Shown in pieces: positions 1 to 32,000 of a stretch of DNA of 32,000 bases (positions within the stretch are counted from its first letter, which is position 1; each line of letters begins with the position of its first letter). Both the position numbers and the translations under genes were made by a program. Source of the DNA: an uncultured Erysipelotrichaceae bacterium (GTDB lineage: Bacteria > Bacillota_I > Bacilli_A > Erysipelotrichales > Erysipelotrichaceae). Under the pieces are notes generated by a model. The model searched no databases and was not told the DNA's origin. It worked only from the letters and a program-made list of their open reading frames with translations. The stretch covers positions 1,050,001 to 1,082,000 of the forward strand of contig OW818668.1 of assembly GCA_942493105.1 (NCBI GenBank), written 5' to 3'.

Positions 1-51
1 ACCATGATCGATGATGGTGTTGTGATCTTGAGCTATCAGCGCAGAAACTGA
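1..51 (+). CDS. 3' end of an upstream CDS (partial, ...TMIDDGVVILSYQRRN*)
   Basis: Frame 1 is open from the window edge to TGA at 49-51, and a hairpin plus T-run follows immediately. Confidence 0.35.
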   Translation, partial: TMIDDGVVILSYQRRN

Positions 52-80
52 CCGTAAGCCAATGCTTACGGTTTTCTTTT
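51..80 (+). terminator. Rho-independent terminator
   Basis: Stem accgtaagc / gcttacggt with loop caat, followed by tttctttt. Confidence 0.7.
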
Positions 81-114
81 AACTGAAATGAGTTGAATAG
101 CGTATAATGTTCAC

Positions 115-1314
115 ATGAACAAAACCATTACCTTAAAAAAAGGAGAAGGCAGAGTCCTGGCCGCCAAAGGCGCCTGGGTCTTTGATAACGAAATTGAATC
201 CCAAGAAGAAGGCATCCAAAATGGTGAAATCGTCACGATTTTGGCACACAACGGCTTTCCATTAGGTCAAGGTTTCATCAATGCCAACTCTAAGATTAGA
301 ATTCGTTTACTGACACGTGATGTCACCAAAGACGTCGATGAGGCTTTTATTCGATCTCAAGTTAAAAGAGCCTATGACTATCGCAAAGATCTCATGGATC
401 TATCAAGTTGCCGTTTGATATTTGGAGAAGCTGATTTCTTACCTGGATTTATCGTTGATAAATTTGCGGGAGTATTGGTCGTCCAATCTTTAGCGTTAGG
501 TATTGATCCTTTTAAGCTGATCATCGTTGATGAGTTGATCCAACTTTTAAAAGCTGATGGGATCACAGTGAGTGGTGTCTATGAAAGATCAGATGCGAAA
601 GTCAGAGAACACGAAGGTCTGCAGAAAATCAAAGGTTTCATCTCAGAACCTTTTGATTCCCAAGTTGAAATCGTAGAGAATGGCGTTAAATTTATGGTCG
701 ATGTCAAAGATGGCCAAAAGACAGGGTTTTTCTTAGATCAGAAATTCAATCGTGCCGCGATCCATAAACTCGTCAAAGGCAAAGAAGTCTTGGATTGTTT
801 TACGCATACCGGTTCATTTGGCTTGAATGCGGCAGTCCATGGGGCAACGCATGTCACAGCCATTGACATTTCTCAATCTGCCATCGATCAGGCGATCGTT
901 AATGCAAAACTCAATGCTGTTGAAGATAAAATGACCTTCTTGGTTGAAGATGTCTTTGATGCTTTGCCGATCATGGTCCAAAAACAAGTCAAGTTTGATG
1001 TGGTTGTTTTAGATCCACCATCCTTCGCAAAAAGCAGAGATGCTTTGAAGAATGCTTTAAAAGGTTACCGCGACATCAATACCCAAGCCATAAAGTTAGT
1101 TAAGGATCAAGGCTACTTGGTGACTGCATCCTGCACAAGTTTTGTTACACCGGACTTATTCAAAGAAACGATCGAAAAAGCATCAAAAGATGCCCATCGT
1201 CGAATCCGTCTTGTTGAATCTCGCTTCCAAAGTTTTGATCACCCTGTTTTATGGGGCGATGAGAATACACCTTATCTTAAATTCTATATCTTCCAAGTCA
1301 TCGATGAACAATAA
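115..1314 (+). CDS. Class I SAM-dependent rRNA methyltransferase, RlmI/YwbD-like (PUA-like N-terminus plus Rossmann MTase)
   Basis: 399 aa. SAM-binding block VLDCFTHTGSFGLNAA and catalytic-type block VVVLDPPSFAKS; N-terminal KKGEGRVLAAKGAWVFDNEI is typical of this family. No SD sequence; TATAAT at 103-108 lies only 6 nt before the ATG. Confidence 0.85.
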   Translation: MNKTITLKKGEGRVLAAKGAWVFDNEIESQEEGIQNGEIVTILAHNGFPLGQGFINANSKIRIRLLTRDVTKDVDEAFIRSQVKRAYDYRKDLMDLSSCRLIFGEADFLPGFIVDKFAGVLVVQSLALGIDPFKLIIVDELIQLLKADGITVSGVYERSDAKVREHEGLQKIKGFISEPFDSQVEIVENGVKFMVDVKDGQKTGFFLDQKFNRAAIHKLVKGKEVLDCFTHTGSFGLNAAVHGATHVTAIDISQSAIDQAIVNAKLNAVEDKMTFLVEDVFDALPIMVQKQVKFDVVVLDPPSFAKSRDALKNALKGYRDINTQAIKLVKDQGYLVTASCTSFVTPDLFKETIEKASKDAHRRIRLVESRFQSFDHPVLWGDENTPYLKFYIFQVIDEQ

Positions 1315-1317
1315 AGC

Positions 1318-1342
1318 AAGCGTGTCAAACACACGCTTTTTT
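1318..1342 (+). terminator. Rho-independent terminator
   Basis: Stem aagcgtgt / acacgctt with loop caaac, then a T-run. Confidence 0.75.
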
Positions 1343-1370
1343 AATGTATAATAAAGTTAGTGAGGACAAT

Positions 1371-2534
1371 ATGAACTTAAAATCTAAAGAGGTCAAACAC
1401 GCACTGATCTATATTGGACTTAGTTTCGTCGCCATCATGATCATCATGAATCAAGCGTCGATCTTAAATGCACTCAAACTGATGTTTTCAGTTGTTTCGC
1501 CTTTTATATTGGGTTTAGCGATTGCTTTTGTCTTCAATGCACCGATGCGTAATATTGAGAAAAGAATCTTTGGTTTAACCCCTTTTACAAACAAACTGCC
1601 AAGTTCGGTAAAAAGAGTTGTATCTTATCTATTAACGTTGATCTTGATCACATCTGTTTTGGGAGCTTTTGTTATCTCAGTCGTACCTGCTTTGACCGCA
1701 ACCATCATCGACTTTATCAATGCGGTTCCGCAAGCCATTACCGATCTTCAGAATTGGATTGCTGATCAAGTCACCTTAGAAACACAAGTTGGATTATGGT
1801 TGACATCGATCAATTTTGATTTTGAAGTCGTTAAACAAAACATCATTTTGTTTGCTCAAAGCAGTGTTCAAAGTTGGTTGGATTCCTCATTCAATATCGT
1901 ATCCGGCGTCTTCAGTGCTTTTATTTCTCTATCCATCGCCTTTGTCTTTTCAATCTATGTTTTATTGAGTAAAGAACGTTTGGGCAATCAAATTAAAATG
2001 ATCTTGAAAGCTTATTTCCCACAAGATAAAATCGATGACTTTATGAAAGTTGCCCATCAAGCGGATGAAATCTATTCATCGTTTGTATTGGGTCAGGTCG
2101 TAGAAGCGGCGATCATCGGGATCATCTTCTTTGTCGTATTGAGTTTGCTTAATTTTCCATATACGATTTTGATTTCAACCATCATTGCCTTTACAGCCCT
2201 GATTCCAATCGTTGGTTCATTGTTGGCCATGGTCATCGGGATCATTTTGATCGCAACCGTCAATCCCATTCAGTCGTTTTGGTTCTTTGTGATCTTCCAG
2301 ACCATTCAGAATTTAGAGAACAATTTTATCTATCCACATGTTGTTGGTAAGAATGTTGGATTACCCGCCATATGGGTCTTAGTTGCCATTACGATCGGTG
2401 GTAGTTTGTATGGTGTATTAGGCATCATCTTATCGATCCCTACCTTTTCTTTGTTTTATGTTTTGTTTACTGAACATATTTCAGAACGTATCAAAACCAA
2501 AGAAAACATCCCGGATTCTAACAAACAGGCCTAG
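1371..2534 (+). CDS. AI-2E family transporter (PerM/YdiK-like permease)
   Basis: Multi-TM protein with the conserved block NFIYPHVVGKNVGLPAIWVLVAI. Start moved from 1344 to 1371: the 1344 ATG sits inside a TATAAT box, and 1371 has a GAGGA RBS. Confidence 0.85.
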   Translation: MNLKSKEVKHALIYIGLSFVAIMIIMNQASILNALKLMFSVVSPFILGLAIAFVFNAPMRNIEKRIFGLTPFTNKLPSSVKRVVSYLLTLILITSVLGAFVISVVPALTATIIDFINAVPQAITDLQNWIADQVTLETQVGLWLTSINFDFEVVKQNIILFAQSSVQSWLDSSFNIVSGVFSAFISLSIAFVFSIYVLLSKERLGNQIKMILKAYFPQDKIDDFMKVAHQADEIYSSFVLGQVVEAAIIGIIFFVVLSLLNFPYTILISTIIAFTALIPIVGSLLAMVIGIILIATVNPIQSFWFFVIFQTIQNLENNFIYPHVVGKNVGLPAIWVLVAITIGGSLYGVLGIILSIPTFSLFYVLFTEHISERIKTKENIPDSNKQA

Positions 2535-2546
2535 CCTGTTTTTTTG
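2523..2546 (+). terminator. Rho-independent terminator overlapping the stop codon
   Basis: Stem aacaggc / gcctgtt followed by ttttttt. Confidence 0.75.
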
Positions 2547-2626
2547 TGGTTTTGATAAACTTGGTCATTTTCATCATAAAACAAGTGGAATTTGATACAA
2601 TGGGTCTTGAATTTAAGGAGACACAA

Positions 2627-2995
2627 ATGAAAAATATATTACTGGGTACATTGTTATTAAGTATGACTTTAGCCGCTTGCAGCGCATCGGCCTATCAAAA
2701 AATATCAGCATCAAAGGCAAAGGACATGATAGACAAAGGCAATGTCATCATCGTTGATGTCCGTACACAGGATGAATATGATGAAGGCCATATCCAAGGC
2801 GCCATCTTGATCCCCAATGAAACCATCTCAAATCAACAGCCAACATTATTACCAAACAAAGATGCGGTGATCTTGGTTTACTGCAGAAGTGGTAATCGTT
2901 CTAAACAAGCCGCGGATAAATTGGTTGCGATGGGCTATACAAAGGTCTATGACTTTGGTGGCGTGATTGATTGGACATATGGATTGGTTAAATAA
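2627..2995 (+). CDS. Rhodanese-domain lipoprotein
   Basis: AAGGAG RBS at 2615-2620. Signal peptide with lipobox LAAC. Rhodanese active-site loop YCRSGNRS. Confidence 0.85.
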   Translation: MKNILLGTLLLSMTLAACSASAYQKISASKAKDMIDKGNVIIVDVRTQDEYDEGHIQGAILIPNETISNQQPTLLPNKDAVILVYCRSGNRSKQAADKLVAMGYTKVYDFGGVIDWTYGLVK

Positions 2996-3007
2996 TTTGT
3001 GCATCTT

Positions 3008-3029
3008 AAACCCTTAAACGGGTTTTTTA
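3008..3029 (+). terminator. Rho-independent terminator
   Basis: Stem aaaccc / gggttt followed by a T-run. Confidence 0.65.
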
Positions 3030-3057
3030 TTTGATGTAAAACGTGTACACTTAAAGT

Positions 3058-3954
3058 ATGGAAAAAATTCAACTCACAAAAGATGTAAGTTTATCTCGTA
3101 TCATCCAAGGACTGTGGCATATTACCGACTGGAACAGGACAACGGCCGAGCATTTAGAATTCATAAAAGCGTGTATCGGATTGGGCGTGACCAGTTTTGA
3201 TACAGCTGAAATTTATGGTGGCTATGAAGGCGAAGCTTGCCTTGGGGAAGTGTTGAAACTGGACCCGTCTTTGCGTTCACAGATTCAAATCATCACTAAA
3301 ACAGGGATCAATATGAAACATCCAAGTCGTCCCTATACGATCAGTCATTATGATACCTCATATGATAAGATCATTAAGTCTTGTCATGAAAGTTTAAAGA
3401 AACTCAATACAGATGTGATTGATGTATATTTGATTCATCGTGAAGACCCATTGATCGATCATGAAGAAGTAGCTCGTGCATTAAACGATCTGAAGGCTCA
3501 AGGACTCATAAAAGCCTATGGGGTCAGTAACTTCGATCCCTTTAAATTCAAGGCACTGCAAGCAGCTACAGGCAACCAATTGGTCACCAATCAGATCGAA
3601 TGGAATCCTTTGGTTCATGAACACATTGAATCTGGGATGTTGGATGTCTTACAGATGCATCATGTTCGTCCGATGATTTGGTCGCCATTAGCTCAAGGCA
3701 GATTGTTTAATCCGGATCATCCTAAAGCTATCAAAGTAGCTGCTGTTTTAAATGAATTGGCTGCTAAATATAAAGTTGCCCCAGAGACGATTGCCTTTGC
3801 TTATCTGTTGATGCATCCAGTCAAAGCGATGCCCATCAGCGGCAGTTCGCAGATCGCACGATTAAAAAATGCCATTGCGGCACTTGATGTAAAACTGGAT
3901 CGTGAAGATTGGTATAAGATCTATCTCTCCAGCGGCGATAAGCGTCTGCGATAA
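3058..3954 (+). CDS. Aldo/keto reductase family oxidoreductase
   Basis: 298 aa. AKR blocks GVTSFDTAEIYGGYEGE, DVYLIHRED and AYGVSNF. Confidence 0.85.
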   Translation: MEKIQLTKDVSLSRIIQGLWHITDWNRTTAEHLEFIKACIGLGVTSFDTAEIYGGYEGEACLGEVLKLDPSLRSQIQIITKTGINMKHPSRPYTISHYDTSYDKIIKSCHESLKKLNTDVIDVYLIHREDPLIDHEEVARALNDLKAQGLIKAYGVSNFDPFKFKALQAATGNQLVTNQIEWNPLVHEHIESGMLDVLQMHHVRPMIWSPLAQGRLFNPDHPKAIKVAAVLNELAAKYKVAPETIAFAYLLMHPVKAMPISGSSQIARLKNAIAALDVKLDREDWYKIYLSSGDKRLR

Positions 3955-3957
3955 AAC

Positions 3958-4353
3958 ATGTCACATAATGGAAACCTTCATCATGTCGAAATCAATGTTT
4001 CAGATCTAAAAAAATCAAGGATATTTTACGATTGGTTTTTAGCTGAACTGGGATATAAACTATATCAAGAATGGGAAAAAGGATTCAGTTATCGTAAAGA
4101 AAACACGTACCTGGTGTTTGTTCAAACCGAACCTAAGCATCTTGATCAAGCCTATCATCGTTGTCAAACTGGTCTCAATCATTTGGCGTTTCACGCGGAT
4201 AAGGATTTGATTGATAAAATCGCCAAACAACTCCCTGAAAAAGGCATTGTCTTATTATATCCAGATCAGCATCCGTATGCTGCAGGTCCAGAAGCCTATG
4301 CTTTATTTATGGAAGATCCTGATCGCATCAAAATCGAATGTGCTGCCTATTAA
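3958..4353 (+). CDS. VOC (glyoxalase/bleomycin-resistance/dioxygenase) family protein
   Basis: 131 aa. HHVEINVSDLKKSRIFYDWFL and GLNHLAF blocks typical of VOC modules. Starts 3 nt after the preceding stop. Confidence 0.75.
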   Translation: MSHNGNLHHVEINVSDLKKSRIFYDWFLAELGYKLYQEWEKGFSYRKENTYLVFVQTEPKHLDQAYHRCQTGLNHLAFHADKDLIDKIAKQLPEKGIVLLYPDQHPYAAGPEAYALFMEDPDRIKIECAAY

Positions 4354-4376
4354 AAACGCCTTGCGGCGTTTTTGTT
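4354..4376. terminator. Bidirectional terminator between convergent genes
   Basis: Stem aaacgcc / ggcgttt with loop ttgc, flanked by an A-run and a T-run. Sits between the stops at 4353 and 4384. Confidence 0.75.
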
Positions 4377-4383
4377 TGAAATG

Positions 4384-5415
4384 TTAAACGTTGAGTTTTA
4401 GATCGCCGTCTTTGATTTTCCCTTTTTTAACTAGGAATAGATAAATGACATAACTGATGATGGCTGGCAGAATGAAATGTAAGATCGCTATGGCGATAAA
4501 TACATTGGTTGTAAAACCCATATCGTTAAGGGTCGTAATGGGACCCACTAAACCTGAAGTTCCCATCCCGGCACCGGCAGCGACATTGGTCATCTTAAAG
4601 ACCATGGTTGATAAAGGACCGGTGATGACACTGGCTAAAGTTGGGGGAATCAACAACCACCAGTTCTTCATAATATTGGGAATCTGAAGCATACTGGTTC
4701 CTAGACCCACTGAAAATAATCCTGATATTTTATTGTCTTTATATCCAATGACCGCAAAGCCAATCATTTGAGCAGCACAGCCTACAGTAGCTGCACCTGC
4801 TGCTAAACCACTCAGATTCAGCATGATCGCTAAAGCTGCTGATGATATGGGAGCCGTTAAGACCAGACCCATGACGACAGATACGATGATGCCCATTAAG
4901 AAAGGCTGATAGGTCGTCGCCGTAACGATGATCGATCCTAAGAAAGTCATCAATCGTGCGATCAGAGGAGATACGCTCATTGAAATCAAAGCTCCAATAA
5001 GAATTGTCACTAACGGAGTCACGATGATGTCCAGTTTGGTTTCTTTGGATACGATCTTACCAAACTCACATGCAACAAGCGATGCTATAAAGGCTCCGGC
5101 TGGTCCACCAGAAGCAGCCCCCATAGAACCGGTTACGGCAGATGCGAATAAAACTAGTGGGGGAGCTTGTAAACGATGAGCCACCGCAACCCCGATCGCT
5201 GCCCCCATCATGCCCATAGCTGCTGTTCCAATCAAAACCAATTGATTTGAAATCGCATTGGCTCCAAACATAACGATGCTTTGAGCTCCCAATGTCTTGA
5301 TGATCAAACCAATAATCAAAGATGAAAATAAACCCAAAGCCATGGCACTCATCGCATCGATCCCATAGTTTTGAAGTGAGATAACGATGTTTTTCTTCTT
5401 CAAGAAAGTTTTCAT
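4384..5415 (-). CDS. Polytopic membrane protein, PTS EIIC-like permease family (putative)
   Basis: About 343 aa, Gly/Ala-rich TM helices. N-terminus MKTFLKKKNIVISLQNYGIDAMSAMALGLF resembles orphan EIIC-like permeases of Firmicutes. Start set at 5415 (AAGAGGAA RBS) rather than 5490. Confidence 0.6.
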   Translation of the reverse strand: MKTFLKKKNIVISLQNYGIDAMSAMALGLFSSLIIGLIIKTLGAQSIVMFGANAISNQLVLIGTAAMGMMGAAIGVAVAHRLQAPPLVLFASAVTGSMGAASGGPAGAFIASLVACEFGKIVSKETKLDIIVTPLVTILIGALISMSVSPLIARLMTFLGSIIVTATTYQPFLMGIIVSVVMGLVLTAPISSAALAIMLNLSGLAAGAATVGCAAQMIGFAVIGYKDNKISGLFSVGLGTSMLQIPNIMKNWWLLIPPTLASVITGPLSTMVFKMTNVAAGAGMGTSGLVGPITTLNDMGFTTNVFIAIAILHFILPAIISYVIYLFLVKKGKIKDGDLKLNV

Positions 5416-5483
5416 GGAAGTTCCTCTTTTTATGAGATAACTGTACTGTATCACTTGGTAAATGTAAATCATAATCATAAAAA

Positions 5484-5523
5484 TTGACAAGTTATATAAA
5501 CTGTATTATATTAGTGATACAGT
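5484..5523 (+). promoter_or_regulatory. Promoter (TTGACA-17-TATATT) with overlapping palindrome ACTGTAT-N10-ATACAGT
   Basis: TTGACA at 5484-5489, TATATT at 5507-5512, palindrome at 5500-5523. A second palindrome TGTCAATTGACA at 5547-5558 lies just before the RBS. Confidence 0.65.
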
Positions 5524-5571
5524 TGGAAACAACTTCTGAATCACCATGTCAATTGACACAAAGGAGCTTTT

Positions 5572-5874
5572 ATGGAATTTAGAACATTCATGGTCTTTGC
5601 AGGCTTTGCTTCGATTGGTGTCCTTTACTTCATTTTATATCGCTTTCTCTTTCATAAACAACTTAAATGGAAGATGGTCCATTCTATTTGGATCCCGCTT
5701 TTGATTTCATTATTCAGCGTTTTTCTTTTCTTTTCCTATAAAGATCTGGATGGATTTGGATCCTTAGCTGCTGTCATATCGGTGATCATACTTAATGCCC
5801 CGGTTGTGATCTATTTGATTTTGTTTGCTATTTTCTCAATGAAAGATGCGAAAGCGCTTCGCGCTAAAAGTTAA
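5572..5874 (+). CDS. Small 3-TM membrane protein, paralog 1 of 3 (LKWKM-HSIW family)
   Basis: AAGGAG RBS. Shares the Y-R-x-x-F...LKWKMxHSIWxPL core with the two downstream paralogs. Confidence 0.75.
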   Translation: MEFRTFMVFAGFASIGVLYFILYRFLFHKQLKWKMVHSIWIPLLISLFSVFLFFSYKDLDGFGSLAAVISVIILNAPVVIYLILFAIFSMKDAKALRAKS

Positions 5875-5878
5875 GTTG

Positions 5879-5905
5879 AACCCGCGAAAAGGCGGGTTTT
5901 GTTTT
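5879..5905 (+). terminator. Rho-independent terminator
   Basis: Stem cccgc / gcggg with loop gaaaag, followed by ttttgtttt. Confidence 0.75.
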
Positions 5906-5931
5906 ATCCAATTGTTTTATATGTATTTTCG

Positions 5932-5971
5932 TTGACAGAATTCCTTAACTGTATTACACTAATGATACAGT
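5932..5971 (+). promoter_or_regulatory. Second copy of the promoter/operator module (TTGACA-17-TACACT; ACTGTAT-N10-ATACAGT)
   Basis: TTGACA at 5932-5937, TACACT at 5955-5960, palindrome at 5948-5971. Leader palindrome TGTCAAATGACA at 5996-6007. Confidence 0.65.
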
Positions 5972-6019
5972 TAGATTCAACTGAAGATTATTCTGTGTCA
6001 AATGACACCAAGGAGTTTT

Positions 6020-6319
6020 ATGGATTATACCCAGTCACTTTATCTTGTTATCGCACTAATTGGGGTACTTTATGCTTTGATTTATCGTTATGTGTTTGTT
6101 TCCCGCTTGAAATGGAAGATGAAACATTCGATTTGGCTTCCATTGATTTGGGGTATATTGGTTTCTGTATATGGAATCTATTTGTTGATGAATGCAGATG
6201 CCCCAGGCAGTTGGAATGATATTGTTGGGGCCGTTATACTCATTGTGTTTAACTTACCTGTCGTTACGTTCTTTATCACTTTTGCAATCATAACTTTCTT
6301 TGATCGACAATCAAAGTAA
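6020..6319 (+). CDS. Small 3-TM membrane protein, paralog 2 of 3
   Basis: Start moved to 6020: AAGGAG at 6010-6015, and the N-terminus aligns with paralogs 1 and 3. Contains the RLKWKMKHSIWLPL core. Confidence 0.75.
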   Translation: MDYTQSLYLVIALIGVLYALIYRYVFVSRLKWKMKHSIWLPLIWGILVSVYGIYLLMNADAPGSWNDIVGAVILIVFNLPVVTFFITFAIITFFDRQSK

Positions 6320-6347
6320 ACGTGTTTAACACCAGAAAGGAATAACT

Positions 6348-6647
6348 ATGGATCTCACAGCTCTACTTATCTCAGCTTCGATGGCGATCGTTTATTTCTT
6401 TGTTTATCGTTTGTTTGCTTATCAGAAACTTAAATGGAAAATGATCCATTCGATTTGGATTCCGTTACTGTATGCCATTGGCTTTACTGGCTTTGGATTG
6501 AGTTTATTATCAACCCCGTGGTTTGGAGCCAATCGTACAGCCTTATCCATTATTCAAGTTTTAACTGAACTAAATCTGCCTGTCATCATCTTCTTTGTCT
6601 TATATGTGATCTTTGTCTTTCTTGATCAAAAGAAAGTTAAAGCCTGA
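6348..6647 (+). CDS. Small 3-TM membrane protein, paralog 3 of 3
   Basis: RBS aaaggaa. Contains the KLKWKMIHSIWIPL core. Confidence 0.75.
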   Translation: MDLTALLISASMAIVYFFVYRLFAYQKLKWKMIHSIWIPLLYAIGFTGFGLSLLSTPWFGANRTALSIIQVLTELNLPVIIFFVLYVIFVFLDQKKVKA

Positions 6648-6655
6648 GTTATGAT

Positions 6656-6686
6656 AATCCCGTTTGAATTTAAACGGGATTTTTTA
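6656..6686 (+). terminator. Rho-independent terminator
   Basis: Stem aatcccgttt / aaacgggatt followed by tttttt. Confidence 0.8.
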
Positions 6687-6727
6687 TATACTAAGAGTGC
6701 ACATTCGTGCTTAGGAAGCAGGTTGTC

Positions 6728-6955
6728 ATGACCTTAAAAGATTTAAAGCCAGGACAAACAGGTATTATAGAAAGTCTGGGTAAACCAAGTACCCTTAGAA
6801 AACGCATCATCGATATGGGATTGACCATTGGGACAGAAATCAAAGTGATCAAACTGGCGCCCTTAGGCGATCCGATCGAAATCAAAGTGAGAGGGTATCA
6901 GTTGAGTCTTAGACTGCATGAAGCCTCTGAGATCTACGTCAGGTTGATCTCATGA
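6728..6955 (+). CDS. feoA: Ferrous iron transport protein A
   Basis: About 75 aa SH3-like FeoA pattern (LKDLKPGQTGIIESL...RIIDMGLTIGTEIKV). ATGA overlap with feoB. Confidence 0.85.
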   Translation: MTLKDLKPGQTGIIESLGKPSTLRKRIIDMGLTIGTEIKVIKLAPLGDPIEIKVRGYQLSLRLHEASEIYVRLIS

Positions 6956-8958
6956 AGAAAACCATTGCCTTAGTCGGTAATCCGAATTGTGGAAAATCGA
7001 CTGTATTCAATATTTTGACCGGATCCAATCAGTATGTTGGAAACTGGCCAGGCGTTACCGTTGAGAAAAAATCAGGTCATATCCGTAAAAGTAAAATGGA
7101 TCTGTCCGTTGTTGATTTGCCAGGAATTTATTCCTTAGCGACATCAACCTTAGAAGAAGTGATTACCCGGGAATTCATAGAAAGCGATGAGGTCGATCTC
7201 ATTGTCAACATCGTGGATGCGTCGAATTTAGAGCGCAACCTCTTTTTGACATTACAGTTGATGGAGATTGGAAAGCCGATGATCGTTGCCCTTAACATGA
7301 TGGATGTGTTACGCGCCCACAAGGATGAGCTCAACATCGAACATTTAAGTCAACACCTTGGCATTGAGATGATTGAGATCGTTGCCTCCAAAGAACAAGG
7401 CATCTCAGAATTGATCCAAGCCATGGAGAAAGATTATTTGCCCATTCAGATTTTACCGATTTATCGTCCGAAAATTCAGAAACTGATCAACAAAGTCAAA
7501 GAAGGATTACAAATCAAAGTCAGTCCGACCCTACATGCGATCCGTTTTATCGAAGAAGGCATTTCAGCAGCTTTAGGTCACGAGAAAAAGCCTTTGGATC
7601 TGTCGCCTTTAAATGCGATGGTTGAAGAAAGCTTAAAAGATGAGACACTGGATCGCGATATGATCATCTCGGATGAGAAATATCGCTTTATCACAGAATT
7701 ATCATCGCATGTCTTAAAACGTAATATATCGGATGAAAAGACATTGACGCATCAGATCGATGCCTTGGTGACCAACCGACTCTTAGCTTTCCCCATTTTC
7801 TTAGGCGTCATGTGGATCGTATTTATGTTGGCCTTTGGACCTTTAGGTTCGACTTTAAAAGTTTACTTTGAATTGTTGATCCAGTTTGTGATCGATCAAG
7901 TGGCCGCATTGTTGACGATGATTGGGGTTTCTTCTTGGGTCTATGGTTTGGTCATTGATGGATTATTGGGTGGAGTAGGTTCTGTATTGAGCTTCTTACC
8001 TGAAATCACGATTCTATTTGTGGTCTTATCGATCTTAGAAGATACAGGGTATATGGCCAGAGCAGCTTTCATCATGGATCGCATACTGCGTCGCTTTGGT
8101 TTATCAGGCAAATCCTTTATTCCAATGATCATTGGTTTTGGATGTACTGTACCTGCGTTGATGGCGACCCGTACTTTAGAGAATGAAAAGGATCGTCGTT
8201 TAACGATGATGATCATTCCGTTTATGTCGTGCAGTGCACGTTTTCCGATCTACGCAGTTTTTGCGGCAGCCTTATTCACAGACAATCAAGCTTTGGTCGT
8301 ATATGCGATGTACATCATGGGGATCCTGGTGGCTATTTTATCAGGTATCTTCTTAAAACGTTTTGTGACAAAAGGCAGTGTGAGCAGTTTTATTATGGAA
8401 CTGCCAGAGTATCATCGTCCTACTGTACGTAATTTAGCGTTACATACCTGGGACAAAGTCAAAGGCTTCATCATCAAAGCTGGGACAGTCTTACTTTTAG
8501 CGTCCTTGGTCATCTATGTGATGAGTACTTATACCTTTACTTTACAACCCGCTCTTGATCAAGTCGATTCAATGATTGGTTCGATTGGGATGTTTATTGC
8601 GCCGATCTTTAAGCCTTTAGGTTTTGGAGATTGGAAATCATCGATTGCACTTCTAGTTGGCTTTATCGCCAAAGAAGCCGTAGTGTCTACTTTAGGGGTC
8701 TTGTATGGGGTTGGTGATGCGGCTGTCAGCAGCAGTAGTGCCTTGGTTGAACCAATACGGGCGGCTTATACACCATTAGCTGGCTTTGCGTTTATGACCT
8801 TTACCTTGCTTTATTTACCATGTATCGCAGCCTTTGCGACCCTTAAGCGTGAAATGAACTCTTGGAAATGGACTTTCATTACCGTGGGTTATCAAACTGG
8901 GGTTGCTTATCTGTTGGCTCTGTTGATTTATCAGGGCGGAAAGATGATGGGGTTCTAA
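6952..8958 (+). CDS. feoB: Ferrous iron transporter FeoB
   Basis: 668 aa. N-terminal G-domain (GNPNCGKST, DLPG, NMMD) followed by a polytopic permease domain. Confidence 0.95.
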   Translation: MKKTIALVGNPNCGKSTVFNILTGSNQYVGNWPGVTVEKKSGHIRKSKMDLSVVDLPGIYSLATSTLEEVITREFIESDEVDLIVNIVDASNLERNLFLTLQLMEIGKPMIVALNMMDVLRAHKDELNIEHLSQHLGIEMIEIVASKEQGISELIQAMEKDYLPIQILPIYRPKIQKLINKVKEGLQIKVSPTLHAIRFIEEGISAALGHEKKPLDLSPLNAMVEESLKDETLDRDMIISDEKYRFITELSSHVLKRNISDEKTLTHQIDALVTNRLLAFPIFLGVMWIVFMLAFGPLGSTLKVYFELLIQFVIDQVAALLTMIGVSSWVYGLVIDGLLGGVGSVLSFLPEITILFVVLSILEDTGYMARAAFIMDRILRRFGLSGKSFIPMIIGFGCTVPALMATRTLENEKDRRLTMMIIPFMSCSARFPIYAVFAAALFTDNQALVVYAMYIMGILVAILSGIFLKRFVTKGSVSSFIMELPEYHRPTVRNLALHTWDKVKGFIIKAGTVLLLASLVIYVMSTYTFTLQPALDQVDSMIGSIGMFIAPIFKPLGFGDWKSSIALLVGFIAKEAVVSTLGVLYGVGDAAVSSSSALVEPIRAAYTPLAGFAFMTFTLLYLPCIAAFATLKREMNSWKWTFITVGYQTGVAYLLALLIYQGGKMMGF

Positions 8959-8959
8959 G

Positions 8960-9145
8960 ATGGCTGATTTCATTATTTTGGGACTTGTTGGGATCGTCAT
9001 CGCGATGGTCGTTGTTTATCTTGTCAAACAAAAACAAAGCTGTCATCCAGATGCGTGTGCTGGATGTGCTGATTATAATAAAGGTTGTGGACATTGTGAT
9101 GTGGAAACCTTAAAGAAAGAACTAAAAGCAGAGCTTCATAAGTAA
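8960..9145 (+). CDS. FeoB-associated Cys-rich membrane protein
   Basis: 61 aa. One TM helix, then CHPDACAGCADYNKGCGHC. Lies directly after feoB. Confidence 0.8.
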   Translation: MADFIILGLVGIVIAMVVVYLVKQKQSCHPDACAGCADYNKGCGHCDVETLKKELKAELHK

Positions 9146-9231
9146 GTTTGTCTTGCAGTTTTTAGGTTTTTGTTTTAGGTTGGTAGTAGGTCATTTCCTA
9201 AAGGACAGATCATGAGATCTGCACAATAAAT

Positions 9232-10140
9232 ATGTTCACACAAAATCAAGCGCTAAAAGAGTTATGGATCCAGATTGCCAAATATGATCAGGACTATTAT
9301 GACAGTGCCATCAAGCCTGAAGGCGTCATGATCAGTGACGATATTTATTATGCCAATACAAGTGATCCAATGCAGGCTTTAGAAATCATCAGACCTCTGG
9401 GTTCAAACAAAGCTTCACCTGTGATCGTTCATATTCATGGGGGTGGTTGGATCTATGGACATAAGGATTCGTATTATAAATATTACTGTATGGAGCTCTC
9501 AAAGCGTGGTTATACGGTTTTAAACATCAATTACAGATTGGCTTTTGATCATCCTTTTCCAGCTTGTATTCATGATATATTTGCTGTGTTTAAGTGGATG
9601 AGCTTAAATGCTGAAAAAGAAAAACTAGATTTAAATCATGTTTATTTGGTAGGGGATTCTGCCGGAGCTCATCTATCGGCCCTATGCGCCCAAATCCATC
9701 ATTCTACACAACTTCAAAAGCAATATCGAGTCAAAGCATCACCCATCAAGATCATTGCTCTGGGACTCAGCTGTGGGCTCTATGACATACAAAGACACAT
9801 GAAACATGTGAATGATCCTATGGATCTGATGATGTTTAGAACCGTATTTAATCGCAGAGACATACAGAAACATCCTTTATTTGAACTCAGTTCTGTCTCT
9901 AAAAACTTAAACAAAGATTTCCCGCCTGCTTATGTTTTAAGCAGTGTTCATGATACAGATCTTTATCCTGAAACACTGGCTTTGGTTCATGAATTAAAGT
10001 CATTGAATCTCTGCTATAAATCAAGGATCATGCCGAAGAAACTTAAACTGGGTCATGTTTTCAACATAAAGCTGATTCATAAAGAAAGCATTGAAGTCAT
10101 GGATGAGATGCATGCCTTTTTTCAGTCGTTTACGGCTTGA
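9232..10140 (+). CDS. Alpha/beta hydrolase (esterase/lipase, Abhydrolase_3-like)
   Basis: Oxyanion block HIHGGGW and nucleophile elbow GDSAGA. Confidence 0.8.
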   Translation: MFTQNQALKELWIQIAKYDQDYYDSAIKPEGVMISDDIYYANTSDPMQALEIIRPLGSNKASPVIVHIHGGGWIYGHKDSYYKYYCMELSKRGYTVLNINYRLAFDHPFPACIHDIFAVFKWMSLNAEKEKLDLNHVYLVGDSAGAHLSALCAQIHHSTQLQKQYRVKASPIKIIALGLSCGLYDIQRHMKHVNDPMDLMMFRTVFNRRDIQKHPLFELSSVSKNLNKDFPPAYVLSSVHDTDLYPETLALVHELKSLNLCYKSRIMPKKLKLGHVFNIKLIHKESIEVMDEMHAFFQSFTA

Positions 10141-10195
10141 ATTTTAACAAGGCACATGATAAACTGATAACGCACGCTTCAATTACGCACGACGT

Positions 10196-10271
10196 GGACG
10201 CTTAGCTCAGCTGGGAGAGCACTTGCTTGACGTGCAAGGGGTCGGGGGTTCGAGCCCCTCAGCGTCCACCA
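10196..10271 (+). tRNA. tRNA-Val (anticodon GAC)
   Basis: Manual cloverleaf: acceptor GGACGCT/AGCGTCC, anticodon stem CTTGC/GCAAG, loop TTGACGT, T-loop TTCGAGC, encoded CCA. Confidence 0.9.
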
Positions 10272-10284
10272 TTTTTTATTAAAA

Positions 10285-10360
10285 GCGCCCGTGGCGCAAT
10301 GGATAGCGTATTTGATTCCGATTCAAAGGGTTGCAGGTTCGAGTCCTGTCGGGCGCGCCA
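10285..10360 (+). tRNA. tRNA-Arg (anticodon CCG)
   Basis: Acceptor GCGCCCG/CGGGCGC, anticodon stem TTTGA/TCAAA, loop TTCCGAT, encoded CCA. Confidence 0.9.
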
Positions 10361-10364
10361 TATT

Positions 10365-10441
10365 CGGGACGTAGCACAGCTTGGTAGTGCACTTGCTTCG
10401 GGAGCAAGGGGTCGCGTGTTCAAATCACGTCGTCCCGACCA
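10365..10441 (+). tRNA. tRNA-Pro (anticodon CGG)
   Basis: Acceptor CGGGACG/CGTCCCG, anticodon loop TTCGGGA, T-loop TTCAAAT, encoded CCA. Confidence 0.9.
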
Positions 10442-10457
10442 TGTTTTATAACACCCC

Positions 10458-10533
10458 GGGGATTTAGCTCAGATGGAAGAGCACAACGCTGGCAGCGTTG
10501 GGGTCGTGGGTTCGAGTCCCATAATCTCCACCA
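10458..10533 (+). tRNA. tRNA-Ala (anticodon GGC)
   Basis: Acceptor GGGGATT/AATCTCC with the G3:U70 Ala identity pair, anticodon stem CAACG/CGTTG, loop CTGGCAG, encoded CCA. Confidence 0.9.
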
Positions 10534-10546
10534 AACGAGAAACAAC

Positions 10547-10566
10547 ACCGCTAATGGCGGTTTTTG
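10547..10566 (+). terminator. Terminator of the tRNA cluster
   Basis: Stem accgc / gcggt followed by tttttgttt. Confidence 0.65.
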
Positions 10567-10653
10567 TTTGCTTTATAGACATTATCTGTAAATGTAATAA
10601 TTTTCACATAATTTACACTTTACTTTCTGAAAACTTACATTTATAATATGCGC

Positions 10654-10733
10654 ATAACAAGCTAGCAACATTTCATTAGTTCCCCCTAAAATGGTCTTGT
10701 TAAAAAAACCGCACTTCTTCAGGTGCGGTTTTA
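10654..10733 (+). ncRNA. Candidate ~80-nt small RNA (orphan promoter plus terminator)
   Basis: TTTACT (10619-10624), 17-nt spacer, TATAAT (10642-10647). Strong hairpin accgcac/gtgcggt plus T-run at 10708-10732. No ORF between them. Contains a UCCCCC stretch at 10680-10686. Confidence 0.25.
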
Positions 10734-10773
10734 TTATTAATGATATAATTTTTTCAAAAGAATGGAGTTCTTT

Positions 10774-11553
10774 ATGAAAGTTCTCAAGTTCATTTCAAAG
10801 AATAGTACACAGATCATTTTGGTGCTTTTTGCCTGTGTTGTGATTGGTGTTTATCTAGTTACTCAAAGTCAGAAACTTAAAATGGATCAATTGACTCTGA
10901 TCAGTACAGATGAATTCGATCAAAGCTCATTAAGTGAAGCATGGCAATTGATGAATGATGGGACATTCCTTTATACTGGGTTTTATTCAGATGATCAAGC
11001 CAGCATAATTGATGGCCAACTTAAAATCAAACTGAGCCGTGAAACAGGCATCAAAGGCGATCAAGTGTACAGCACCACGATTCGCACTGCGATGACTTAT
11101 ACCAGCGGTTACTTTGAAGTCAAAGCCATTCTGCCTAAAATCAATGAATACAATGCGATCATTGCCTTGACCAATGATGATGCTTTGGAGAATACAGATC
11201 CTTCCAAAGGTGCTAAAGTTGTCTTTGCCTCTTCCAACAATCAGCCTTATCCGCTTCTTGCGACAGGTATTTATTATGATAACTTAGGAGAACCAACAGA
11301 AACCAACAATGCCTTTGTGTTGAGTTTGATTTATAATGAACCGCATCGCTATGGATTACTGTGGACACCAACCAGTTATGCTTTCTATTTTGATGGTTAT
11401 AAGCTTTGGGAAAGCACCAAGACAGATGTTTCAAATGAACCGATGTATTTGACCCTAGGATTTGATTTCCCGTTCTATACGACCCAGGAATTCGCAGAGC
11501 TCAATGAAACGCTTATCGTAGAATACGTTAAGATCTACTCGATCAATCCATAG
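10774..11553 (+). CDS. Membrane-anchored GH16-fold (concanavalin-A-like lectin/glucanase) protein
   Basis: N-terminal TM helix. GH16-type blocks DEFDQSSLSEAW, DGQLKIKL, YTSGYFEVKAILPK and PHRYGLLWTPTSYAFYFDG. The canonical ExDxxE catalytic motif is not seen by eye. Start at 10774 (GGAG RBS). Confidence 0.7.
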   Translation: MKVLKFISKNSTQIILVLFACVVIGVYLVTQSQKLKMDQLTLISTDEFDQSSLSEAWQLMNDGTFLYTGFYSDDQASIIDGQLKIKLSRETGIKGDQVYSTTIRTAMTYTSGYFEVKAILPKINEYNAIIALTNDDALENTDPSKGAKVVFASSNNQPYPLLATGIYYDNLGEPTETNNAFVLSLIYNEPHRYGLLWTPTSYAFYFDGYKLWESTKTDVSNEPMYLTLGFDFPFYTTQEFAELNETLIVEYVKIYSINP

Positions 11554-11626
11554 CAGACATCCATTAAGGTATTCAGGCGTGATCATGATCACGAACCCTT
11601 GAAATAGATCCATAAGGAGGAACAAT

Positions 11627-12526
11627 ATGTTTCTAGTTGGCTTATCAGCATTGGTTTTTATTGTCGCGTTTATATTTTTAGGTTTTGTATTTGATCCTAA
11701 GACAAGATCAGCTCGTTTTAAATTGAATGGAAGACAAATACTGTCTTTTGGAGCTTTGCTGATCATCCCATTTGCGATGGTGGCGACGGTTCCAGTCAAT
11801 TCAGTAGGCATCGTCTTTAATCCATTTAATGGGGTCAGTGATGAAGTCTTGCAAGAAGGCATCCATGTCAAATCGCCTTTTGATGAAGTGTACATCATCT
11901 CGACTGAAGTTCAAACTAAGACCGTATCCAATGTATCCGGTCAAACCAAAGATGCCCAATGGATCAACATCACTATGGACATCAAGTATCGTGTCTCAGA
12001 AACCAATGCTTTTGAAGTATTCAAACGTTTCAAGACCTTAAGCAATGTCGACTCCACGCTTTTGTCACCATTGGTTCAAAGAGCCATTGAAAGTGTCACG
12101 ACCAAATACAACGTCATTGACATCTTGGGTGAAAAGCGCAATCAAGTCTACATTGAAATCGAGAATGAAGTTGAAAGCAGACTTGCGGAAAGCGGAATAG
12201 AATTCTTTAGTTTGGTTTTGATGGATACGGATGCTGGCGCAGCCATAGAAAGTGCCATCGAACGCGAAGCTGTTGCGAAGAAAGAAGTTGAAACAGCCAG
12301 ACAAGCTCAAGAAAAAGCACGTATTGAAGCGGAAACCAGAGTCATTGAATCTGAAGGCGCTGCCCGTATTAAATTGATTGAAGCACAAGCAGCAGCAGAT
12401 GCCAATGCATTGTTGTCTAAATCGATCACTCCAGAAATCCTAAAGAAGATGGAAATGGAAGCCAGAATCAAATGGGGTTGGATCGAAGTCAGCGGTGCAA
12501 ATGTCATTGTTGATACCACACCTTAA
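11627..12526 (+). CDS. SPFH/band-7 (prohibitin/HflC-like) membrane protein
   Basis: AAGGAGG RBS. N-terminal TM helix, SPFH core, and an Ala/Glu-rich coiled-coil C-terminus (EREAVAKKEVETARQAQEKARIEAE). Confidence 0.85.
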   Translation: MFLVGLSALVFIVAFIFLGFVFDPKTRSARFKLNGRQILSFGALLIIPFAMVATVPVNSVGIVFNPFNGVSDEVLQEGIHVKSPFDEVYIISTEVQTKTVSNVSGQTKDAQWINITMDIKYRVSETNAFEVFKRFKTLSNVDSTLLSPLVQRAIESVTTKYNVIDILGEKRNQVYIEIENEVESRLAESGIEFFSLVLMDTDAGAAIESAIEREAVAKKEVETARQAQEKARIEAETRVIESEGAARIKLIEAQAAADANALLSKSITPEILKKMEMEARIKWGWIEVSGANVIVDTTP

Positions 12527-12575
12527 ATAATCTTTGATATAATAGAATTCGCAACGGGGAGAAATCCCCGTTACT

Positions 12576-12651
12576 GCCGACATAGCTCAACTGGTAGAGC
12601 AACTGAATCGTAATCAGTAGGTTGCGGGTTCAAGTCCTGTTGTCGGCACCA
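12576..12651 (+). tRNA. tRNA-Thr (anticodon CGT); integration target of the island
   Basis: Acceptor GCCGACA/TGTCGGC, anticodon stem ACTGA/TCAGT, loop ATCGTAA, encoded CCA. TGaTATAAT extended -10 at 12535-12543 upstream. Confidence 0.9.
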
Positions 12652-12652
12652 T
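12635..12652 (+). repeat. att core copy 1 (tcctgttgtcggcaccat), the 3' end of tRNA-Thr
   Basis: The 18-bp string is identical to 26541-26558. Confidence 0.9.
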
Positions 12653-12660
12653 TATTCATT

Positions 12661-12687
12661 AAACCCTTATAGAATAAGGGTTTTTTA
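12661..12687. terminator. Terminator hairpin after tRNA-Thr (element-borne copy)
   Basis: aaaccctta-tagaa-taagggttt plus T-run. Homologous to the hairpin at 26567-26592, with compensatory stem changes. Confidence 0.75.
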
Positions 12688-13794
12688 TTAGGTCATCTTC
12701 CGAATCGTACCAGAATCGTACCGCTTTTCTTGAATTTCATTTAATTTATCCACTAAAAGTAATTGATTTTGCTTGAACCAGTGACCATAAGTGTTGTTAA
12801 CCATATCTCTGGAGTGGCCTAATCTTTTTGCGATATCAAAGTCACTTAGTCCCATATTTATTAGTAAGGAAACATGGGAATGCCTAAAATCATGAATTCT
12901 TACTTGTTTAACTCCGGCAAGTTTACAATATTTGTTTTTGTGTCTTTCCAGAGTTGTTGCTGCGATTGGAACATCATAACCAAAGAGAAACCTTTCTGAA
13001 GAGAAATCTGGATACTTTTGCATCTCGTTGATGTGTGTTCTTAAGAGTTCATAGATATGATCCGGGAGAATTACATCCCTGTAAGATGTATTTGTTTTGG
13101 GAGTAGTAATTTTATGGGATCTAATATCAAAGTTTTTCGTAACATGTAGTGTTTTTTCTTTGAGATCAATGTCTCCAACTGTAAGAGCCTGTAATTCACC
13201 TTTACGGATTCCGCACCAGTACAAGACATTGAATATCAGAAAATAGTGCGGATTATCAACCACATCGATAAATCGATTAAATTCATCAAGTGTAAAATAA
13301 AGCATCTCTTTCTTTTGCTCATTAGTCTTTACGTACTCAATGGTGAATGGTGATTTGGCAATTTTGTCGTAGTTCACACCCCAAGTAAGAACGCCCTTAA
13401 AAGTCGCTTGAATTTTTTTTAAGTAGTTGTTTGAATATCCGCTTGCTAGAAGTTTGTTTTGCCAACGTTTAATCATTTCTTTACTAATCTGTGATACTTT
13501 AGTTTTCCCAAAAACTGGTAAAATGTGCATCTTATGAACTTCTTGGTATGAGAGTAATGATCGATACTTGAATTTGGGTTTTCGATCTTCAATATAAAGT
13601 GAAAACAATTGCTCATAAGTGATTTTCTCATCAGCAATATATAAGCTCTCTAAAAACTTTCGTTCTGCTTCTTTGGCTTCTTTAAGTGTCTTCCACTTAT
13701 TGCTTTCGACCTTTTTCTGTCGATATTTCCCATCACCATCGGTATAACGAACTTTGAAATAAATAGTTCCATTAGAATTTCTTCCAACTGCCAT
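12688..13794 (-). CDS. int: Tyrosine site-specific integrase (phage integrase family)
   Basis: Catalytic blocks GIRKGELQAL (R), HDFRHSHVSLLI (HxxR) and LGHSRDMVNNTYGHW (H...Y). Start set at 13794 (AGGAAGGG RBS). Confidence 0.9.
   Translation of the reverse strand: MAVGRNSNGTIYFKVRYTDGDGKYRQKKVESNKWKTLKEAKEAERKFLESLYIADEKITYEQLFSLYIEDRKPKFKYRSLLSYQEVHKMHILPVFGKTKVSQISKEMIKRWQNKLLASGYSNNYLKKIQATFKGVLTWGVNYDKIAKSPFTIEYVKTNEQKKEMLYFTLDEFNRFIDVVDNPHYFLIFNVLYWCGIRKGELQALTVGDIDLKEKTLHVTKNFDIRSHKITTPKTNTSYRDVILPDHIYELLRTHINEMQKYPDFSSERFLFGYDVPIAATTLERHKNKYCKLAGVKQVRIHDFRHSHVSLLINMGLSDFDIAKRLGHSRDMVNNTYGHWFKQNQLLLVDKLNEIQEKRYDSGTIRKMT
12703..12722 (+). repeat. Tandem AATCGTACC 9-mers at 11-bp spacing (putative arm-type recombinase sites, left end)
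   Basis: AATCGTACC at 12703-12711 and 12714-12722. The 18-bp block tcgtaccagaatcgtacc recurs at 26408-26425. Confidence 0.5.
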
Positions 13795-13849
13795 TGTATC
13801 CCTTCCTTTCAAAGTTTTTCTTTTTGTGTTTCATTTGATTTTAGAAAGA

Positions 13850-14200
13850 TCAAACTGCCTTTTTTTTGTATTTCTCTACAATGTCTCTAAAACTGAAAGA
13901 CAACTCCTCATCTAGCATAATTAGATTCTCGTAGTTACTGATTTCTAAATTGAATTTCTTAAAATAACTACTCAAATGGTATTCGACAATCAACTCTCGG
14001 GAGAAATATAGATTTAGTTCATCAATCCCCAAGCTTTCTGCGATCTTAGTAAGGTACTTGCCTCTTGGTGTTCTTTTACCACTGATCCATAATGAAACTG
14101 TACTTTGAGAAACGCCAACTAAATTTGCCAATTCGCTAGTAGTAAGGCTTTTTCTTTTCATAAATTGATATAAGCGAGGACCAAAATCGTTTTCATTCAT
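13850..14200 (-). CDS. XRE-family HTH repressor (cI/Stl-like position)
   Basis: HTH block LTTSELANLVGVSQSTVSLWISGKRTP. Divergent from the replication module. GGGAGA RBS. Confidence 0.85.
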   Translation of the reverse strand: MNENDFGPRLYQFMKRKSLTTSELANLVGVSQSTVSLWISGKRTPRGKYLTKIAESLGIDELNLYFSRELIVEYHLSSYFKKFNLEISNYENLIMLDEELSFSFRDIVEKYKKKAV

Positions 14201-14279
14201 AACATTATCTCCCTACCTAAATTATACTAGTTTGTATGACAATATGCAATAATAATATACATATAATCATTAATTGTAC

Positions 14280-14313
14280 TTGTAAATTACATAATGTGAT
14301 GGTATTATGTAAT
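14280..14313 (+). promoter_or_regulatory. Rightward switch promoter (TTGTAA-17-TGgTATTAT) overlapped by a perfect 10-bp inverted repeat
   Basis: ATTACATAAT (14286-14295), 8-nt spacer, ATTATGTAAT (14304-14313). The leftward promoter TTGCAT-17-TATAAT can be read on the minus strand at about 14228-14256. Confidence 0.6.
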
Positions 14314-14407
14314 AAAGGAGGCGATCATCGTTTGTGACTAAAGTTTGACTTAGAGAACATAATGGAGGCCGCACAAGTTAAATGTCACTCAGATCGTGAT
14401 ACTAACT

Positions 14408-14671
14408 ATGACACTAAGAGATTTATTGAAGAAGCCGTTTTGGTCACCTAAGGACTTGTCGTTGGCCACAGGAATATCACTTTGTACTGCGAGAGAGAGA
14501 CTATCTCAGATCAGGAAAGAACTTGAAGATCAAGGTTATATAAACCTAAACAACTCAAAGGCTCCAACAAAAATTATCATTGAAAGATTAAATATTGATC
14601 CTGACTGGTTGGAGAAAAGTGGTGCTTTAGATGAGATCCTCTCTGATTCAAAAGAATACGAGAGTTTATAA
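14408..14671 (+). CDS. Small HTH protein, DUF3173-like (possible Cro/excisionase-type factor)
   Basis: The pattern PKDLSLATGISLCTARERLSQIRKELEDQGY...PTKIIIERLNI resembles the small HTH proteins that accompany integrases in Firmicutes integrative elements. ATG at 14408 preferred over GTG at 14396. Confidence 0.45.
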   Translation: MTLRDLLKKPFWSPKDLSLATGISLCTARERLSQIRKELEDQGYINLNNSKAPTKIIIERLNIDPDWLEKSGALDEILSDSKEYESL

Positions 14672-14674
14672 GCT

Positions 14675-15463
14675 ATGGCAAATAAACGAATGTTTTCCTT
14701 GTCTGTATGTGCTACAGACTCTTTTCTTGAAATGCCATTTGAAGCTCAGTGTTTATACTTCCATTTGAATTTGTATGCTGATGATTACGGTCTTCTTGGA
14801 AACTGCAAGATGATCACAAAAATGGTTGGTATACCAGAGAAATACTTGAGTGTTCTTATAGAAAGTGGATTTTTAATAAGATTTGATAGTGGAGTTATCA
14901 TCATAGTTCATTGGCTTGTCCATAATACACTAAAGAATGATCGTATCAAAGAAACTATATATAAAAAGGAATACTCATTGATTTCAATAAACGAATCAAA
15001 AATATACGAACTAACTAACGCTACTTTAATCCATGAAAGTCACGTTTCTACTTCAGATACAGTTAATTCTGTCCGGATCCAAAATGGATCCAAAATGGAA
15101 ACAGAGATTAGTAAAGATTATAACAAAGGAGATGATTATAGATTAGATAAAGACGTTGCTTTAAAATGTAACGCATCATGTAACGTTACATTACTAGATA
15201 AAATAGACAACTCAGAAAAAGCAAGGAATAGTATTGGCAGAATAACTAAACATGGATTATATGCAAATGTGGAACTTACTAATGGTCAGTATCTCGAATT
15301 TATAGGCAAGGAATCTTTTGTTAATCGACTTTCTACCAAAATACTACATGGTTATAAGAGCAGTGATCATTATGGCGACTTAAATGAAATGAAAAGGGCA
15401 GAGAGAAAACTAAGAAGACTGTGTAGAAATAATCCTTTCAAAGGAATGAAGTTACAACAATGA
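14675..15463 (+). CDS. Phage replisome-organizer N-terminal-domain protein (DnaD-like replication initiator)
   Basis: N-terminus KRMFSLSVCATDSFLEMPFEAQCLYFHLNLYADDYGLLGN is typical of the Phage_rep_org_N family. Confidence 0.75.
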   Translation: MANKRMFSLSVCATDSFLEMPFEAQCLYFHLNLYADDYGLLGNCKMITKMVGIPEKYLSVLIESGFLIRFDSGVIIIVHWLVHNTLKNDRIKETIYKKEYSLISINESKIYELTNATLIHESHVSTSDTVNSVRIQNGSKMETEISKDYNKGDDYRLDKDVALKCNASCNVTLLDKIDNSEKARNSIGRITKHGLYANVELTNGQYLEFIGKESFVNRLSTKILHGYKSSDHYGDLNEMKRAERKLRRLCRNNPFKGMKLQQ

Positions 15464-15870
15464 AACTAGATATAATAGCAAGTAAAGGAAAGCCTAGAAC
15501 ATATTCTTCTGGTGATGAATTTCTCAAGGCAGTCGTTAAATATATCGATATCTGTGAAACCGTCTGGAAACAATATCCAAATATTGCAGGATTCTGCGCT
15601 TATGAAGGAATATGTAGAGACACTTTTTATATGCAAAAGGAATATTATCCCGACACTTATAAAAAAGCTCAAGATATTCTTGAGAACATTGCAATTAATA
15701 GCAGGAATGCTTCTGACACGATGAAGATATTTTATTTAAAGAATAAATTTCAATATAGGAATATTATTTATGATCATATTGAAACTGAGAAACCTGAAGA
15801 ATATGATTTTAGTGAATTAACTGATGAGGAACTTTATACTTTGACTTCACTGTTCGATAAAGTTAAATAA
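15460..15870 (+). CDS. Terminase small-subunit-like (gp3-type DNA-packaging) protein
   Basis: GKPRTYSSGDEFLKAVVKYIDICE...PNIAGFCAYEGICRDTFY...YKKAQDILE matches the N-terminal HTH pattern of Firmicutes phage TerS proteins. ATGA overlap with the upstream gene. Confidence 0.6.
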   Translation: MKLDIIASKGKPRTYSSGDEFLKAVVKYIDICETVWKQYPNIAGFCAYEGICRDTFYMQKEYYPDTYKKAQDILENIAINSRNASDTMKIFYLKNKFQYRNIIYDHIETEKPEEYDFSELTDEELYTLTSLFDKVK

Positions 15871-16014
15871 TTGAATGAAAAATGAACACTTAATTTTATC
15901 CGACTTCTAGTACCTAGCAACTCTCCGAAAATTTCAAGTAATTTCCTATTCCGGAAATCAGCGAAAAGACATTTTATTTGAAAATGACGTTTAGATTAGT
16001 CATCAACTAGAGAT

Positions 16015-16051
16015 CTCCAATCATGTTGAAAACATTTAGTGGAGTTTTTTT
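16015..16051 (+). terminator. Rho-independent terminator separating the backbone from the cargo operon
   Basis: Outer stem CTCCA/TGGAG, inner stem ATGTT/AACAT, followed by TTTTTTT. Confidence 0.7.
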
Positions 16052-16097
16052 AGCAAATTTGTATTAATTTTAGGAGTTTGTGTCCTAAAAACTGTAC

Positions 16098-16131
16098 TTA
16101 CATAAATATGTAAAATTCATCGTGTTATAAT
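16098..16131 (+). promoter_or_regulatory. Cargo-operon promoter (extended -10 TGtTATAAT) with upstream palindrome TTACAT-AAAT-ATGTAA
   Basis: TG at 16123-16124, TATAAT at 16126-16131, palindrome at 16098-16113. GAGGGGG RBS before the ATG at 16155. Confidence 0.55.
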
Positions 16132-16154
16132 TTAGAAAAACATGAGGGGGAAAA

Positions 16155-17522
16155 ATGACAATAAAAACAGATAATTATCGGATTATTATTAGCGATTTCG
16201 CCAAGCTTATAAGTGAAAGGAAATCAAAAGACTCTGCGCCAAAAACAGGAGTTATTAATTTCCGAGACGATCTTAAGAATGCAAAGGAACGTCCAATTTA
16301 TGAAGTTCCTCTCGAGTTACTTAGATATCGAAAAGATAATGGTCGAATAGCGAGTGACGTTTTAAGTTATGAAAGAACAGCTATGCATGATTTGGATGAG
16401 AGATTGCAGGAAACGCAAGATTTGCTTTTCAAGTGGTTGAAAGCAAAAGATGAGAAAAACACTGAAATCTTAATGAAAGACATTATAAAGAATGGTCAAA
16501 CTGAACCGTCAATAATTACATGCGATGGATTCCTAATAAACGGCAATCGAAGAAAAATGGTTCTTCAACTTTTAAACGAAAAGGACCCGACAAAATACAA
16601 GACAATGAAGGTCATCATTTTACCTAATGTAGGTGAAGATGGTGGCCAACCAACTATTAAAGAAATTGAATTGCTCGAGAATCGCTATCAATTAATGAAG
16701 TCGGGTAAATCAGAATATGAAGGACTTGATAGAGCGCTATCTATTCGGAGGAAAATTGAAATCGGAATTTCTTTAGAGGAACAGTTACTTGATGATCCAC
16801 AATATGCAGAATATAATGCAGGAGACAAGAAATTCAAAGAGATTGTAAACTCATATAGAAAGGAATTTCTGTGGCCATTAGAAAAGGTCGATGAATACCT
16901 CGAAGTCCTAAATAGATCAGGTCATTATGCTTCTGTTGAAGGTAAATGGCAATCATTTATTGATTATAGTAACTTCTTTCATGGTCAGCTGCAGGATCAA
17001 GTATATTTGGCAAAGAATGAAATCTCAGATAATGATATTGGGAAAATCCAGGATGCTTGCTTTAAAATAATCCGTAAAGGCAGCATTAATGGAATAAAAC
17101 ACAAGAACCACGAGATTATTCGAGAAATGAAAAAATTCTTAGCTGCCCCTGAAGCTAAGCAACATATCCTTAATATTGCAACAACAGTAAAGGACCTAAA
17201 ACCAGAAGAAGTTGAGGGAAAAGACATCCACGATGTTGACAAATTATGGGGTCAACATCCTGAACACAGCCAGAAACTTTCGTATAGTTTAAGCAACGCC
17301 TATGCTCACCTTGATGAACACAAAGCTGCTGAAACGCCTTTATCACTTCTTAAAGATTCATACAAGAGATTAACAAGTGAAAAGATGATTTTAGATAGTA
17401 TGAAGCCAGATGATCTTAAGGAATTTAGGAAGATTGTTGAGGATCTTGAGTTAGTGGCATATGATCTCAAAAATAAATCACTTGCATTAATTAATCGGAA
17501 AGATAAGGCGCATAAAAAGTAA
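16155..17522 (+). CDS. ParB/Srx N-terminal-domain protein with a long helical C-terminal region (cargo gene 1)
   Basis: IYEVPLELLRYRKDNGR and GQTEPSIITCDGFLINGNRRKMVL read as ParB box I and box II (GxRR arginine patch). I recognise no other domain. Confidence 0.6.
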   Translation: MTIKTDNYRIIISDFAKLISERKSKDSAPKTGVINFRDDLKNAKERPIYEVPLELLRYRKDNGRIASDVLSYERTAMHDLDERLQETQDLLFKWLKAKDEKNTEILMKDIIKNGQTEPSIITCDGFLINGNRRKMVLQLLNEKDPTKYKTMKVIILPNVGEDGGQPTIKEIELLENRYQLMKSGKSEYEGLDRALSIRRKIEIGISLEEQLLDDPQYAEYNAGDKKFKEIVNSYRKEFLWPLEKVDEYLEVLNRSGHYASVEGKWQSFIDYSNFFHGQLQDQVYLAKNEISDNDIGKIQDACFKIIRKGSINGIKHKNHEIIREMKKFLAAPEAKQHILNIATTVKDLKPEEVEGKDIHDVDKLWGQHPEHSQKLSYSLSNAYAHLDEHKAAETPLSLLKDSYKRLTSEKMILDSMKPDDLKEFRKIVEDLELVAYDLKNKSLALINRKDKAHKK

Positions 17523-19412
17523 ATGATAATAAAGCTTGGTGAATCCATTGAGTTAATCGATGATGGAAACGAACTGCTATCTTATCAGAAGAATCAAATT
17601 TTGATTTATGGCTTCCAAAAAACCACTAATGGATACAAACTAACAAATGATAAGATTATCGAAACTGTCATAAAACTTAATTCATACCTTAATGATGAGG
17701 GTATTAGTTTTAGTGCACCTGAATCCTTCAAAAAAATTGTTGACGAGAACGAAGCATCTATAAGTTCTTTTGATCAACTTAGGCTAAGGGCTTCAAACTA
17801 TAAAAAGGCAGATTTCGATGATACTGAATTCAAGAGATACATGAGGTTTTGCGATACAAATATACTCAGGAAATTGAAGCCTCACCAACTTAAAGCGTCT
17901 TATCATATGTACACAATTAGGAATGCAGCTAATTTTTCTGTTCCCGGAAGTGGAAAGACTTCGACAGTTTTAACAGCTTATGAAAAAATGAGGGTTGATG
18001 GGTTAGTAAATTGTTTAGTAGTTGTAGGGCCACCATCATCATTCTCCTCATGGAAAAATGAATTTAAATCAACGTTGGGAAGAGAACCCAATATTACTAT
18101 CCTATCTGGAATGAACAAGAAAGAAAGAGTTGATCAATATTTTGATGTTTATTCTCTTGATCGTCTGTTATTGTTGTCATTTCAAACGTACGCCAACGAC
18201 TATCAGTATATTATCAAGTTCCTGCAGCATGAAAAAATTCAGGCTTTTATCGTAATAGATGAAGCTCATTATATGAAACAAATAAATGGGAAATGGGCGA
18301 ATGCTATCTTGAAAACAAGTGATTTTGCGACTGCAAGATGCGTTTTAACAGGGACTCCATGTCCAAGAAGCTACTCAGATTTATTCAACTTATTTGACTT
18401 TATTTGGGGTAAAAATATAGCGATTTCAAATAAAGATAAAGCAGTCGTATTAAGTCTTGAGAAGCGAAAAGACTTTGATAAAGCAAGCGAAATTATCAAA
18501 AGAAATCTGGATCCATTTTTTTATAGAGTCAGAAAGAAGGACTTAGGACTTACAGAGCCATTGTTCATAGATCCAATTGTAATTAGAATGAAGGAACAAG
18601 AACGAAGAGTATATGACAGTATTTTTAAGAAGATATCGGAATTGTCCGCCTTTGATGATCCGAACAATATTGATAGTCTTATAAAACTTAAAAGTGCAAG
18701 AATCATTCGTTTAAGACAGATATTATCTTATACGGGGCTACTTAAGTCAGCCTTTACATCTGATGGTGAAAAACTCATTGATTTAAATGATCTAGAATCT
18801 GTTATTAGTAAATACGATTTAATTGAAATACCGGCAAAAATCGATCACTTATTGTCTCTAGTAAAAGAGATTCGGAAAAAGGATAAAAAGATCCTAATTT
18901 GGTCTAATTTCATTAGTACTATTGACCTAATTAAAAGACAATTGACTGACCAGGGTTATGGTGTACAGTCTATAACCGGGGAAACTCCAGTTGTAGATCA
19001 AATAGATGAAACCATTTTGACAAGGGAAGATATTATTGATGTTTTTCTCGATATGGGAAGTGGAGTTGACTTCTTAGTAGCCAATCCTGGTGCATGTGCT
19101 GAGTCAATTTCATTGCATAAAAGTTGCCACAATGCGATTTATTATGATCTATCCTATAATTGTTCACAATATCTTCAATCACTAGATCGAATTCACCGTG
19201 TTGGAGGTTCTGAAACAATTGTTTCAACATACTATTTTTTGCAATATGCTGACACGATTGACAATGATATATTTCAAAATCTTATCCAGAAAAGGGATAA
19301 AATGTACAAAGTAGTCGAATATGATTCCGATATATATACACTTGATATCGAAGTTTTCGAAGATAGAAATGATGACGACGCTACAGCGTATGACAGGATT
19401 TTTAAGAAATGA
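17523..19412 (+). CDS. SNF2-family SF2 ATPase/translocase (cargo gene 2)
   Basis: Motif I VPGSGKTS, motif II VIDEAHYMK, motif III LTGTPCPRSYSDLFNLFDFIWG, C-terminal helicase lobe ILIWSNF..., motif VI QSLDRIHRVGG. Starts immediately after the upstream stop (TAAATG). Confidence 0.85.
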   Translation: MIIKLGESIELIDDGNELLSYQKNQILIYGFQKTTNGYKLTNDKIIETVIKLNSYLNDEGISFSAPESFKKIVDENEASISSFDQLRLRASNYKKADFDDTEFKRYMRFCDTNILRKLKPHQLKASYHMYTIRNAANFSVPGSGKTSTVLTAYEKMRVDGLVNCLVVVGPPSSFSSWKNEFKSTLGREPNITILSGMNKKERVDQYFDVYSLDRLLLLSFQTYANDYQYIIKFLQHEKIQAFIVIDEAHYMKQINGKWANAILKTSDFATARCVLTGTPCPRSYSDLFNLFDFIWGKNIAISNKDKAVVLSLEKRKDFDKASEIIKRNLDPFFYRVRKKDLGLTEPLFIDPIVIRMKEQERRVYDSIFKKISELSAFDDPNNIDSLIKLKSARIIRLRQILSYTGLLKSAFTSDGEKLIDLNDLESVISKYDLIEIPAKIDHLLSLVKEIRKKDKKILIWSNFISTIDLIKRQLTDQGYGVQSITGETPVVDQIDETILTREDIIDVFLDMGSGVDFLVANPGACAESISLHKSCHNAIYYDLSYNCSQYLQSLDRIHRVGGSETIVSTYYFLQYADTIDNDIFQNLIQKRDKMYKVVEYDSDIYTLDIEVFEDRNDDDATAYDRIFKK

Positions 19413-20311
19413 AACTTTCAAATATAAAAAAACAGCGTATTAATGCTATTGTTGACTTAGTGAAATCTAGCTCATATAAGGACATAGGTAACATAAGGAG
19501 TATTTATGAAATAGATTTTCCATACTTCGAGGAAAATTTAAATTGCTTAATTCTGATTGGCATAATGATAGTTCAAAACAATCATCTTGAGATTTTAGTA
19601 GAAGATTATGATTTCACAGATATTTTAGTTTCTAAAATTGCCGACCCAAAGATTCAAATGGGGAAACTGTCAAGTTTTATTAGCCTATTTGACAATATCG
19701 ATTTCGTTCTATACCCGTCAGAATTCGAGCGAGTTATGTATTATGAAGAACGCACATTTTTGGTTGAATTTGAACTTGTAGAAATCGACAAGTCAGCAAT
19801 TGTAATAATTAATGATTATTTGAAAAAGTTAGTTTCAACTAGAAGGATGACTCTTGTAGAACTGGACAAATTAAATGAAAGGAAGAAGTTATTGGGCCAT
19901 AATGCTGAACTATTTGCATTTCAGTTTGAGATATCTGAAGCTAGTCGGTTCGGTTCAATAATCGATCAAGAAAGGATTAAGATTATTTCTGATGAATGGG
20001 TAAATGCTGGATATGATCTCATAGGGTTTAGTAAAGATGCAGCTAAAATTGGAAAACATATCGAGATTTTCATTGAGGTAAAAGCGGTACATTTGGCATC
20101 ACCAAGATTCTTCTGGAGTACTAATGAGATTGAGGTAGCCAAAACGTATAAGTCACGATACTTCCTATATTTAGTTGATGTTGACGGGTTATCTAAAAAT
20201 AGGTATGATTCAATCGTGATTATTCAGGATCCATTTGTTGCTTTGTTTAATAATGAATCAAAGTGGGAATGGGAATGCGATTCGCTTGTCTTTAAGAAAG
20301 GAGAACATTAA
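19409..20311 (+). CDS. DUF3883-like PD-(D/E)xK nuclease-fold protein with an uncharacterised N-terminal half (cargo gene 3)
   Basis: The C-terminal pattern GHNAELFAFQFE...GYDLIGF...IEVKAV...FFWSTNEIEVA...YFLYLV matches the DUF3883 layout (G..E...E / GYD / IEVK / S.NE / Y.LY.V). ATGA overlap with the SNF2 gene. Confidence 0.6.
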   Translation: MKLSNIKKQRINAIVDLVKSSSYKDIGNIRSIYEIDFPYFEENLNCLILIGIMIVQNNHLEILVEDYDFTDILVSKIADPKIQMGKLSSFISLFDNIDFVLYPSEFERVMYYEERTFLVEFELVEIDKSAIVIINDYLKKLVSTRRMTLVELDKLNERKKLLGHNAELFAFQFEISEASRFGSIIDQERIKIISDEWVNAGYDLIGFSKDAAKIGKHIEIFIEVKAVHLASPRFFWSTNEIEVAKTYKSRYFLYLVDVDGLSKNRYDSIVIIQDPFVALFNNESKWEWECDSLVFKKGEH

Positions 20312-21225
20312 TGCCTAGTAAGTATAAATTCTTCTTAGGTTATTCAGAAAATGTTCTTAAGGATAAGCGAAGTTTTCCTGATGAATCAATAGACTTGATT
20401 GTTACTTCCCCCCCCTATTCAGACAGAAGATCAAATGATTATGGTGGTGTCAAAGCAGATAAATATGTTGAATGGTTCTTGCCCATTTCCAGTGAAATGT
20501 ATCGAGTATTAAAGCCACAGGGATCCCTTATTATCAATATTAAAGAACATGTCGAGGATGGTGAGAGACAAACTTACGTTATTGAACTCATACTTGCAAT
20601 GAAAAAACAAGGATGGAAATGGGTTGATGAATACTGTTGGTATAAGAAAACAGCTTTTCCAGGAAAGTGGCCAAATAGATTTCGTGATTCATTTGAGAGA
20701 TGCCTTCATTTTACTAAAAACAAGAAATTTTTTATGGATCAAGATGCTGTAAAAGTAAAGATCGGTGATTGGGCAGAAAAAAGATTTAAATCTATGTCAG
20801 AAGTTGATTTTATCAATCATGCGTCAAAGAATAATAAGCATCTCAATAGAAAAGTGTCAAATTGGCTTGATAAACAGACTGTATATCCACACAATGTATT
20901 GGTTTTTGAGGAAGAGCACTATCCTACAAATGTACTTGAAATATCTCCTGTAACAACTGATAAGAATCATAGTGCTTGTTTTCCTATTGAGTTACCGGCT
21001 TGGTTCATCATGTTATTATCTCCAGAAGGAGGAATAGTTTTGGACCCATTTTCCGGAATCGGAACTACTGCTCTAGCTGCAGTTCTCCTAAATAGGAATT
21101 TTAAGGGGATTGAAAAGGAAGAAGCCTATAAAAATATATCTGAAGAGAACCTTGCAGATTTAAGTAACTCTCTACTTTTGAAAGAAAAGAAGAAAAAGAA
21201 AACAATCAAGGAAGAGATTATATAG
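20311..21225 (+). CDS. Beta-class DNA methyltransferase, N4-cytosine/N6-adenine family (PF01555-type; cargo gene 4)
   Basis: Motif IV DLIVTSPPYSDRR precedes motif I LDPFSGIGTTALAA (beta permutation). TAATG overlap with the upstream gene. Lys/Glu-rich tail. Confidence 0.85.
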   Translation: MPSKYKFFLGYSENVLKDKRSFPDESIDLIVTSPPYSDRRSNDYGGVKADKYVEWFLPISSEMYRVLKPQGSLIINIKEHVEDGERQTYVIELILAMKKQGWKWVDEYCWYKKTAFPGKWPNRFRDSFERCLHFTKNKKFFMDQDAVKVKIGDWAEKRFKSMSEVDFINHASKNNKHLNRKVSNWLDKQTVYPHNVLVFEEEHYPTNVLEISPVTTDKNHSACFPIELPAWFIMLLSPEGGIVLDPFSGIGTTALAAVLLNRNFKGIEKEEAYKNISEENLADLSNSLLLKEKKKKKTIKEEII

Positions 21226-21341
21226 TAAATTTTTATAAGTGCTTCTTACAAGGTTTTTAGTACAAGATCAGAATCATGTCTAATATCAATAGCATTAACG
21301 TTGAAAAATGTACATAACACTAAAAGATCGGAGTTTCTAGT

Positions 21342-24300
21342 ATGAAACTAGTTGAAGACAGCATTAGGGAAATTCTAACAAGACTACCATCTGAAAACTC
21401 TTGTCTTGATTACAAACAAATCCCGTATAAAAAAGAAAAGTATCATGACCTAATTAAGGATGTTATTTCAATGCTAAATTCTGAAGATGGGTACACTCAA
21501 GATAAATATCTAATTTTTGGCGTAACGGATGCGCATGTGAAAATTGGTTTAAGGATTCCAATGCCAGATGATAGCGAGATTCAAGCTATAATGGACAAAA
21601 TTCGTCCAAGGCCAGAAATTCAGTCAGGTAAACTGATATTTGAGAGTTTGGAATTTGGTTACATTATGATTAACGGTTCCAATAATGAACGAGTTTATGA
21701 AGTCAAGCATACTTATCCTGAACAAACTCACGAAATTCATGAGGGGCAAGCATTCATTAGACGTTGTACATCTACAAGAATAATGAACCAAAGTGACAGA
21801 AGACGAATTGAAAGCATAGCTATCGAAAGTACGCATTTTCTAGCGGGACAATCATTTCTGTATCCTGTTATAGGTAATCCAAGCCAATTTTCGAATATGA
21901 ACCCAATGCTCATTGCCTCTTTAATTGGATCTTGGAATGAAAAAAATCCGAATGACATATTGTTTATTGAATCATTGATTAAAAGCGATTATTTTGTTTG
22001 GACCGTAAATATCCAGACATTACTTACACAAGGGGACAAGAACCTATCTCTAAAGAATGGTGTTTGGAGTGTAAAGAATAGAAATGAAATTATTGCTACA
22101 AACTGTAAAACACTTTTTGACAATCATATTGATTCAATTGTGAGTCAAATCGCAAAATCTCTATCTGTTTCAGATCCACTTTTTGATATTCCAAATGAGG
22201 ATAGACTGATTGCTCAATTGGGTGGATCAGAGACGAGTTTATCTACTGAATTGACTCGAGAGATTGCCAAAACATTAGCGATTTTGTCGAGTAAGAAACA
22301 TATCTTTTCGAACTGTACTGTTGGTAGAGTTAAAGAGGTTATTGATACTGCCGTTTACAGCATACTAAATGAAAAGGATTGGAAGATATGGGAAACAATT
22401 AACTGGAATTTAAAGTATCTAGTTCAGGCATCTCCTGACTCATTTTTTAGAGTTCTCGAAAAGGAGATATCACAGAGTAATAACCAAATAGAGAAACTAT
22501 TTTCTGAAGTCAATGGATCAATTAGCCAACAGTTCTGTGGTTCGGGACTTATTCATGCTTTACAAGTAATTGCGTGGTCAAAAGATTATTTTTCAAGGGC
22601 ATATTTGAATTTGCATCAAATCGATTTATTAATGCCTCATAAGACATCAGATTTGCCTATAAATATTATTCCTTGGAATATTCAAACTGAGGCACCGAAG
22701 GAAACTCGTTATCAATTAATCAACTCAATCTATCGTGAATTTGATAAAGACATATGGAGCTTCATAGAGCCGCTTTTACCAAACCAAACAACAACGGTAA
22801 TCACGATTGAAAAGCCGGAATTCATTCAAGGCAATTATGATATACAGAAAATTACGAATGAGCAATATTGGGATGATGTAAATTTCTATCTTGAAATTGC
22901 GACTAAAATTGCCAAAGGTGTACCAGATTACTTATTGTTCCTCGTAAAGCTTATTGATGAAGTACCTACAGATGGTAGAGAAAAAATACTAAATCTAGTT
23001 GTCGAATGCAATGAATCATTAATTGATGAAAAAGATAGGTTCATCATCTGGGATGAATTACTTAAATTAGTTACTAAGCATCAGAAGTTTTCAGATGCTG
23101 ATTGGGCATTTGATGAGAAAATCTTAAATGAAGTCCTTAAAGTTGCAGAGTTAATTGCACCAAAGGAAGAAGCTATGATAATTTCTAGATATTTTAAGGA
23201 GGAACAATATGAACTAATTGATGATTCAAAGGACTATAGTATCGGCGAGAGAGAATTGTTTCAGAAACAGGTAGATATTGTTGTTGATTTGTATGAAAGG
23301 AAGGGATTCGAAGGCATCAAGAATCTCGTTAAATTCTCTTCTAATAAATTCCTTGTTGGAATTGCATTTGGTCAGACCAGAAGTATTTTAGATAATATTA
23401 CGGATTATACAACTTGGTATAATTCTGATTCAGAATTAAGTTCATTTTCGCAAGGACTTTTATATCAACTTTATAGAAGATTTGGGCAAGAACTAATCAA
23501 CAAAATTGATTACACAATATTATCATGTAGTAAAAAGGTAGACTTTCTAAAGCTACTAGAATTTAATGAACAGACTTGGAAAACTGTTGAAGTCTGGCTT
23601 GGGGAGTCTGTCAATCTTTATTGGGAAAGTGTTTCTGTATTGCGTAAGAATTTTGATAAAACCGAATATGCTATTAGTCAATTATTAAAAGTAAAAAAGT
23701 ATGATAGTATAATCCAAATCATAGCTAATGATATCATTAAGGGCAAACCTGCTGATCTTGAAACCACACTAATTGCACTAGAATTAAGAACATCAGAGAC
23801 ACGAGAAAGTAATACTTTAGTTACATATTATATTCAAAAAATATTCGGATGGTTGCAAAAGAATTGCCCTGATAAATCTAGACTTTCAAAACTTGAATGG
23901 AGATATTTTAACCTTCTTGAAAGTGATGTGAGACCTGTCACACTTTTTACTGAAATATCAAGAGATTCAGAGCTATTTGTAAAGTTTCTGTCTCTTGCTT
24001 TTAGAAGTGAAACAGGACAAACAGATCCAGATCACAATCAAGAAATTGATCCCCAAAATCTTTCGGTTCATGCATGGACCATTTTGAATAAATGGAATCA
24101 AGTTCCAGGCTATAACGAGAACGGGGAATTCTCAAAGGCCCAATTTAATGAATGGTTTGACAAAGTTATCGAACTAAGTTCTCTGAACGGTAGATTAAGA
24201 ATAGCATTAACAATTATTGGAAAAGTGTTGTTTCACACTCCAAAAGACGCTACTGGGCTCTTCATTAATCGTGATATTGCATTAATCATTGATATGAAAG

Positions 24301-24536
24301 AGTATGAGTATTTACGTAATGGTTATATGACAGAGGCAATAAACTCACGAGGTGTTCACTGGGTTGATCCTTCCGGTCAAGAAGACTATAAATTAGAGCA
24401 ATCATGGAAGGATAAGGCTAAGGCCTTAGAGACTATTTGTTGTCTCAGATTTTCAGAGACTGCGAAAATGATCTCAAGTCATTTCAAAGATGAAGGAGAT
24501 AGAAACCGTGCAGAAGCTGTCGAGGAAACTGAGTGA
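21342..24536 (+). CDS. Large (1064 aa) protein with an N-terminal AlbA_2/Schlafen-like domain and a ~900-aa helical region of unknown function
   Basis: The N-terminal pattern ENSCLDYKQ...LIKDVISMLNS...LIFGVTDAHVKIGL...GQAFIRRCTSTRIM fits the AlbA_2 (divergent AAA_4) layout. GGAG RBS. No terminator between it and the methyltransferase gene. Confidence 0.5.
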   Translation: MKLVEDSIREILTRLPSENSCLDYKQIPYKKEKYHDLIKDVISMLNSEDGYTQDKYLIFGVTDAHVKIGLRIPMPDDSEIQAIMDKIRPRPEIQSGKLIFESLEFGYIMINGSNNERVYEVKHTYPEQTHEIHEGQAFIRRCTSTRIMNQSDRRRIESIAIESTHFLAGQSFLYPVIGNPSQFSNMNPMLIASLIGSWNEKNPNDILFIESLIKSDYFVWTVNIQTLLTQGDKNLSLKNGVWSVKNRNEIIATNCKTLFDNHIDSIVSQIAKSLSVSDPLFDIPNEDRLIAQLGGSETSLSTELTREIAKTLAILSSKKHIFSNCTVGRVKEVIDTAVYSILNEKDWKIWETINWNLKYLVQASPDSFFRVLEKEISQSNNQIEKLFSEVNGSISQQFCGSGLIHALQVIAWSKDYFSRAYLNLHQIDLLMPHKTSDLPINIIPWNIQTEAPKETRYQLINSIYREFDKDIWSFIEPLLPNQTTTVITIEKPEFIQGNYDIQKITNEQYWDDVNFYLEIATKIAKGVPDYLLFLVKLIDEVPTDGREKILNLVVECNESLIDEKDRFIIWDELLKLVTKHQKFSDADWAFDEKILNEVLKVAELIAPKEEAMIISRYFKEEQYELIDDSKDYSIGERELFQKQVDIVVDLYERKGFEGIKNLVKFSSNKFLVGIAFGQTRSILDNITDYTTWYNSDSELSSFSQGLLYQLYRRFGQELINKIDYTILSCSKKVDFLKLLEFNEQTWKTVEVWLGESVNLYWESVSVLRKNFDKTEYAISQLLKVKKYDSIIQIIANDIIKGKPADLETTLIALELRTSETRESNTLVTYYIQKIFGWLQKNCPDKSRLSKLEWRYFNLLESDVRPVTLFTEISRDSELFVKFLSLAFRSETGQTDPDHNQEIDPQNLSVHAWTILNKWNQVPGYNENGEFSKAQFNEWFDKVIELSSLNGRLRIALTIIGKVLFHTPKDATGLFINRDIALIIDMKEYEYLRNGYMTEAINSRGVHWVDPSGQEDYKLEQSWKDKAKALETICCLRFSETAKMISSHFKDEGDRNRAEAVEETE

Positions 24537-24559
24537 GTATAGTATAATAATTATAGAGT

Positions 24560-25582
24560 ATGACAAACAAATTTCCTTTCGGCCAATTAGTTACTCTTGA
24601 ATTTCAGAAGGATGAATCTCCAAAAAAGGTGTTTGTTTTAGATTCATTTCCAAGTGCTGTGTATGCGAAATGGGTTATGGATACTGGAACTGTTTACAAC
24701 TTGTTACCAGTAGCTAGTGAGCCGAGTAACCTCTGGTACGGTGATGCAAAAGAAGCCATTCAAATTATTGAGAATATTTCAATCCCTGATGATTTGGGAA
24801 GTTTGTCTTTACCTGATAAGGAAGTAAACGGAATTAAGAACCGGATTATACTTAACAATATATTAAAGCCGATGTATTTCCATCGGTATGATGTCTGGAT
24901 GTGTTACTTGTCCCCAGATTTTAAAATGAATGACAAGCAAAAAAAGCTATTGAAAAAACGTTATGAACCATTGATGAAAAACTTTTGTTTAAATGATGTT
25001 ACTATTCCTTTAGAAAATAGTATAAGTTGCGATAGGAATAGGGTGCTTCAAATCACTAGTGAGCTAATTCAGTCTAGAGCGGATTATTTGATCCTTTTGG
25101 GTGATCTAGCCATTCAGTATTATTTAAGAAACGTTTTCGATTTCAAGTTTAGAAACCTCAGAGATTATTCTGCTAGATGCGGCTATGGGAAGCCATTTAA
25201 AGCTCGTATAGGGTCGAAAGATATTGAAGTAATATTATTAGCGTCACCAAATCAAATCATGGATACAAGTAGAAGAAACGCCTATTGGTACAATGCCCAT
25301 AAGACATGGGAAAATTCTGAAAAAATAGTTGATATGAGAACATCTTATTATTTCATTAAGGATCTTGAACTTGTGGGAAAATGTGATGGGATGACGCCTT
25401 ATATTTATCGAGACAATGAGTGGCAATTTGATTATTTGCTCATGGATAGAATTATTGGATACGATGAAACGGAGCAGAATACCCCATATTGGTGTGGAAA
25501 TTCTGACATTATGAGAACAGTTGAGAGAATATCTAAGGATGATGTGAAGAGAATTTTGGGAGTAAGCTTTAGTTTCTTTTGA
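24560..25582 (+). CDS. Divergent uracil-DNA-glycosylase-superfamily-fold protein with an ~80-aa C-terminal extension (paralog A)
   Basis: The order of blocks mirrors the UDG fold: KKVFVLDSFPSAVYAKW (motif A position), NNILKPMYFHRYDVWMCYLSP, ADYLILLGDLAIQ, EVILLASPNQI (motif B position). Clear paralog of 28400-29179. Confidence 0.45.
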   Translation: MTNKFPFGQLVTLEFQKDESPKKVFVLDSFPSAVYAKWVMDTGTVYNLLPVASEPSNLWYGDAKEAIQIIENISIPDDLGSLSLPDKEVNGIKNRIILNNILKPMYFHRYDVWMCYLSPDFKMNDKQKKLLKKRYEPLMKNFCLNDVTIPLENSISCDRNRVLQITSELIQSRADYLILLGDLAIQYYLRNVFDFKFRNLRDYSARCGYGKPFKARIGSKDIEVILLASPNQIMDTSRRNAYWYNAHKTWENSEKIVDMRTSYYFIKDLELVGKCDGMTPYIYRDNEWQFDYLLMDRIIGYDETEQNTPYWCGNSDIMRTVERISKDDVKRILGVSFSFF

Positions 25583-25699
25583 TATTTGGATAATGTTAAA
25601 ATGCATTTAATATCAAATAGAAAAACCACTTTAAAGGTTTATATCATGGAATCGTATTTATTGAAGTATTGTGTATAATAAATTTAGCGGAGGTAAAAT

Positions 25700-26161
25700 A
25701 TGAGAAAATTCTTCCTGGTGCTATGTGTTCTTTTATTATGTGGATGTAGTGGGGTAAACAATGAACCAAATGATGAAGACCCTGTGGACGAAGATCCTGT
25801 TGATGAAGAACCTGCAAGAGTGGTTTTAGAAGTCCCCAATGCTATCACAATTATTGACGTATTCTATAACAATGAACTAGATGGTAATAAACAGTACTTC
25901 GGCAAATGGGTCAAAACTTCAGCTCTCTTTGATAAAATTGATCACTCTTGGACTGGAGATTTATGGGTCTATTTCGATGCAAAAAACTCAAAGGGTTATT
26001 ATGGTCACTATGGAATTTTGTGTAATGAAATGAGTAAAGAAGAAAAGGCTAAAATCTCCAATTTCGACAAGGGAAAACCAGTTGTTTTTATTGGATTGAA
26101 TCAAGGAATAATTGGTGATAGTAGAATTGAATTTAATAAGTGCGAGTTTCCAGAATATTGA
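25700..26161 (+). CDS. Lipoprotein with an acidic DE(D/E)PV repeat linker, function unknown
   Basis: GGAGG RBS. Signal peptide plus lipobox LLCGCSG. Then NDEDPVDEDPVDEEP and a ~110-aa globular domain. Confidence 0.7.
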   Translation: MRKFFLVLCVLLLCGCSGVNNEPNDEDPVDEDPVDEEPARVVLEVPNAITIIDVFYNNELDGNKQYFGKWVKTSALFDKIDHSWTGDLWVYFDAKNSKGYYGHYGILCNEMSKEEKAKISNFDKGKPVVFIGLNQGIIGDSRIEFNKCEFPEY

Positions 26162-26227
26162 AATGCATCGAAAATTAGTTGTGAACTTATTGTTTGGCTT
26201 ATACTATATGAGATCAACTATATACAG

Positions 26228-26329
26228 TTATGCTTCTGATAAGTTTTCTACCCAACTTAAAAGTTCCTCTGACTCTCCCTTTAGTCCAAGCAGCTGACAA
26301 ATCAATAACATCGAATCAATGTATAACAT
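26228..26329 (-). CDS. Possible 33-aa micro-ORF (MLYIDSMLLICQLLGLKGESEELLSWVENLSEA)
   Basis: Not in the supplied track (too short). GAGGTG RBS 5 nt upstream of the ATG at 26329; TAA at 26228-26230. Confidence 0.2.
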   Translation of the reverse strand: MLYIDSMLLICQLLGLKGESEELLSWVENLSEA

Positions 26330-26405
26330 TTTTCACCTCACTTCTTTGTTCGCACTAATTTATATTATTCCTACATTATTTTTGGTAATTTAGTATGTCT
26401 ATTAC

Positions 26406-26454
26406 ATTCGTACCAGAATCGTACCAAATCAATTATCAAAAGCTGAATTGTACC
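26406..26454 (+). repeat. Three AATCGTACC-type 9-mers (putative arm-type sites, right end)
   Basis: ATTCGTACC at 26406-26414, AATCGTACC at 26417-26425, AATTGTACC at 26446-26454. Same orientation as the left-end copies. Confidence 0.5.
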
Positions 26455-26533
26455 GATAAAACACCATACGAACTATCAAAAAACTAATTTTTCTGATTAT
26501 TTTAAAGGATTTTCGAATGAATTATATTCGTAA

Positions 26534-26558
26534 GTTCGATTCCTGTTGTCGGCACCAT
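26534..26558 (+). pseudogene. Displaced 3' fragment of tRNA-Thr carrying att core copy 2
   Basis: gttcgattcctgttgtcggcaccat is a T-loop plus 3' acceptor plus CCA with no 5' half. The core at 26541-26558 is identical to 12635-12652. Confidence 0.85.
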
Positions 26559-26566
26559 GACACATC

Positions 26567-26592
26567 AAACCCTGATAGAATCAGGGTTTTTT
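26567..26592 (+). terminator. Terminator hairpin (presumed original tRNA-Thr terminator)
   Basis: aaaccctga-tagaa-tcagggttt plus T-run. Confidence 0.75.
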
Positions 26593-26677
26593 GAACCTCA
26601 ATTCGCTCAGGTGTAACAAAAGTGTAACAGTTTATAAAAAAACGATAGAAAAATGAATGTAAAACACGCATCGTAGG

Positions 26678-26706
26678 TAGACTTAGGAATGGGTAAAGAG
26701 GATAAT
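26678..26706 (+). promoter_or_regulatory. Cassette promoter module copy 1 (TAGACT-17-GATAAT)
   Basis: gGTAGACT, exact 17-nt spacer ending aaagag, then GATAATGGGA. Confidence 0.55.
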
Positions 26707-26810
26707 GGGAGTAACGATTTGTGTCAATGATTTAGGTATCTTCCAGTCCTCGTATTGTCTATTTGGGTATGCGCCTAATAGAACTTCCAAAGAAAAGATG
26801 GGTGAAACAA

Positions 26811-27569
26811 ATGCGACGAATAATCTCTATCCTGATGGCTTTATTCCTGTTCTCTGCGTGTGATGATTTTGTGCTATACAAAGGACATTATCCTGAGCTT
26901 CAGAGTATCGCTACCCATTCATTGTTGGGTGTCTTCGGTTTTGAAAGTGATGAGATCCTGATCCTGGAGAAAGATGAATGGGGTAGGACCTTGTTTGCTT
27001 TCGTGGGATCATCCATCTATACAGATGACTACATCCTTGCTGTCTTGATCTCGCAAAAGACCACGGAAACAAATGCCTACTTCTATGATACTTATAATTT
27101 CATCGTCAAAGAATGTCCAGATTATGTCAAGTATCATGATATTACGACCGATTTAGTGCAGCAATACTTCACCGATGAAGAAATTCAGCAATTGGAAGCG
27201 ACAAATGATTGGGGCCATCCAATTCAAAATGAGTTGCTTTTTGAGATCAAGATCGCCCGCAAGAAAGTCGATAAGATTTCTGTGCAGAAACAACGAGCTG
27301 CTTTTGACCGTATCACAGACCAATATCACTATAATAATTGTGTCCCATTGTCAACAGACCGAAACGGATTAACGCTGTATCTTTTAAGTGAAAGAGACTA
27401 CAACAGCGATGAAAAAGTGTATGAATTCGGCAATTCATATATGGCGATGTTTGATAAAACCGGTCATTTAGTGTCTGAAACCAGTCTTGAAACCCTGAAT
27501 GATTTATGGATGTATCAAGAACAGCTAAGAGCGTTTAAAACCAAGAATGGGTGGGTGTTCCATGATTAA
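26811..27569 (+). CDS. Hypothetical lipoprotein-like protein
   Basis: ATG at 26811 gives MRRIISILMALFLFSACDD (signal peptide plus Cys). The TTG-initiated extension from 26763 is unsupported. Confidence 0.6.
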   Translation: MRRIISILMALFLFSACDDFVLYKGHYPELQSIATHSLLGVFGFESDEILILEKDEWGRTLFAFVGSSIYTDDYILAVLISQKTTETNAYFYDTYNFIVKECPDYVKYHDITTDLVQQYFTDEEIQQLEATNDWGHPIQNELLFEIKIARKKVDKISVQKQRAAFDRITDQYHYNNCVPLSTDRNGLTLYLLSERDYNSDEKVYEFGNSYMAMFDKTGHLVSETSLETLNDLWMYQEQLRAFKTKNGWVFHD

Positions 27570-27620
27570 GCATGATTCTGATGCAATTCATAAAGTGAAG
27601 AGTGTTGAGTAAAGTGAAGT

Positions 27621-27742
27621 CCCAAATCGTCTGTCTCGTCATCCCGAGGGACACGATTGGGTGTGCCTAAACGTTCATGCTAGACTGTGGGGAATGCTCC
27701 ACCTGGAGCGAATACGAAGACCGTGGTGAGCTCTATAGAATT
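27621..27742 (+). repeat. Structured intergenic repeat, copy 1 (long hairpin plus conserved core)
   Basis: Hairpin CCCAAATCG...CGATTGGG at 27621-27661 enclosing atcccgagggacacga. The core 27655-27742 is roughly 80-85 percent identical by eye to 30763-30848 and includes the GCTCC/GGAGC hairpin. Confidence 0.6.
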
Positions 27743-27775
27743 CTTAAGGATTGTCTGTTCCATAAGGAGATCGCT

Positions 27776-28117
27776 GTGAGAAAGTATGCCGTATTGAAAG
27801 AACCAAAAGATAAGGTTGTAAAGATCATGTTGTATGAAGTAACAGATGGTGTTTATCTTTTTGAATATGATACAGTTGCGGACTATCTTTGTTGCTCTGA
27901 TCTTTTTTTCAGTACGATAGAAGAAGCGCTCACTTATTGCGATGAGACATACAGTATCAAAGATTCCGACTGGATTATGATTAATGATCCTTTCGAATAT
28001 TGTCAAAACGACTTGATATCACCCGTAAGGATTAAAGGCAGAGATATCGGAAAACCGGTTTGGGGAGAATATGAGATTCTGTCAAATGGTAAATGGGTGG
28101 AACATCAATTGAAGTGA
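27776..28117 (+). CDS. Hypothetical small protein (~113 aa)
   Basis: GTG at 27776 lies 6 nt after AAGGAG (27764-27769). The upstream part of track ORF 27677 overlaps the noncoding repeat. Confidence 0.5.
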   Translation: MRKYAVLKEPKDKVVKIMLYEVTDGVYLFEYDTVADYLCCSDLFFSTIEEALTYCDETYSIKDSDWIMINDPFEYCQNDLISPVRIKGRDIGKPVWGEYEILSNGKWVEHQLK

Positions 28118-28176
28118 TTTACAGTCACAGGATTATAAAATTATGATAATTAATCTAATGTAACAAGTATAGTAGG

Positions 28177-28205
28177 TAGACTATGAGGGCAATAAAAGGG
28201 ATAAT
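28177..28205 (+). promoter_or_regulatory. Cassette promoter module copy 2 (TAGACT-17-GATAAT)
   Basis: gGTAGACT, 17-nt spacer ending aaaagg, then GATAATGGGA. Confidence 0.55.
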
Positions 28206-28399
28206 GGGAATGATAGTATTTATTAATGAATGCCTAATTATTTTTTGGCAAAAGCAACATTAAATTCTTATTAGGCTGGCCTGACCCCCAAAAATTGGTA
28301 TAACTTTGAATCAGAGATTTGGAGTGGCTGAGAAAAATAGTTAACATATTGAAAGATATTATGATGCTGGTTTACTTACATTTATTAAGGAGAACTACA

Positions 28400-29179
28400 A
28401 TGTATAAATTTCCATTTGGGCAGGATGTAAAAAGACTAGTACAGCAAGACCAAACACCAAAAAAAGTGTTCGTTTTAGGTGTATATGCCAGTGCAGTACA
28501 TGCGAAATGGATTCGAGATGGGAAGATCATATGTCAAGCCTTAGCAGTCGCGAGTGAGCCTTATATCTTTTGGGACGGAAATTTAAACGATACGTTGGCA
28601 ATTATAAACCAGATTAACATACCAGAAGAATTAGGTACACTCGTTTTGCCAAGCAGTAATTTGAATGGTCCGTCAGCGAAAGTGCTTGTAGAGAACATTC
28701 TTAAGCCAATGGGATATACTCGAAGCGATGCGTGGTTATGTGATTTGTTACCTGAATCGAGATTAAATCCAAATCAACTCAAAGTTATTAAAGAAAGATA
28801 TAACCCTCTAATCGAAAAATACTGTCTCAATGAGGTAACAGTACCTATCGAGGATGGTAATTTCAGTGATGAAACAAGAGCGAAGAAAATCACAGAAGAA
28901 ATATTAAAATCGCAAGCTGATTCGATTGTGCTTTTGGGTGATATTCCAATTCAACAATATTTGAAATATGAATGTAATATTGAGTTCAAGAGTCTCAGGG
29001 AATATACTCAAAAATATGGATATGGAACACCGCTTAGAGCCCAAATAGGTACGAAAGAGTTTGAAGTGATATTGTTAACTCATCCAAGACAGATTGGTGG
29101 ATTGGGTAGATCAAGCACTTATTGGTCAACCGAGCATAAGATTTGGGAGATAAGTGCTGAATTAAAGAGAAGTCGGTAA
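28400..29179 (+). CDS. Divergent UDG-superfamily-fold protein (paralog B, outside the island)
   Basis: AAGGAG at 28387-28392. The start MYKFPFGQ aligns with MTNKFPFGQ of 24560. Blocks KKVFVLGVYASAVHAKW, ENILKPMGYTRSDAWLCDLLP, ADSIVLLGDIPIQ and EVILLTHPRQIGG. Confidence 0.5.
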   Translation: MYKFPFGQDVKRLVQQDQTPKKVFVLGVYASAVHAKWIRDGKIICQALAVASEPYIFWDGNLNDTLAIINQINIPEELGTLVLPSSNLNGPSAKVLVENILKPMGYTRSDAWLCDLLPESRLNPNQLKVIKERYNPLIEKYCLNEVTVPIEDGNFSDETRAKKITEEILKSQADSIVLLGDIPIQQYLKYECNIEFKSLREYTQKYGYGTPLRAQIGTKEFEVILLTHPRQIGGLGRSSTYWSTEHKIWEISAELKRSR

Positions 29180-29245
29180 ACTTAAAACTCTATTCTGGTT
29201 TGGAACAATTTAGGGGGGGTAGTACAAGAGATTATTCAGTGTCGA

Positions 29246-29274
29246 TAGACTAGCATCTGGATAAGAGAGATAGT
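29246..29274 (+). promoter_or_regulatory. Cassette promoter module copy 3, diverged (TAGACT-17-GATAGT)
   Basis: aTAGACT, 17-nt spacer, GATAGT. Confidence 0.4.
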
Positions 29275-29391
29275 GTGTGTAGTTTGATTTATATTCCATT
29301 CAATTTTTGTATTTACTTAAGTGTAATGCTATTAGGTTTTGCTTTCTTGCATATCAAGAAAGATAAAGTTTGAACTTTAAAAGGAGACAAA

Positions 29392-29934
29392 GTGATTGGA
29401 GATTTAGGATTCAGTAATATACACCAAAGTATGAAGGACATATTTTGTATTACAGAAATGAGAATAAATTATGCAAAAATTATGGTTGTTGAAACAAGTA
29501 GGTACATTAGATCCTTGCAAAAAATTAAAATTGAGTTGAGTGGTAATTCTGATACGATTAATAAGTACGATGAACAAACAATTGCTCATCAAAAAGTTAA
29601 TGTTTCTATGATTTATGAAGAGAAGAACTTTTTGAAATTTTATTCTCAGGATGAACTTTTTACAAATGTGATTGATTCACTTCTTGAGAACCAACTAAAG
29701 CACAGATTTGAGGCTATTAATGATTATCAGGTCAAACAGAAACTTGATATAAGGTTAAGAATTATTATACTAAATGACGAAATATCCGAGGTATTGAGAG
29801 ATGTTGGGATTGCACCTGAACACCCTTATAATCAGAGTTACATGATAATGCTCGCTAGATTAGAAAAAAATGATGCATTGTTAAAAGAATTAATTGGAAA
29901 ATTCAATGACAAGTATTTATCTTTGAACCTTTAA
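29392..29934 (+). CDS. Hypothetical protein (180 aa, helical)
   Basis: GTG start 6 nt after AAGGAG. No recognisable motifs. Confidence 0.5.
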   Translation: MIGDLGFSNIHQSMKDIFCITEMRINYAKIMVVETSRYIRSLQKIKIELSGNSDTINKYDEQTIAHQKVNVSMIYEEKNFLKFYSQDELFTNVIDSLLENQLKHRFEAINDYQVKQKLDIRLRIIILNDEISEVLRDVGIAPEHPYNQSYMIMLARLEKNDALLKELIGKFNDKYLSLNL

Positions 29935-29950
29935 ATATGATACTGAATAA

Positions 29951-30562
29951 TCAATAACTCTTAATGTAGTTATTGAGTCTGGATTTGAAATAGCAAATTT
30001 CAATCAATGTTTTAATCGTTTTTTTCGTCTCTACTAAATTTAGTTTGTCTTGTTTTACTGATTCTGTAGAAATAGGCATAAAAAGTCGGTTTATCAAAAT
30101 CTCCTTTGTATCTTCAATTGCATATGTAATTAATATAGAAATCTCTCCAGCCTTAATTTCTTCATCCTGATAGCTTTCCATTTCAGGTCGATCCAAATAA
30201 ATTGGCTTTACGGAAAATATGCTACTTCCATTTAATGGTACAGTCATCGAATTATCTAAACAAAGTTTTCTATCGTAATCTGTAACCACCTTTAACTTCA
30301 TAATCTCCCTTTCGTAATTATCAAAAAAATAGTTTGCAACTTGGGGTGAGATTATAAGCTTTTTAGAAAGTCCATAAAAATAAACCCCACTCCTGAATGA
30401 CTGTATATCAATTTCTCCATAATTATTAAGTATTTTTTCAATATATCCAAAATAAAGATCAATTATATAATCACAGAAACTACCTTTTTCCATATACTTT
30501 TCCAAAGATAATCTATCAAGCACATCGTAAAATATATACATGTATTCAAATTGTTTATTCAT
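29951..30562 (-). CDS. Hypothetical protein (~203 aa)
   Basis: Start set at ATG 30562 (GGAAAGGG RBS) rather than 30700. Convergent with 29392-29934, with a 16-bp gap. Confidence 0.5.
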   Translation of the reverse strand: MNKQFEYMYIFYDVLDRLSLEKYMEKGSFCDYIIDLYFGYIEKILNNYGEIDIQSFRSGVYFYGLSKKLIISPQVANYFFDNYEREIMKLKVVTDYDRKLCLDNSMTVPLNGSSIFSVKPIYLDRPEMESYQDEEIKAGEISILITYAIEDTKEILINRLFMPISTESVKQDKLNLVETKKTIKTLIEICYFKSRLNNYIKSY

Positions 30563-30762
30563 TTTATCCCTTTCCTCATAATAAAAGCCATTACAAAAAT
30601 TGTAACAGAGAATCTTTAGATTTACATATCTATTACATATTGAAGTGAATATTTTGAGGAAGTGTGAAAGTGGATTAGGTCGACATTTATAGAGTAACAA
30701 TGTTGAAGTGGTCTGAGAAAAACTACTCAGACTTTGGCTTTGGCAAACTCACCGTTGGACAA

Positions 30763-30848
30763 GATTGGTAGTGCCTAAGCGTTAATACTAGAATGTAGGG
30801 AATGCTCCATGTGGAGCTGATACGAAGACCGTGGAGAGTTCTGGAATT
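30763..30848 (+). repeat. Structured intergenic repeat, copy 2 (core only)
   Basis: gattggtagtgcctaagcgttaatactagaatgtagggaatgctccatgtggagctgatacgaagaccgtggagag. The hairpin stem is conserved, while the loop changes from ACCT to ATGT. Confidence 0.6.
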
Positions 30849-30862
30849 AGATGAATTGATGG

Positions 30863-30891
30863 TAGACTAGCGGACTAAGAAAAGGGATATT
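30863..30891 (+). promoter_or_regulatory. Cassette promoter module copy 4 (TAGACT-17-GATATT)
   Basis: gGTAGACT, 17-nt spacer ending aaaagg, then GATATTGGA. Confidence 0.5.
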
Positions 30892-30968
30892 GGAAATAAT
30901 GTTGGGTAGGTCATAAACCTCTCCATGAAAGTCAAAGAAGACCAATTTTCCCAAAATGAGGTATCAAT

Positions 30969-31232
30969 ATGATATTTAAAAAAACTTGGAAACATAAAAT
31001 CACAGGGCGTGATGGAAACTGCATTCTTTTTGGAGTTAACATCATTAGTTACGAGTGGAATGTTACCGGAGAAAAGATAACAGTTTTTGACCCTAAATAT
31101 CACGAGGAACATATACTTAACGTTTATACTGTTAATATTGATGGAACAATAAAAAGGTTTGCTGCTGGCGAATTTAGCAACGGTGTATGGGGATTCTACT
31201 TAGAAAAATGGTTTATTAAAGTAAGACAATAA
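30969..31232 (+). CDS. Hypothetical small protein (87 aa)
   Basis: GAGG RBS. No motifs recognised. Its size and sequence style are reminiscent of small immunity-type proteins (inference only). Confidence 0.5.
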   Translation: MIFKKTWKHKITGRDGNCILFGVNIISYEWNVTGEKITVFDPKYHEEHILNVYTVNIDGTIKRFAAGEFSNGVWGFYLEKWFIKVRQ

Positions 31233-31320
31233 GAGGATTGTTGGTTTTTAGATTACAGTGGATTTATAAGAGAGCCCTGTGAGGATTATCATATAAGTAC
31301 AACAGAGTAAAAAGGTTTGG

Positions 31321-31400
31321 TCGTTCCCGTTATCCCGAGGGACACGAACTCACTCAGCCCTTAAGCTAATACTCGTCAACACAGAACGCTTCCCTAAGTG
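31321..31400 (+). repeat. Structured intergenic repeat, copy 3 (diverged)
   Basis: Shares atcccgagggacacga (31332-31347) with 27641-27656, and shares gcccttaagctaatactcg with the core. GGGACAC...GTGTCCC forms an inverted repeat. Confidence 0.4.
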
Positions 31401-31460
31401 TCCCGGATTGACAGAGGGAATAAGAAAATATTCGAAGGAATTATTATTGGAGGTAACTTG

Positions 31461-32000
31461 GTGAACGAATATAAAGAAGATTGGATCAATGAGACAATCG
31501 ACATATCAATGATAATTAACTTCAAAGAACTAAAAGGGGTACTAGACTGTACTTATGTTGTTCTTGAAATACTCGGTGAGAATCTTGGAACGATTATAAA
31601 AGCGATTTTTTCAAAAGATAAGGTGCGTTATTTATCTTCAGCGCTTATTACTTCACTTGAGAATACAACAAAAAGCATTTATATTTGCTGTAAAATTGGA
31701 AATATCATTGATGCGAATGTTCTTGCGAGAAAGTTCAGAGATGATTTATTTCAACTCTTATTCATTCTTGATTCAATAGAGAAAATTGATCAGTCAAAAA
31801 TTGATTTAACTACCAAAGAAACAAATAATATCAAGTTATTTGCTGATCTTGAAGATTTGGTAGATTTATGGTTTGACAACGAAATACACCTACACAAACA
31901 GAAACATAAATTAAAATACTCTCAATATAAGAGCAGGATTATGGAAAACAACGTGATTCTAAATGGTCTTTATGAAGAGCATTTGAAACTTGCATTTGAG
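31461..32000 (+). CDS. Hypothetical protein, 5' partial view (open to the window end; not in the supplied ORF track)
   Basis: GGAGG at 31449-31453, GTG at 31461, and 180 sense codons with no stop to position 32000. Confidence 0.55.
   Translation, partial: MNEYKEDWINETIDISMIINFKELKGVLDCTYVVLEILGENLGTIIKAIFSKDKVRYLSSALITSLENTTKSIYICCKIGNIIDANVLARKFRDDLFQLLFILDSIEKIDQSKIDLTTKETNNIKLFADLEDLVDLWFDNEIHLHKQKHKLKYSQYKSRIMENNVILNGLYEEHLKLAFE

What the first reader, a model, noticed from the sequence alone, without database searches (positions are those of the whole stretch)
16155..21225. Translationally coupled ParB-N-like / SNF2 / DUF3883-nuclease / N4-N6 methyltransferase operon: candidate unclassified methylation-linked defence system
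Four ORFs are packed with zero or negative spacing: TAAATG at 17520-17525, an ATGA overlap at 19409-19412, and TAATG at 20309-20313. They sit behind their own terminator (16015-16051) and an extended -10 promoter. By motif reading the products are as follows. (1) A 455-aa protein with ParB box II (INGNRRKMV, the GxRR arginine patch that binds CTP/NTP in ParB-fold proteins) plus about 300 aa of unknown helical sequence. (2) A 629-aa SNF2-type translocase. (3) A 300-aa protein whose C-terminal half reads as a DUF3883 PD-(D/E)xK module. (4) A beta-class SPPY methyltransferase; SPPY suggests m4C, but m6A is not excluded. Methyltransferase plus nuclease plus ATP-dependent translocase follows restriction-modification logic. 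However, the set lacks HsdS/HsdR (type I), Mod/Res architecture (type III), PglZ/BrxC (BREX) and DrmA/DrmB-DUF1998 (DISARM). ParB-N domains are commonly fused to PF01555 methyltransferases in phages and plasmids. Finding the ParB-N module as a separate protein in an operon with that methyltransferase class, a translocase and a nuclease is therefore a distinctive arrangement. The location in the accessory slot of a satellite-like island fits an anti-phage role.
Basis: partly seen in the sequence, partly recalled or inferred. Interest (0 to 1): 0.85.

Follow-up and report, generated by a model that had tools for sequence, protein, structure and literature searches.

The report
Unnamed ParB–SNF2–nuclease–methylase defence cassette
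A tightly packed four-gene operon on a small integrated island (a ParB-fold switch protein, an SNF2 motor, a nuclease and a DNA methyltransferase) belongs to a conserved gene cassette that is rare but spread across more than 20 bacterial phyla, looks like a methylation-linked anti-phage system, and matches no named system in the databases and open-access papers I could search.

Summary

- **Gene A** is a 455-aa ParB/Srx-fold protein with no Pfam, PADLOC or NCBIfam family.
- **Gene B** is an intact SNF2 ATPase.
- **Gene C** is a tandem winged-helix domain plus a DUF3883 PD-(D/E)xK nuclease.
- **Gene D** is an SPPY beta-class methyltransferase whose closest solved relative is the m4C enzyme M.PvuII.

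A relative of A is encoded in 127 of 185,579 species genomes. In the 80 loci examined, A and B are always adjacent, and all 67 complete loci carry a methyltransferase.

The methyltransferase is PF01555 in some loci and Dam-like PF02086 in others. A distant prophage relative uses a C5 enzyme. A, B and C show no compensating change when the family switches.

The nuclease is also replaceable. Some lineages fuse a CBASS-type HNH domain to A, others have a CBASS-type PNP nucleosidase, and others have an unknown protein.

Neighbours are defence or mobile-element genes in 6 of 8 contexts. No relative was found in viral contigs.

The cassette is most likely a DISARM/Hma-like defence system in which methylation represses a ParB–SNF2 sensor. 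There are no experimental data, and the component that reads methylation is unknown. The downstream 1064-aa and 340-aa genes are not part of it.

The parts
16015..16051 (+). Weak hairpin followed by a run of seven T, upstream of the operon. It is a possible terminator of the preceding island genes.
   Evidence: Sequence and RNAfold; not called by the terminator scan.
16123..16131 (+). Extended -10 element TGTTATAAT. A GAGGGGG ribosome-binding site follows at 16144-16150.
   Evidence: Read directly from the sequence. This is a consensus match only; function is not shown.
16155..17522 (+). Gene A, 455 aa. It has an N-terminal ParB/Srx-fold domain (about aa 40-205; invariant motifs LRYRKDNGRI, TCDG-x5-GNRR, EIExxENRYQL) and a conserved all-helical C-terminal domain of about 250 aa. 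I predict it is an NTP-gated switch and sensor.
17523..19412 (+). Gene B, 629 aa. It is an SNF2-family ATPase with intact GSGKT (142-146), DEAH (246-249), TGTP and QSLDRIHRVGG motifs. Its N-terminal 115 aa are fast-evolving and have no known domain.
19409..20311 (+). Gene C, 300 aa. It has an N-terminal tandem winged-helix region (about aa 1-135), a long linker helix (149-179) and a NOV_C/DUF3883 PD-(D/E)xK nuclease domain with invariant D203 and E223-V-K225. I predict it is the effector.
20311..21225 (+). Gene D, 304 aa. It is a beta-class PF01555 DNA methyltransferase with SPPY at 33-36 and DPFSGIGTT at 245-253. Its closest solved relative is the N4-cytosine enzyme M.PvuII.
12628..12686 (+). 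attL: the 3' end of tRNA-Thr plus its terminator. This is the left boundary of the 13.9-kb integrated island that carries the cassette.
26534..26592 (+). attR: an 86%-identical copy of the tRNA-Thr 3' end. This is the right boundary of the island.

Best explanation
The four genes form a horizontally mobile, methylation-linked anti-phage/anti-plasmid system of a family I could not find described. The proposed mechanism follows; what is shown and what is inferred is marked in the For line. The methyltransferase D marks host DNA. In this window the mark is probably m4C; in other members it is m6A or m5C. A (a ParB/Srx-fold, probably NTP-gated switch or clamp) and B (an SNF2 translocase) form the invariant sensing and motor core that engages DNA. 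Methyl groups on self DNA repress the core. On unmethylated incoming or replicating DNA the core stays active and licenses the effector. Here the effector is C, a winged-helix plus PD-(D/E)xK nuclease that cuts the DNA. In other lineages it is an HNH nuclease fused to A or a PNP-type nucleosidase, which would act by abortive infection.
For: SHOWN. (1) Conserved cassette. A relative of A is encoded in 127 of 185,579 species-representative genomes, from more than 20 phyla. In the 80 loci kept for the census, A and B are adjacent wherever the contig allows. 57 loci have A-B-C-methyltransferase and 10 have A-B-methyltransferase with another effector. None of the 67 complete loci lacks a methyltransferase. 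(2) The methyltransferase is linked by function, not by fold. It is PF01555 with SPPY in 21 loci and Dam-like PF02086 with DPPY in 46. It is sometimes moved upstream or inverted. A distant sister cassette in prophage Javan191 uses a C5 enzyme. The window's D is closest to the m4C enzyme M.PvuII (1.3e-23), and the D12 type is closest to DpnM, so the marks differ. (3) Effector swapping with known immune effector domains. A variants of about 620 aa carry an N-terminal HNH domain that matches the CBASS 'Effector Endonuclease' model (8e-24), SAVED_HNH (3.5e-22), Shedu SduA (7e-18) and PDC-M68A (3e-30). Other C-less loci have a PNP_UDP_1 protein just upstream of A (Pfam about 1e-24; PADLOC CBASS 'Effector PN-superfamily' 2.9e-19). 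(4) Catalytic motifs of B, C and D are at least 90% conserved. (5) Context. Defence or mobile-element genes lie within 10 kb in 6 of 8 independent loci: MmeI-like type IIG, AbiEii plus TIR, DpnII R-M, TIR plus Mrr plus HicB, McrBC/LlaJI plus an AAA_21 ATPase, and integrases. Here the cassette sits on a tRNA-integrated island. (6) No relative occurs in 2.9 million viral contigs and no full-length copy occurs on sequenced plasmids or phages. (7) Decay pattern. B is fragmented with D intact in L009, L027, L056 and L074. D is fragmented only where B is also fragmented, in L022 and L032. This is what is expected if the methyltransferase protects against the rest of the system. INFERRED. The methyltransferase is retained in loci whose effector is a nucleosidase and not a DNase. 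I infer that methylation is read at the A/B sensing step and not at cleavage. Precedents: the DISARM core works with either m6A or m5C methyltransferases, and its ATPase is repressed by methylation without sequence dependence (PMC9142583). HmaA, an SNF2-NOV_C fusion, defends against T4 on its own (PMC11232893). ParB-fold NTPase domains coupled to nucleases act as modification sensors or switches in GmrSD (PMC5512222) and, from my own knowledge, in BrxU and SspE.
Against: There are no experimental data: no methylome, no phage challenge and no toxicity test. The component that reads methylation is unidentified. No region of A, B or C diverges more when the methyltransferase family differs. That argues against a sequence-specific reader, but the closest comparisons all rest on one swap (L041). 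NTP binding by A is inferred only from conserved ParB box-like motifs. The A profile finds nothing in PDB sequences, and Foldseek E-values are modest (2.4e-3 against PDB; 3e-5 against BFVD). Nearly all related loci are metagenome-assembled genomes, and some fragmented genes may be long-read sequencing errors. Two of the 8 contexts are flanked only by housekeeping genes. Naming was checked against PADLOC v2.0.0 (2023), Pfam, NCBIfam and open-access literature only. DefenseFinder and subscription papers were not available.
Confidence: 0.62

Rival explanations
1. It is a classical Type I/III-style restriction-modification enzyme. The methyltransferase would be the DNA-recognition subunit, physically bound to a split 'Res' made of the SNF2 motor B and the nuclease C, with A as an accessory subunit.
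For: The set has methyltransferase plus ATP-dependent motor plus PD-(D/E)xK nuclease logic. B gives a ResIII Pfam hit (4.1e-8). The genes are translationally coupled.
Against: Three unrelated methyltransferase folds (PF01555, PF02086, PF00145) serve the same A/B/C core with no compensating change. L041 and L023 share 78-81% identity in every region despite different methyltransferase folds. The methyltransferase is sometimes upstream or on the opposite strand. There is no HsdS, HsdR or Mod-type architecture, and no NCBIfam or PADLOC Type I/III hit. The methyltransferase is retained when the effector is a nucleosidase.
Confidence: 0.1
2. It is a mobile-element establishment or anti-restriction module and not host defence. 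The methyltransferase would protect the island's or a helper's DNA on entry, and the ParB-like and SNF2 proteins would remodel or clear host factors, as proposed for polyvalent proteins of phages and conjugative elements.
For: ParB-like domains, SNF2 ATPases and N6A methylases are hub domains of polyvalent proteins (PMC5512222). In this window the cassette sits on an integrative island. A sister cassette sits at the end of a prophage record.
Against: No relative of A occurs in 2.9 million viral contigs, and no full-length copy occurs on 72,556 plasmids or 50,697 phages. In some loci the cassette lies between housekeeping genes with no mobile-element genes nearby. It recruits CBASS-type toxic effectors, HNH and PNP, which an establishment module would not need.
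Confidence: 0.06
3. It is two independent units that merely travel together: a solitary or Type II-like methyltransferase and a methylation-independent A-B-effector abortive-infection system.
For: A, B and C are indifferent to methyltransferase family. HmaA-type SNF2-NOV_C proteins defend without their methylase (PMC11232893). In Javan191 a Type II-like REase gene also flanks the cassette and may pair with the C5 methylase.
Against: All 67 complete loci carry a methyltransferase directly abutting the cassette, despite repeated replacement and repositioning. D is lost only where B is also broken. The genes are translationally coupled here (TAATG).
Confidence: 0.12
4. It is a non-defence chromosomal function, for example methyl-directed repair, chromosome organisation or epigenetic regulation using a ParB-like clamp and an SNF2 remodeller.
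For: ParB proteins and SNF2 ATPases have housekeeping roles. NCBIfam's best hit for B is a pilus-expression-regulating Snf2 helicase, far below its cut-off (60.9 bits against 1100).
Against: The cassette is rare (about 0.07% of species), and its distribution across phyla is patchy although sequence identity between phyla is high (about 44% for A). That pattern indicates horizontal transfer. It has defence-island and mobile-element neighbours, toxic effector domains, and no ParA partner or ParB HTH/dimerisation domains.
Confidence: 0.03

Closest known systems
Hma / Type-1 BREX-related (BR) systems (HmaA SNF2-NOV_C fusion, HmaB DUF1156 methyltransferase, HmaC DUF499 ATPase)
   Same: Both combine an SNF2 ATPase, a DUF3883/NOV_C PD-(D/E)xK nuclease and a DNA methyltransferase in one defence-island operon. 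The nuclease can be displaced by other nuclease families (PMC11232893; PMC12839542).
   Different: Here SNF2 and NOV_C are separate proteins, and C carries its own tandem winged-helix domain. The methyltransferase is a small PF01555, PF02086 or PF00145 enzyme, not DUF1156. There is no DUF499 ATPase or BrxA/BrxB-like protein; a ParB-fold protein takes the third place. B matches the HmaA model only over its helicase C-terminal lobe (5.1e-10).
DISARM (DrmA, DrmB, DrmC, DrmD/DrmE, DrmMI/DrmMII)
   Same: Both are multi-gene, methylation-linked systems in which a conserved core accepts either an adenine or a cytosine methyltransferase. In DISARM, methylation represses the core and no specific sequence triggers it. 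Class 1 DISARM includes an SNF2 helicase, DrmD (PMC9142583).
   Different: There is no DrmA/DrmB (DUF1998) core and no PLD nuclease. B matches DrmD models only over the C-terminal helicase lobe (2.1e-10; NCBIfam 44.9 bits against a cut-off of 610). DISARM has no ParB-fold protein.
GmrSD / BrxU / SspE (DUF262 ParB-like NTPase fused to an HNH/DUF1524 nuclease)
   Same: A ParB/Srx-fold nucleotide-binding domain is coupled to a nuclease and is involved in judging DNA modification state. The HNH-A fusion variants found here are the closest architectural parallel.
   Different: Those are single-protein, modification-dependent (Type IV) or phosphorothioate-sensing enzymes with no cognate methyltransferase of this kind and no SNF2 partner. 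A does not match DUF262 in Pfam. The HNH here is N-terminal and of the CBASS Cap5/Shedu type.
Zorya type I ZorD and Dpd DpdE (SNF2 ATPases of defence systems); DpdB and DndB (ParB-fold proteins of DNA-modification systems)
   Same: The best PADLOC hits for B are ZorD (6.5e-23) and DpdE (8.4e-19). Dpd and Dnd also pair a ParB-fold protein with a DNA-modification pathway (PMC10853773; the DpdB point is from my own knowledge).
   Different: There are no ZorA/B/C, no TGT/DpdA and no DndACDE. A hits no DpdB or DndB model in PADLOC. The modification here is simple methylation.
ParB-methyltransferase fusions of phages and plasmids (e.g. B. cereus Bce_0392) and chromosomal/plasmid ParB partition proteins
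   Same: They share the ParB-N fold. Residues 44-202 of A align with annotated ParB/RepB/Spo0J proteins, and Foldseek hits include ParB-methylase fusions. A ParB domain is associated with a DNA methyltransferase.
   Different: A is a separate protein with a unique, conserved 250-aa helical C-terminal domain. It has no HTH or parS-binding domain and no ParA partner, and it is always paired with an SNF2 ATPase. The cassette is absent from viral contigs.
PD-T4-1 (single-gene DUF3883 defence protein, Vassallo et al. 2022)
   Same: The nuclease domain of C matches the PD-T4-1 model (1.7e-12). This shows that this nuclease family acts in validated anti-phage defence.
   Different: The match covers only the nuclease domain (aa 144-260). 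PD-T4-1 works alone, without the SNF2, ParB-like or methyltransferase partners.

Membership tests
Type I restriction-modification | HsdS specificity subunit, HsdM methyltransferase and HsdR (SF2 helicase-nuclease) subunit | tested here: not met
   There are no HsdS, HsdM or HsdR hits in Pfam, PADLOC or NCBIfam for any of the six proteins. D is a PF01555 beta-class enzyme.
Type III restriction-modification | Mod (methyltransferase with an internal TRD that recognises the site) in complex with Res (SF2 helicase fused to a PD-(D/E)xK nuclease) | tested here: not met
   B gives only a generic ResIII helicase-lobe hit (4.1e-8). B is of SNF2 type, the nuclease is a separate protein, and D matches Type II and orphan methyltransferase models. 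Methyltransferase fold swapping argues against an obligate Mod-Res interface.
DISARM | DrmA helicase plus DrmB (DUF1998) core, usually with a DrmC PLD nuclease | tested here: not met
   There is only a weak partial DrmA hit on the helicase C lobe of B (2.6e-4), and no DUF1998 or PLD protein in the cassette or in related loci.
BREX | PglZ phosphatase and BrxC/PglY ATPase with a PglX methyltransferase | tested here: not met
   There are no PglZ, BrxC or PglX hits. B hits BrxHI/BrxHII models only over the helicase C lobe (1.4e-10).
Hma / BR type 1 | HmaA: SNF2 helicase fused to a NOV_C nuclease | tested here: inconclusive
   The same two domains are present, but as two proteins (B and C). B matches the HmaA model only at aa 451-594 (5.1e-10).
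Hma / BR type 1 | HmaB (DUF1156 methyltransferase) and HmaC (DUF499 ATPase) | tested here: not met
   Neither domain is found in the window cassette or in any of the Pfam-annotated related loci.
ParB/Srx superfamily (fold level) | ParB-N alpha/beta fold with the conserved arginine-rich GxxRR pocket | tested here: met
   Foldseek hits the pNOB8 ParB-N domain (probability 1.00) and BFVD ParB/Srx/Spo0J/DdrB proteins. tblastn aligns A with annotated ParB proteins. Weak ddrB-ParB HMM hits fall on the motif region. G130-N-R-R133 and E175-N176 are invariant.
ParABS partition ParB | parS-binding HTH domain, C-terminal dimerisation domain, ParA partner gene; CTP binding and hydrolysis | tested here: not met
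   No ParB HTH or ParBc Pfam hit. No ParA gene is adjacent in any locus. CTP binding cannot be tested with these tools.
GmrSD / BrxU / SspE | DUF262 (DGQQR-type ParB-like) domain fused to a DUF1524/HNH nuclease in one protein | tested here: not met
   No DUF262 or DUF1524 hits for A or its relatives. Some relatives carry an N-terminal HNH of a different type.
Beta-class N4/N6 DNA methyltransferases (PF01555) | Motif IV (S/D)PP(Y/F) N-terminal to motif I FxGxG; match above the Pfam gathering score | tested here: met
   151.2 bits against a cut-off of 26.7. SPPY lies at 33-36 and DPFSGIGTT at 245-253. The best solved relative is the m4C enzyme M.PvuII at 1.3e-23. The base actually methylated cannot be tested here.
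SNF2 family ATPases | SNF2-related N lobe with Walker A and DExH, plus a Helicase_C lobe with motif VI arginines | tested here: met
   SNF2-rel_dom scores 59.5 bits (cut-off 24.9) and Helicase_C 34.2 bits (cut-off 23.5). GSGKT, DEAH and QSLDRIHRVGG are conserved in at least 90% of 68 homologues.

The most novel reading that the evidence does not exclude
The A-B pair is a new kind of sequence-independent methyl-mark sensor. A ParB-fold, NTP-gated clamp would work with an SNF2 translocase that tracks DNA. The complex would be switched off by any major-groove methyl group (m4C, m6A or m5C) and would otherwise license a plug-in effector. Some of those effectors do not touch DNA at all (the PNP nucleosidase). 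That would make it a methylation-gated abortive-infection system and not a restriction enzyme.
Probability: 0.3. Interest if true: 0.85.

Novelty: new variant of a known kind. Interest (0 to 1): 0.74.

Why it matters
If confirmed, this adds a defence system with a component set not described before. The set is a ParB/Srx-fold protein, an SNF2 motor, a plug-in effector and a plug-in methyltransferase.

It would also give a function to a well-conserved orphan protein family. That family has about 1,400 or more members, about 44% identity between phyla, and no Pfam family.

The cassette offers a compact, four-gene model for an open question raised by DISARM and BREX: how can a defence core tell methylated self from unmethylated non-self without a dedicated sequence reader, and with chemically different marks?

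It also extends the emerging theme of ParB-fold nucleotide switches outside chromosome segregation. The effector swaps (NOV_C, CBASS-type HNH, CBASS-type PNP) link restriction-modification logic to abortive-infection effectors.

Tried and rejected
- **A in sequence libraries:** Pfam, PADLOC, NCBIfam and PHROGs scans of A gave nothing significant. The A family profile against all PDB sequences gave 0 hits even at E of 10 or less. Fold-level evidence was needed instead.
- **Same-mark hypothesis:** I considered that both methyltransferase families might write the same mark, as DpnM and DpnA both do at GATC. I rejected this as the main explanation. The window's D is closest to m4C enzymes (M.PvuII) and only weakly similar to DpnA. 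The cassette methyltransferases share only 23-31% local identity with the DpnII-system methyltransferases in L088.
- **C as the methylation reader:** I considered that the fast-evolving winged-helix domain of C might be the specificity reader that co-varies with the methyltransferase. This is not supported. The C N-domain is 81% identical between L041 (D12) and L023 (PF01555), and the group means do not differ.
- **Downstream genes:** I considered that the 1064-aa SLFN_AlbA_2 protein and the 340-aa protein might belong to the system. I rejected this because no relatives occur in any of 87 related loci.
- **C-less loci:** I considered that these might have a nuclease downstream of D. None is conserved there; the replacement genes lie upstream of A or are fused to it.
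- **Literature:** searches for the gene combination found no description. One search failed on term syntax. A weak PD-Lambda-5_A hit from one distant A relative (5e-5) led nowhere useful.
- **Other:** Rfam found only tRNAs in the window. The source organism could not be named, because the cluster look-up gave no names.

Full report
**1. Checking the observation**

- A, 16155-17522 (455 aa)
- B, 17523-19412 (629 aa)
- C, 19409-20311 (300 aa)
- D, 20311-21225 (304 aa)

The quoted junctions are literal: TAAATG at 17520-17525, ATGA at 19409-19412, and TAATG at 20309-20313. Upstream there is a TGTTATAAT extended -10 at 16123-16131 and a GAGGGGG ribosome-binding site.

The proposed terminator at 16015-16051 is a weak hairpin followed by T7. 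RNAfold gives -13.1 kcal/mol for 16005-16060. The consensus scan did not call it.

Pfam confirms SNF2-rel_dom plus Helicase_C for B, NOV_C (DUF3883) for the C-terminal half of C, and N6_N4_Mtase for D at 5.5e-44. A gave no significant hit in Pfam, PADLOC, NCBIfam or PHROGs.

**2. The island**

A tRNA-Thr gene (12576-12651) is followed by a tyrosine integrase on the minus strand, an Xre-type repressor, a DnaD-like helicase loader (phrog_5708, 5.5e-46) and a small protein with a weak terminase-small-subunit hit.

The 3' end of the tRNA (12628-12686) is repeated at 26534-26592 with 86% identity. GC content falls from about 0.40 to about 0.33 at 13 kb. The cassette therefore sits in a 13.9-kb integrated element. 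'Satellite-like' is plausible but not demonstrated.

**3. Protein A is a ParB/Srx-fold protein of a large orphan family**

A word-indexed search found at least 1,404 homologues of about 466 aa, with about 44% identity across phyla. None carries a Pfam domain or an informative name. An exhaustive HMMER search of 1.84 billion cluster representatives gave 1,640 proteins at E of 1e-3 or less and 124 at 1e-30 or less.

The alignment shows invariant motifs:
- LRYRKDNGRI (R57, R59, K60, N62, R64)
- GQxEP-x-IITCDG-x5-GNRR (G130-R133)
- EIExxENRYQL (E170-L180)

By my reading, these match the spacing of ParB boxes I to III.

The AlphaFold model is confident (pLDDT 89.9). Four lines of evidence support the fold:
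- Its only meaningful Foldseek hits in the PDB are the pNOB8 ParB N-domain structures (probability 1.00, E 2.4e-3).
- Against BFVD, the named hits are almost all ParB, Sulfiredoxin, Spo0J or DdrB-like proteins, or ParB-methylase fusions.
- tblastn aligns residues 44-202 with annotated ParB/RepB/Spo0J plasmid genes (27-30% identity, E about 1e-6).
- Weak ddrB-ParB Pfam hits fall on the GNRR region in several relatives.

The ParB-N assignment is therefore supported. The C-terminal 250 residues are all-helical, conserved and have no detectable relatives. NTP binding is inferred, not shown.

**4. Proteins B, C and D**

- **B** keeps GSGKT, DEAH, TGTP and QSLDRIHRVGG in at least 90% of 68 homologues. 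Its best defence-model matches are ZorD (6.5e-23) and DpdE (8.4e-19). All of its NCBIfam matches are far below their cut-offs, so B is a distinct SNF2 subfamily.
- **C** evolves much faster, with 32% identity to its nearest relative, but keeps D203 and E223-V-K225 invariant. Its model (pLDDT 90.8) has two winged-helix-like units, a long helix and a PD-(D/E)xK domain. Foldseek matches SPARDA DREN nucleases, Hjc, R.SwaI and HinP1I for the nuclease domain. It matches MukE/JetB, STK19 and SelB tandem winged helices for the N-terminal half.
- **D** has SPPY then DPFSGIGTT, the beta-class order. Its closest solved relative is the m4C enzyme M.PvuII (1.3e-23, full length), followed by other m4C enzymes. 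Adenine enzymes score much lower. m4C is the better guess but is unproven.

**5. The cassette is conserved**

Pfam-annotated contexts of eight independent homologues of A all show A, then an SNF2 protein of about 630 aa, then a NOV_C protein of about 300-320 aa, then a methyltransferase.

A scan of one genome per species (185,579 species) found 127 loci encoding a relative of A. They come from more than 20 phyla, and nearly all are metagenome-assembled genomes.

My census of 80 of these loci found:
- A and B are adjacent wherever the contig allows.
- 57 loci have A-B-C-methyltransferase.
- 10 loci have A-B-methyltransferase without C.
- None of the 67 complete loci lacks a methyltransferase.
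- The window's downstream 1064-aa and 340-aa proteins have no relatives in any locus, so they are not part of the system.

**6. The methyltransferase is interchangeable**

It is PF01555, with SPPY in at least 90% of the sequences aligned, in 21 loci. It is Dam-like PF02086, likewise with DPPY, in 46 loci. The D12 enzymes are most like DpnM.

The gene is sometimes moved upstream of A (candidate-phyla-radiation loci) or inverted.

A more distant sister cassette lies at the end of Streptococcus prophage Javan191:
- an A-like protein (hhalign probability 99.3%)
- a B-like protein (34% identity, E 5e-89)
- a full-length C-like protein (probability 100%)
- a divergently transcribed C5 methyltransferase
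- a Type II-like REase gene

Three chemically different marks therefore accompany one core.

I used the swaps as a natural experiment. At matched divergence of the B core, no region of A, B or C is less similar between loci with different methyltransferase families than between loci with the same family. L041 (D12) and L023 (PF01555) share 78-81% identity in every region, including the winged-helix domain of C. This argues against a sequence-specific reader that co-evolves with the methyltransferase. The closest comparisons all rest on one swap, so the argument is limited.

**7. The nuclease is a swappable effector**

The ten C-less loci fall into three clades of the A tree:
- In one clade, A carries an N-terminal extension of about 165 aa. 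The same extension recurs in the global search as proteins of about 620 aa. It matches the CBASS 'Effector Endonuclease' model (8e-24), SAVED_HNH (3.5e-22), Shedu SduA (7e-18) and PDC-M68A (3e-30).
- In a second clade, a PNP_UDP_1 protein sits directly upstream of A (Pfam about 1e-24). It matches the CBASS 'Effector PN-superfamily' model (2.9e-19).
- In a third clade, an unknown protein of about 300 aa takes that position.

The methyltransferase is retained in all of them.

**8. Context**

Within 10 kb of the cassette, six of eight independent loci carry defence or mobile-element genes:
- an MmeI-like type IIG enzyme
- AbiEii plus TIR
- a DpnII R-M system plus a Rep gene
- TIR plus Mrr plus HicB
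- McrBC/LlaJI plus an AAA_21 ATPase plus integrases
- integrase, Rep and FtsK

Two loci are flanked only by housekeeping genes. No relative of A is found in 2.9 million viral contigs. No full-length copy occurs on 72,556 plasmids or 50,697 phage records.

B is fragmented while D is intact in four loci. D is fragmented only where B is also fragmented. The numbers are small, and some fragmentation may be long-read error, but this is the order of decay expected if D protects against the rest of the system.

**9. Mechanism**

The following points are shown:
- the cassette is conserved;
- the motor, nuclease and methyltransferase motifs are intact;
- a methyltransferase is always present but its family is interchangeable;
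- the effector is interchangeable, and the replacements are known immune effector domains;
- the neighbours are defence or mobile-element genes in most contexts.

The following steps are inferred:
- D marks self DNA.
- A and B form the sensing and motor core.
- Methylation represses the core.
- Unmethylated DNA licenses the effector, which here is nuclease C.

The methyltransferase is kept even where the effector is a nucleosidase and not a DNase. For that reason I place the methylation read-out at the A/B step.

Three precedents bear on this:
- The DISARM core works with m6A or m5C methyltransferases, and its ATPase is repressed by methylation without sequence dependence (PMC9142583).
- HmaA, an SNF2-NOV_C fusion, defends alone (PMC11232893).
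- ParB-fold NTPase domains regulate fused nucleases in GmrSD (PMC5512222).

I put about 0.8 on 'defence system' and about 0.5 on this specific mechanism. The overall confidence for the combined statement is about 0.62.

**10. Comparison with known systems and novelty**

The defining components of Type I and Type III R-M, DISARM, BREX, Zorya and Dpd are absent (and the context calls).

Hma/BR type 1 is the closest named system. It needs DUF1156 and DUF499, which are absent here, and it fuses what here are two proteins (PMC11232893; PMC12839542).

Searches of 7.7 million open-access papers and bioRxiv for the gene combination found no description.

There are limits to this check. PADLOC is the 2023 release, DefenseFinder was not available, and subscription literature was not searched.

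I rate the finding a new variant of a known kind: a methylation-linked multi-gene defence system with a new core component.

Noticed in passing
window 21342-24536 (+) and 24560-25582 (+): A 1064-aa protein sits directly downstream of the cassette. It has an N-terminal Schlafen AlbA_2 domain (1.1e-8) and a strong match to the unknown-function phage family phrog_18693 over aa 181-1052 (2.9e-64). A 340-aa protein with no hits follows it. No terminator was detected in the 117-nt gap after D. These may be a separate accessory or defence gene pair of the island. They never co-occur with the cassette elsewhere.
   Followed up: partly
L092 (Streptococcus phage Javan191, MK448700.1) 1-6607: This is a distant sister cassette: a BanI/DpnII-like Type II REase, an A-like protein, SNF2, NOV_C and a divergent C5 methyltransferase. 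The ENRYQ motif of A is replaced by ETTYQ. It is unclear whether the REase pairs with the C5 methylase as an ordinary Type II system that hosts the A-B-C trio.
   Followed up: partly
L077 3125-4045, L082 6924-7838, L085 6922-7827: A conserved protein of about 300 aa with no Pfam or PADLOC match (it begins ...IIQLLQFCSWK...) lies immediately upstream of A in Flavobacteriales/Fluviicola loci that lack the NOV_C gene. It is a candidate new effector.
   Followed up: partly
window 27644-27734 and 30752-30842 (also 27629-27656 / 31320-31347): A 91-nt direct repeat (82% identity) lies outside the island, about 3.1 kb apart. A related 28-nt repeat also occurs. There is no Rfam match at gathering threshold. 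It could be an unannotated RNA element or leader.
   Followed up: no
window 12705-12722 and 26408-26425: An exact 18-nt repeat (TCGTACCAGAATCGTACC) occurs twice. One copy lies inside the 3' end of the integrase gene. The other lies about 110 nt inside attR. It may be a recombination-directionality or arm-type site, or a remnant of an earlier integrase gene.
   Followed up: no
L009, L022, L027, L032, L044, L056, L073, L074 (gene B region): The SNF2 gene is split into 2-3 ORFs in eight related loci. The methyltransferase is also broken only in L022 and L032. This could be real pseudogenisation of a costly system, or indel errors in long-read metagenome-assembled genomes.
   Followed up: partly
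L005 8826-9284 and 20067-21203: In this Firmicute-like contig the cassette lies just downstream of smpB, with an integrase, a Rep gene and an FtsK-like gene on the far side. This suggests another integrative element carrying the cassette, possibly at the tmRNA locus.
   Followed up: no

Follow-up and report, generated by a model that had tools for sequence, protein, structure and literature searches.

The gene examined here lies within a window of 32,000 nucleotides (the whole stretch of DNA that was analysed), where it shares a small integrative island with a four-gene cassette on the same strand. The features relevant to its interpretation, in window coordinates, are:

12576 to 26592, no strand assigned: integrative island of ~13.9 kb at tRNA-Thr(cgt), recognised from a tRNA scan, a direct repeat, ORFs with PHROG matches and a drop in G+C
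16155 to 21225, plus strand: four-gene cassette encoding a 455-aa ParB-like protein, an SNF2 helicase, a NOV_C/DUF3883 protein and an N6/N4 methyltransferase (Pfam, PADLOC)
21226 to 21341, plus strand: 116-bp gap after the methyltransferase gene, with no terminator and no convincing promoter (scan and RNA fold)
21330 to 21333, plus strand: GGAG, Shine-Dalgarno-like, 8 nt before the ATG (read from the sequence)
21342 to 24536, plus strand: complete gene for a Schlafen and helical-module protein of 1064 aa, ATG start, stop included (ORF list and translation)
21342 to 21821, plus strand: Schlafen/AlbA_2 nuclease-type domain, residues 1-160, proposed effector (Pfam, profile, AF2/Foldseek)
21393 to 21416, plus strand: ENSCLDYK, residues 18-25, Schlafen catalytic motif E-x4-D-x-K (conservation, and alignment to CbCash/SLFN)
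21822 to 21902, plus strand: linker, residues 161-187, poorly conserved and of low confidence (pLDDT <50 at residues 163-184; variable in alignment A2)
21903 to 24533, plus strand: all-helical solenoid C-module, residues 188-1064, proposed sensor/regulatory platform (AF2, Foldseek, profile search, phrog_18693)
21903 to 22100, plus strand: putative winged-helix-like sub-domain, residues 188-253, which opens the C-module (AF2 topology) and holds GSWNE..D (G196, W198, E200, D205)
22665 to 22694, plus strand: IIPWNIQTEA, residues 442-451, the most conserved core motif of the C-module (family consensus LPWxPQTxA)
24342 to 24359, plus strand: NSRGVH, residues 1001-1006, conserved C-terminal motif (subgroup and family conservation)

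An open reading frame of 3.2 kb in DNA of ~34% G+C is no chance occurrence when its homologs match over the full length at E=0 to 1e-215. The homologs begin at the same position in the alignments, and an identical copy of the 1064-aa protein is present in the protein collection (P0001). An imperfect direct repeat of 59 nt (12628-12686 and 26534-26592, 86% identity) flanks the island, G+C drops from ~0.40 to ~0.33, and the cargo comprises an integrase, an XRE-like regulator, DnaD-like and TerS-like genes and both defence modules. A 340-aa gene without known function begins 23 bp past the stop codon; it was considered as a conserved partner and rejected, being absent beside all homologs in the 12 loci compared.

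The first 160 residues form a Schlafen domain. An AlbA_2/Schlafen module had been proposed in a sequence-only reading from the motifs E..LDYK, LIFGV.D and AFIRR, all of which are present in the translation, and three kinds of comparison bear the assignment out. Pfam PF04326 (SLFN_AlbA_2) matches residues 18-148 at E=1.1e-8, with 36.1 bits against a cut-off of 25.3. A profile of the domain matches SLFN11 (7fex, E=2.7e-6), SLFN13 (5yd0) and CbCash (9ylu) in the PDB, and the AF2 model of residues 1-184 (pLDDT 87.5) has as its best Foldseek PDB folds SLFN13 (5yd0, E=1.1e-4), SLFN12, the SAMD9 tRNase domain and SLFN11. The catalytic motif, defined as Ex4(E/D)xK (PMC13056530), is intact. It occurs in all 21 Schlafen-type members of the family, among which E18 and K25 are invariant and D23 (D or E) is at least 90% conserved. 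The three residues line up with E17/D22/K24 of CbCash, whose mutation abolishes activity (PMC13462974), and with the E-x4-E-x-K of SLFN11 and SLFN13. Since D63, the counterpart of SLFN11 D252, is either D or N within the Schlafen-type subgroup, the E-D-K triad may by itself suffice for catalysis, as in CbCash.

The remainder of the protein had been described as a long helical scaffold with no readable catalytic motif, and the structural models agree. The C-module is built entirely of helices in the AF2 model, with pLDDT mostly 80-95, and its best Foldseek PDB matches are only generic HEAT/ARM solenoids of low TM-score. The 1064-aa protein has no Walker A string; a Walker A-like string occurs somewhere in the protein in 17 of 163 family representatives, a frequency consistent with chance. 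No family in Pfam, NCBIfam or PADLOC matched residues ~188-1064; PADLOC 2023 contains no model for the C-module. A whole-family profile of the module gave 0 matches at E<=10 against PDB sequences, and a Foldseek search of viral predicted structures (BFVD) gave none below E=1e-3. The only library model to match the module is phrog_18693 (PHROGs v4), to which no function is assigned; its profile positions 356-1242 of 1258 align with residues 181-1052 at E=2.9e-64. This model differs in having another N-terminal region of ~355 residues, probably the type B architecture of P0013, P0016 and P0017.

Conservation within the C-module is concentrated in a few places. The sub-domain at residues 188-253 has the order helix-strand-helix-helix-strand-strand in the AF2 model, a topology suggestive of a winged helix, and its G196, W198, E200 and D205 are invariant in alignment A1, whatever the N-terminal type. 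Residues 350-470 make up the most conserved block among the 163 representatives; in alignment A1 the core motif has an invariant P444, and its P447, T449 and A451 reach at least 90% conservation. Near the C-terminus, N1001 and G1004 are invariant and S1002 nearly so in the Schlafen-type subgroup, G1004 reaches at least 90% when all N-terminal types are taken together (alignment A1), and the columns of N1001, R1003 and G1004 are at least 85% conserved among the 163 representatives. In the Schlafen subgroup the C-module is the faster-evolving part, as would suit a sensor: mean pairwise identity is 31.9% for the C-module, 44.6% for the N-domain and 26.9% for residues 510-829. The same pattern, of a sensor less conserved than its effector, has been reported for pSlfn5 (PMC13056530).

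The C-module defines a large family. A profile search recovered 7930 cluster representatives, 4398 of them at E<=1e-30, and the family comprises thousands of 50%-identity clusters from many phyla and also from prophages; members of the wider family were also found on 9 IMG/VR contigs. A locus scan with the narrower alignment A3 gave 5 genome loci, and no locus when applied to viral contigs, and no further homologs came from a second search with alignment A2. No experiment on the C-module family was found in the literature, and we know of no tested member with the Schlafen-solenoid architecture. The initial impression that the family is large, uncharacterised and set in a defence context is upheld by the number of representatives, which are unannotated, and by the defence genes near several homologs. 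The genes beside the homologs are varied and include restriction-modification, Abi_2, HEPN AbiU2, DUF4238, IS200 and ParAB genes, the lysis end of a prophage and housekeeping genes, and in the 12 loci no neighbour is conserved. Within this small sample the window, L002-L005, L007 and L011 have a defence-island or mobile-element setting and L009 and L012 do not; some homologs lie amid housekeeping genes, as in Listeria newyorkensis.

Of particular interest is the variety of domains that precede closely related C-modules. These include SIR2, TIR/SEFIR, nucleoside phosphorylase (PNP), GT4-conflict, FRG and Schlafen domains and two unannotated types, and at least one C-module has its N-domain encoded by a separate, overlapping upstream gene. 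The SIR2 domain is confined to other members of the family, such as P0053. The commonest N-terminal type has motifs (STGGGG..FE, TDD, Q-x-K) reminiscent of a PD-(D/E)xK nuclease, although no library match confirmed this. That C-modules 40-56% identical to each other bear such different N-domains implies that the N-terminal position is an effector slot. Conservation at this level across different effectors, which is seen in the main clade, is as compatible with a conserved cue or a partner from the host as with direct recognition of a phage protein. The Ex4(E/D)xK triad, together with the enzymatic effectors (SIR2, TIR, PNP and others) found at the same position in relatives, argues that the N-domain of the 1064-aa protein is probably the effector, a catalytically competent Schlafen RNase, rather than a mere nucleic-acid binder. 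The Schlafen module of the sequence-only reading thus stands, and the role it was given there, that of a nucleic-acid-binding sensor or scaffold, gives way to that of a probable RNase effector.

We consider it fairly probable that the gene, part of the cargo of a small integrative island, encodes an immune protein of the prokaryotic Schlafen (pSlfn) kind that is complete in one polypeptide. Prokaryotic Schlafen domains act as trigger-activated tRNases that protect against phage (PMC13056530, PMC13462974, PMC13552941), and the 1064-residue protein is probably an anti-phage protein of this sort, functioning as a stand-alone abortive-infection sensor-effector. Its N-terminal 160 residues would be a metal-dependent endoribonuclease of the Schlafen type, acting through the E18/D23/K25 triad, most likely on tRNAs. 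The C-terminal ~880 residues, an NTPase-free alpha-solenoid with a winged-helix-like start, would keep the nuclease silent until the solenoid captures an infection cue, most likely a phage protein. Capture could then change the conformation or oligomeric state of the C-module so that nuclease domains pair, and the ensuing cleavage of tRNAs would bring translation to a halt and with it the infection. Placement of the N-domain is poor in the AF2 model of the whole protein, which is therefore silent on autoinhibitory contacts.

Comparison with known systems places the protein nearest to the pSlfns (RorSlfn5 and EcoSlfn7, Perez Taboada et al. 2026, PMC13056530; the E. lactis protein, PMC13552941). 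Like these it is a single polypeptide that joins a PF04326 nuclease with Ex4(E/D)xK to a larger putative sensor domain; in both, the effector is more conserved than the sensor, and pSlfn genes are found on mobile elements and in defence islands, settings that some loci of the present family share. They differ in the partner, since the frequent partners named in the main text of PMC13056530 are Ig-like, DUF262, histidine-kinase and HTH domains, whereas here it is an alpha-solenoid of ~880 residues. The same study distinguished 55 pSlfn classes and left 1020 'unannotated fusions' in 558 clusters, among which the Schlafen-solenoid architecture may be included; the E. lactis Schlafen protein likewise has an unannotated C-terminus (PMC13552941). 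CbCash (Weickert et al. 2026, PMC13462974; PDB 9ylu, 9ylv, 9ylx) also carries an N-terminal Schlafen domain with an E-D-K triad, but its Csx15 Rossmann-like domain senses cA4 downstream of a type III CRISPR system, and neither a nucleotide-sensor domain nor CRISPR is present here.

In general layout the protein recalls DSR2 (PMC11850899), in which an N-terminal toxic enzyme is followed by a long HEAT-like alpha-solenoid without an NTPase, and in which capture of the phage tail tube protein by the solenoid switches the effector on allosterically. The N-terminal enzyme of DSR2 is a SIR2 NADase rather than a Schlafen/AlbA_2 domain, although some members of the present family do bear SIR2. Homology to DSR2 was considered and rejected: the C-module profile has 0 matches at E<=10 to PDB chains, those of DSR2 included, and the 50 best fold matches do not include DSR2. 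The PADLOC library likewise had no match to the C-module, that of the SIR2-bearing P0053 included. With no match in sequence, fold or PADLOC, the resemblance is one of analogy and not of membership. Avs/STAND and bacterial NLR-related sensors share with the family swappable N-terminal effectors, a conserved sensing chassis and single-gene abortive-infection logic; these sensors have a central P-loop NTPase of the NACHT or NB-ARC type, and assignment to STAND/Avs was rejected for want of a Walker A string or any NTPase family match in Pfam or NCBIfam. Upx, which combines an N-terminal beta-rich sensor with a C-terminal PD-(D/E)xK nuclease (PMC13601566), was set aside also, the layout here being the reverse (N-terminal nuclease, all-helical C-terminus) and the 1064-aa protein having no PADLOC match.

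A role outside immunity would also be compatible with part of the evidence. The protein could be a toxin serving island addiction or stabilisation, perhaps together with the 340-aa gene that follows it so closely, or a factor in RNA processing or the stress response; some homologs do lie outside recognisable defence islands, and 30% of pSlfn genes lacked defence neighbours in a published survey (PMC13056530). However, the 340-aa gene accompanies no homolog, the family's repertoire of N-domains (SIR2, TIR/SEFIR, PNP, FRG, GT4-conflict, Schlafen) is typical of immune effectors, and restriction-modification, Abi_2, AbiU2 and DUF4238 genes appear in several homolog contexts. On balance a non-immune role seems unlikely.

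It might be argued instead that the AlbA_2 domain is itself the sensor, binding nucleic acids, and that the helical module is an output scaffold that serves to recruit or sequester factors of host or phage, no RNA being cleaved. AlbA_2 domains do bind nucleic acids, that of SAMD9 having been crystallised with DNA (7ksp), some Schlafens are without catalytic residues (PMC13462974), and the C-module has a predicted winged-helix-like start. Conservation of the E-x4-D-x-K triad throughout the Schlafen subgroup would be unexpected of a pure binding module, though, and the SIR2, TIR, PNP and GT4 enzymes that occupy the equivalent position in relatives are effectors in other systems. The C-module, for its part, has no enzymatic signature detectable in Pfam, NCBIfam, PADLOC or PDB sequences. 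We regard this arrangement as quite improbable.

The neighbouring cassette invites a further possibility, that the 1064-aa protein is a fifth integrated component of it, whether as sensor, scaffold or backup effector. The two lie on the same strand, separated by 116 bp with neither a terminator nor a clear promoter of the gene's own. The missing terminator had been noted from the sequence and was borne out: a promoter/terminator scan of 21226-21341 gave no plus-strand terminator-like site, and the RNA fold of the same interval (MFE -14.4 kcal/mol, z=+1.55) is less stable than shuffles, so that read-through transcription is possible. A back-up effector role has been ascribed to Schlafen RNases encoded next to BREX and restriction-modification loci (PMC12839542; PMC13462974 cluster 4), and two other homologs adjoin methyltransferase genes, though of different families. 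However, defence genes often cluster in islands without functional cooperation, and elsewhere the cassette is kept as a tight unit of four genes that overlap or abut, and the gene after its methyltransferase is different or absent. The C-module occurs in none of 83 loci carrying the 455-aa gene, 18 of which hold the whole cassette in colinear order with at least 1 kb of sequence after it. Conversely, no cassette gene has a close relative in the 12 loci encoding relatives of the 1064-aa protein, the sole match being a 24%-identical methyltransferase about 6 kb off in L011. A description of the cassette was not found in Dnd/BREX comparative papers. The cassette is an independent module and not part of the Schlafen system; membership of the 1064-aa protein as a fifth component, which the sequence-only reading had offered, appears largely refuted by co-occurrence and is most improbable, and it was the other option raised there, a stand-alone single-gene defence, that gained support.

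Two defence modules on one small mobile island can thereby be told apart, which matters for any cloning of 'the operon' as a unit. Schlafen RNases, to which many different 'sensor' domains are fused, were demonstrated as bacterial anti-phage effectors only in 2026; in the 1064-aa protein the Schlafen effector is joined to a helical module of very large size, absent from curated library annotation. Tentatively, the C-module could be viewed as an undescribed, NTPase-free immune 'chassis' that answers to one infection cue and carries at least eight unrelated N-terminal effectors, with the protein of the window representing a Schlafen-armed, divergent Firmicute/Bacteroidota branch. Should the module prove to be the sensor, it would provide a second NTPase-free solenoid sensor for comparison with DSR2, and its trigger would account for the activation of thousands of proteins at once. 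If the chassis reading is true, the family would rank with Avs, DSR2 and Shedu among the major modular families of single-gene defence.

The protein considered here is encoded by the second of three features on the forward strand:

16155-21225 (+), cassette of four genes encoding a 455-aa protein, an SNF2 helicase, a NOV_C protein and a methyltransferase
21342-24536 (+), Schlafen gene, encoding the Schlafen-solenoid protein (N-domain, residues 1-160; C-module, residues 188-1064)
24560-25582 (+), gene for a 340-aa protein, beginning 23 bp past the Schlafen gene

The Schlafen gene, listed among the ORFs and translated into 1064 residues, is real; GGAG stands 8 nt before its ATG, and its product starts where those of homologs do. 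PF04326 (SLFN_AlbA_2) matches residues 18-148 with 36.1 bits against a curated 25.3; outside this stretch the protein has no match in Pfam, NCBIfam or PADLOC, and an AlphaFold2 model built from 17 homologs is all-helical in the C-terminal region (pLDDT mostly 80-95). Between the methyltransferase gene and the Schlafen gene are 116 bp that hold no terminator-like site and whose RNA fold is less stable than those of their shuffles (z=+1.55). All descriptive statements of the sequence-only reading, namely the ORF, an AlbA_2-type N-domain, a helical remainder and a terminator-free gap, were therefore borne out.

The motif E18-x4-D23-x-K25 sits within L15-PSENSCLDYK-25; when the 21 Schlafen-bearing members of the family are aligned, all have E18 and K25, and all have D or E at position 23. 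An N-domain profile detects SLFN11 (7fex, E=2.7e-6), SLFN13 (5yd0, E=3.7e-4) and CbCash (9ylu, E=0.017), the three residues aligning with E17/D22/K24 of CbCash and with the mammalian E-x4-E-x-K. Modelled separately (pLDDT 87.5), residues 1-184 have SLFN13, SLFN12, the SAMD9 tRNase domain and SLFN11 as top PDB fold matches. Cleavage of tRNA by CbCash is lost in the mutants E17Q, D22N and K24A (PMC13462974). Prokaryotic Schlafen proteins as defined by the Ex4(E/D)xK motif number 5,930, and 97% are fusions with other domains; of seven systems assayed, two protect E. coli, and one protein, RorSlfn5, is a tRNase that a tail assembly chaperone of a phage activates (PMC13056530). A Schlafen protein of Enterococcus lactis with an unannotated C-terminus provides broad abortive-infection defence (PMC13552941). 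The window protein has the domain, motif, fold and fusion to an accessory domain that mark prokaryotic Schlafen defence proteins; its accessory C-module is absent from the frequent fusion partners in the main text of the survey (PMC13056530). The N-domain had been called a nucleic-acid-binding module. Its Schlafen/AlbA_2 type holds, and in view of the conserved motif, the Schlafen structure matches and the published tRNases it is better labelled a probable RNase effector, predicted to be a Schlafen-type nuclease with an intact active site.

The best PDB fold matches of the C-terminal region are generic HEAT/ARM solenoids (CAND1, karyopherins, cohesin loaders) at TM-scores of 0.1-0.2, and the family profile finds no relative among PDB sequences at E<=10. 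Only one library model, phrog_18693 of unknown function, matches the C-module. Its three best conserved stretches are a winged-helix-like sub-domain at residues 188-253 with the motif GSWNE..D, residues 350-470 with the consensus LPWxPQTxA, and a C-terminal NSRG motif; variability is greatest at residues 510-830. Within the Schlafen subgroup mean pairwise identity is 44.6% in the N-domain and 31.9% in the C-module. A Walker A motif was sought in the protein and none was found, so that a STAND identity was rejected; an Upx identity was rejected also.

A word-indexed search returned only 17 relatives. In an exhaustive profile search of clusters at 50% identity, 7930 cluster representatives passed E<=1e-3, and 4398 passed E<=1e-30; the profile included N-terminal columns, so that Schlafen-only proteins may be among the weak matches, and all of the top 150 aligned across about 850-1150 profile positions. 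The expectation of a large uncharacterised family was thus supported. The C-module was delimited by HMM in 163 sequences and their N-terminal remainders were clustered into types.

N-terminal types joined to the C-module (number of 163 sequences)
Type A, 90: unannotated, ~280 aa, motifs STGGGG..FE, TDD and Q-x-K
Type B, 24: unannotated, ~360-530 aa, probably the phrog_18693 layout
Schlafen, 20 plus one divergent (P0091): group of the window protein
SIR2, 4: nearest PADLOC models are Argonaute-associated SIR2
Nucleoside phosphorylase (PNP), 1: P0036
GT4-conflict glycosyltransferase, 1: P0070
FRG, 1: P0076, matching PADLOC candidate PDC-S15
TIR/SEFIR, 1: P0108
Other unannotated types, 9: six small groups
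Without N-domain, 11: ~860 aa

No library recognises the type A domain (P0009, P0011, P0012, P0014, P0015 and 85 others), the most frequent in the family, whose motifs, with Q-I-K as the third, resemble a PD-(D/E)xK nuclease core. For P0056, a Nitrospira protein without N-domain, the type A domain is encoded apart, in a 321-aa gene overlapping the 5' end of the C-module gene, and is 55% identical to P0009 residues 1-314. At this locus (Nitrospira sp., GCA_020430345.1, L096 5046-8592) the overlap with the 863-aa C-module gene is 11 bp, and each of four contigs inspected, from the 16 with this protein, has the split arrangement. When clustered by identity, C-modules beneath different N-domains are 40-56% identical to each other, that of the PNP-bearing P0036 sharing 56% identity with a type A protein and 52% with the GT4 protein; this shows that N-terminal domains were exchanged on a common chassis. 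The 20 Schlafen-type representatives, the window protein included, form separate and more divergent branches with at most ~29% identity to the main clade.

The Schlafen gene had been proposed either as a fifth component of the upstream system or as a stand-alone defence gene. The 455-aa protein of the cassette (16155-17522) belongs to a large, well conserved family, with at least 1404 word-indexed matches at 42-62% identity; its members also occur in 341 metagenome stretches. In other organisms this gene is followed by those for an SNF2 helicase, a NOV_C protein and an N6/N4 methyltransferase, overlapping or abutting, and the gene after them differs, such as one for a DUF1016/YhcG nuclease or a small ORF of unknown kind. 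The C-module is missing from all 83 loci that were found to have the 455-aa gene, with up to 9 kb to either side covered; in 18 of them the cassette is complete and colinear and is followed by 1 kb or more of sequence. Conversely, neither the cassette genes nor the 340-aa gene have a close relative at 12 loci encoding Schlafen-solenoid relatives, the sole match being a 24%-identical methyltransferase ~6 kb away in one of them (L011). Absence of co-occurrence at these loci, in both directions, means that the Schlafen gene and the cassette are independent modules. The earlier interpretation is thus supported in part: the stand-alone alternative is retained and the fifth component abandoned. The N-domain is read as a probable effector rather than a sensor. 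Read-through co-transcription from the cassette is possible in the window strain and would not imply a common mechanism.

The cassette itself is widely conserved as a unit and looks like an uncharacterised restriction-modification-like defence system; as a whole it has no PADLOC system model, and no publication describing it was found. Its 455-aa protein has weak ParB-like similarity at the N-terminus, its helicase is like ZorD/DpdE/DrmD and its NOV_C/DUF3883 protein like PD-T4-1.

Neighbours of the Schlafen-solenoid relatives differ from locus to locus: ParA/ParB with a secretion ATPase; RE_AlwI with a methyltransferase and a HEPN AbiU2 protein; DUF4238, IS200 or an S-layer protein; and, in Listeria newyorkensis, housekeeping genes. 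The homolog P0003 (metagenome contigs L002-L005; 6812-9911 in L002) lies at a prophage lysis end in a gut-type Firmicute, its gene preceded by those for a 681-aa N6_Mtase and a 357-aa unknown protein, with an Abi_2 gene upstream. This is a second methyltransferase neighbourhood, different from that of the window.

The island and the region downstream of it have the following features:

12576-26592, integrative island at the tRNA
12576-12651, tRNA-Thr(cgt)
12628-12686 and 26534-26592, 59-nt imperfect direct repeat (86% identity), bounding the island and made up of the tRNA 3' end (~24 nt) and the hairpin after it
12705-12722 and 26408-26425, perfect 18-nt direct repeat TCGTACCAGAATCGTACC, just within both island ends
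27629-27656 and 31320-31347, 28-nt repeat adjoining the next
27644-27734 and 30752-30842, 91-nt direct repeat (82% identity)
28319-29179 (+), paralog of the 340-aa gene, outside the island

G+C falls from ~0.40 to ~0.33 at the tRNA, after which comes a minus-strand integrase gene. Between the repeats lie ~13.9 kb encoding the integrase, an XRE-like regulator, a DnaD-like replication protein, a small-terminase-like protein, the cassette, the Schlafen-solenoid and 340-aa proteins and a small lipoprotein. This layout is reminiscent of phage-inducible chromosomal islands, which are phage satellites (PICI); the cargo here would be two putative defence modules. Flanking housekeeping proteins share 90%-identity clusters with Erysipelotrichaceae MAG proteins; the island proteins looked up are singletons. 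The 18-nt repeat may be a site bound by a recombinase or regulator. The 340-aa protein and its paralog are 45% identical over 257 residues; neither has a Pfam, NCBIfam, PADLOC, PHROG or PDB sequence match, and neither gene is found beside Schlafen-solenoid homologs. The 91-nt and 28-nt repeats, in a low-G+C region, suggest that everything from 26.6 kb up to the window end is another segment that is mobile or duplicated.

In DSR2 a HEAT-like solenoid captures a tail tube protein from the phage and by allostery opens the SIR2 site at the N-terminus (PMC11850899). The Schlafen-solenoid protein is comparable in logic, with no homology to DSR2 detectable in the PDB sequence search of the family profile or among the best PDB fold matches. 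What the analysis shows is the identity of the domains, the motif, the modularity and the independence from neighbouring genes, and nothing further; the defence role, substrate, cue and mode of activation that we infer follow analogy with RorSlfn5, CbCash, SLFN11 and DSR2: the solenoid would keep the Schlafen domain inactive until an infection cue is bound, whereupon the nuclease domains would pair or polymerise and cleave tRNA, leading to translation arrest. Because the main-clade C-module is relatively well conserved, the cue may be not a rapidly evolving protein of the phage but a signal of host state or some feature that phages conserve. The C-module may be an undescribed, widely used sensor chassis, a reading based on its absence from the libraries and papers searched, which is weaker than positive proof. 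Recent publications have already established the Schlafen-effector principle, which tempers the value of the finding; the Schlafen-solenoid protein nevertheless offers a concrete entry into a very large uncharacterised family.

What the first reader, a model, noticed from the sequence alone, without database searches (positions are those of the whole stretch)
24560..25582. Divergent UDG-fold protein as the last cargo gene: possible DNA-glycosylase-type anti-phage effector
The order of conserved blocks mirrors the uracil-DNA glycosylase superfamily fold. A beta-strand plus motif-A position (KKVFVLDSFPSAVY) comes first. It is followed by a helix and then hydrophobic-strand segment (NNILKPMYFHRYDVWMCYLSP, compare GxxLxxxLxxxG...vyitNxvkCrP in family 4/5 UDGs). 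Next comes a central strand (ADYLILLGDLA), and last a motif-B position (EVILLASPNQI). The motif residues are highly atypical. There is no GQDPY/GExPG, and the usual motif-B His is Ser here, whereas the paralog at 28400 has His (LLTHPRQI). An extra ~80-aa C-terminal domain with Cys, Trp and Tyr residues is present only in this copy. Glycosylases of the UDG superfamily that attack modified phage DNA (Brig1-type defence) have been described. A divergent UDG-fold gene carried on a satellite-like island next to a methylation-linked system is therefore a plausible new variant with a different substrate.
Basis: partly seen in the sequence, partly recalled or inferred. Interest (0 to 1): 0.7.

Follow-up and report, generated by a model that had tools for sequence, protein, structure and literature searches.

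The report
Remodelled UDG-fold protein on satellite island
This gene really does encode a protein with the fold of a uracil-DNA glycosylase, carried on a small mobile island. However, it is a one-off, fast-evolving copy that has lost the residues its 108 relatives never change and has gained an extra small acidic domain, so it probably no longer cuts bases the way its family does.

Summary
An AlphaFold model (residues 1-255, pLDDT above 90) matches only UDG-superfamily structures: UdgX, family 4, SMUG1, TDG and MUG. The protein belongs to an uncharacterised family of about 255 aa, mostly from gut and rumen bacteria. The 259-aa copy at 28400-29179 is a normal member.

The island copy is an outlier. 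It differs at 20 of 84 near-invariant positions, against 0-7 for the others. It has evolved 3-4 times faster than its paralog. It alone lacks Gly28, His35, Asp116, His229 and Arg231, each present in 108/108 relatives. Sixteen of the 20 changes lie on the loops that form the base pocket.

Residues 259-340 are a separate acidic domain. Elsewhere it occurs as a free-standing ~80-aa protein or fused to other enzymes.

The gene lies inside a 14-kb satellite-like island inserted in tRNA-Thr. It is second to last, not last. The normal paralog lies outside the island.

I favour a non-canonical, probably catalytically impaired DNA-reading module (0.4) over an active retooled glycosylase (0.3). It has no sequence relationship to Brig1.

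The parts
24560..25582 (+). Complete gene, 340 aa (P0001): a UDG-fold domain plus the C-terminal 'X' domain.
   Evidence: ORF list. Homologues at E down to 4e-71. The N-terminus MTNKFPFGQ aligns with the family N-termini.
24560..25324 (+). UDG-superfamily fold domain (aa 1-255).
   Evidence: AF2 pLDDT above 90. Foldseek PDB matches are UdgX, family-4 UDG, SMUG1, TDG and MUG. Twenty of 33 relatives hit PF03167.
24641..24655 (+). Motif-A position. It reads DSFPS here, against GVYAS in 108/108 relatives at Gly28, Tyr30 and Ser32.
   Evidence: The register G28 = Ung G62 comes from hhalign (weak).
24905..24907 (+). Tyr116 at the end of strand beta-2. It is Asp in 108/108 relatives and aligns with the base-reading Asn80 of Thermus UDGa.
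25244..25255 (+). Motif-B position. It reads SPNQ here, against HPRQ in relatives (His229 and Arg231 are 108/108). His229 aligns with H155 of Thermus UDGa.
25334..25579 (+). 'X' domain (aa 259-340), starting at an internal Met that matches the start of free-standing X proteins. It is acidic (pI 4.5).
   Evidence: 68 representative clusters at E<1e-3. Alignment A2 shows all 8 near-invariant positions kept. AF2 pLDDT 85. No significant fold match. Charge figures.
28400..29179 (+). Canonical paralog (P0002, 259 aa) with all family-invariant residues and a good AAGGAG ribosome-binding site. It lies outside the island.
12628..12686 (+). attL: the 3' end of tRNA-Thr(cgt) plus a terminator hairpin.
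   Evidence: tRNA at 12576-12651. Direct repeat with 26534-26592, 86% over 59 nt.
26534..26592 (+). attR: a duplicated tRNA-Thr 3' end plus a terminator hairpin. This is the right border of the island.
12705..12722 (+). 18-nt exact repeat TCGTACCAGAATCGTACC just inside attL. It is also present at 26408-26425 just inside attR. These may be integrase arm-type sites.
   Evidence: family D17. The role as arm sites is inferred.
12688..13812 (-). Tyrosine integrase of the island.
   Evidence: PF00589 at E 9.5e-20 and PF14659.
21342..24536 (+). Upstream gene, ending 23 nt before P0001. It encodes a 1064-aa protein with an N-terminal Schlafen/AlbA_2 domain. It is not a conserved partner of the UDG-like gene.
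   Evidence: PF04326 at E 1e-8. Its homologues occur without a UDG-like neighbour.
25700..26161 (+). The real last ORF of the island: a 153-aa lipoprotein-like protein with a strong GGAGG ribosome-binding site.

Best explanation
The gene encodes a two-domain protein.

Residues 1-255 are a genuine UDG-superfamily fold. The domain descends from an uncharacterised family of stand-alone ~255-aa proteins and joins the clade of the neighbouring chromosomal paralog. It has accumulated 3-4 times more unique changes than that paralog. Twenty of the family's 84 near-invariant positions were replaced, and 16 of these lie on the strand-end loops that form the base pocket and DNA face in UDGs. The losses include the motif-A Gly (G28D), His35, the Asp at the base-reading position (D116Y), Pro184, the motif-B His (H229S) and Arg231.

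Residues 259-340 are a separate acidic domain ('X'). Elsewhere it is a free-standing small protein or is fused to unrelated enzymes. The fusion probably arose when a stop codon was lost.

Most likely the protein no longer carries out its parent family's base excision. It would work as a non-canonical, probably catalytically impaired, DNA-reading UDG-fold module. The UDG part is basic (pI 8.9), and the X domain would couple it to a partner or regulate it. In this view it is accessory cargo of a phage-satellite-like island inserted in tRNA-Thr.

Shown: the fold, the descent, the accelerated rate, which residues are lost, the domain fusion and the island borders. Inferred: loss or impairment of catalysis, DNA binding, a role in phage conflict, and what X does.
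For: - Fold: pLDDT above 90 for aa 1-255; all top PDB matches are UDG-superfamily structures.
- Family membership.
- Outlier status: 20 of 84 conserved columns changed, against 0-7 (median 1) in 31 other members.
- Invariant residues: in 108 other members, G28, Y30, H35, S93, D116, P184, H229 and R231 are each 108/108, and P0001 alone differs.
- Clustering: 16 of the 20 changes fall in five pocket-loop segments (Fisher p 2e-6, with segments chosen after the fact).
- Rate: Tajima relative-rate test gives 66 vs 19 unique changes, p 3e-7, and is significant with all six outgroups.
- Mapping to characterised enzymes: D116 aligns with N80 and H229 with H155 of Thermus UDGa. In that enzyme H155S lowers k2/Km from 2.4e5 to 94, and N80 makes the bidentate contact to the base (PMC5387724).
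- No compensation at motif A: position 3 is Phe, so there is no Asp or Asn that could stand in for the missing His, as happens in family 2.
- X is a real, conserved domain family that is fused promiscuously to other enzymes. It is acidic.
- Island borders and satellite-like modules.
Against: - Catalytic residues are notoriously plastic across UDG families. The motif-2 His is absent in the active families 2 and 6, and the motif-1 Asp/Asn is absent in families 4-6 (PMC5387724).
- P0001 keeps several invariant residues that could be catalytic. These are Asn124 and Gln127 in the 'motif 3' region, where Asn89 of UDGa positions water, together with Glu54, Asn90 and Arg161.
- It has gained an Asp at position 28 and the canonical Pro at motif-A position 4.
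- More aromatic residues at Phe30, Tyr35 and Tyr116 recall the aromatic-lined pocket of Brig3.
- The intact 340-aa ORF at 56% divergence implies purifying selection, but that does not show what is being selected.
- No orthologue exists, so conservation of the new residues cannot be checked.
- The tools return no atomic coordinates, so pocket geometry could not be inspected.
Confidence: 0.4

Rival explanations
1. First reader's reading. It is an active DNA glycosylase whose pocket has been retooled for a different base, probably bulky, hypermodified or non-pyrimidine. It would act as a stand-alone anti-phage effector of the Brig type.
For: - It has the UDG fold.
- It lies among the cargo of a satellite-like island, next to SNF2/methyltransferase and Schlafen-like genes.
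- There is precedent: the UDG-superfamily defence glycosylases Brig1, Brig2 and Brig3 each have their own pocket.
- Fast evolution concentrated on the pocket is what an arms race would produce.
- Asn124, Gln127 and Glu54 are kept, while Asp28 and Pro31 are gained.
- Families 2 and 6 are active without the motif-2 His.
Against: - It lacks both catalytic strategies named in PMC5387724 at their usual positions. There is no Asp or Asn at motif-A position 3, and no His at motif B.
- The motif-A Gly is replaced. From memory, this Gly is shared by families 1-5, and it is present in the Brig1 sequence.
- It shows no sequence relationship to Brig1.
- It is a singleton with no orthologues.
- In Getz et al. 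only 1 of 7 UDG-like candidates tested gave defence.
Confidence: 0.3
2. It is a decoy or antagonist related to the neighbouring canonical enzyme. A dead copy would either soak up phage inhibitors aimed at the canonical glycosylase, or shield DNA from that glycosylase.
For: A canonical paralog lies 2.8 kb away on the chromosome. The fold is kept while catalytic-type residues are lost. The fused X domain could act as a signalling handle.
Against: The remodelled part is exactly the DNA and inhibitor-binding face, and the base-reading residues His35 and Asp116 are also gone. It would therefore be expected to bind neither the same base nor the same inhibitor. The adjacency to the paralog is explained by the tRNA-Thr integration site. 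No such system is known for UDG folds.
Confidence: 0.06
3. It is a decaying relic with no function.
For: It is a singleton. It has a weak ribosome-binding site (tagagtATG). It has lost invariant residues.
Against: The 340-aa ORF is intact despite 56% divergence. Sixty-four of 84 conserved positions are kept, and the fold is predicted confidently. The X domain keeps all 8 near-invariant positions of its own family. By my estimate, neutral drift of that extent would have introduced stop codons.
Confidence: 0.07
4. It is an ordinary uracil or mismatch repair glycosylase.
For: It has the UDG fold.
Against: It has no match to any Pfam, NCBIfam or PADLOC model. All motif residues of families 1-5 are absent. 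It sits on a mobile island.
Confidence: 0.02

Closest known systems
The uncharacterised ~255-aa UDG-superfamily family to which the paralog at 28400-29179 belongs (consensus KKVFVLGVYASAVHA ... AVASEP ... NGPS ... AWLCD ... LLGDxPI ... HPRQ).
   Same: The homology is clear (E 4e-71, 44-45% identity). The fold and domain length are the same, and 64 of 84 near-invariant positions are shared.
   Different: P0001 lacks eight residues that are invariant in 108 members: G28, Y30, H35, S93, D116, P184, H229 and R231. It has evolved 3-4 times faster. It alone carries the X domain. The family has no characterised member: there is no NCBIfam or PADLOC model, and RefSeq calls it 'hypothetical protein'.
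Family-4 UDG (Thermus UDGa, S. tokodaii UDG) and UdgX.
   Same: These are the best structural matches (Foldseek E 8.5e-5 to 1e-3, TM 0.45-0.63 on the target). The order of motif A, the stacking-residue loop, the beta-2 Asn position and motif B aligns.
   Different: Identity is about 10%. Only one Cys is conserved, so there is no four-Cys Fe-S site. A beta-hairpin (aa 33-53) is inserted after motif A. The motifs GE(A/G)PG and HP(A/S) are absent in P0001.
Brig1, Brig2 and Brig3: UDG-superfamily anti-phage glycosylases.
   Same: They share the superfamily fold, act as single genes, and lie in mobile or defence regions. Brig1 (E147) and Brig3 (D127) have an acidic residue in the base pocket, as the canonical family here does at D116.
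   Different: There is no detectable sequence relationship to Brig1. P0001 itself has Tyr at the acidic position, and no motif-A Asn (Brig1 has GLNPG; Brig3 has N50-P51-S52). Its activity has not been tested.
Vaccinia D4: a UDG with a catalysis-independent role as a polymerase processivity subunit.
   Same: It is a precedent for a UDG fold used for DNA scanning or binding and partner tethering rather than repair (abstracts of PMC1936997 and PMC4450493).
   Different: D4 is a family-1 enzyme that is still catalytically active. It is a different family, with a different partner and different biology.

Membership tests
UDG superfamily (fold level) | An alpha/beta fold with a central parallel sheet, matching solved UDG structures. 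| tested here: met
   The AF2 model has pLDDT above 90 for aa 1-255. The top 30 Foldseek PDB hits are all UDG-superfamily structures, with probability 1.00.
UDG superfamily (Pfam PF03167) | A score above the Pfam gathering threshold (24.3 bits). | tested here: not met
   P0001 gives no hit at E<=1. The paralog scores 15.6 bits. Twenty of 33 relatives hit at E<0.1, the best at 6e-6.
UDG families 1-5 and UdgX | Motif A of the form G-x-x-P-x after strand beta-1, with a conserved Gly. | tested here: not met
   P0001 reads D-S-F-P-S. The Gly is replaced by Asp, while the Pro is present.
UDG families 1, 3, 4, 5 and UdgX | Motif B His, which stabilises the leaving group. | tested here: not met
   Ser229 sits at the position aligned to H155 of Thermus UDGa.
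UDG family 2 (MUG/TDG) | An Asn at motif-A position 3 that positions water in the absence of the motif-B His. | tested here: not met
   Position 30 is Phe. The rule comes from PMC5387724.
Family-4 UDG | A cluster of Cys residues that binds a [4Fe-4S] centre. | tested here: not met
   Only one Cys (C115) is conserved in the family alignment. The Fe-S cluster of the S. tokodaii family-4 enzyme is noted in PMC11078745.
Canonical ~255-aa family (P0002 type) | Significant full-length sequence homology. | tested here: met
   E 4e-71 to 6e-28 over aa 1-255. The neighbour-joining tree places it with P0002, P0003 and P0004.
Canonical ~255-aa family (P0002 type) | The invariant residue set G28, Y30, S32, H35, E54, N90, S93, W113, D116, N124, Q127, R161, P184, H229 and R231. 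| tested here: not met
   Eight of the 15 are lost in P0001, and each is 108/108 in the other members. Positions 27-35 and 51-58 were part of the search patterns, so their invariance is partly circular. Positions 93, 116, 184, 229 and 231 were not.
Brig1 family | Sequence homology to Brig1. | tested here: not met
   hhalign of alignment A1 against the Brig1 protein gives E 0.61 over 8 columns. The Brig1 sequence came from the supplement of PMC11078745.
Brig1, Brig2 and Brig3 (function) | Excision of a modified phage base and single-gene phage defence. | not testable with these tools
   This needs enzyme assays and phage challenge.
Brig2 and Brig3 families | Sequence homology. | not tested
   The sequences are not in the text held for the preprints.
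Phage-satellite / PICI-like island | An integrase next to an att site, a repressor, a replication initiator, a packaging-redirection gene, and flanking direct repeats. | tested here: met
   The DnaD-like loader is phrog_5708 at E 5e-46. The TerS-like hits are weak. Helper dependence has not been tested.

The most novel reading that the evidence does not exclude
P0001 would be an active restriction-type DNA glycosylase that works without the motif-A Gly/Asp/Asn and without the motif-B His, using a new catalytic set (for example Asp28, Glu54 and Asn124) on a hypermodified or purine base. Its acidic X domain would act as a built-in DNA-mimic autoinhibitor or trigger sensor that holds a toxic enzyme in check until infection. 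The same X module would then play this role for the other enzymes it is fused to (DnaB_C-like ATPase, HD-type hydrolase).
Probability: 0.1. Interest if true: 0.8.

Novelty: new variant of a known kind. Interest (0 to 1): 0.45.

Why it matters
UDG-fold glycosylases have only recently been recognised as anti-phage effectors (Brig1-3). This locus adds three things.

1. It reveals an uncharacterised and fairly widespread UDG-superfamily family in gut and rumen bacteria. The family has an invariant Asp where uracil-specific enzymes have Asn. Brig1 and Brig3 also carry an acidic residue in the base pocket.
2. It shows a naturally occurring, island-borne derivative of that family. The whole base pocket was rewritten on a fast branch, which makes it a natural experiment in how far the UDG fold can move from its catalytic set.
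3. It identifies a new small acidic domain that is fused to several unrelated enzymes and also occurs in a prophage accessory region.

If the protein is active, it widens the known catalytic repertoire of the fold. If it is inactive, it would be a pseudo-glycosylase among the cargo of a mobile island, and I found no described example of that. Either result can be obtained with simple biochemistry. Because the protein is a singleton with no functional data, the present interest is moderate.

Tried and rejected
- **Direct sequence searches with P0001.** Pfam, NCBIfam, PADLOC, PHROGs and PDB sequences gave no hit. Family profiles against PDB sequences also gave no hit.
- **Brig1 membership.** Rejected by hhalign. 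The Brig2 and Brig3 sequences could not be obtained.
- **The UDG-like gene as a conserved partner of the upstream Schlafen-like gene.** Rejected, because homologues of that gene lack such a neighbour.
- **A conserved 'UDG plus X' two-gene module.** Rejected, because no X homologue lies near any of 88 canonical loci.
- **A conserved operon partner for the canonical family.** None was found. The only recurrent neighbour is a RumA-type methyltransferase in 13 of 80 loci. Among 143 immediate neighbours there are 126 different Pfam families.
- **Phage origin.** The canonical family is absent from 50,697 phage genomes and present in 8 of 2.9 million IMG/VR contigs. The X domain is absent from the phage genome collection by tblastn.
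- **Orthologues of P0001.** None closer than 45% among 5.8 billion protein clusters. None in JGI metagenomes. Its own contig is not in the contig index.
- **Fold of X.** No significant PDB or BFVD match. The best PDB hit is a T6SS immunity protein at E 0.46, and the best viral hit is at E 0.009.
- **Rfam.** Only tRNAs were found.
Full report
**Observation.** The ORF at 24560-25582 (+) is real and encodes 340 aa. Its N-terminus MTNKFPFGQ lines up with the N-termini of its homologues, so the start codon is right. A second copy at 28400-29179 (259 aa, taking the Met that aligns with the family) is 45% identical over residues 4-260 (E 8e-87) and ends where the family ends. The last 80 or so residues of the island copy have no counterpart in it.

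**Fold.** P0001 on its own hits nothing in Pfam, NCBIfam, PADLOC, PHROGs or PDB sequences.
- A search of 5.8 billion protein clusters found 32 homologues, almost all 250-275 aa (E 4e-71 to 6e-28).
- Twenty of the 33 sequences give sub-threshold or weak hits to Pfam PF03167 (UDG), the best at 6e-6.
- AlphaFold2 with this alignment gives pLDDT above 90 for residues 1-255.
- Foldseek against the PDB returns only UDG-superfamily structures at the top: UdgX and family-4 UDGs (E 8.5e-5 to 1e-3, probability 1.00), then SMUG1, TDG and MUG.

**The parent family.**
- A pattern scan of one genome per species found 363 stretches that encode relatives. Among the 80 listed they come mainly from rumen and gut Clostridia and Bacteroidales, with Anaerovibrio, an Erysipelotrichaceae bacterium, Solobacterium and an Atopobiaceae bacterium as well.
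- Four Variovorax megaplasmids carry it in an ICE-like setting, where RefSeq calls it 'hypothetical protein'.
- It is absent from 50,697 phage genomes and present in only 8 IMG/VR contigs.
- It has no conserved neighbour. A RumA/TRAM-type methyltransferase lies upstream in 13 of 80 loci. Otherwise 143 immediate neighbours fall into 126 Pfam families, with a few defence or mobile-element types: TIR, WYL, resolvase and TraX at two each. One member sits beside SNF2, UvrD-like and DUF4062 genes.
- Its G+C content does not differ much from its flanks (median -0.004).
- No NCBIfam or PADLOC model covers it.

It is therefore an uncharacterised, stand-alone, patchily distributed UDG-superfamily family.

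**Mapping to characterised enzymes.** Their numbering agrees with the residues named in PMC5387724: E41, G42, E47, F54, N80, N89 and H155 for Thermus UDGa, and Q63, Y66 and F77 for E. coli Ung. The comparisons are weak but sensible.

| Family position | Aligned residue |
|---|---|
| Gly28 | Ung G62, the first residue of GQDPY |
| Position 30 | Ung D64 |
| Position 89 | the stacking Phe54 of UDGa |
| Asp116 | Asn80 of UDGa, which makes the bidentate contact to uracil |
| His229 | His155 of UDGa |

In UDGa the H155S mutation lowers k2/Km from 2.4e5 to 94. The canonical family thus looks like a His-dependent enzyme with an Asp in place of the base-reading Asn. Brig1 (E147) and Brig3 (D127) also have an essential acidic pocket residue and act on cytosine derivatives. 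From this I infer that the canonical family may read an amino-bearing base.

**The island copy is an outlier.**
- It deviates at 20 of the 84 columns that are at least 90% conserved. The other 31 full-length members deviate at 0-7, with a median of 1.
- After adding 77 family proteins from the genome loci, G28, Y30, H35, S93, D116, P184, H229 and R231 are each 108/108 in the others, and only P0001 differs: D, F, Y, K, Y, A, S and N respectively.
- There is a caveat. Residues 27-35 and 51-58 were part of the retrieval patterns, so their invariance is partly circular. Residues 93, 116, 184, 229 and 231 were not.
- Sixteen of the 20 changes fall in five segments that follow strands beta-1 to beta-4 or start the helix at 92. 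In UDGs this is the pocket and DNA face (Fisher p 2e-6, with segments chosen after seeing the data).
- A neighbour-joining tree places P0001 with the clade of P0002, P0003 and P0004 on a very long branch.
- Tajima's relative-rate test gives 66 vs 19 unique changes (p 3e-7) and is significant with six different outgroups.
- The local signature 'EVILL' before motif B is shared only by P0001, P0002 and P0003.

P0001 is therefore a fast-evolving offshoot of the same lineage as its chromosomal neighbour, not an ancient separate family.

**C-terminal domain.**
- A full HMMER scan of 1.84 billion representatives with residues 255-340 found 68 clusters at E<1e-3. Most are free-standing proteins of 75-95 aa. 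Some are fused to a DnaB_C-like ATPase (P0085), to a region with a weak HD_4 hit, or to other unknown regions.
- P0001 keeps all eight near-invariant positions of that family.
- The homologous region begins at Met259 (MRTSYYFIKD...), which matches the N-termini of the free-standing proteins. I infer that the fusion arose by loss of a stop codon between two adjacent genes.
- With this alignment AlphaFold gives pLDDT 85, with four or five strands and three helices. There is no significant structural match in the PDB or BFVD.
- The domain is acidic (median net charge -6, pI 4.6), whereas the UDG part of P0001 is basic (pI 8.85).
- Free-standing members occur in the accessory region of a prophage, after the lysis genes and a Dam methylase. 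The DnaB_C-like fusion P0085 lies next to WYL and PDDEXK_4 genes. Another free-standing member lies next to a metallo-beta-lactamase-fold gene.
- No X homologue lies near any canonical family member, so the fusion is unique.

**Genomic setting.**
- tRNA-Thr(cgt) lies at 12576-12651. Its 3' end plus a terminator hairpin is repeated at 26534-26592, with 86% identity over 59 nt and an 18-nt exact core.
- An exact 18-mer (TCGTACCAGAATCGTACC) lies just inside both ends. I read these as possible integrase arm-type sites.
- Between the repeats lie a tyrosine integrase, an HTH repressor, a DnaD-like loader (phrog_5708, E 5e-46) and a weak small-terminase-like protein. Cargo on the + strand follows.
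- The cargo comprises a 455-aa protein of unknown function, an SNF2 helicase, a NOV_C/DUF3883-type protein, an N6/N4 methyltransferase, a 1064-aa Schlafen/AlbA_2 protein, P0001, and a lipoprotein-like ORF.
- The island has 33% G+C against 40% for the core genome.
- P0001 starts 23 nt after the Schlafen-like gene, with no terminator between them and only a weak ribosome-binding site.
- Homologues of the Schlafen-like gene occur alone in defence-type neighbourhoods, without a UDG-like gene. P0001 is therefore a separate module.
- The canonical paralog lies 1.8 kb beyond attR, outside the island, and has a strong ribosome-binding site.
- That flank is also low in G+C. It carries a GTGTAAC-N4-GTGTAAC repeat at the place where attL has its TCGTACC repeat. 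It may be the remnant of an older island.

**Interpretation.**
- The intact ORF at 56% divergence, the confident fold and the well-kept X domain argue that the gene is functional.
- The loss of invariant residues is extensive. It includes the motif-A Gly, which I recall as conserved in families 1-5 and which the Brig1 sequence also shows. It also includes the Asp at the base-reading position and the motif-B His. Motif-A position 3 has no compensating Asp or Asn.
- P0001 therefore lacks both catalytic strategies named in PMC5387724 at their usual positions.
- I conclude that it does not do what its family does. I rate a non-canonical, probably impaired DNA-reading module (0.4) above a fully active retooled glycosylase (0.3).
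- The second reading stays open for several reasons. UDG catalysis is plastic: families 2 and 6 lack the His. Asn124, Gln127 and Glu54 are retained. Asp28 and Pro31 are gained. The new Phe, Tyr and Tyr residues could line a pocket for a bulkier base.
- Decoy and dominant-negative ideas are unlikely, because the face that would bind the parental base or its inhibitors is the part that was rewritten.
- With no orthologue and no model coordinates, the question cannot be settled by computation here.

**Comparison and novelty.** Structurally the closest known enzymes are family-4 UDG and UdgX. The closest functional analogues are Brig1-3. By sequence P0001 belongs to none of them: Brig1 was tested and rejected, and Brig2 and Brig3 could not be tested. 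It is a new variant within a known kind, namely UDG-fold proteins carried as mobile-element cargo. Interest is moderate (0.45). The parent family and the X domain are themselves undescribed and may be the more productive leads.

Noticed in passing
window 12576-12722 and 26408-26592: The island borders are defined by a repeat of the tRNA-Thr 3' end plus its terminator (attL 12628-12686, attR 26534-26592). An exact 18-mer, TCGTACCAGAATCGTACC, lies just inside each end and may represent integrase arm-type sites. The island is about 14 kb at 33% G+C, against 40% for the core genome.
   Followed up: yes
window 28400-29179, and loci L006-L097: The canonical paralog belongs to an uncharacterised UDG-superfamily family (363 matching stretches in a one-genome-per-species collection). 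The family has an invariant Asp where uracil-specific UDGs have the base-reading Asn, plus invariant His35, His229 and Arg231. It is a candidate new UDG family, possibly specific for an amino-bearing base. It has no conserved neighbour, and a RumA-type methyltransferase lies upstream in 13 of 80 loci.
   Followed up: partly
window 25334-25579; proteins P0065-P0132; loci L098-L104: A new small acidic domain family ('X', about 75 aa, consensus YYxIxD..GK...Y.Y..G.W..D....I.DRL.GYD..E..DSPY..GN.DIM..IEEI). It has no Pfam model and no significant fold match. It occurs free-standing in a prophage accessory region, and fused to a DnaB_C-like ATPase, to a region with a weak HD_4 hit, and to other regions.
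   Followed up: partly
window 16155-24536: A co-directional cassette, in order: a 455-aa protein with no family hit, a 629-aa SNF2 helicase (weak ZorD/DpdE/DrmD-type hits), a 300-aa NOV_C/DUF3883-type protein (PD-T4-1-like hit), an N6/N4 DNA methyltransferase, and a 1064-aa Schlafen/AlbA_2 protein. The first four overlap or abut and look like one methylation-linked defence module that matches no complete PADLOC system. Homologues of the 1064-aa protein occur alone in defence-type neighbourhoods.
   Followed up: partly
window 25700-26161: The true last ORF of the island. It encodes a 153-aa protein with a lipoprotein-type signal (LLCGC), an acidic PVDED repeat, and a weak tRNA_anti-like/OB hit (E 1e-4). 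It has a strong GGAGG ribosome-binding site.
   Followed up: no
window 26600-26630: Just outside attR there is a GTGTAAC-AAAA-GTGTAAC repeat, at the position where attL has TCGTACC-AGAA-TCGTACC. The whole right flank (26.6-32 kb) has 35% G+C and encodes only unknown ORFs. It may be the remnant of an older island at the same tRNA.
   Followed up: no
window 26663-26730 vs 28162-28229: Two blocks (21 nt and 37 nt) recur with identical spacing upstream of the 268-aa ORF (26763) and upstream of the canonical UDG-like gene. Each contains the same promoter-like TAGACT-17-GATAAT element. This looks like a shared regulatory region.
   Followed up: no
window 27629-27734 vs 30752-30842 and 31320-31347: A repeat of about 91 nt at 82% identity covers the start of the 146-aa ORF at 27677. 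The second copy has ATA in place of ATG and an in-frame stop, so it looks like a fragment of a paralogous gene.
   Followed up: no
window 5572-6647: Three consecutive ORFs of about 100 aa each (5572-5874, 6002-6319, 6348-6647) encode similar small membrane proteins, each with a shared '...LKWKM.HSIW(I/L)PL...' segment. They are tandem paralogs of unknown function in the core genome.
   Followed up: no
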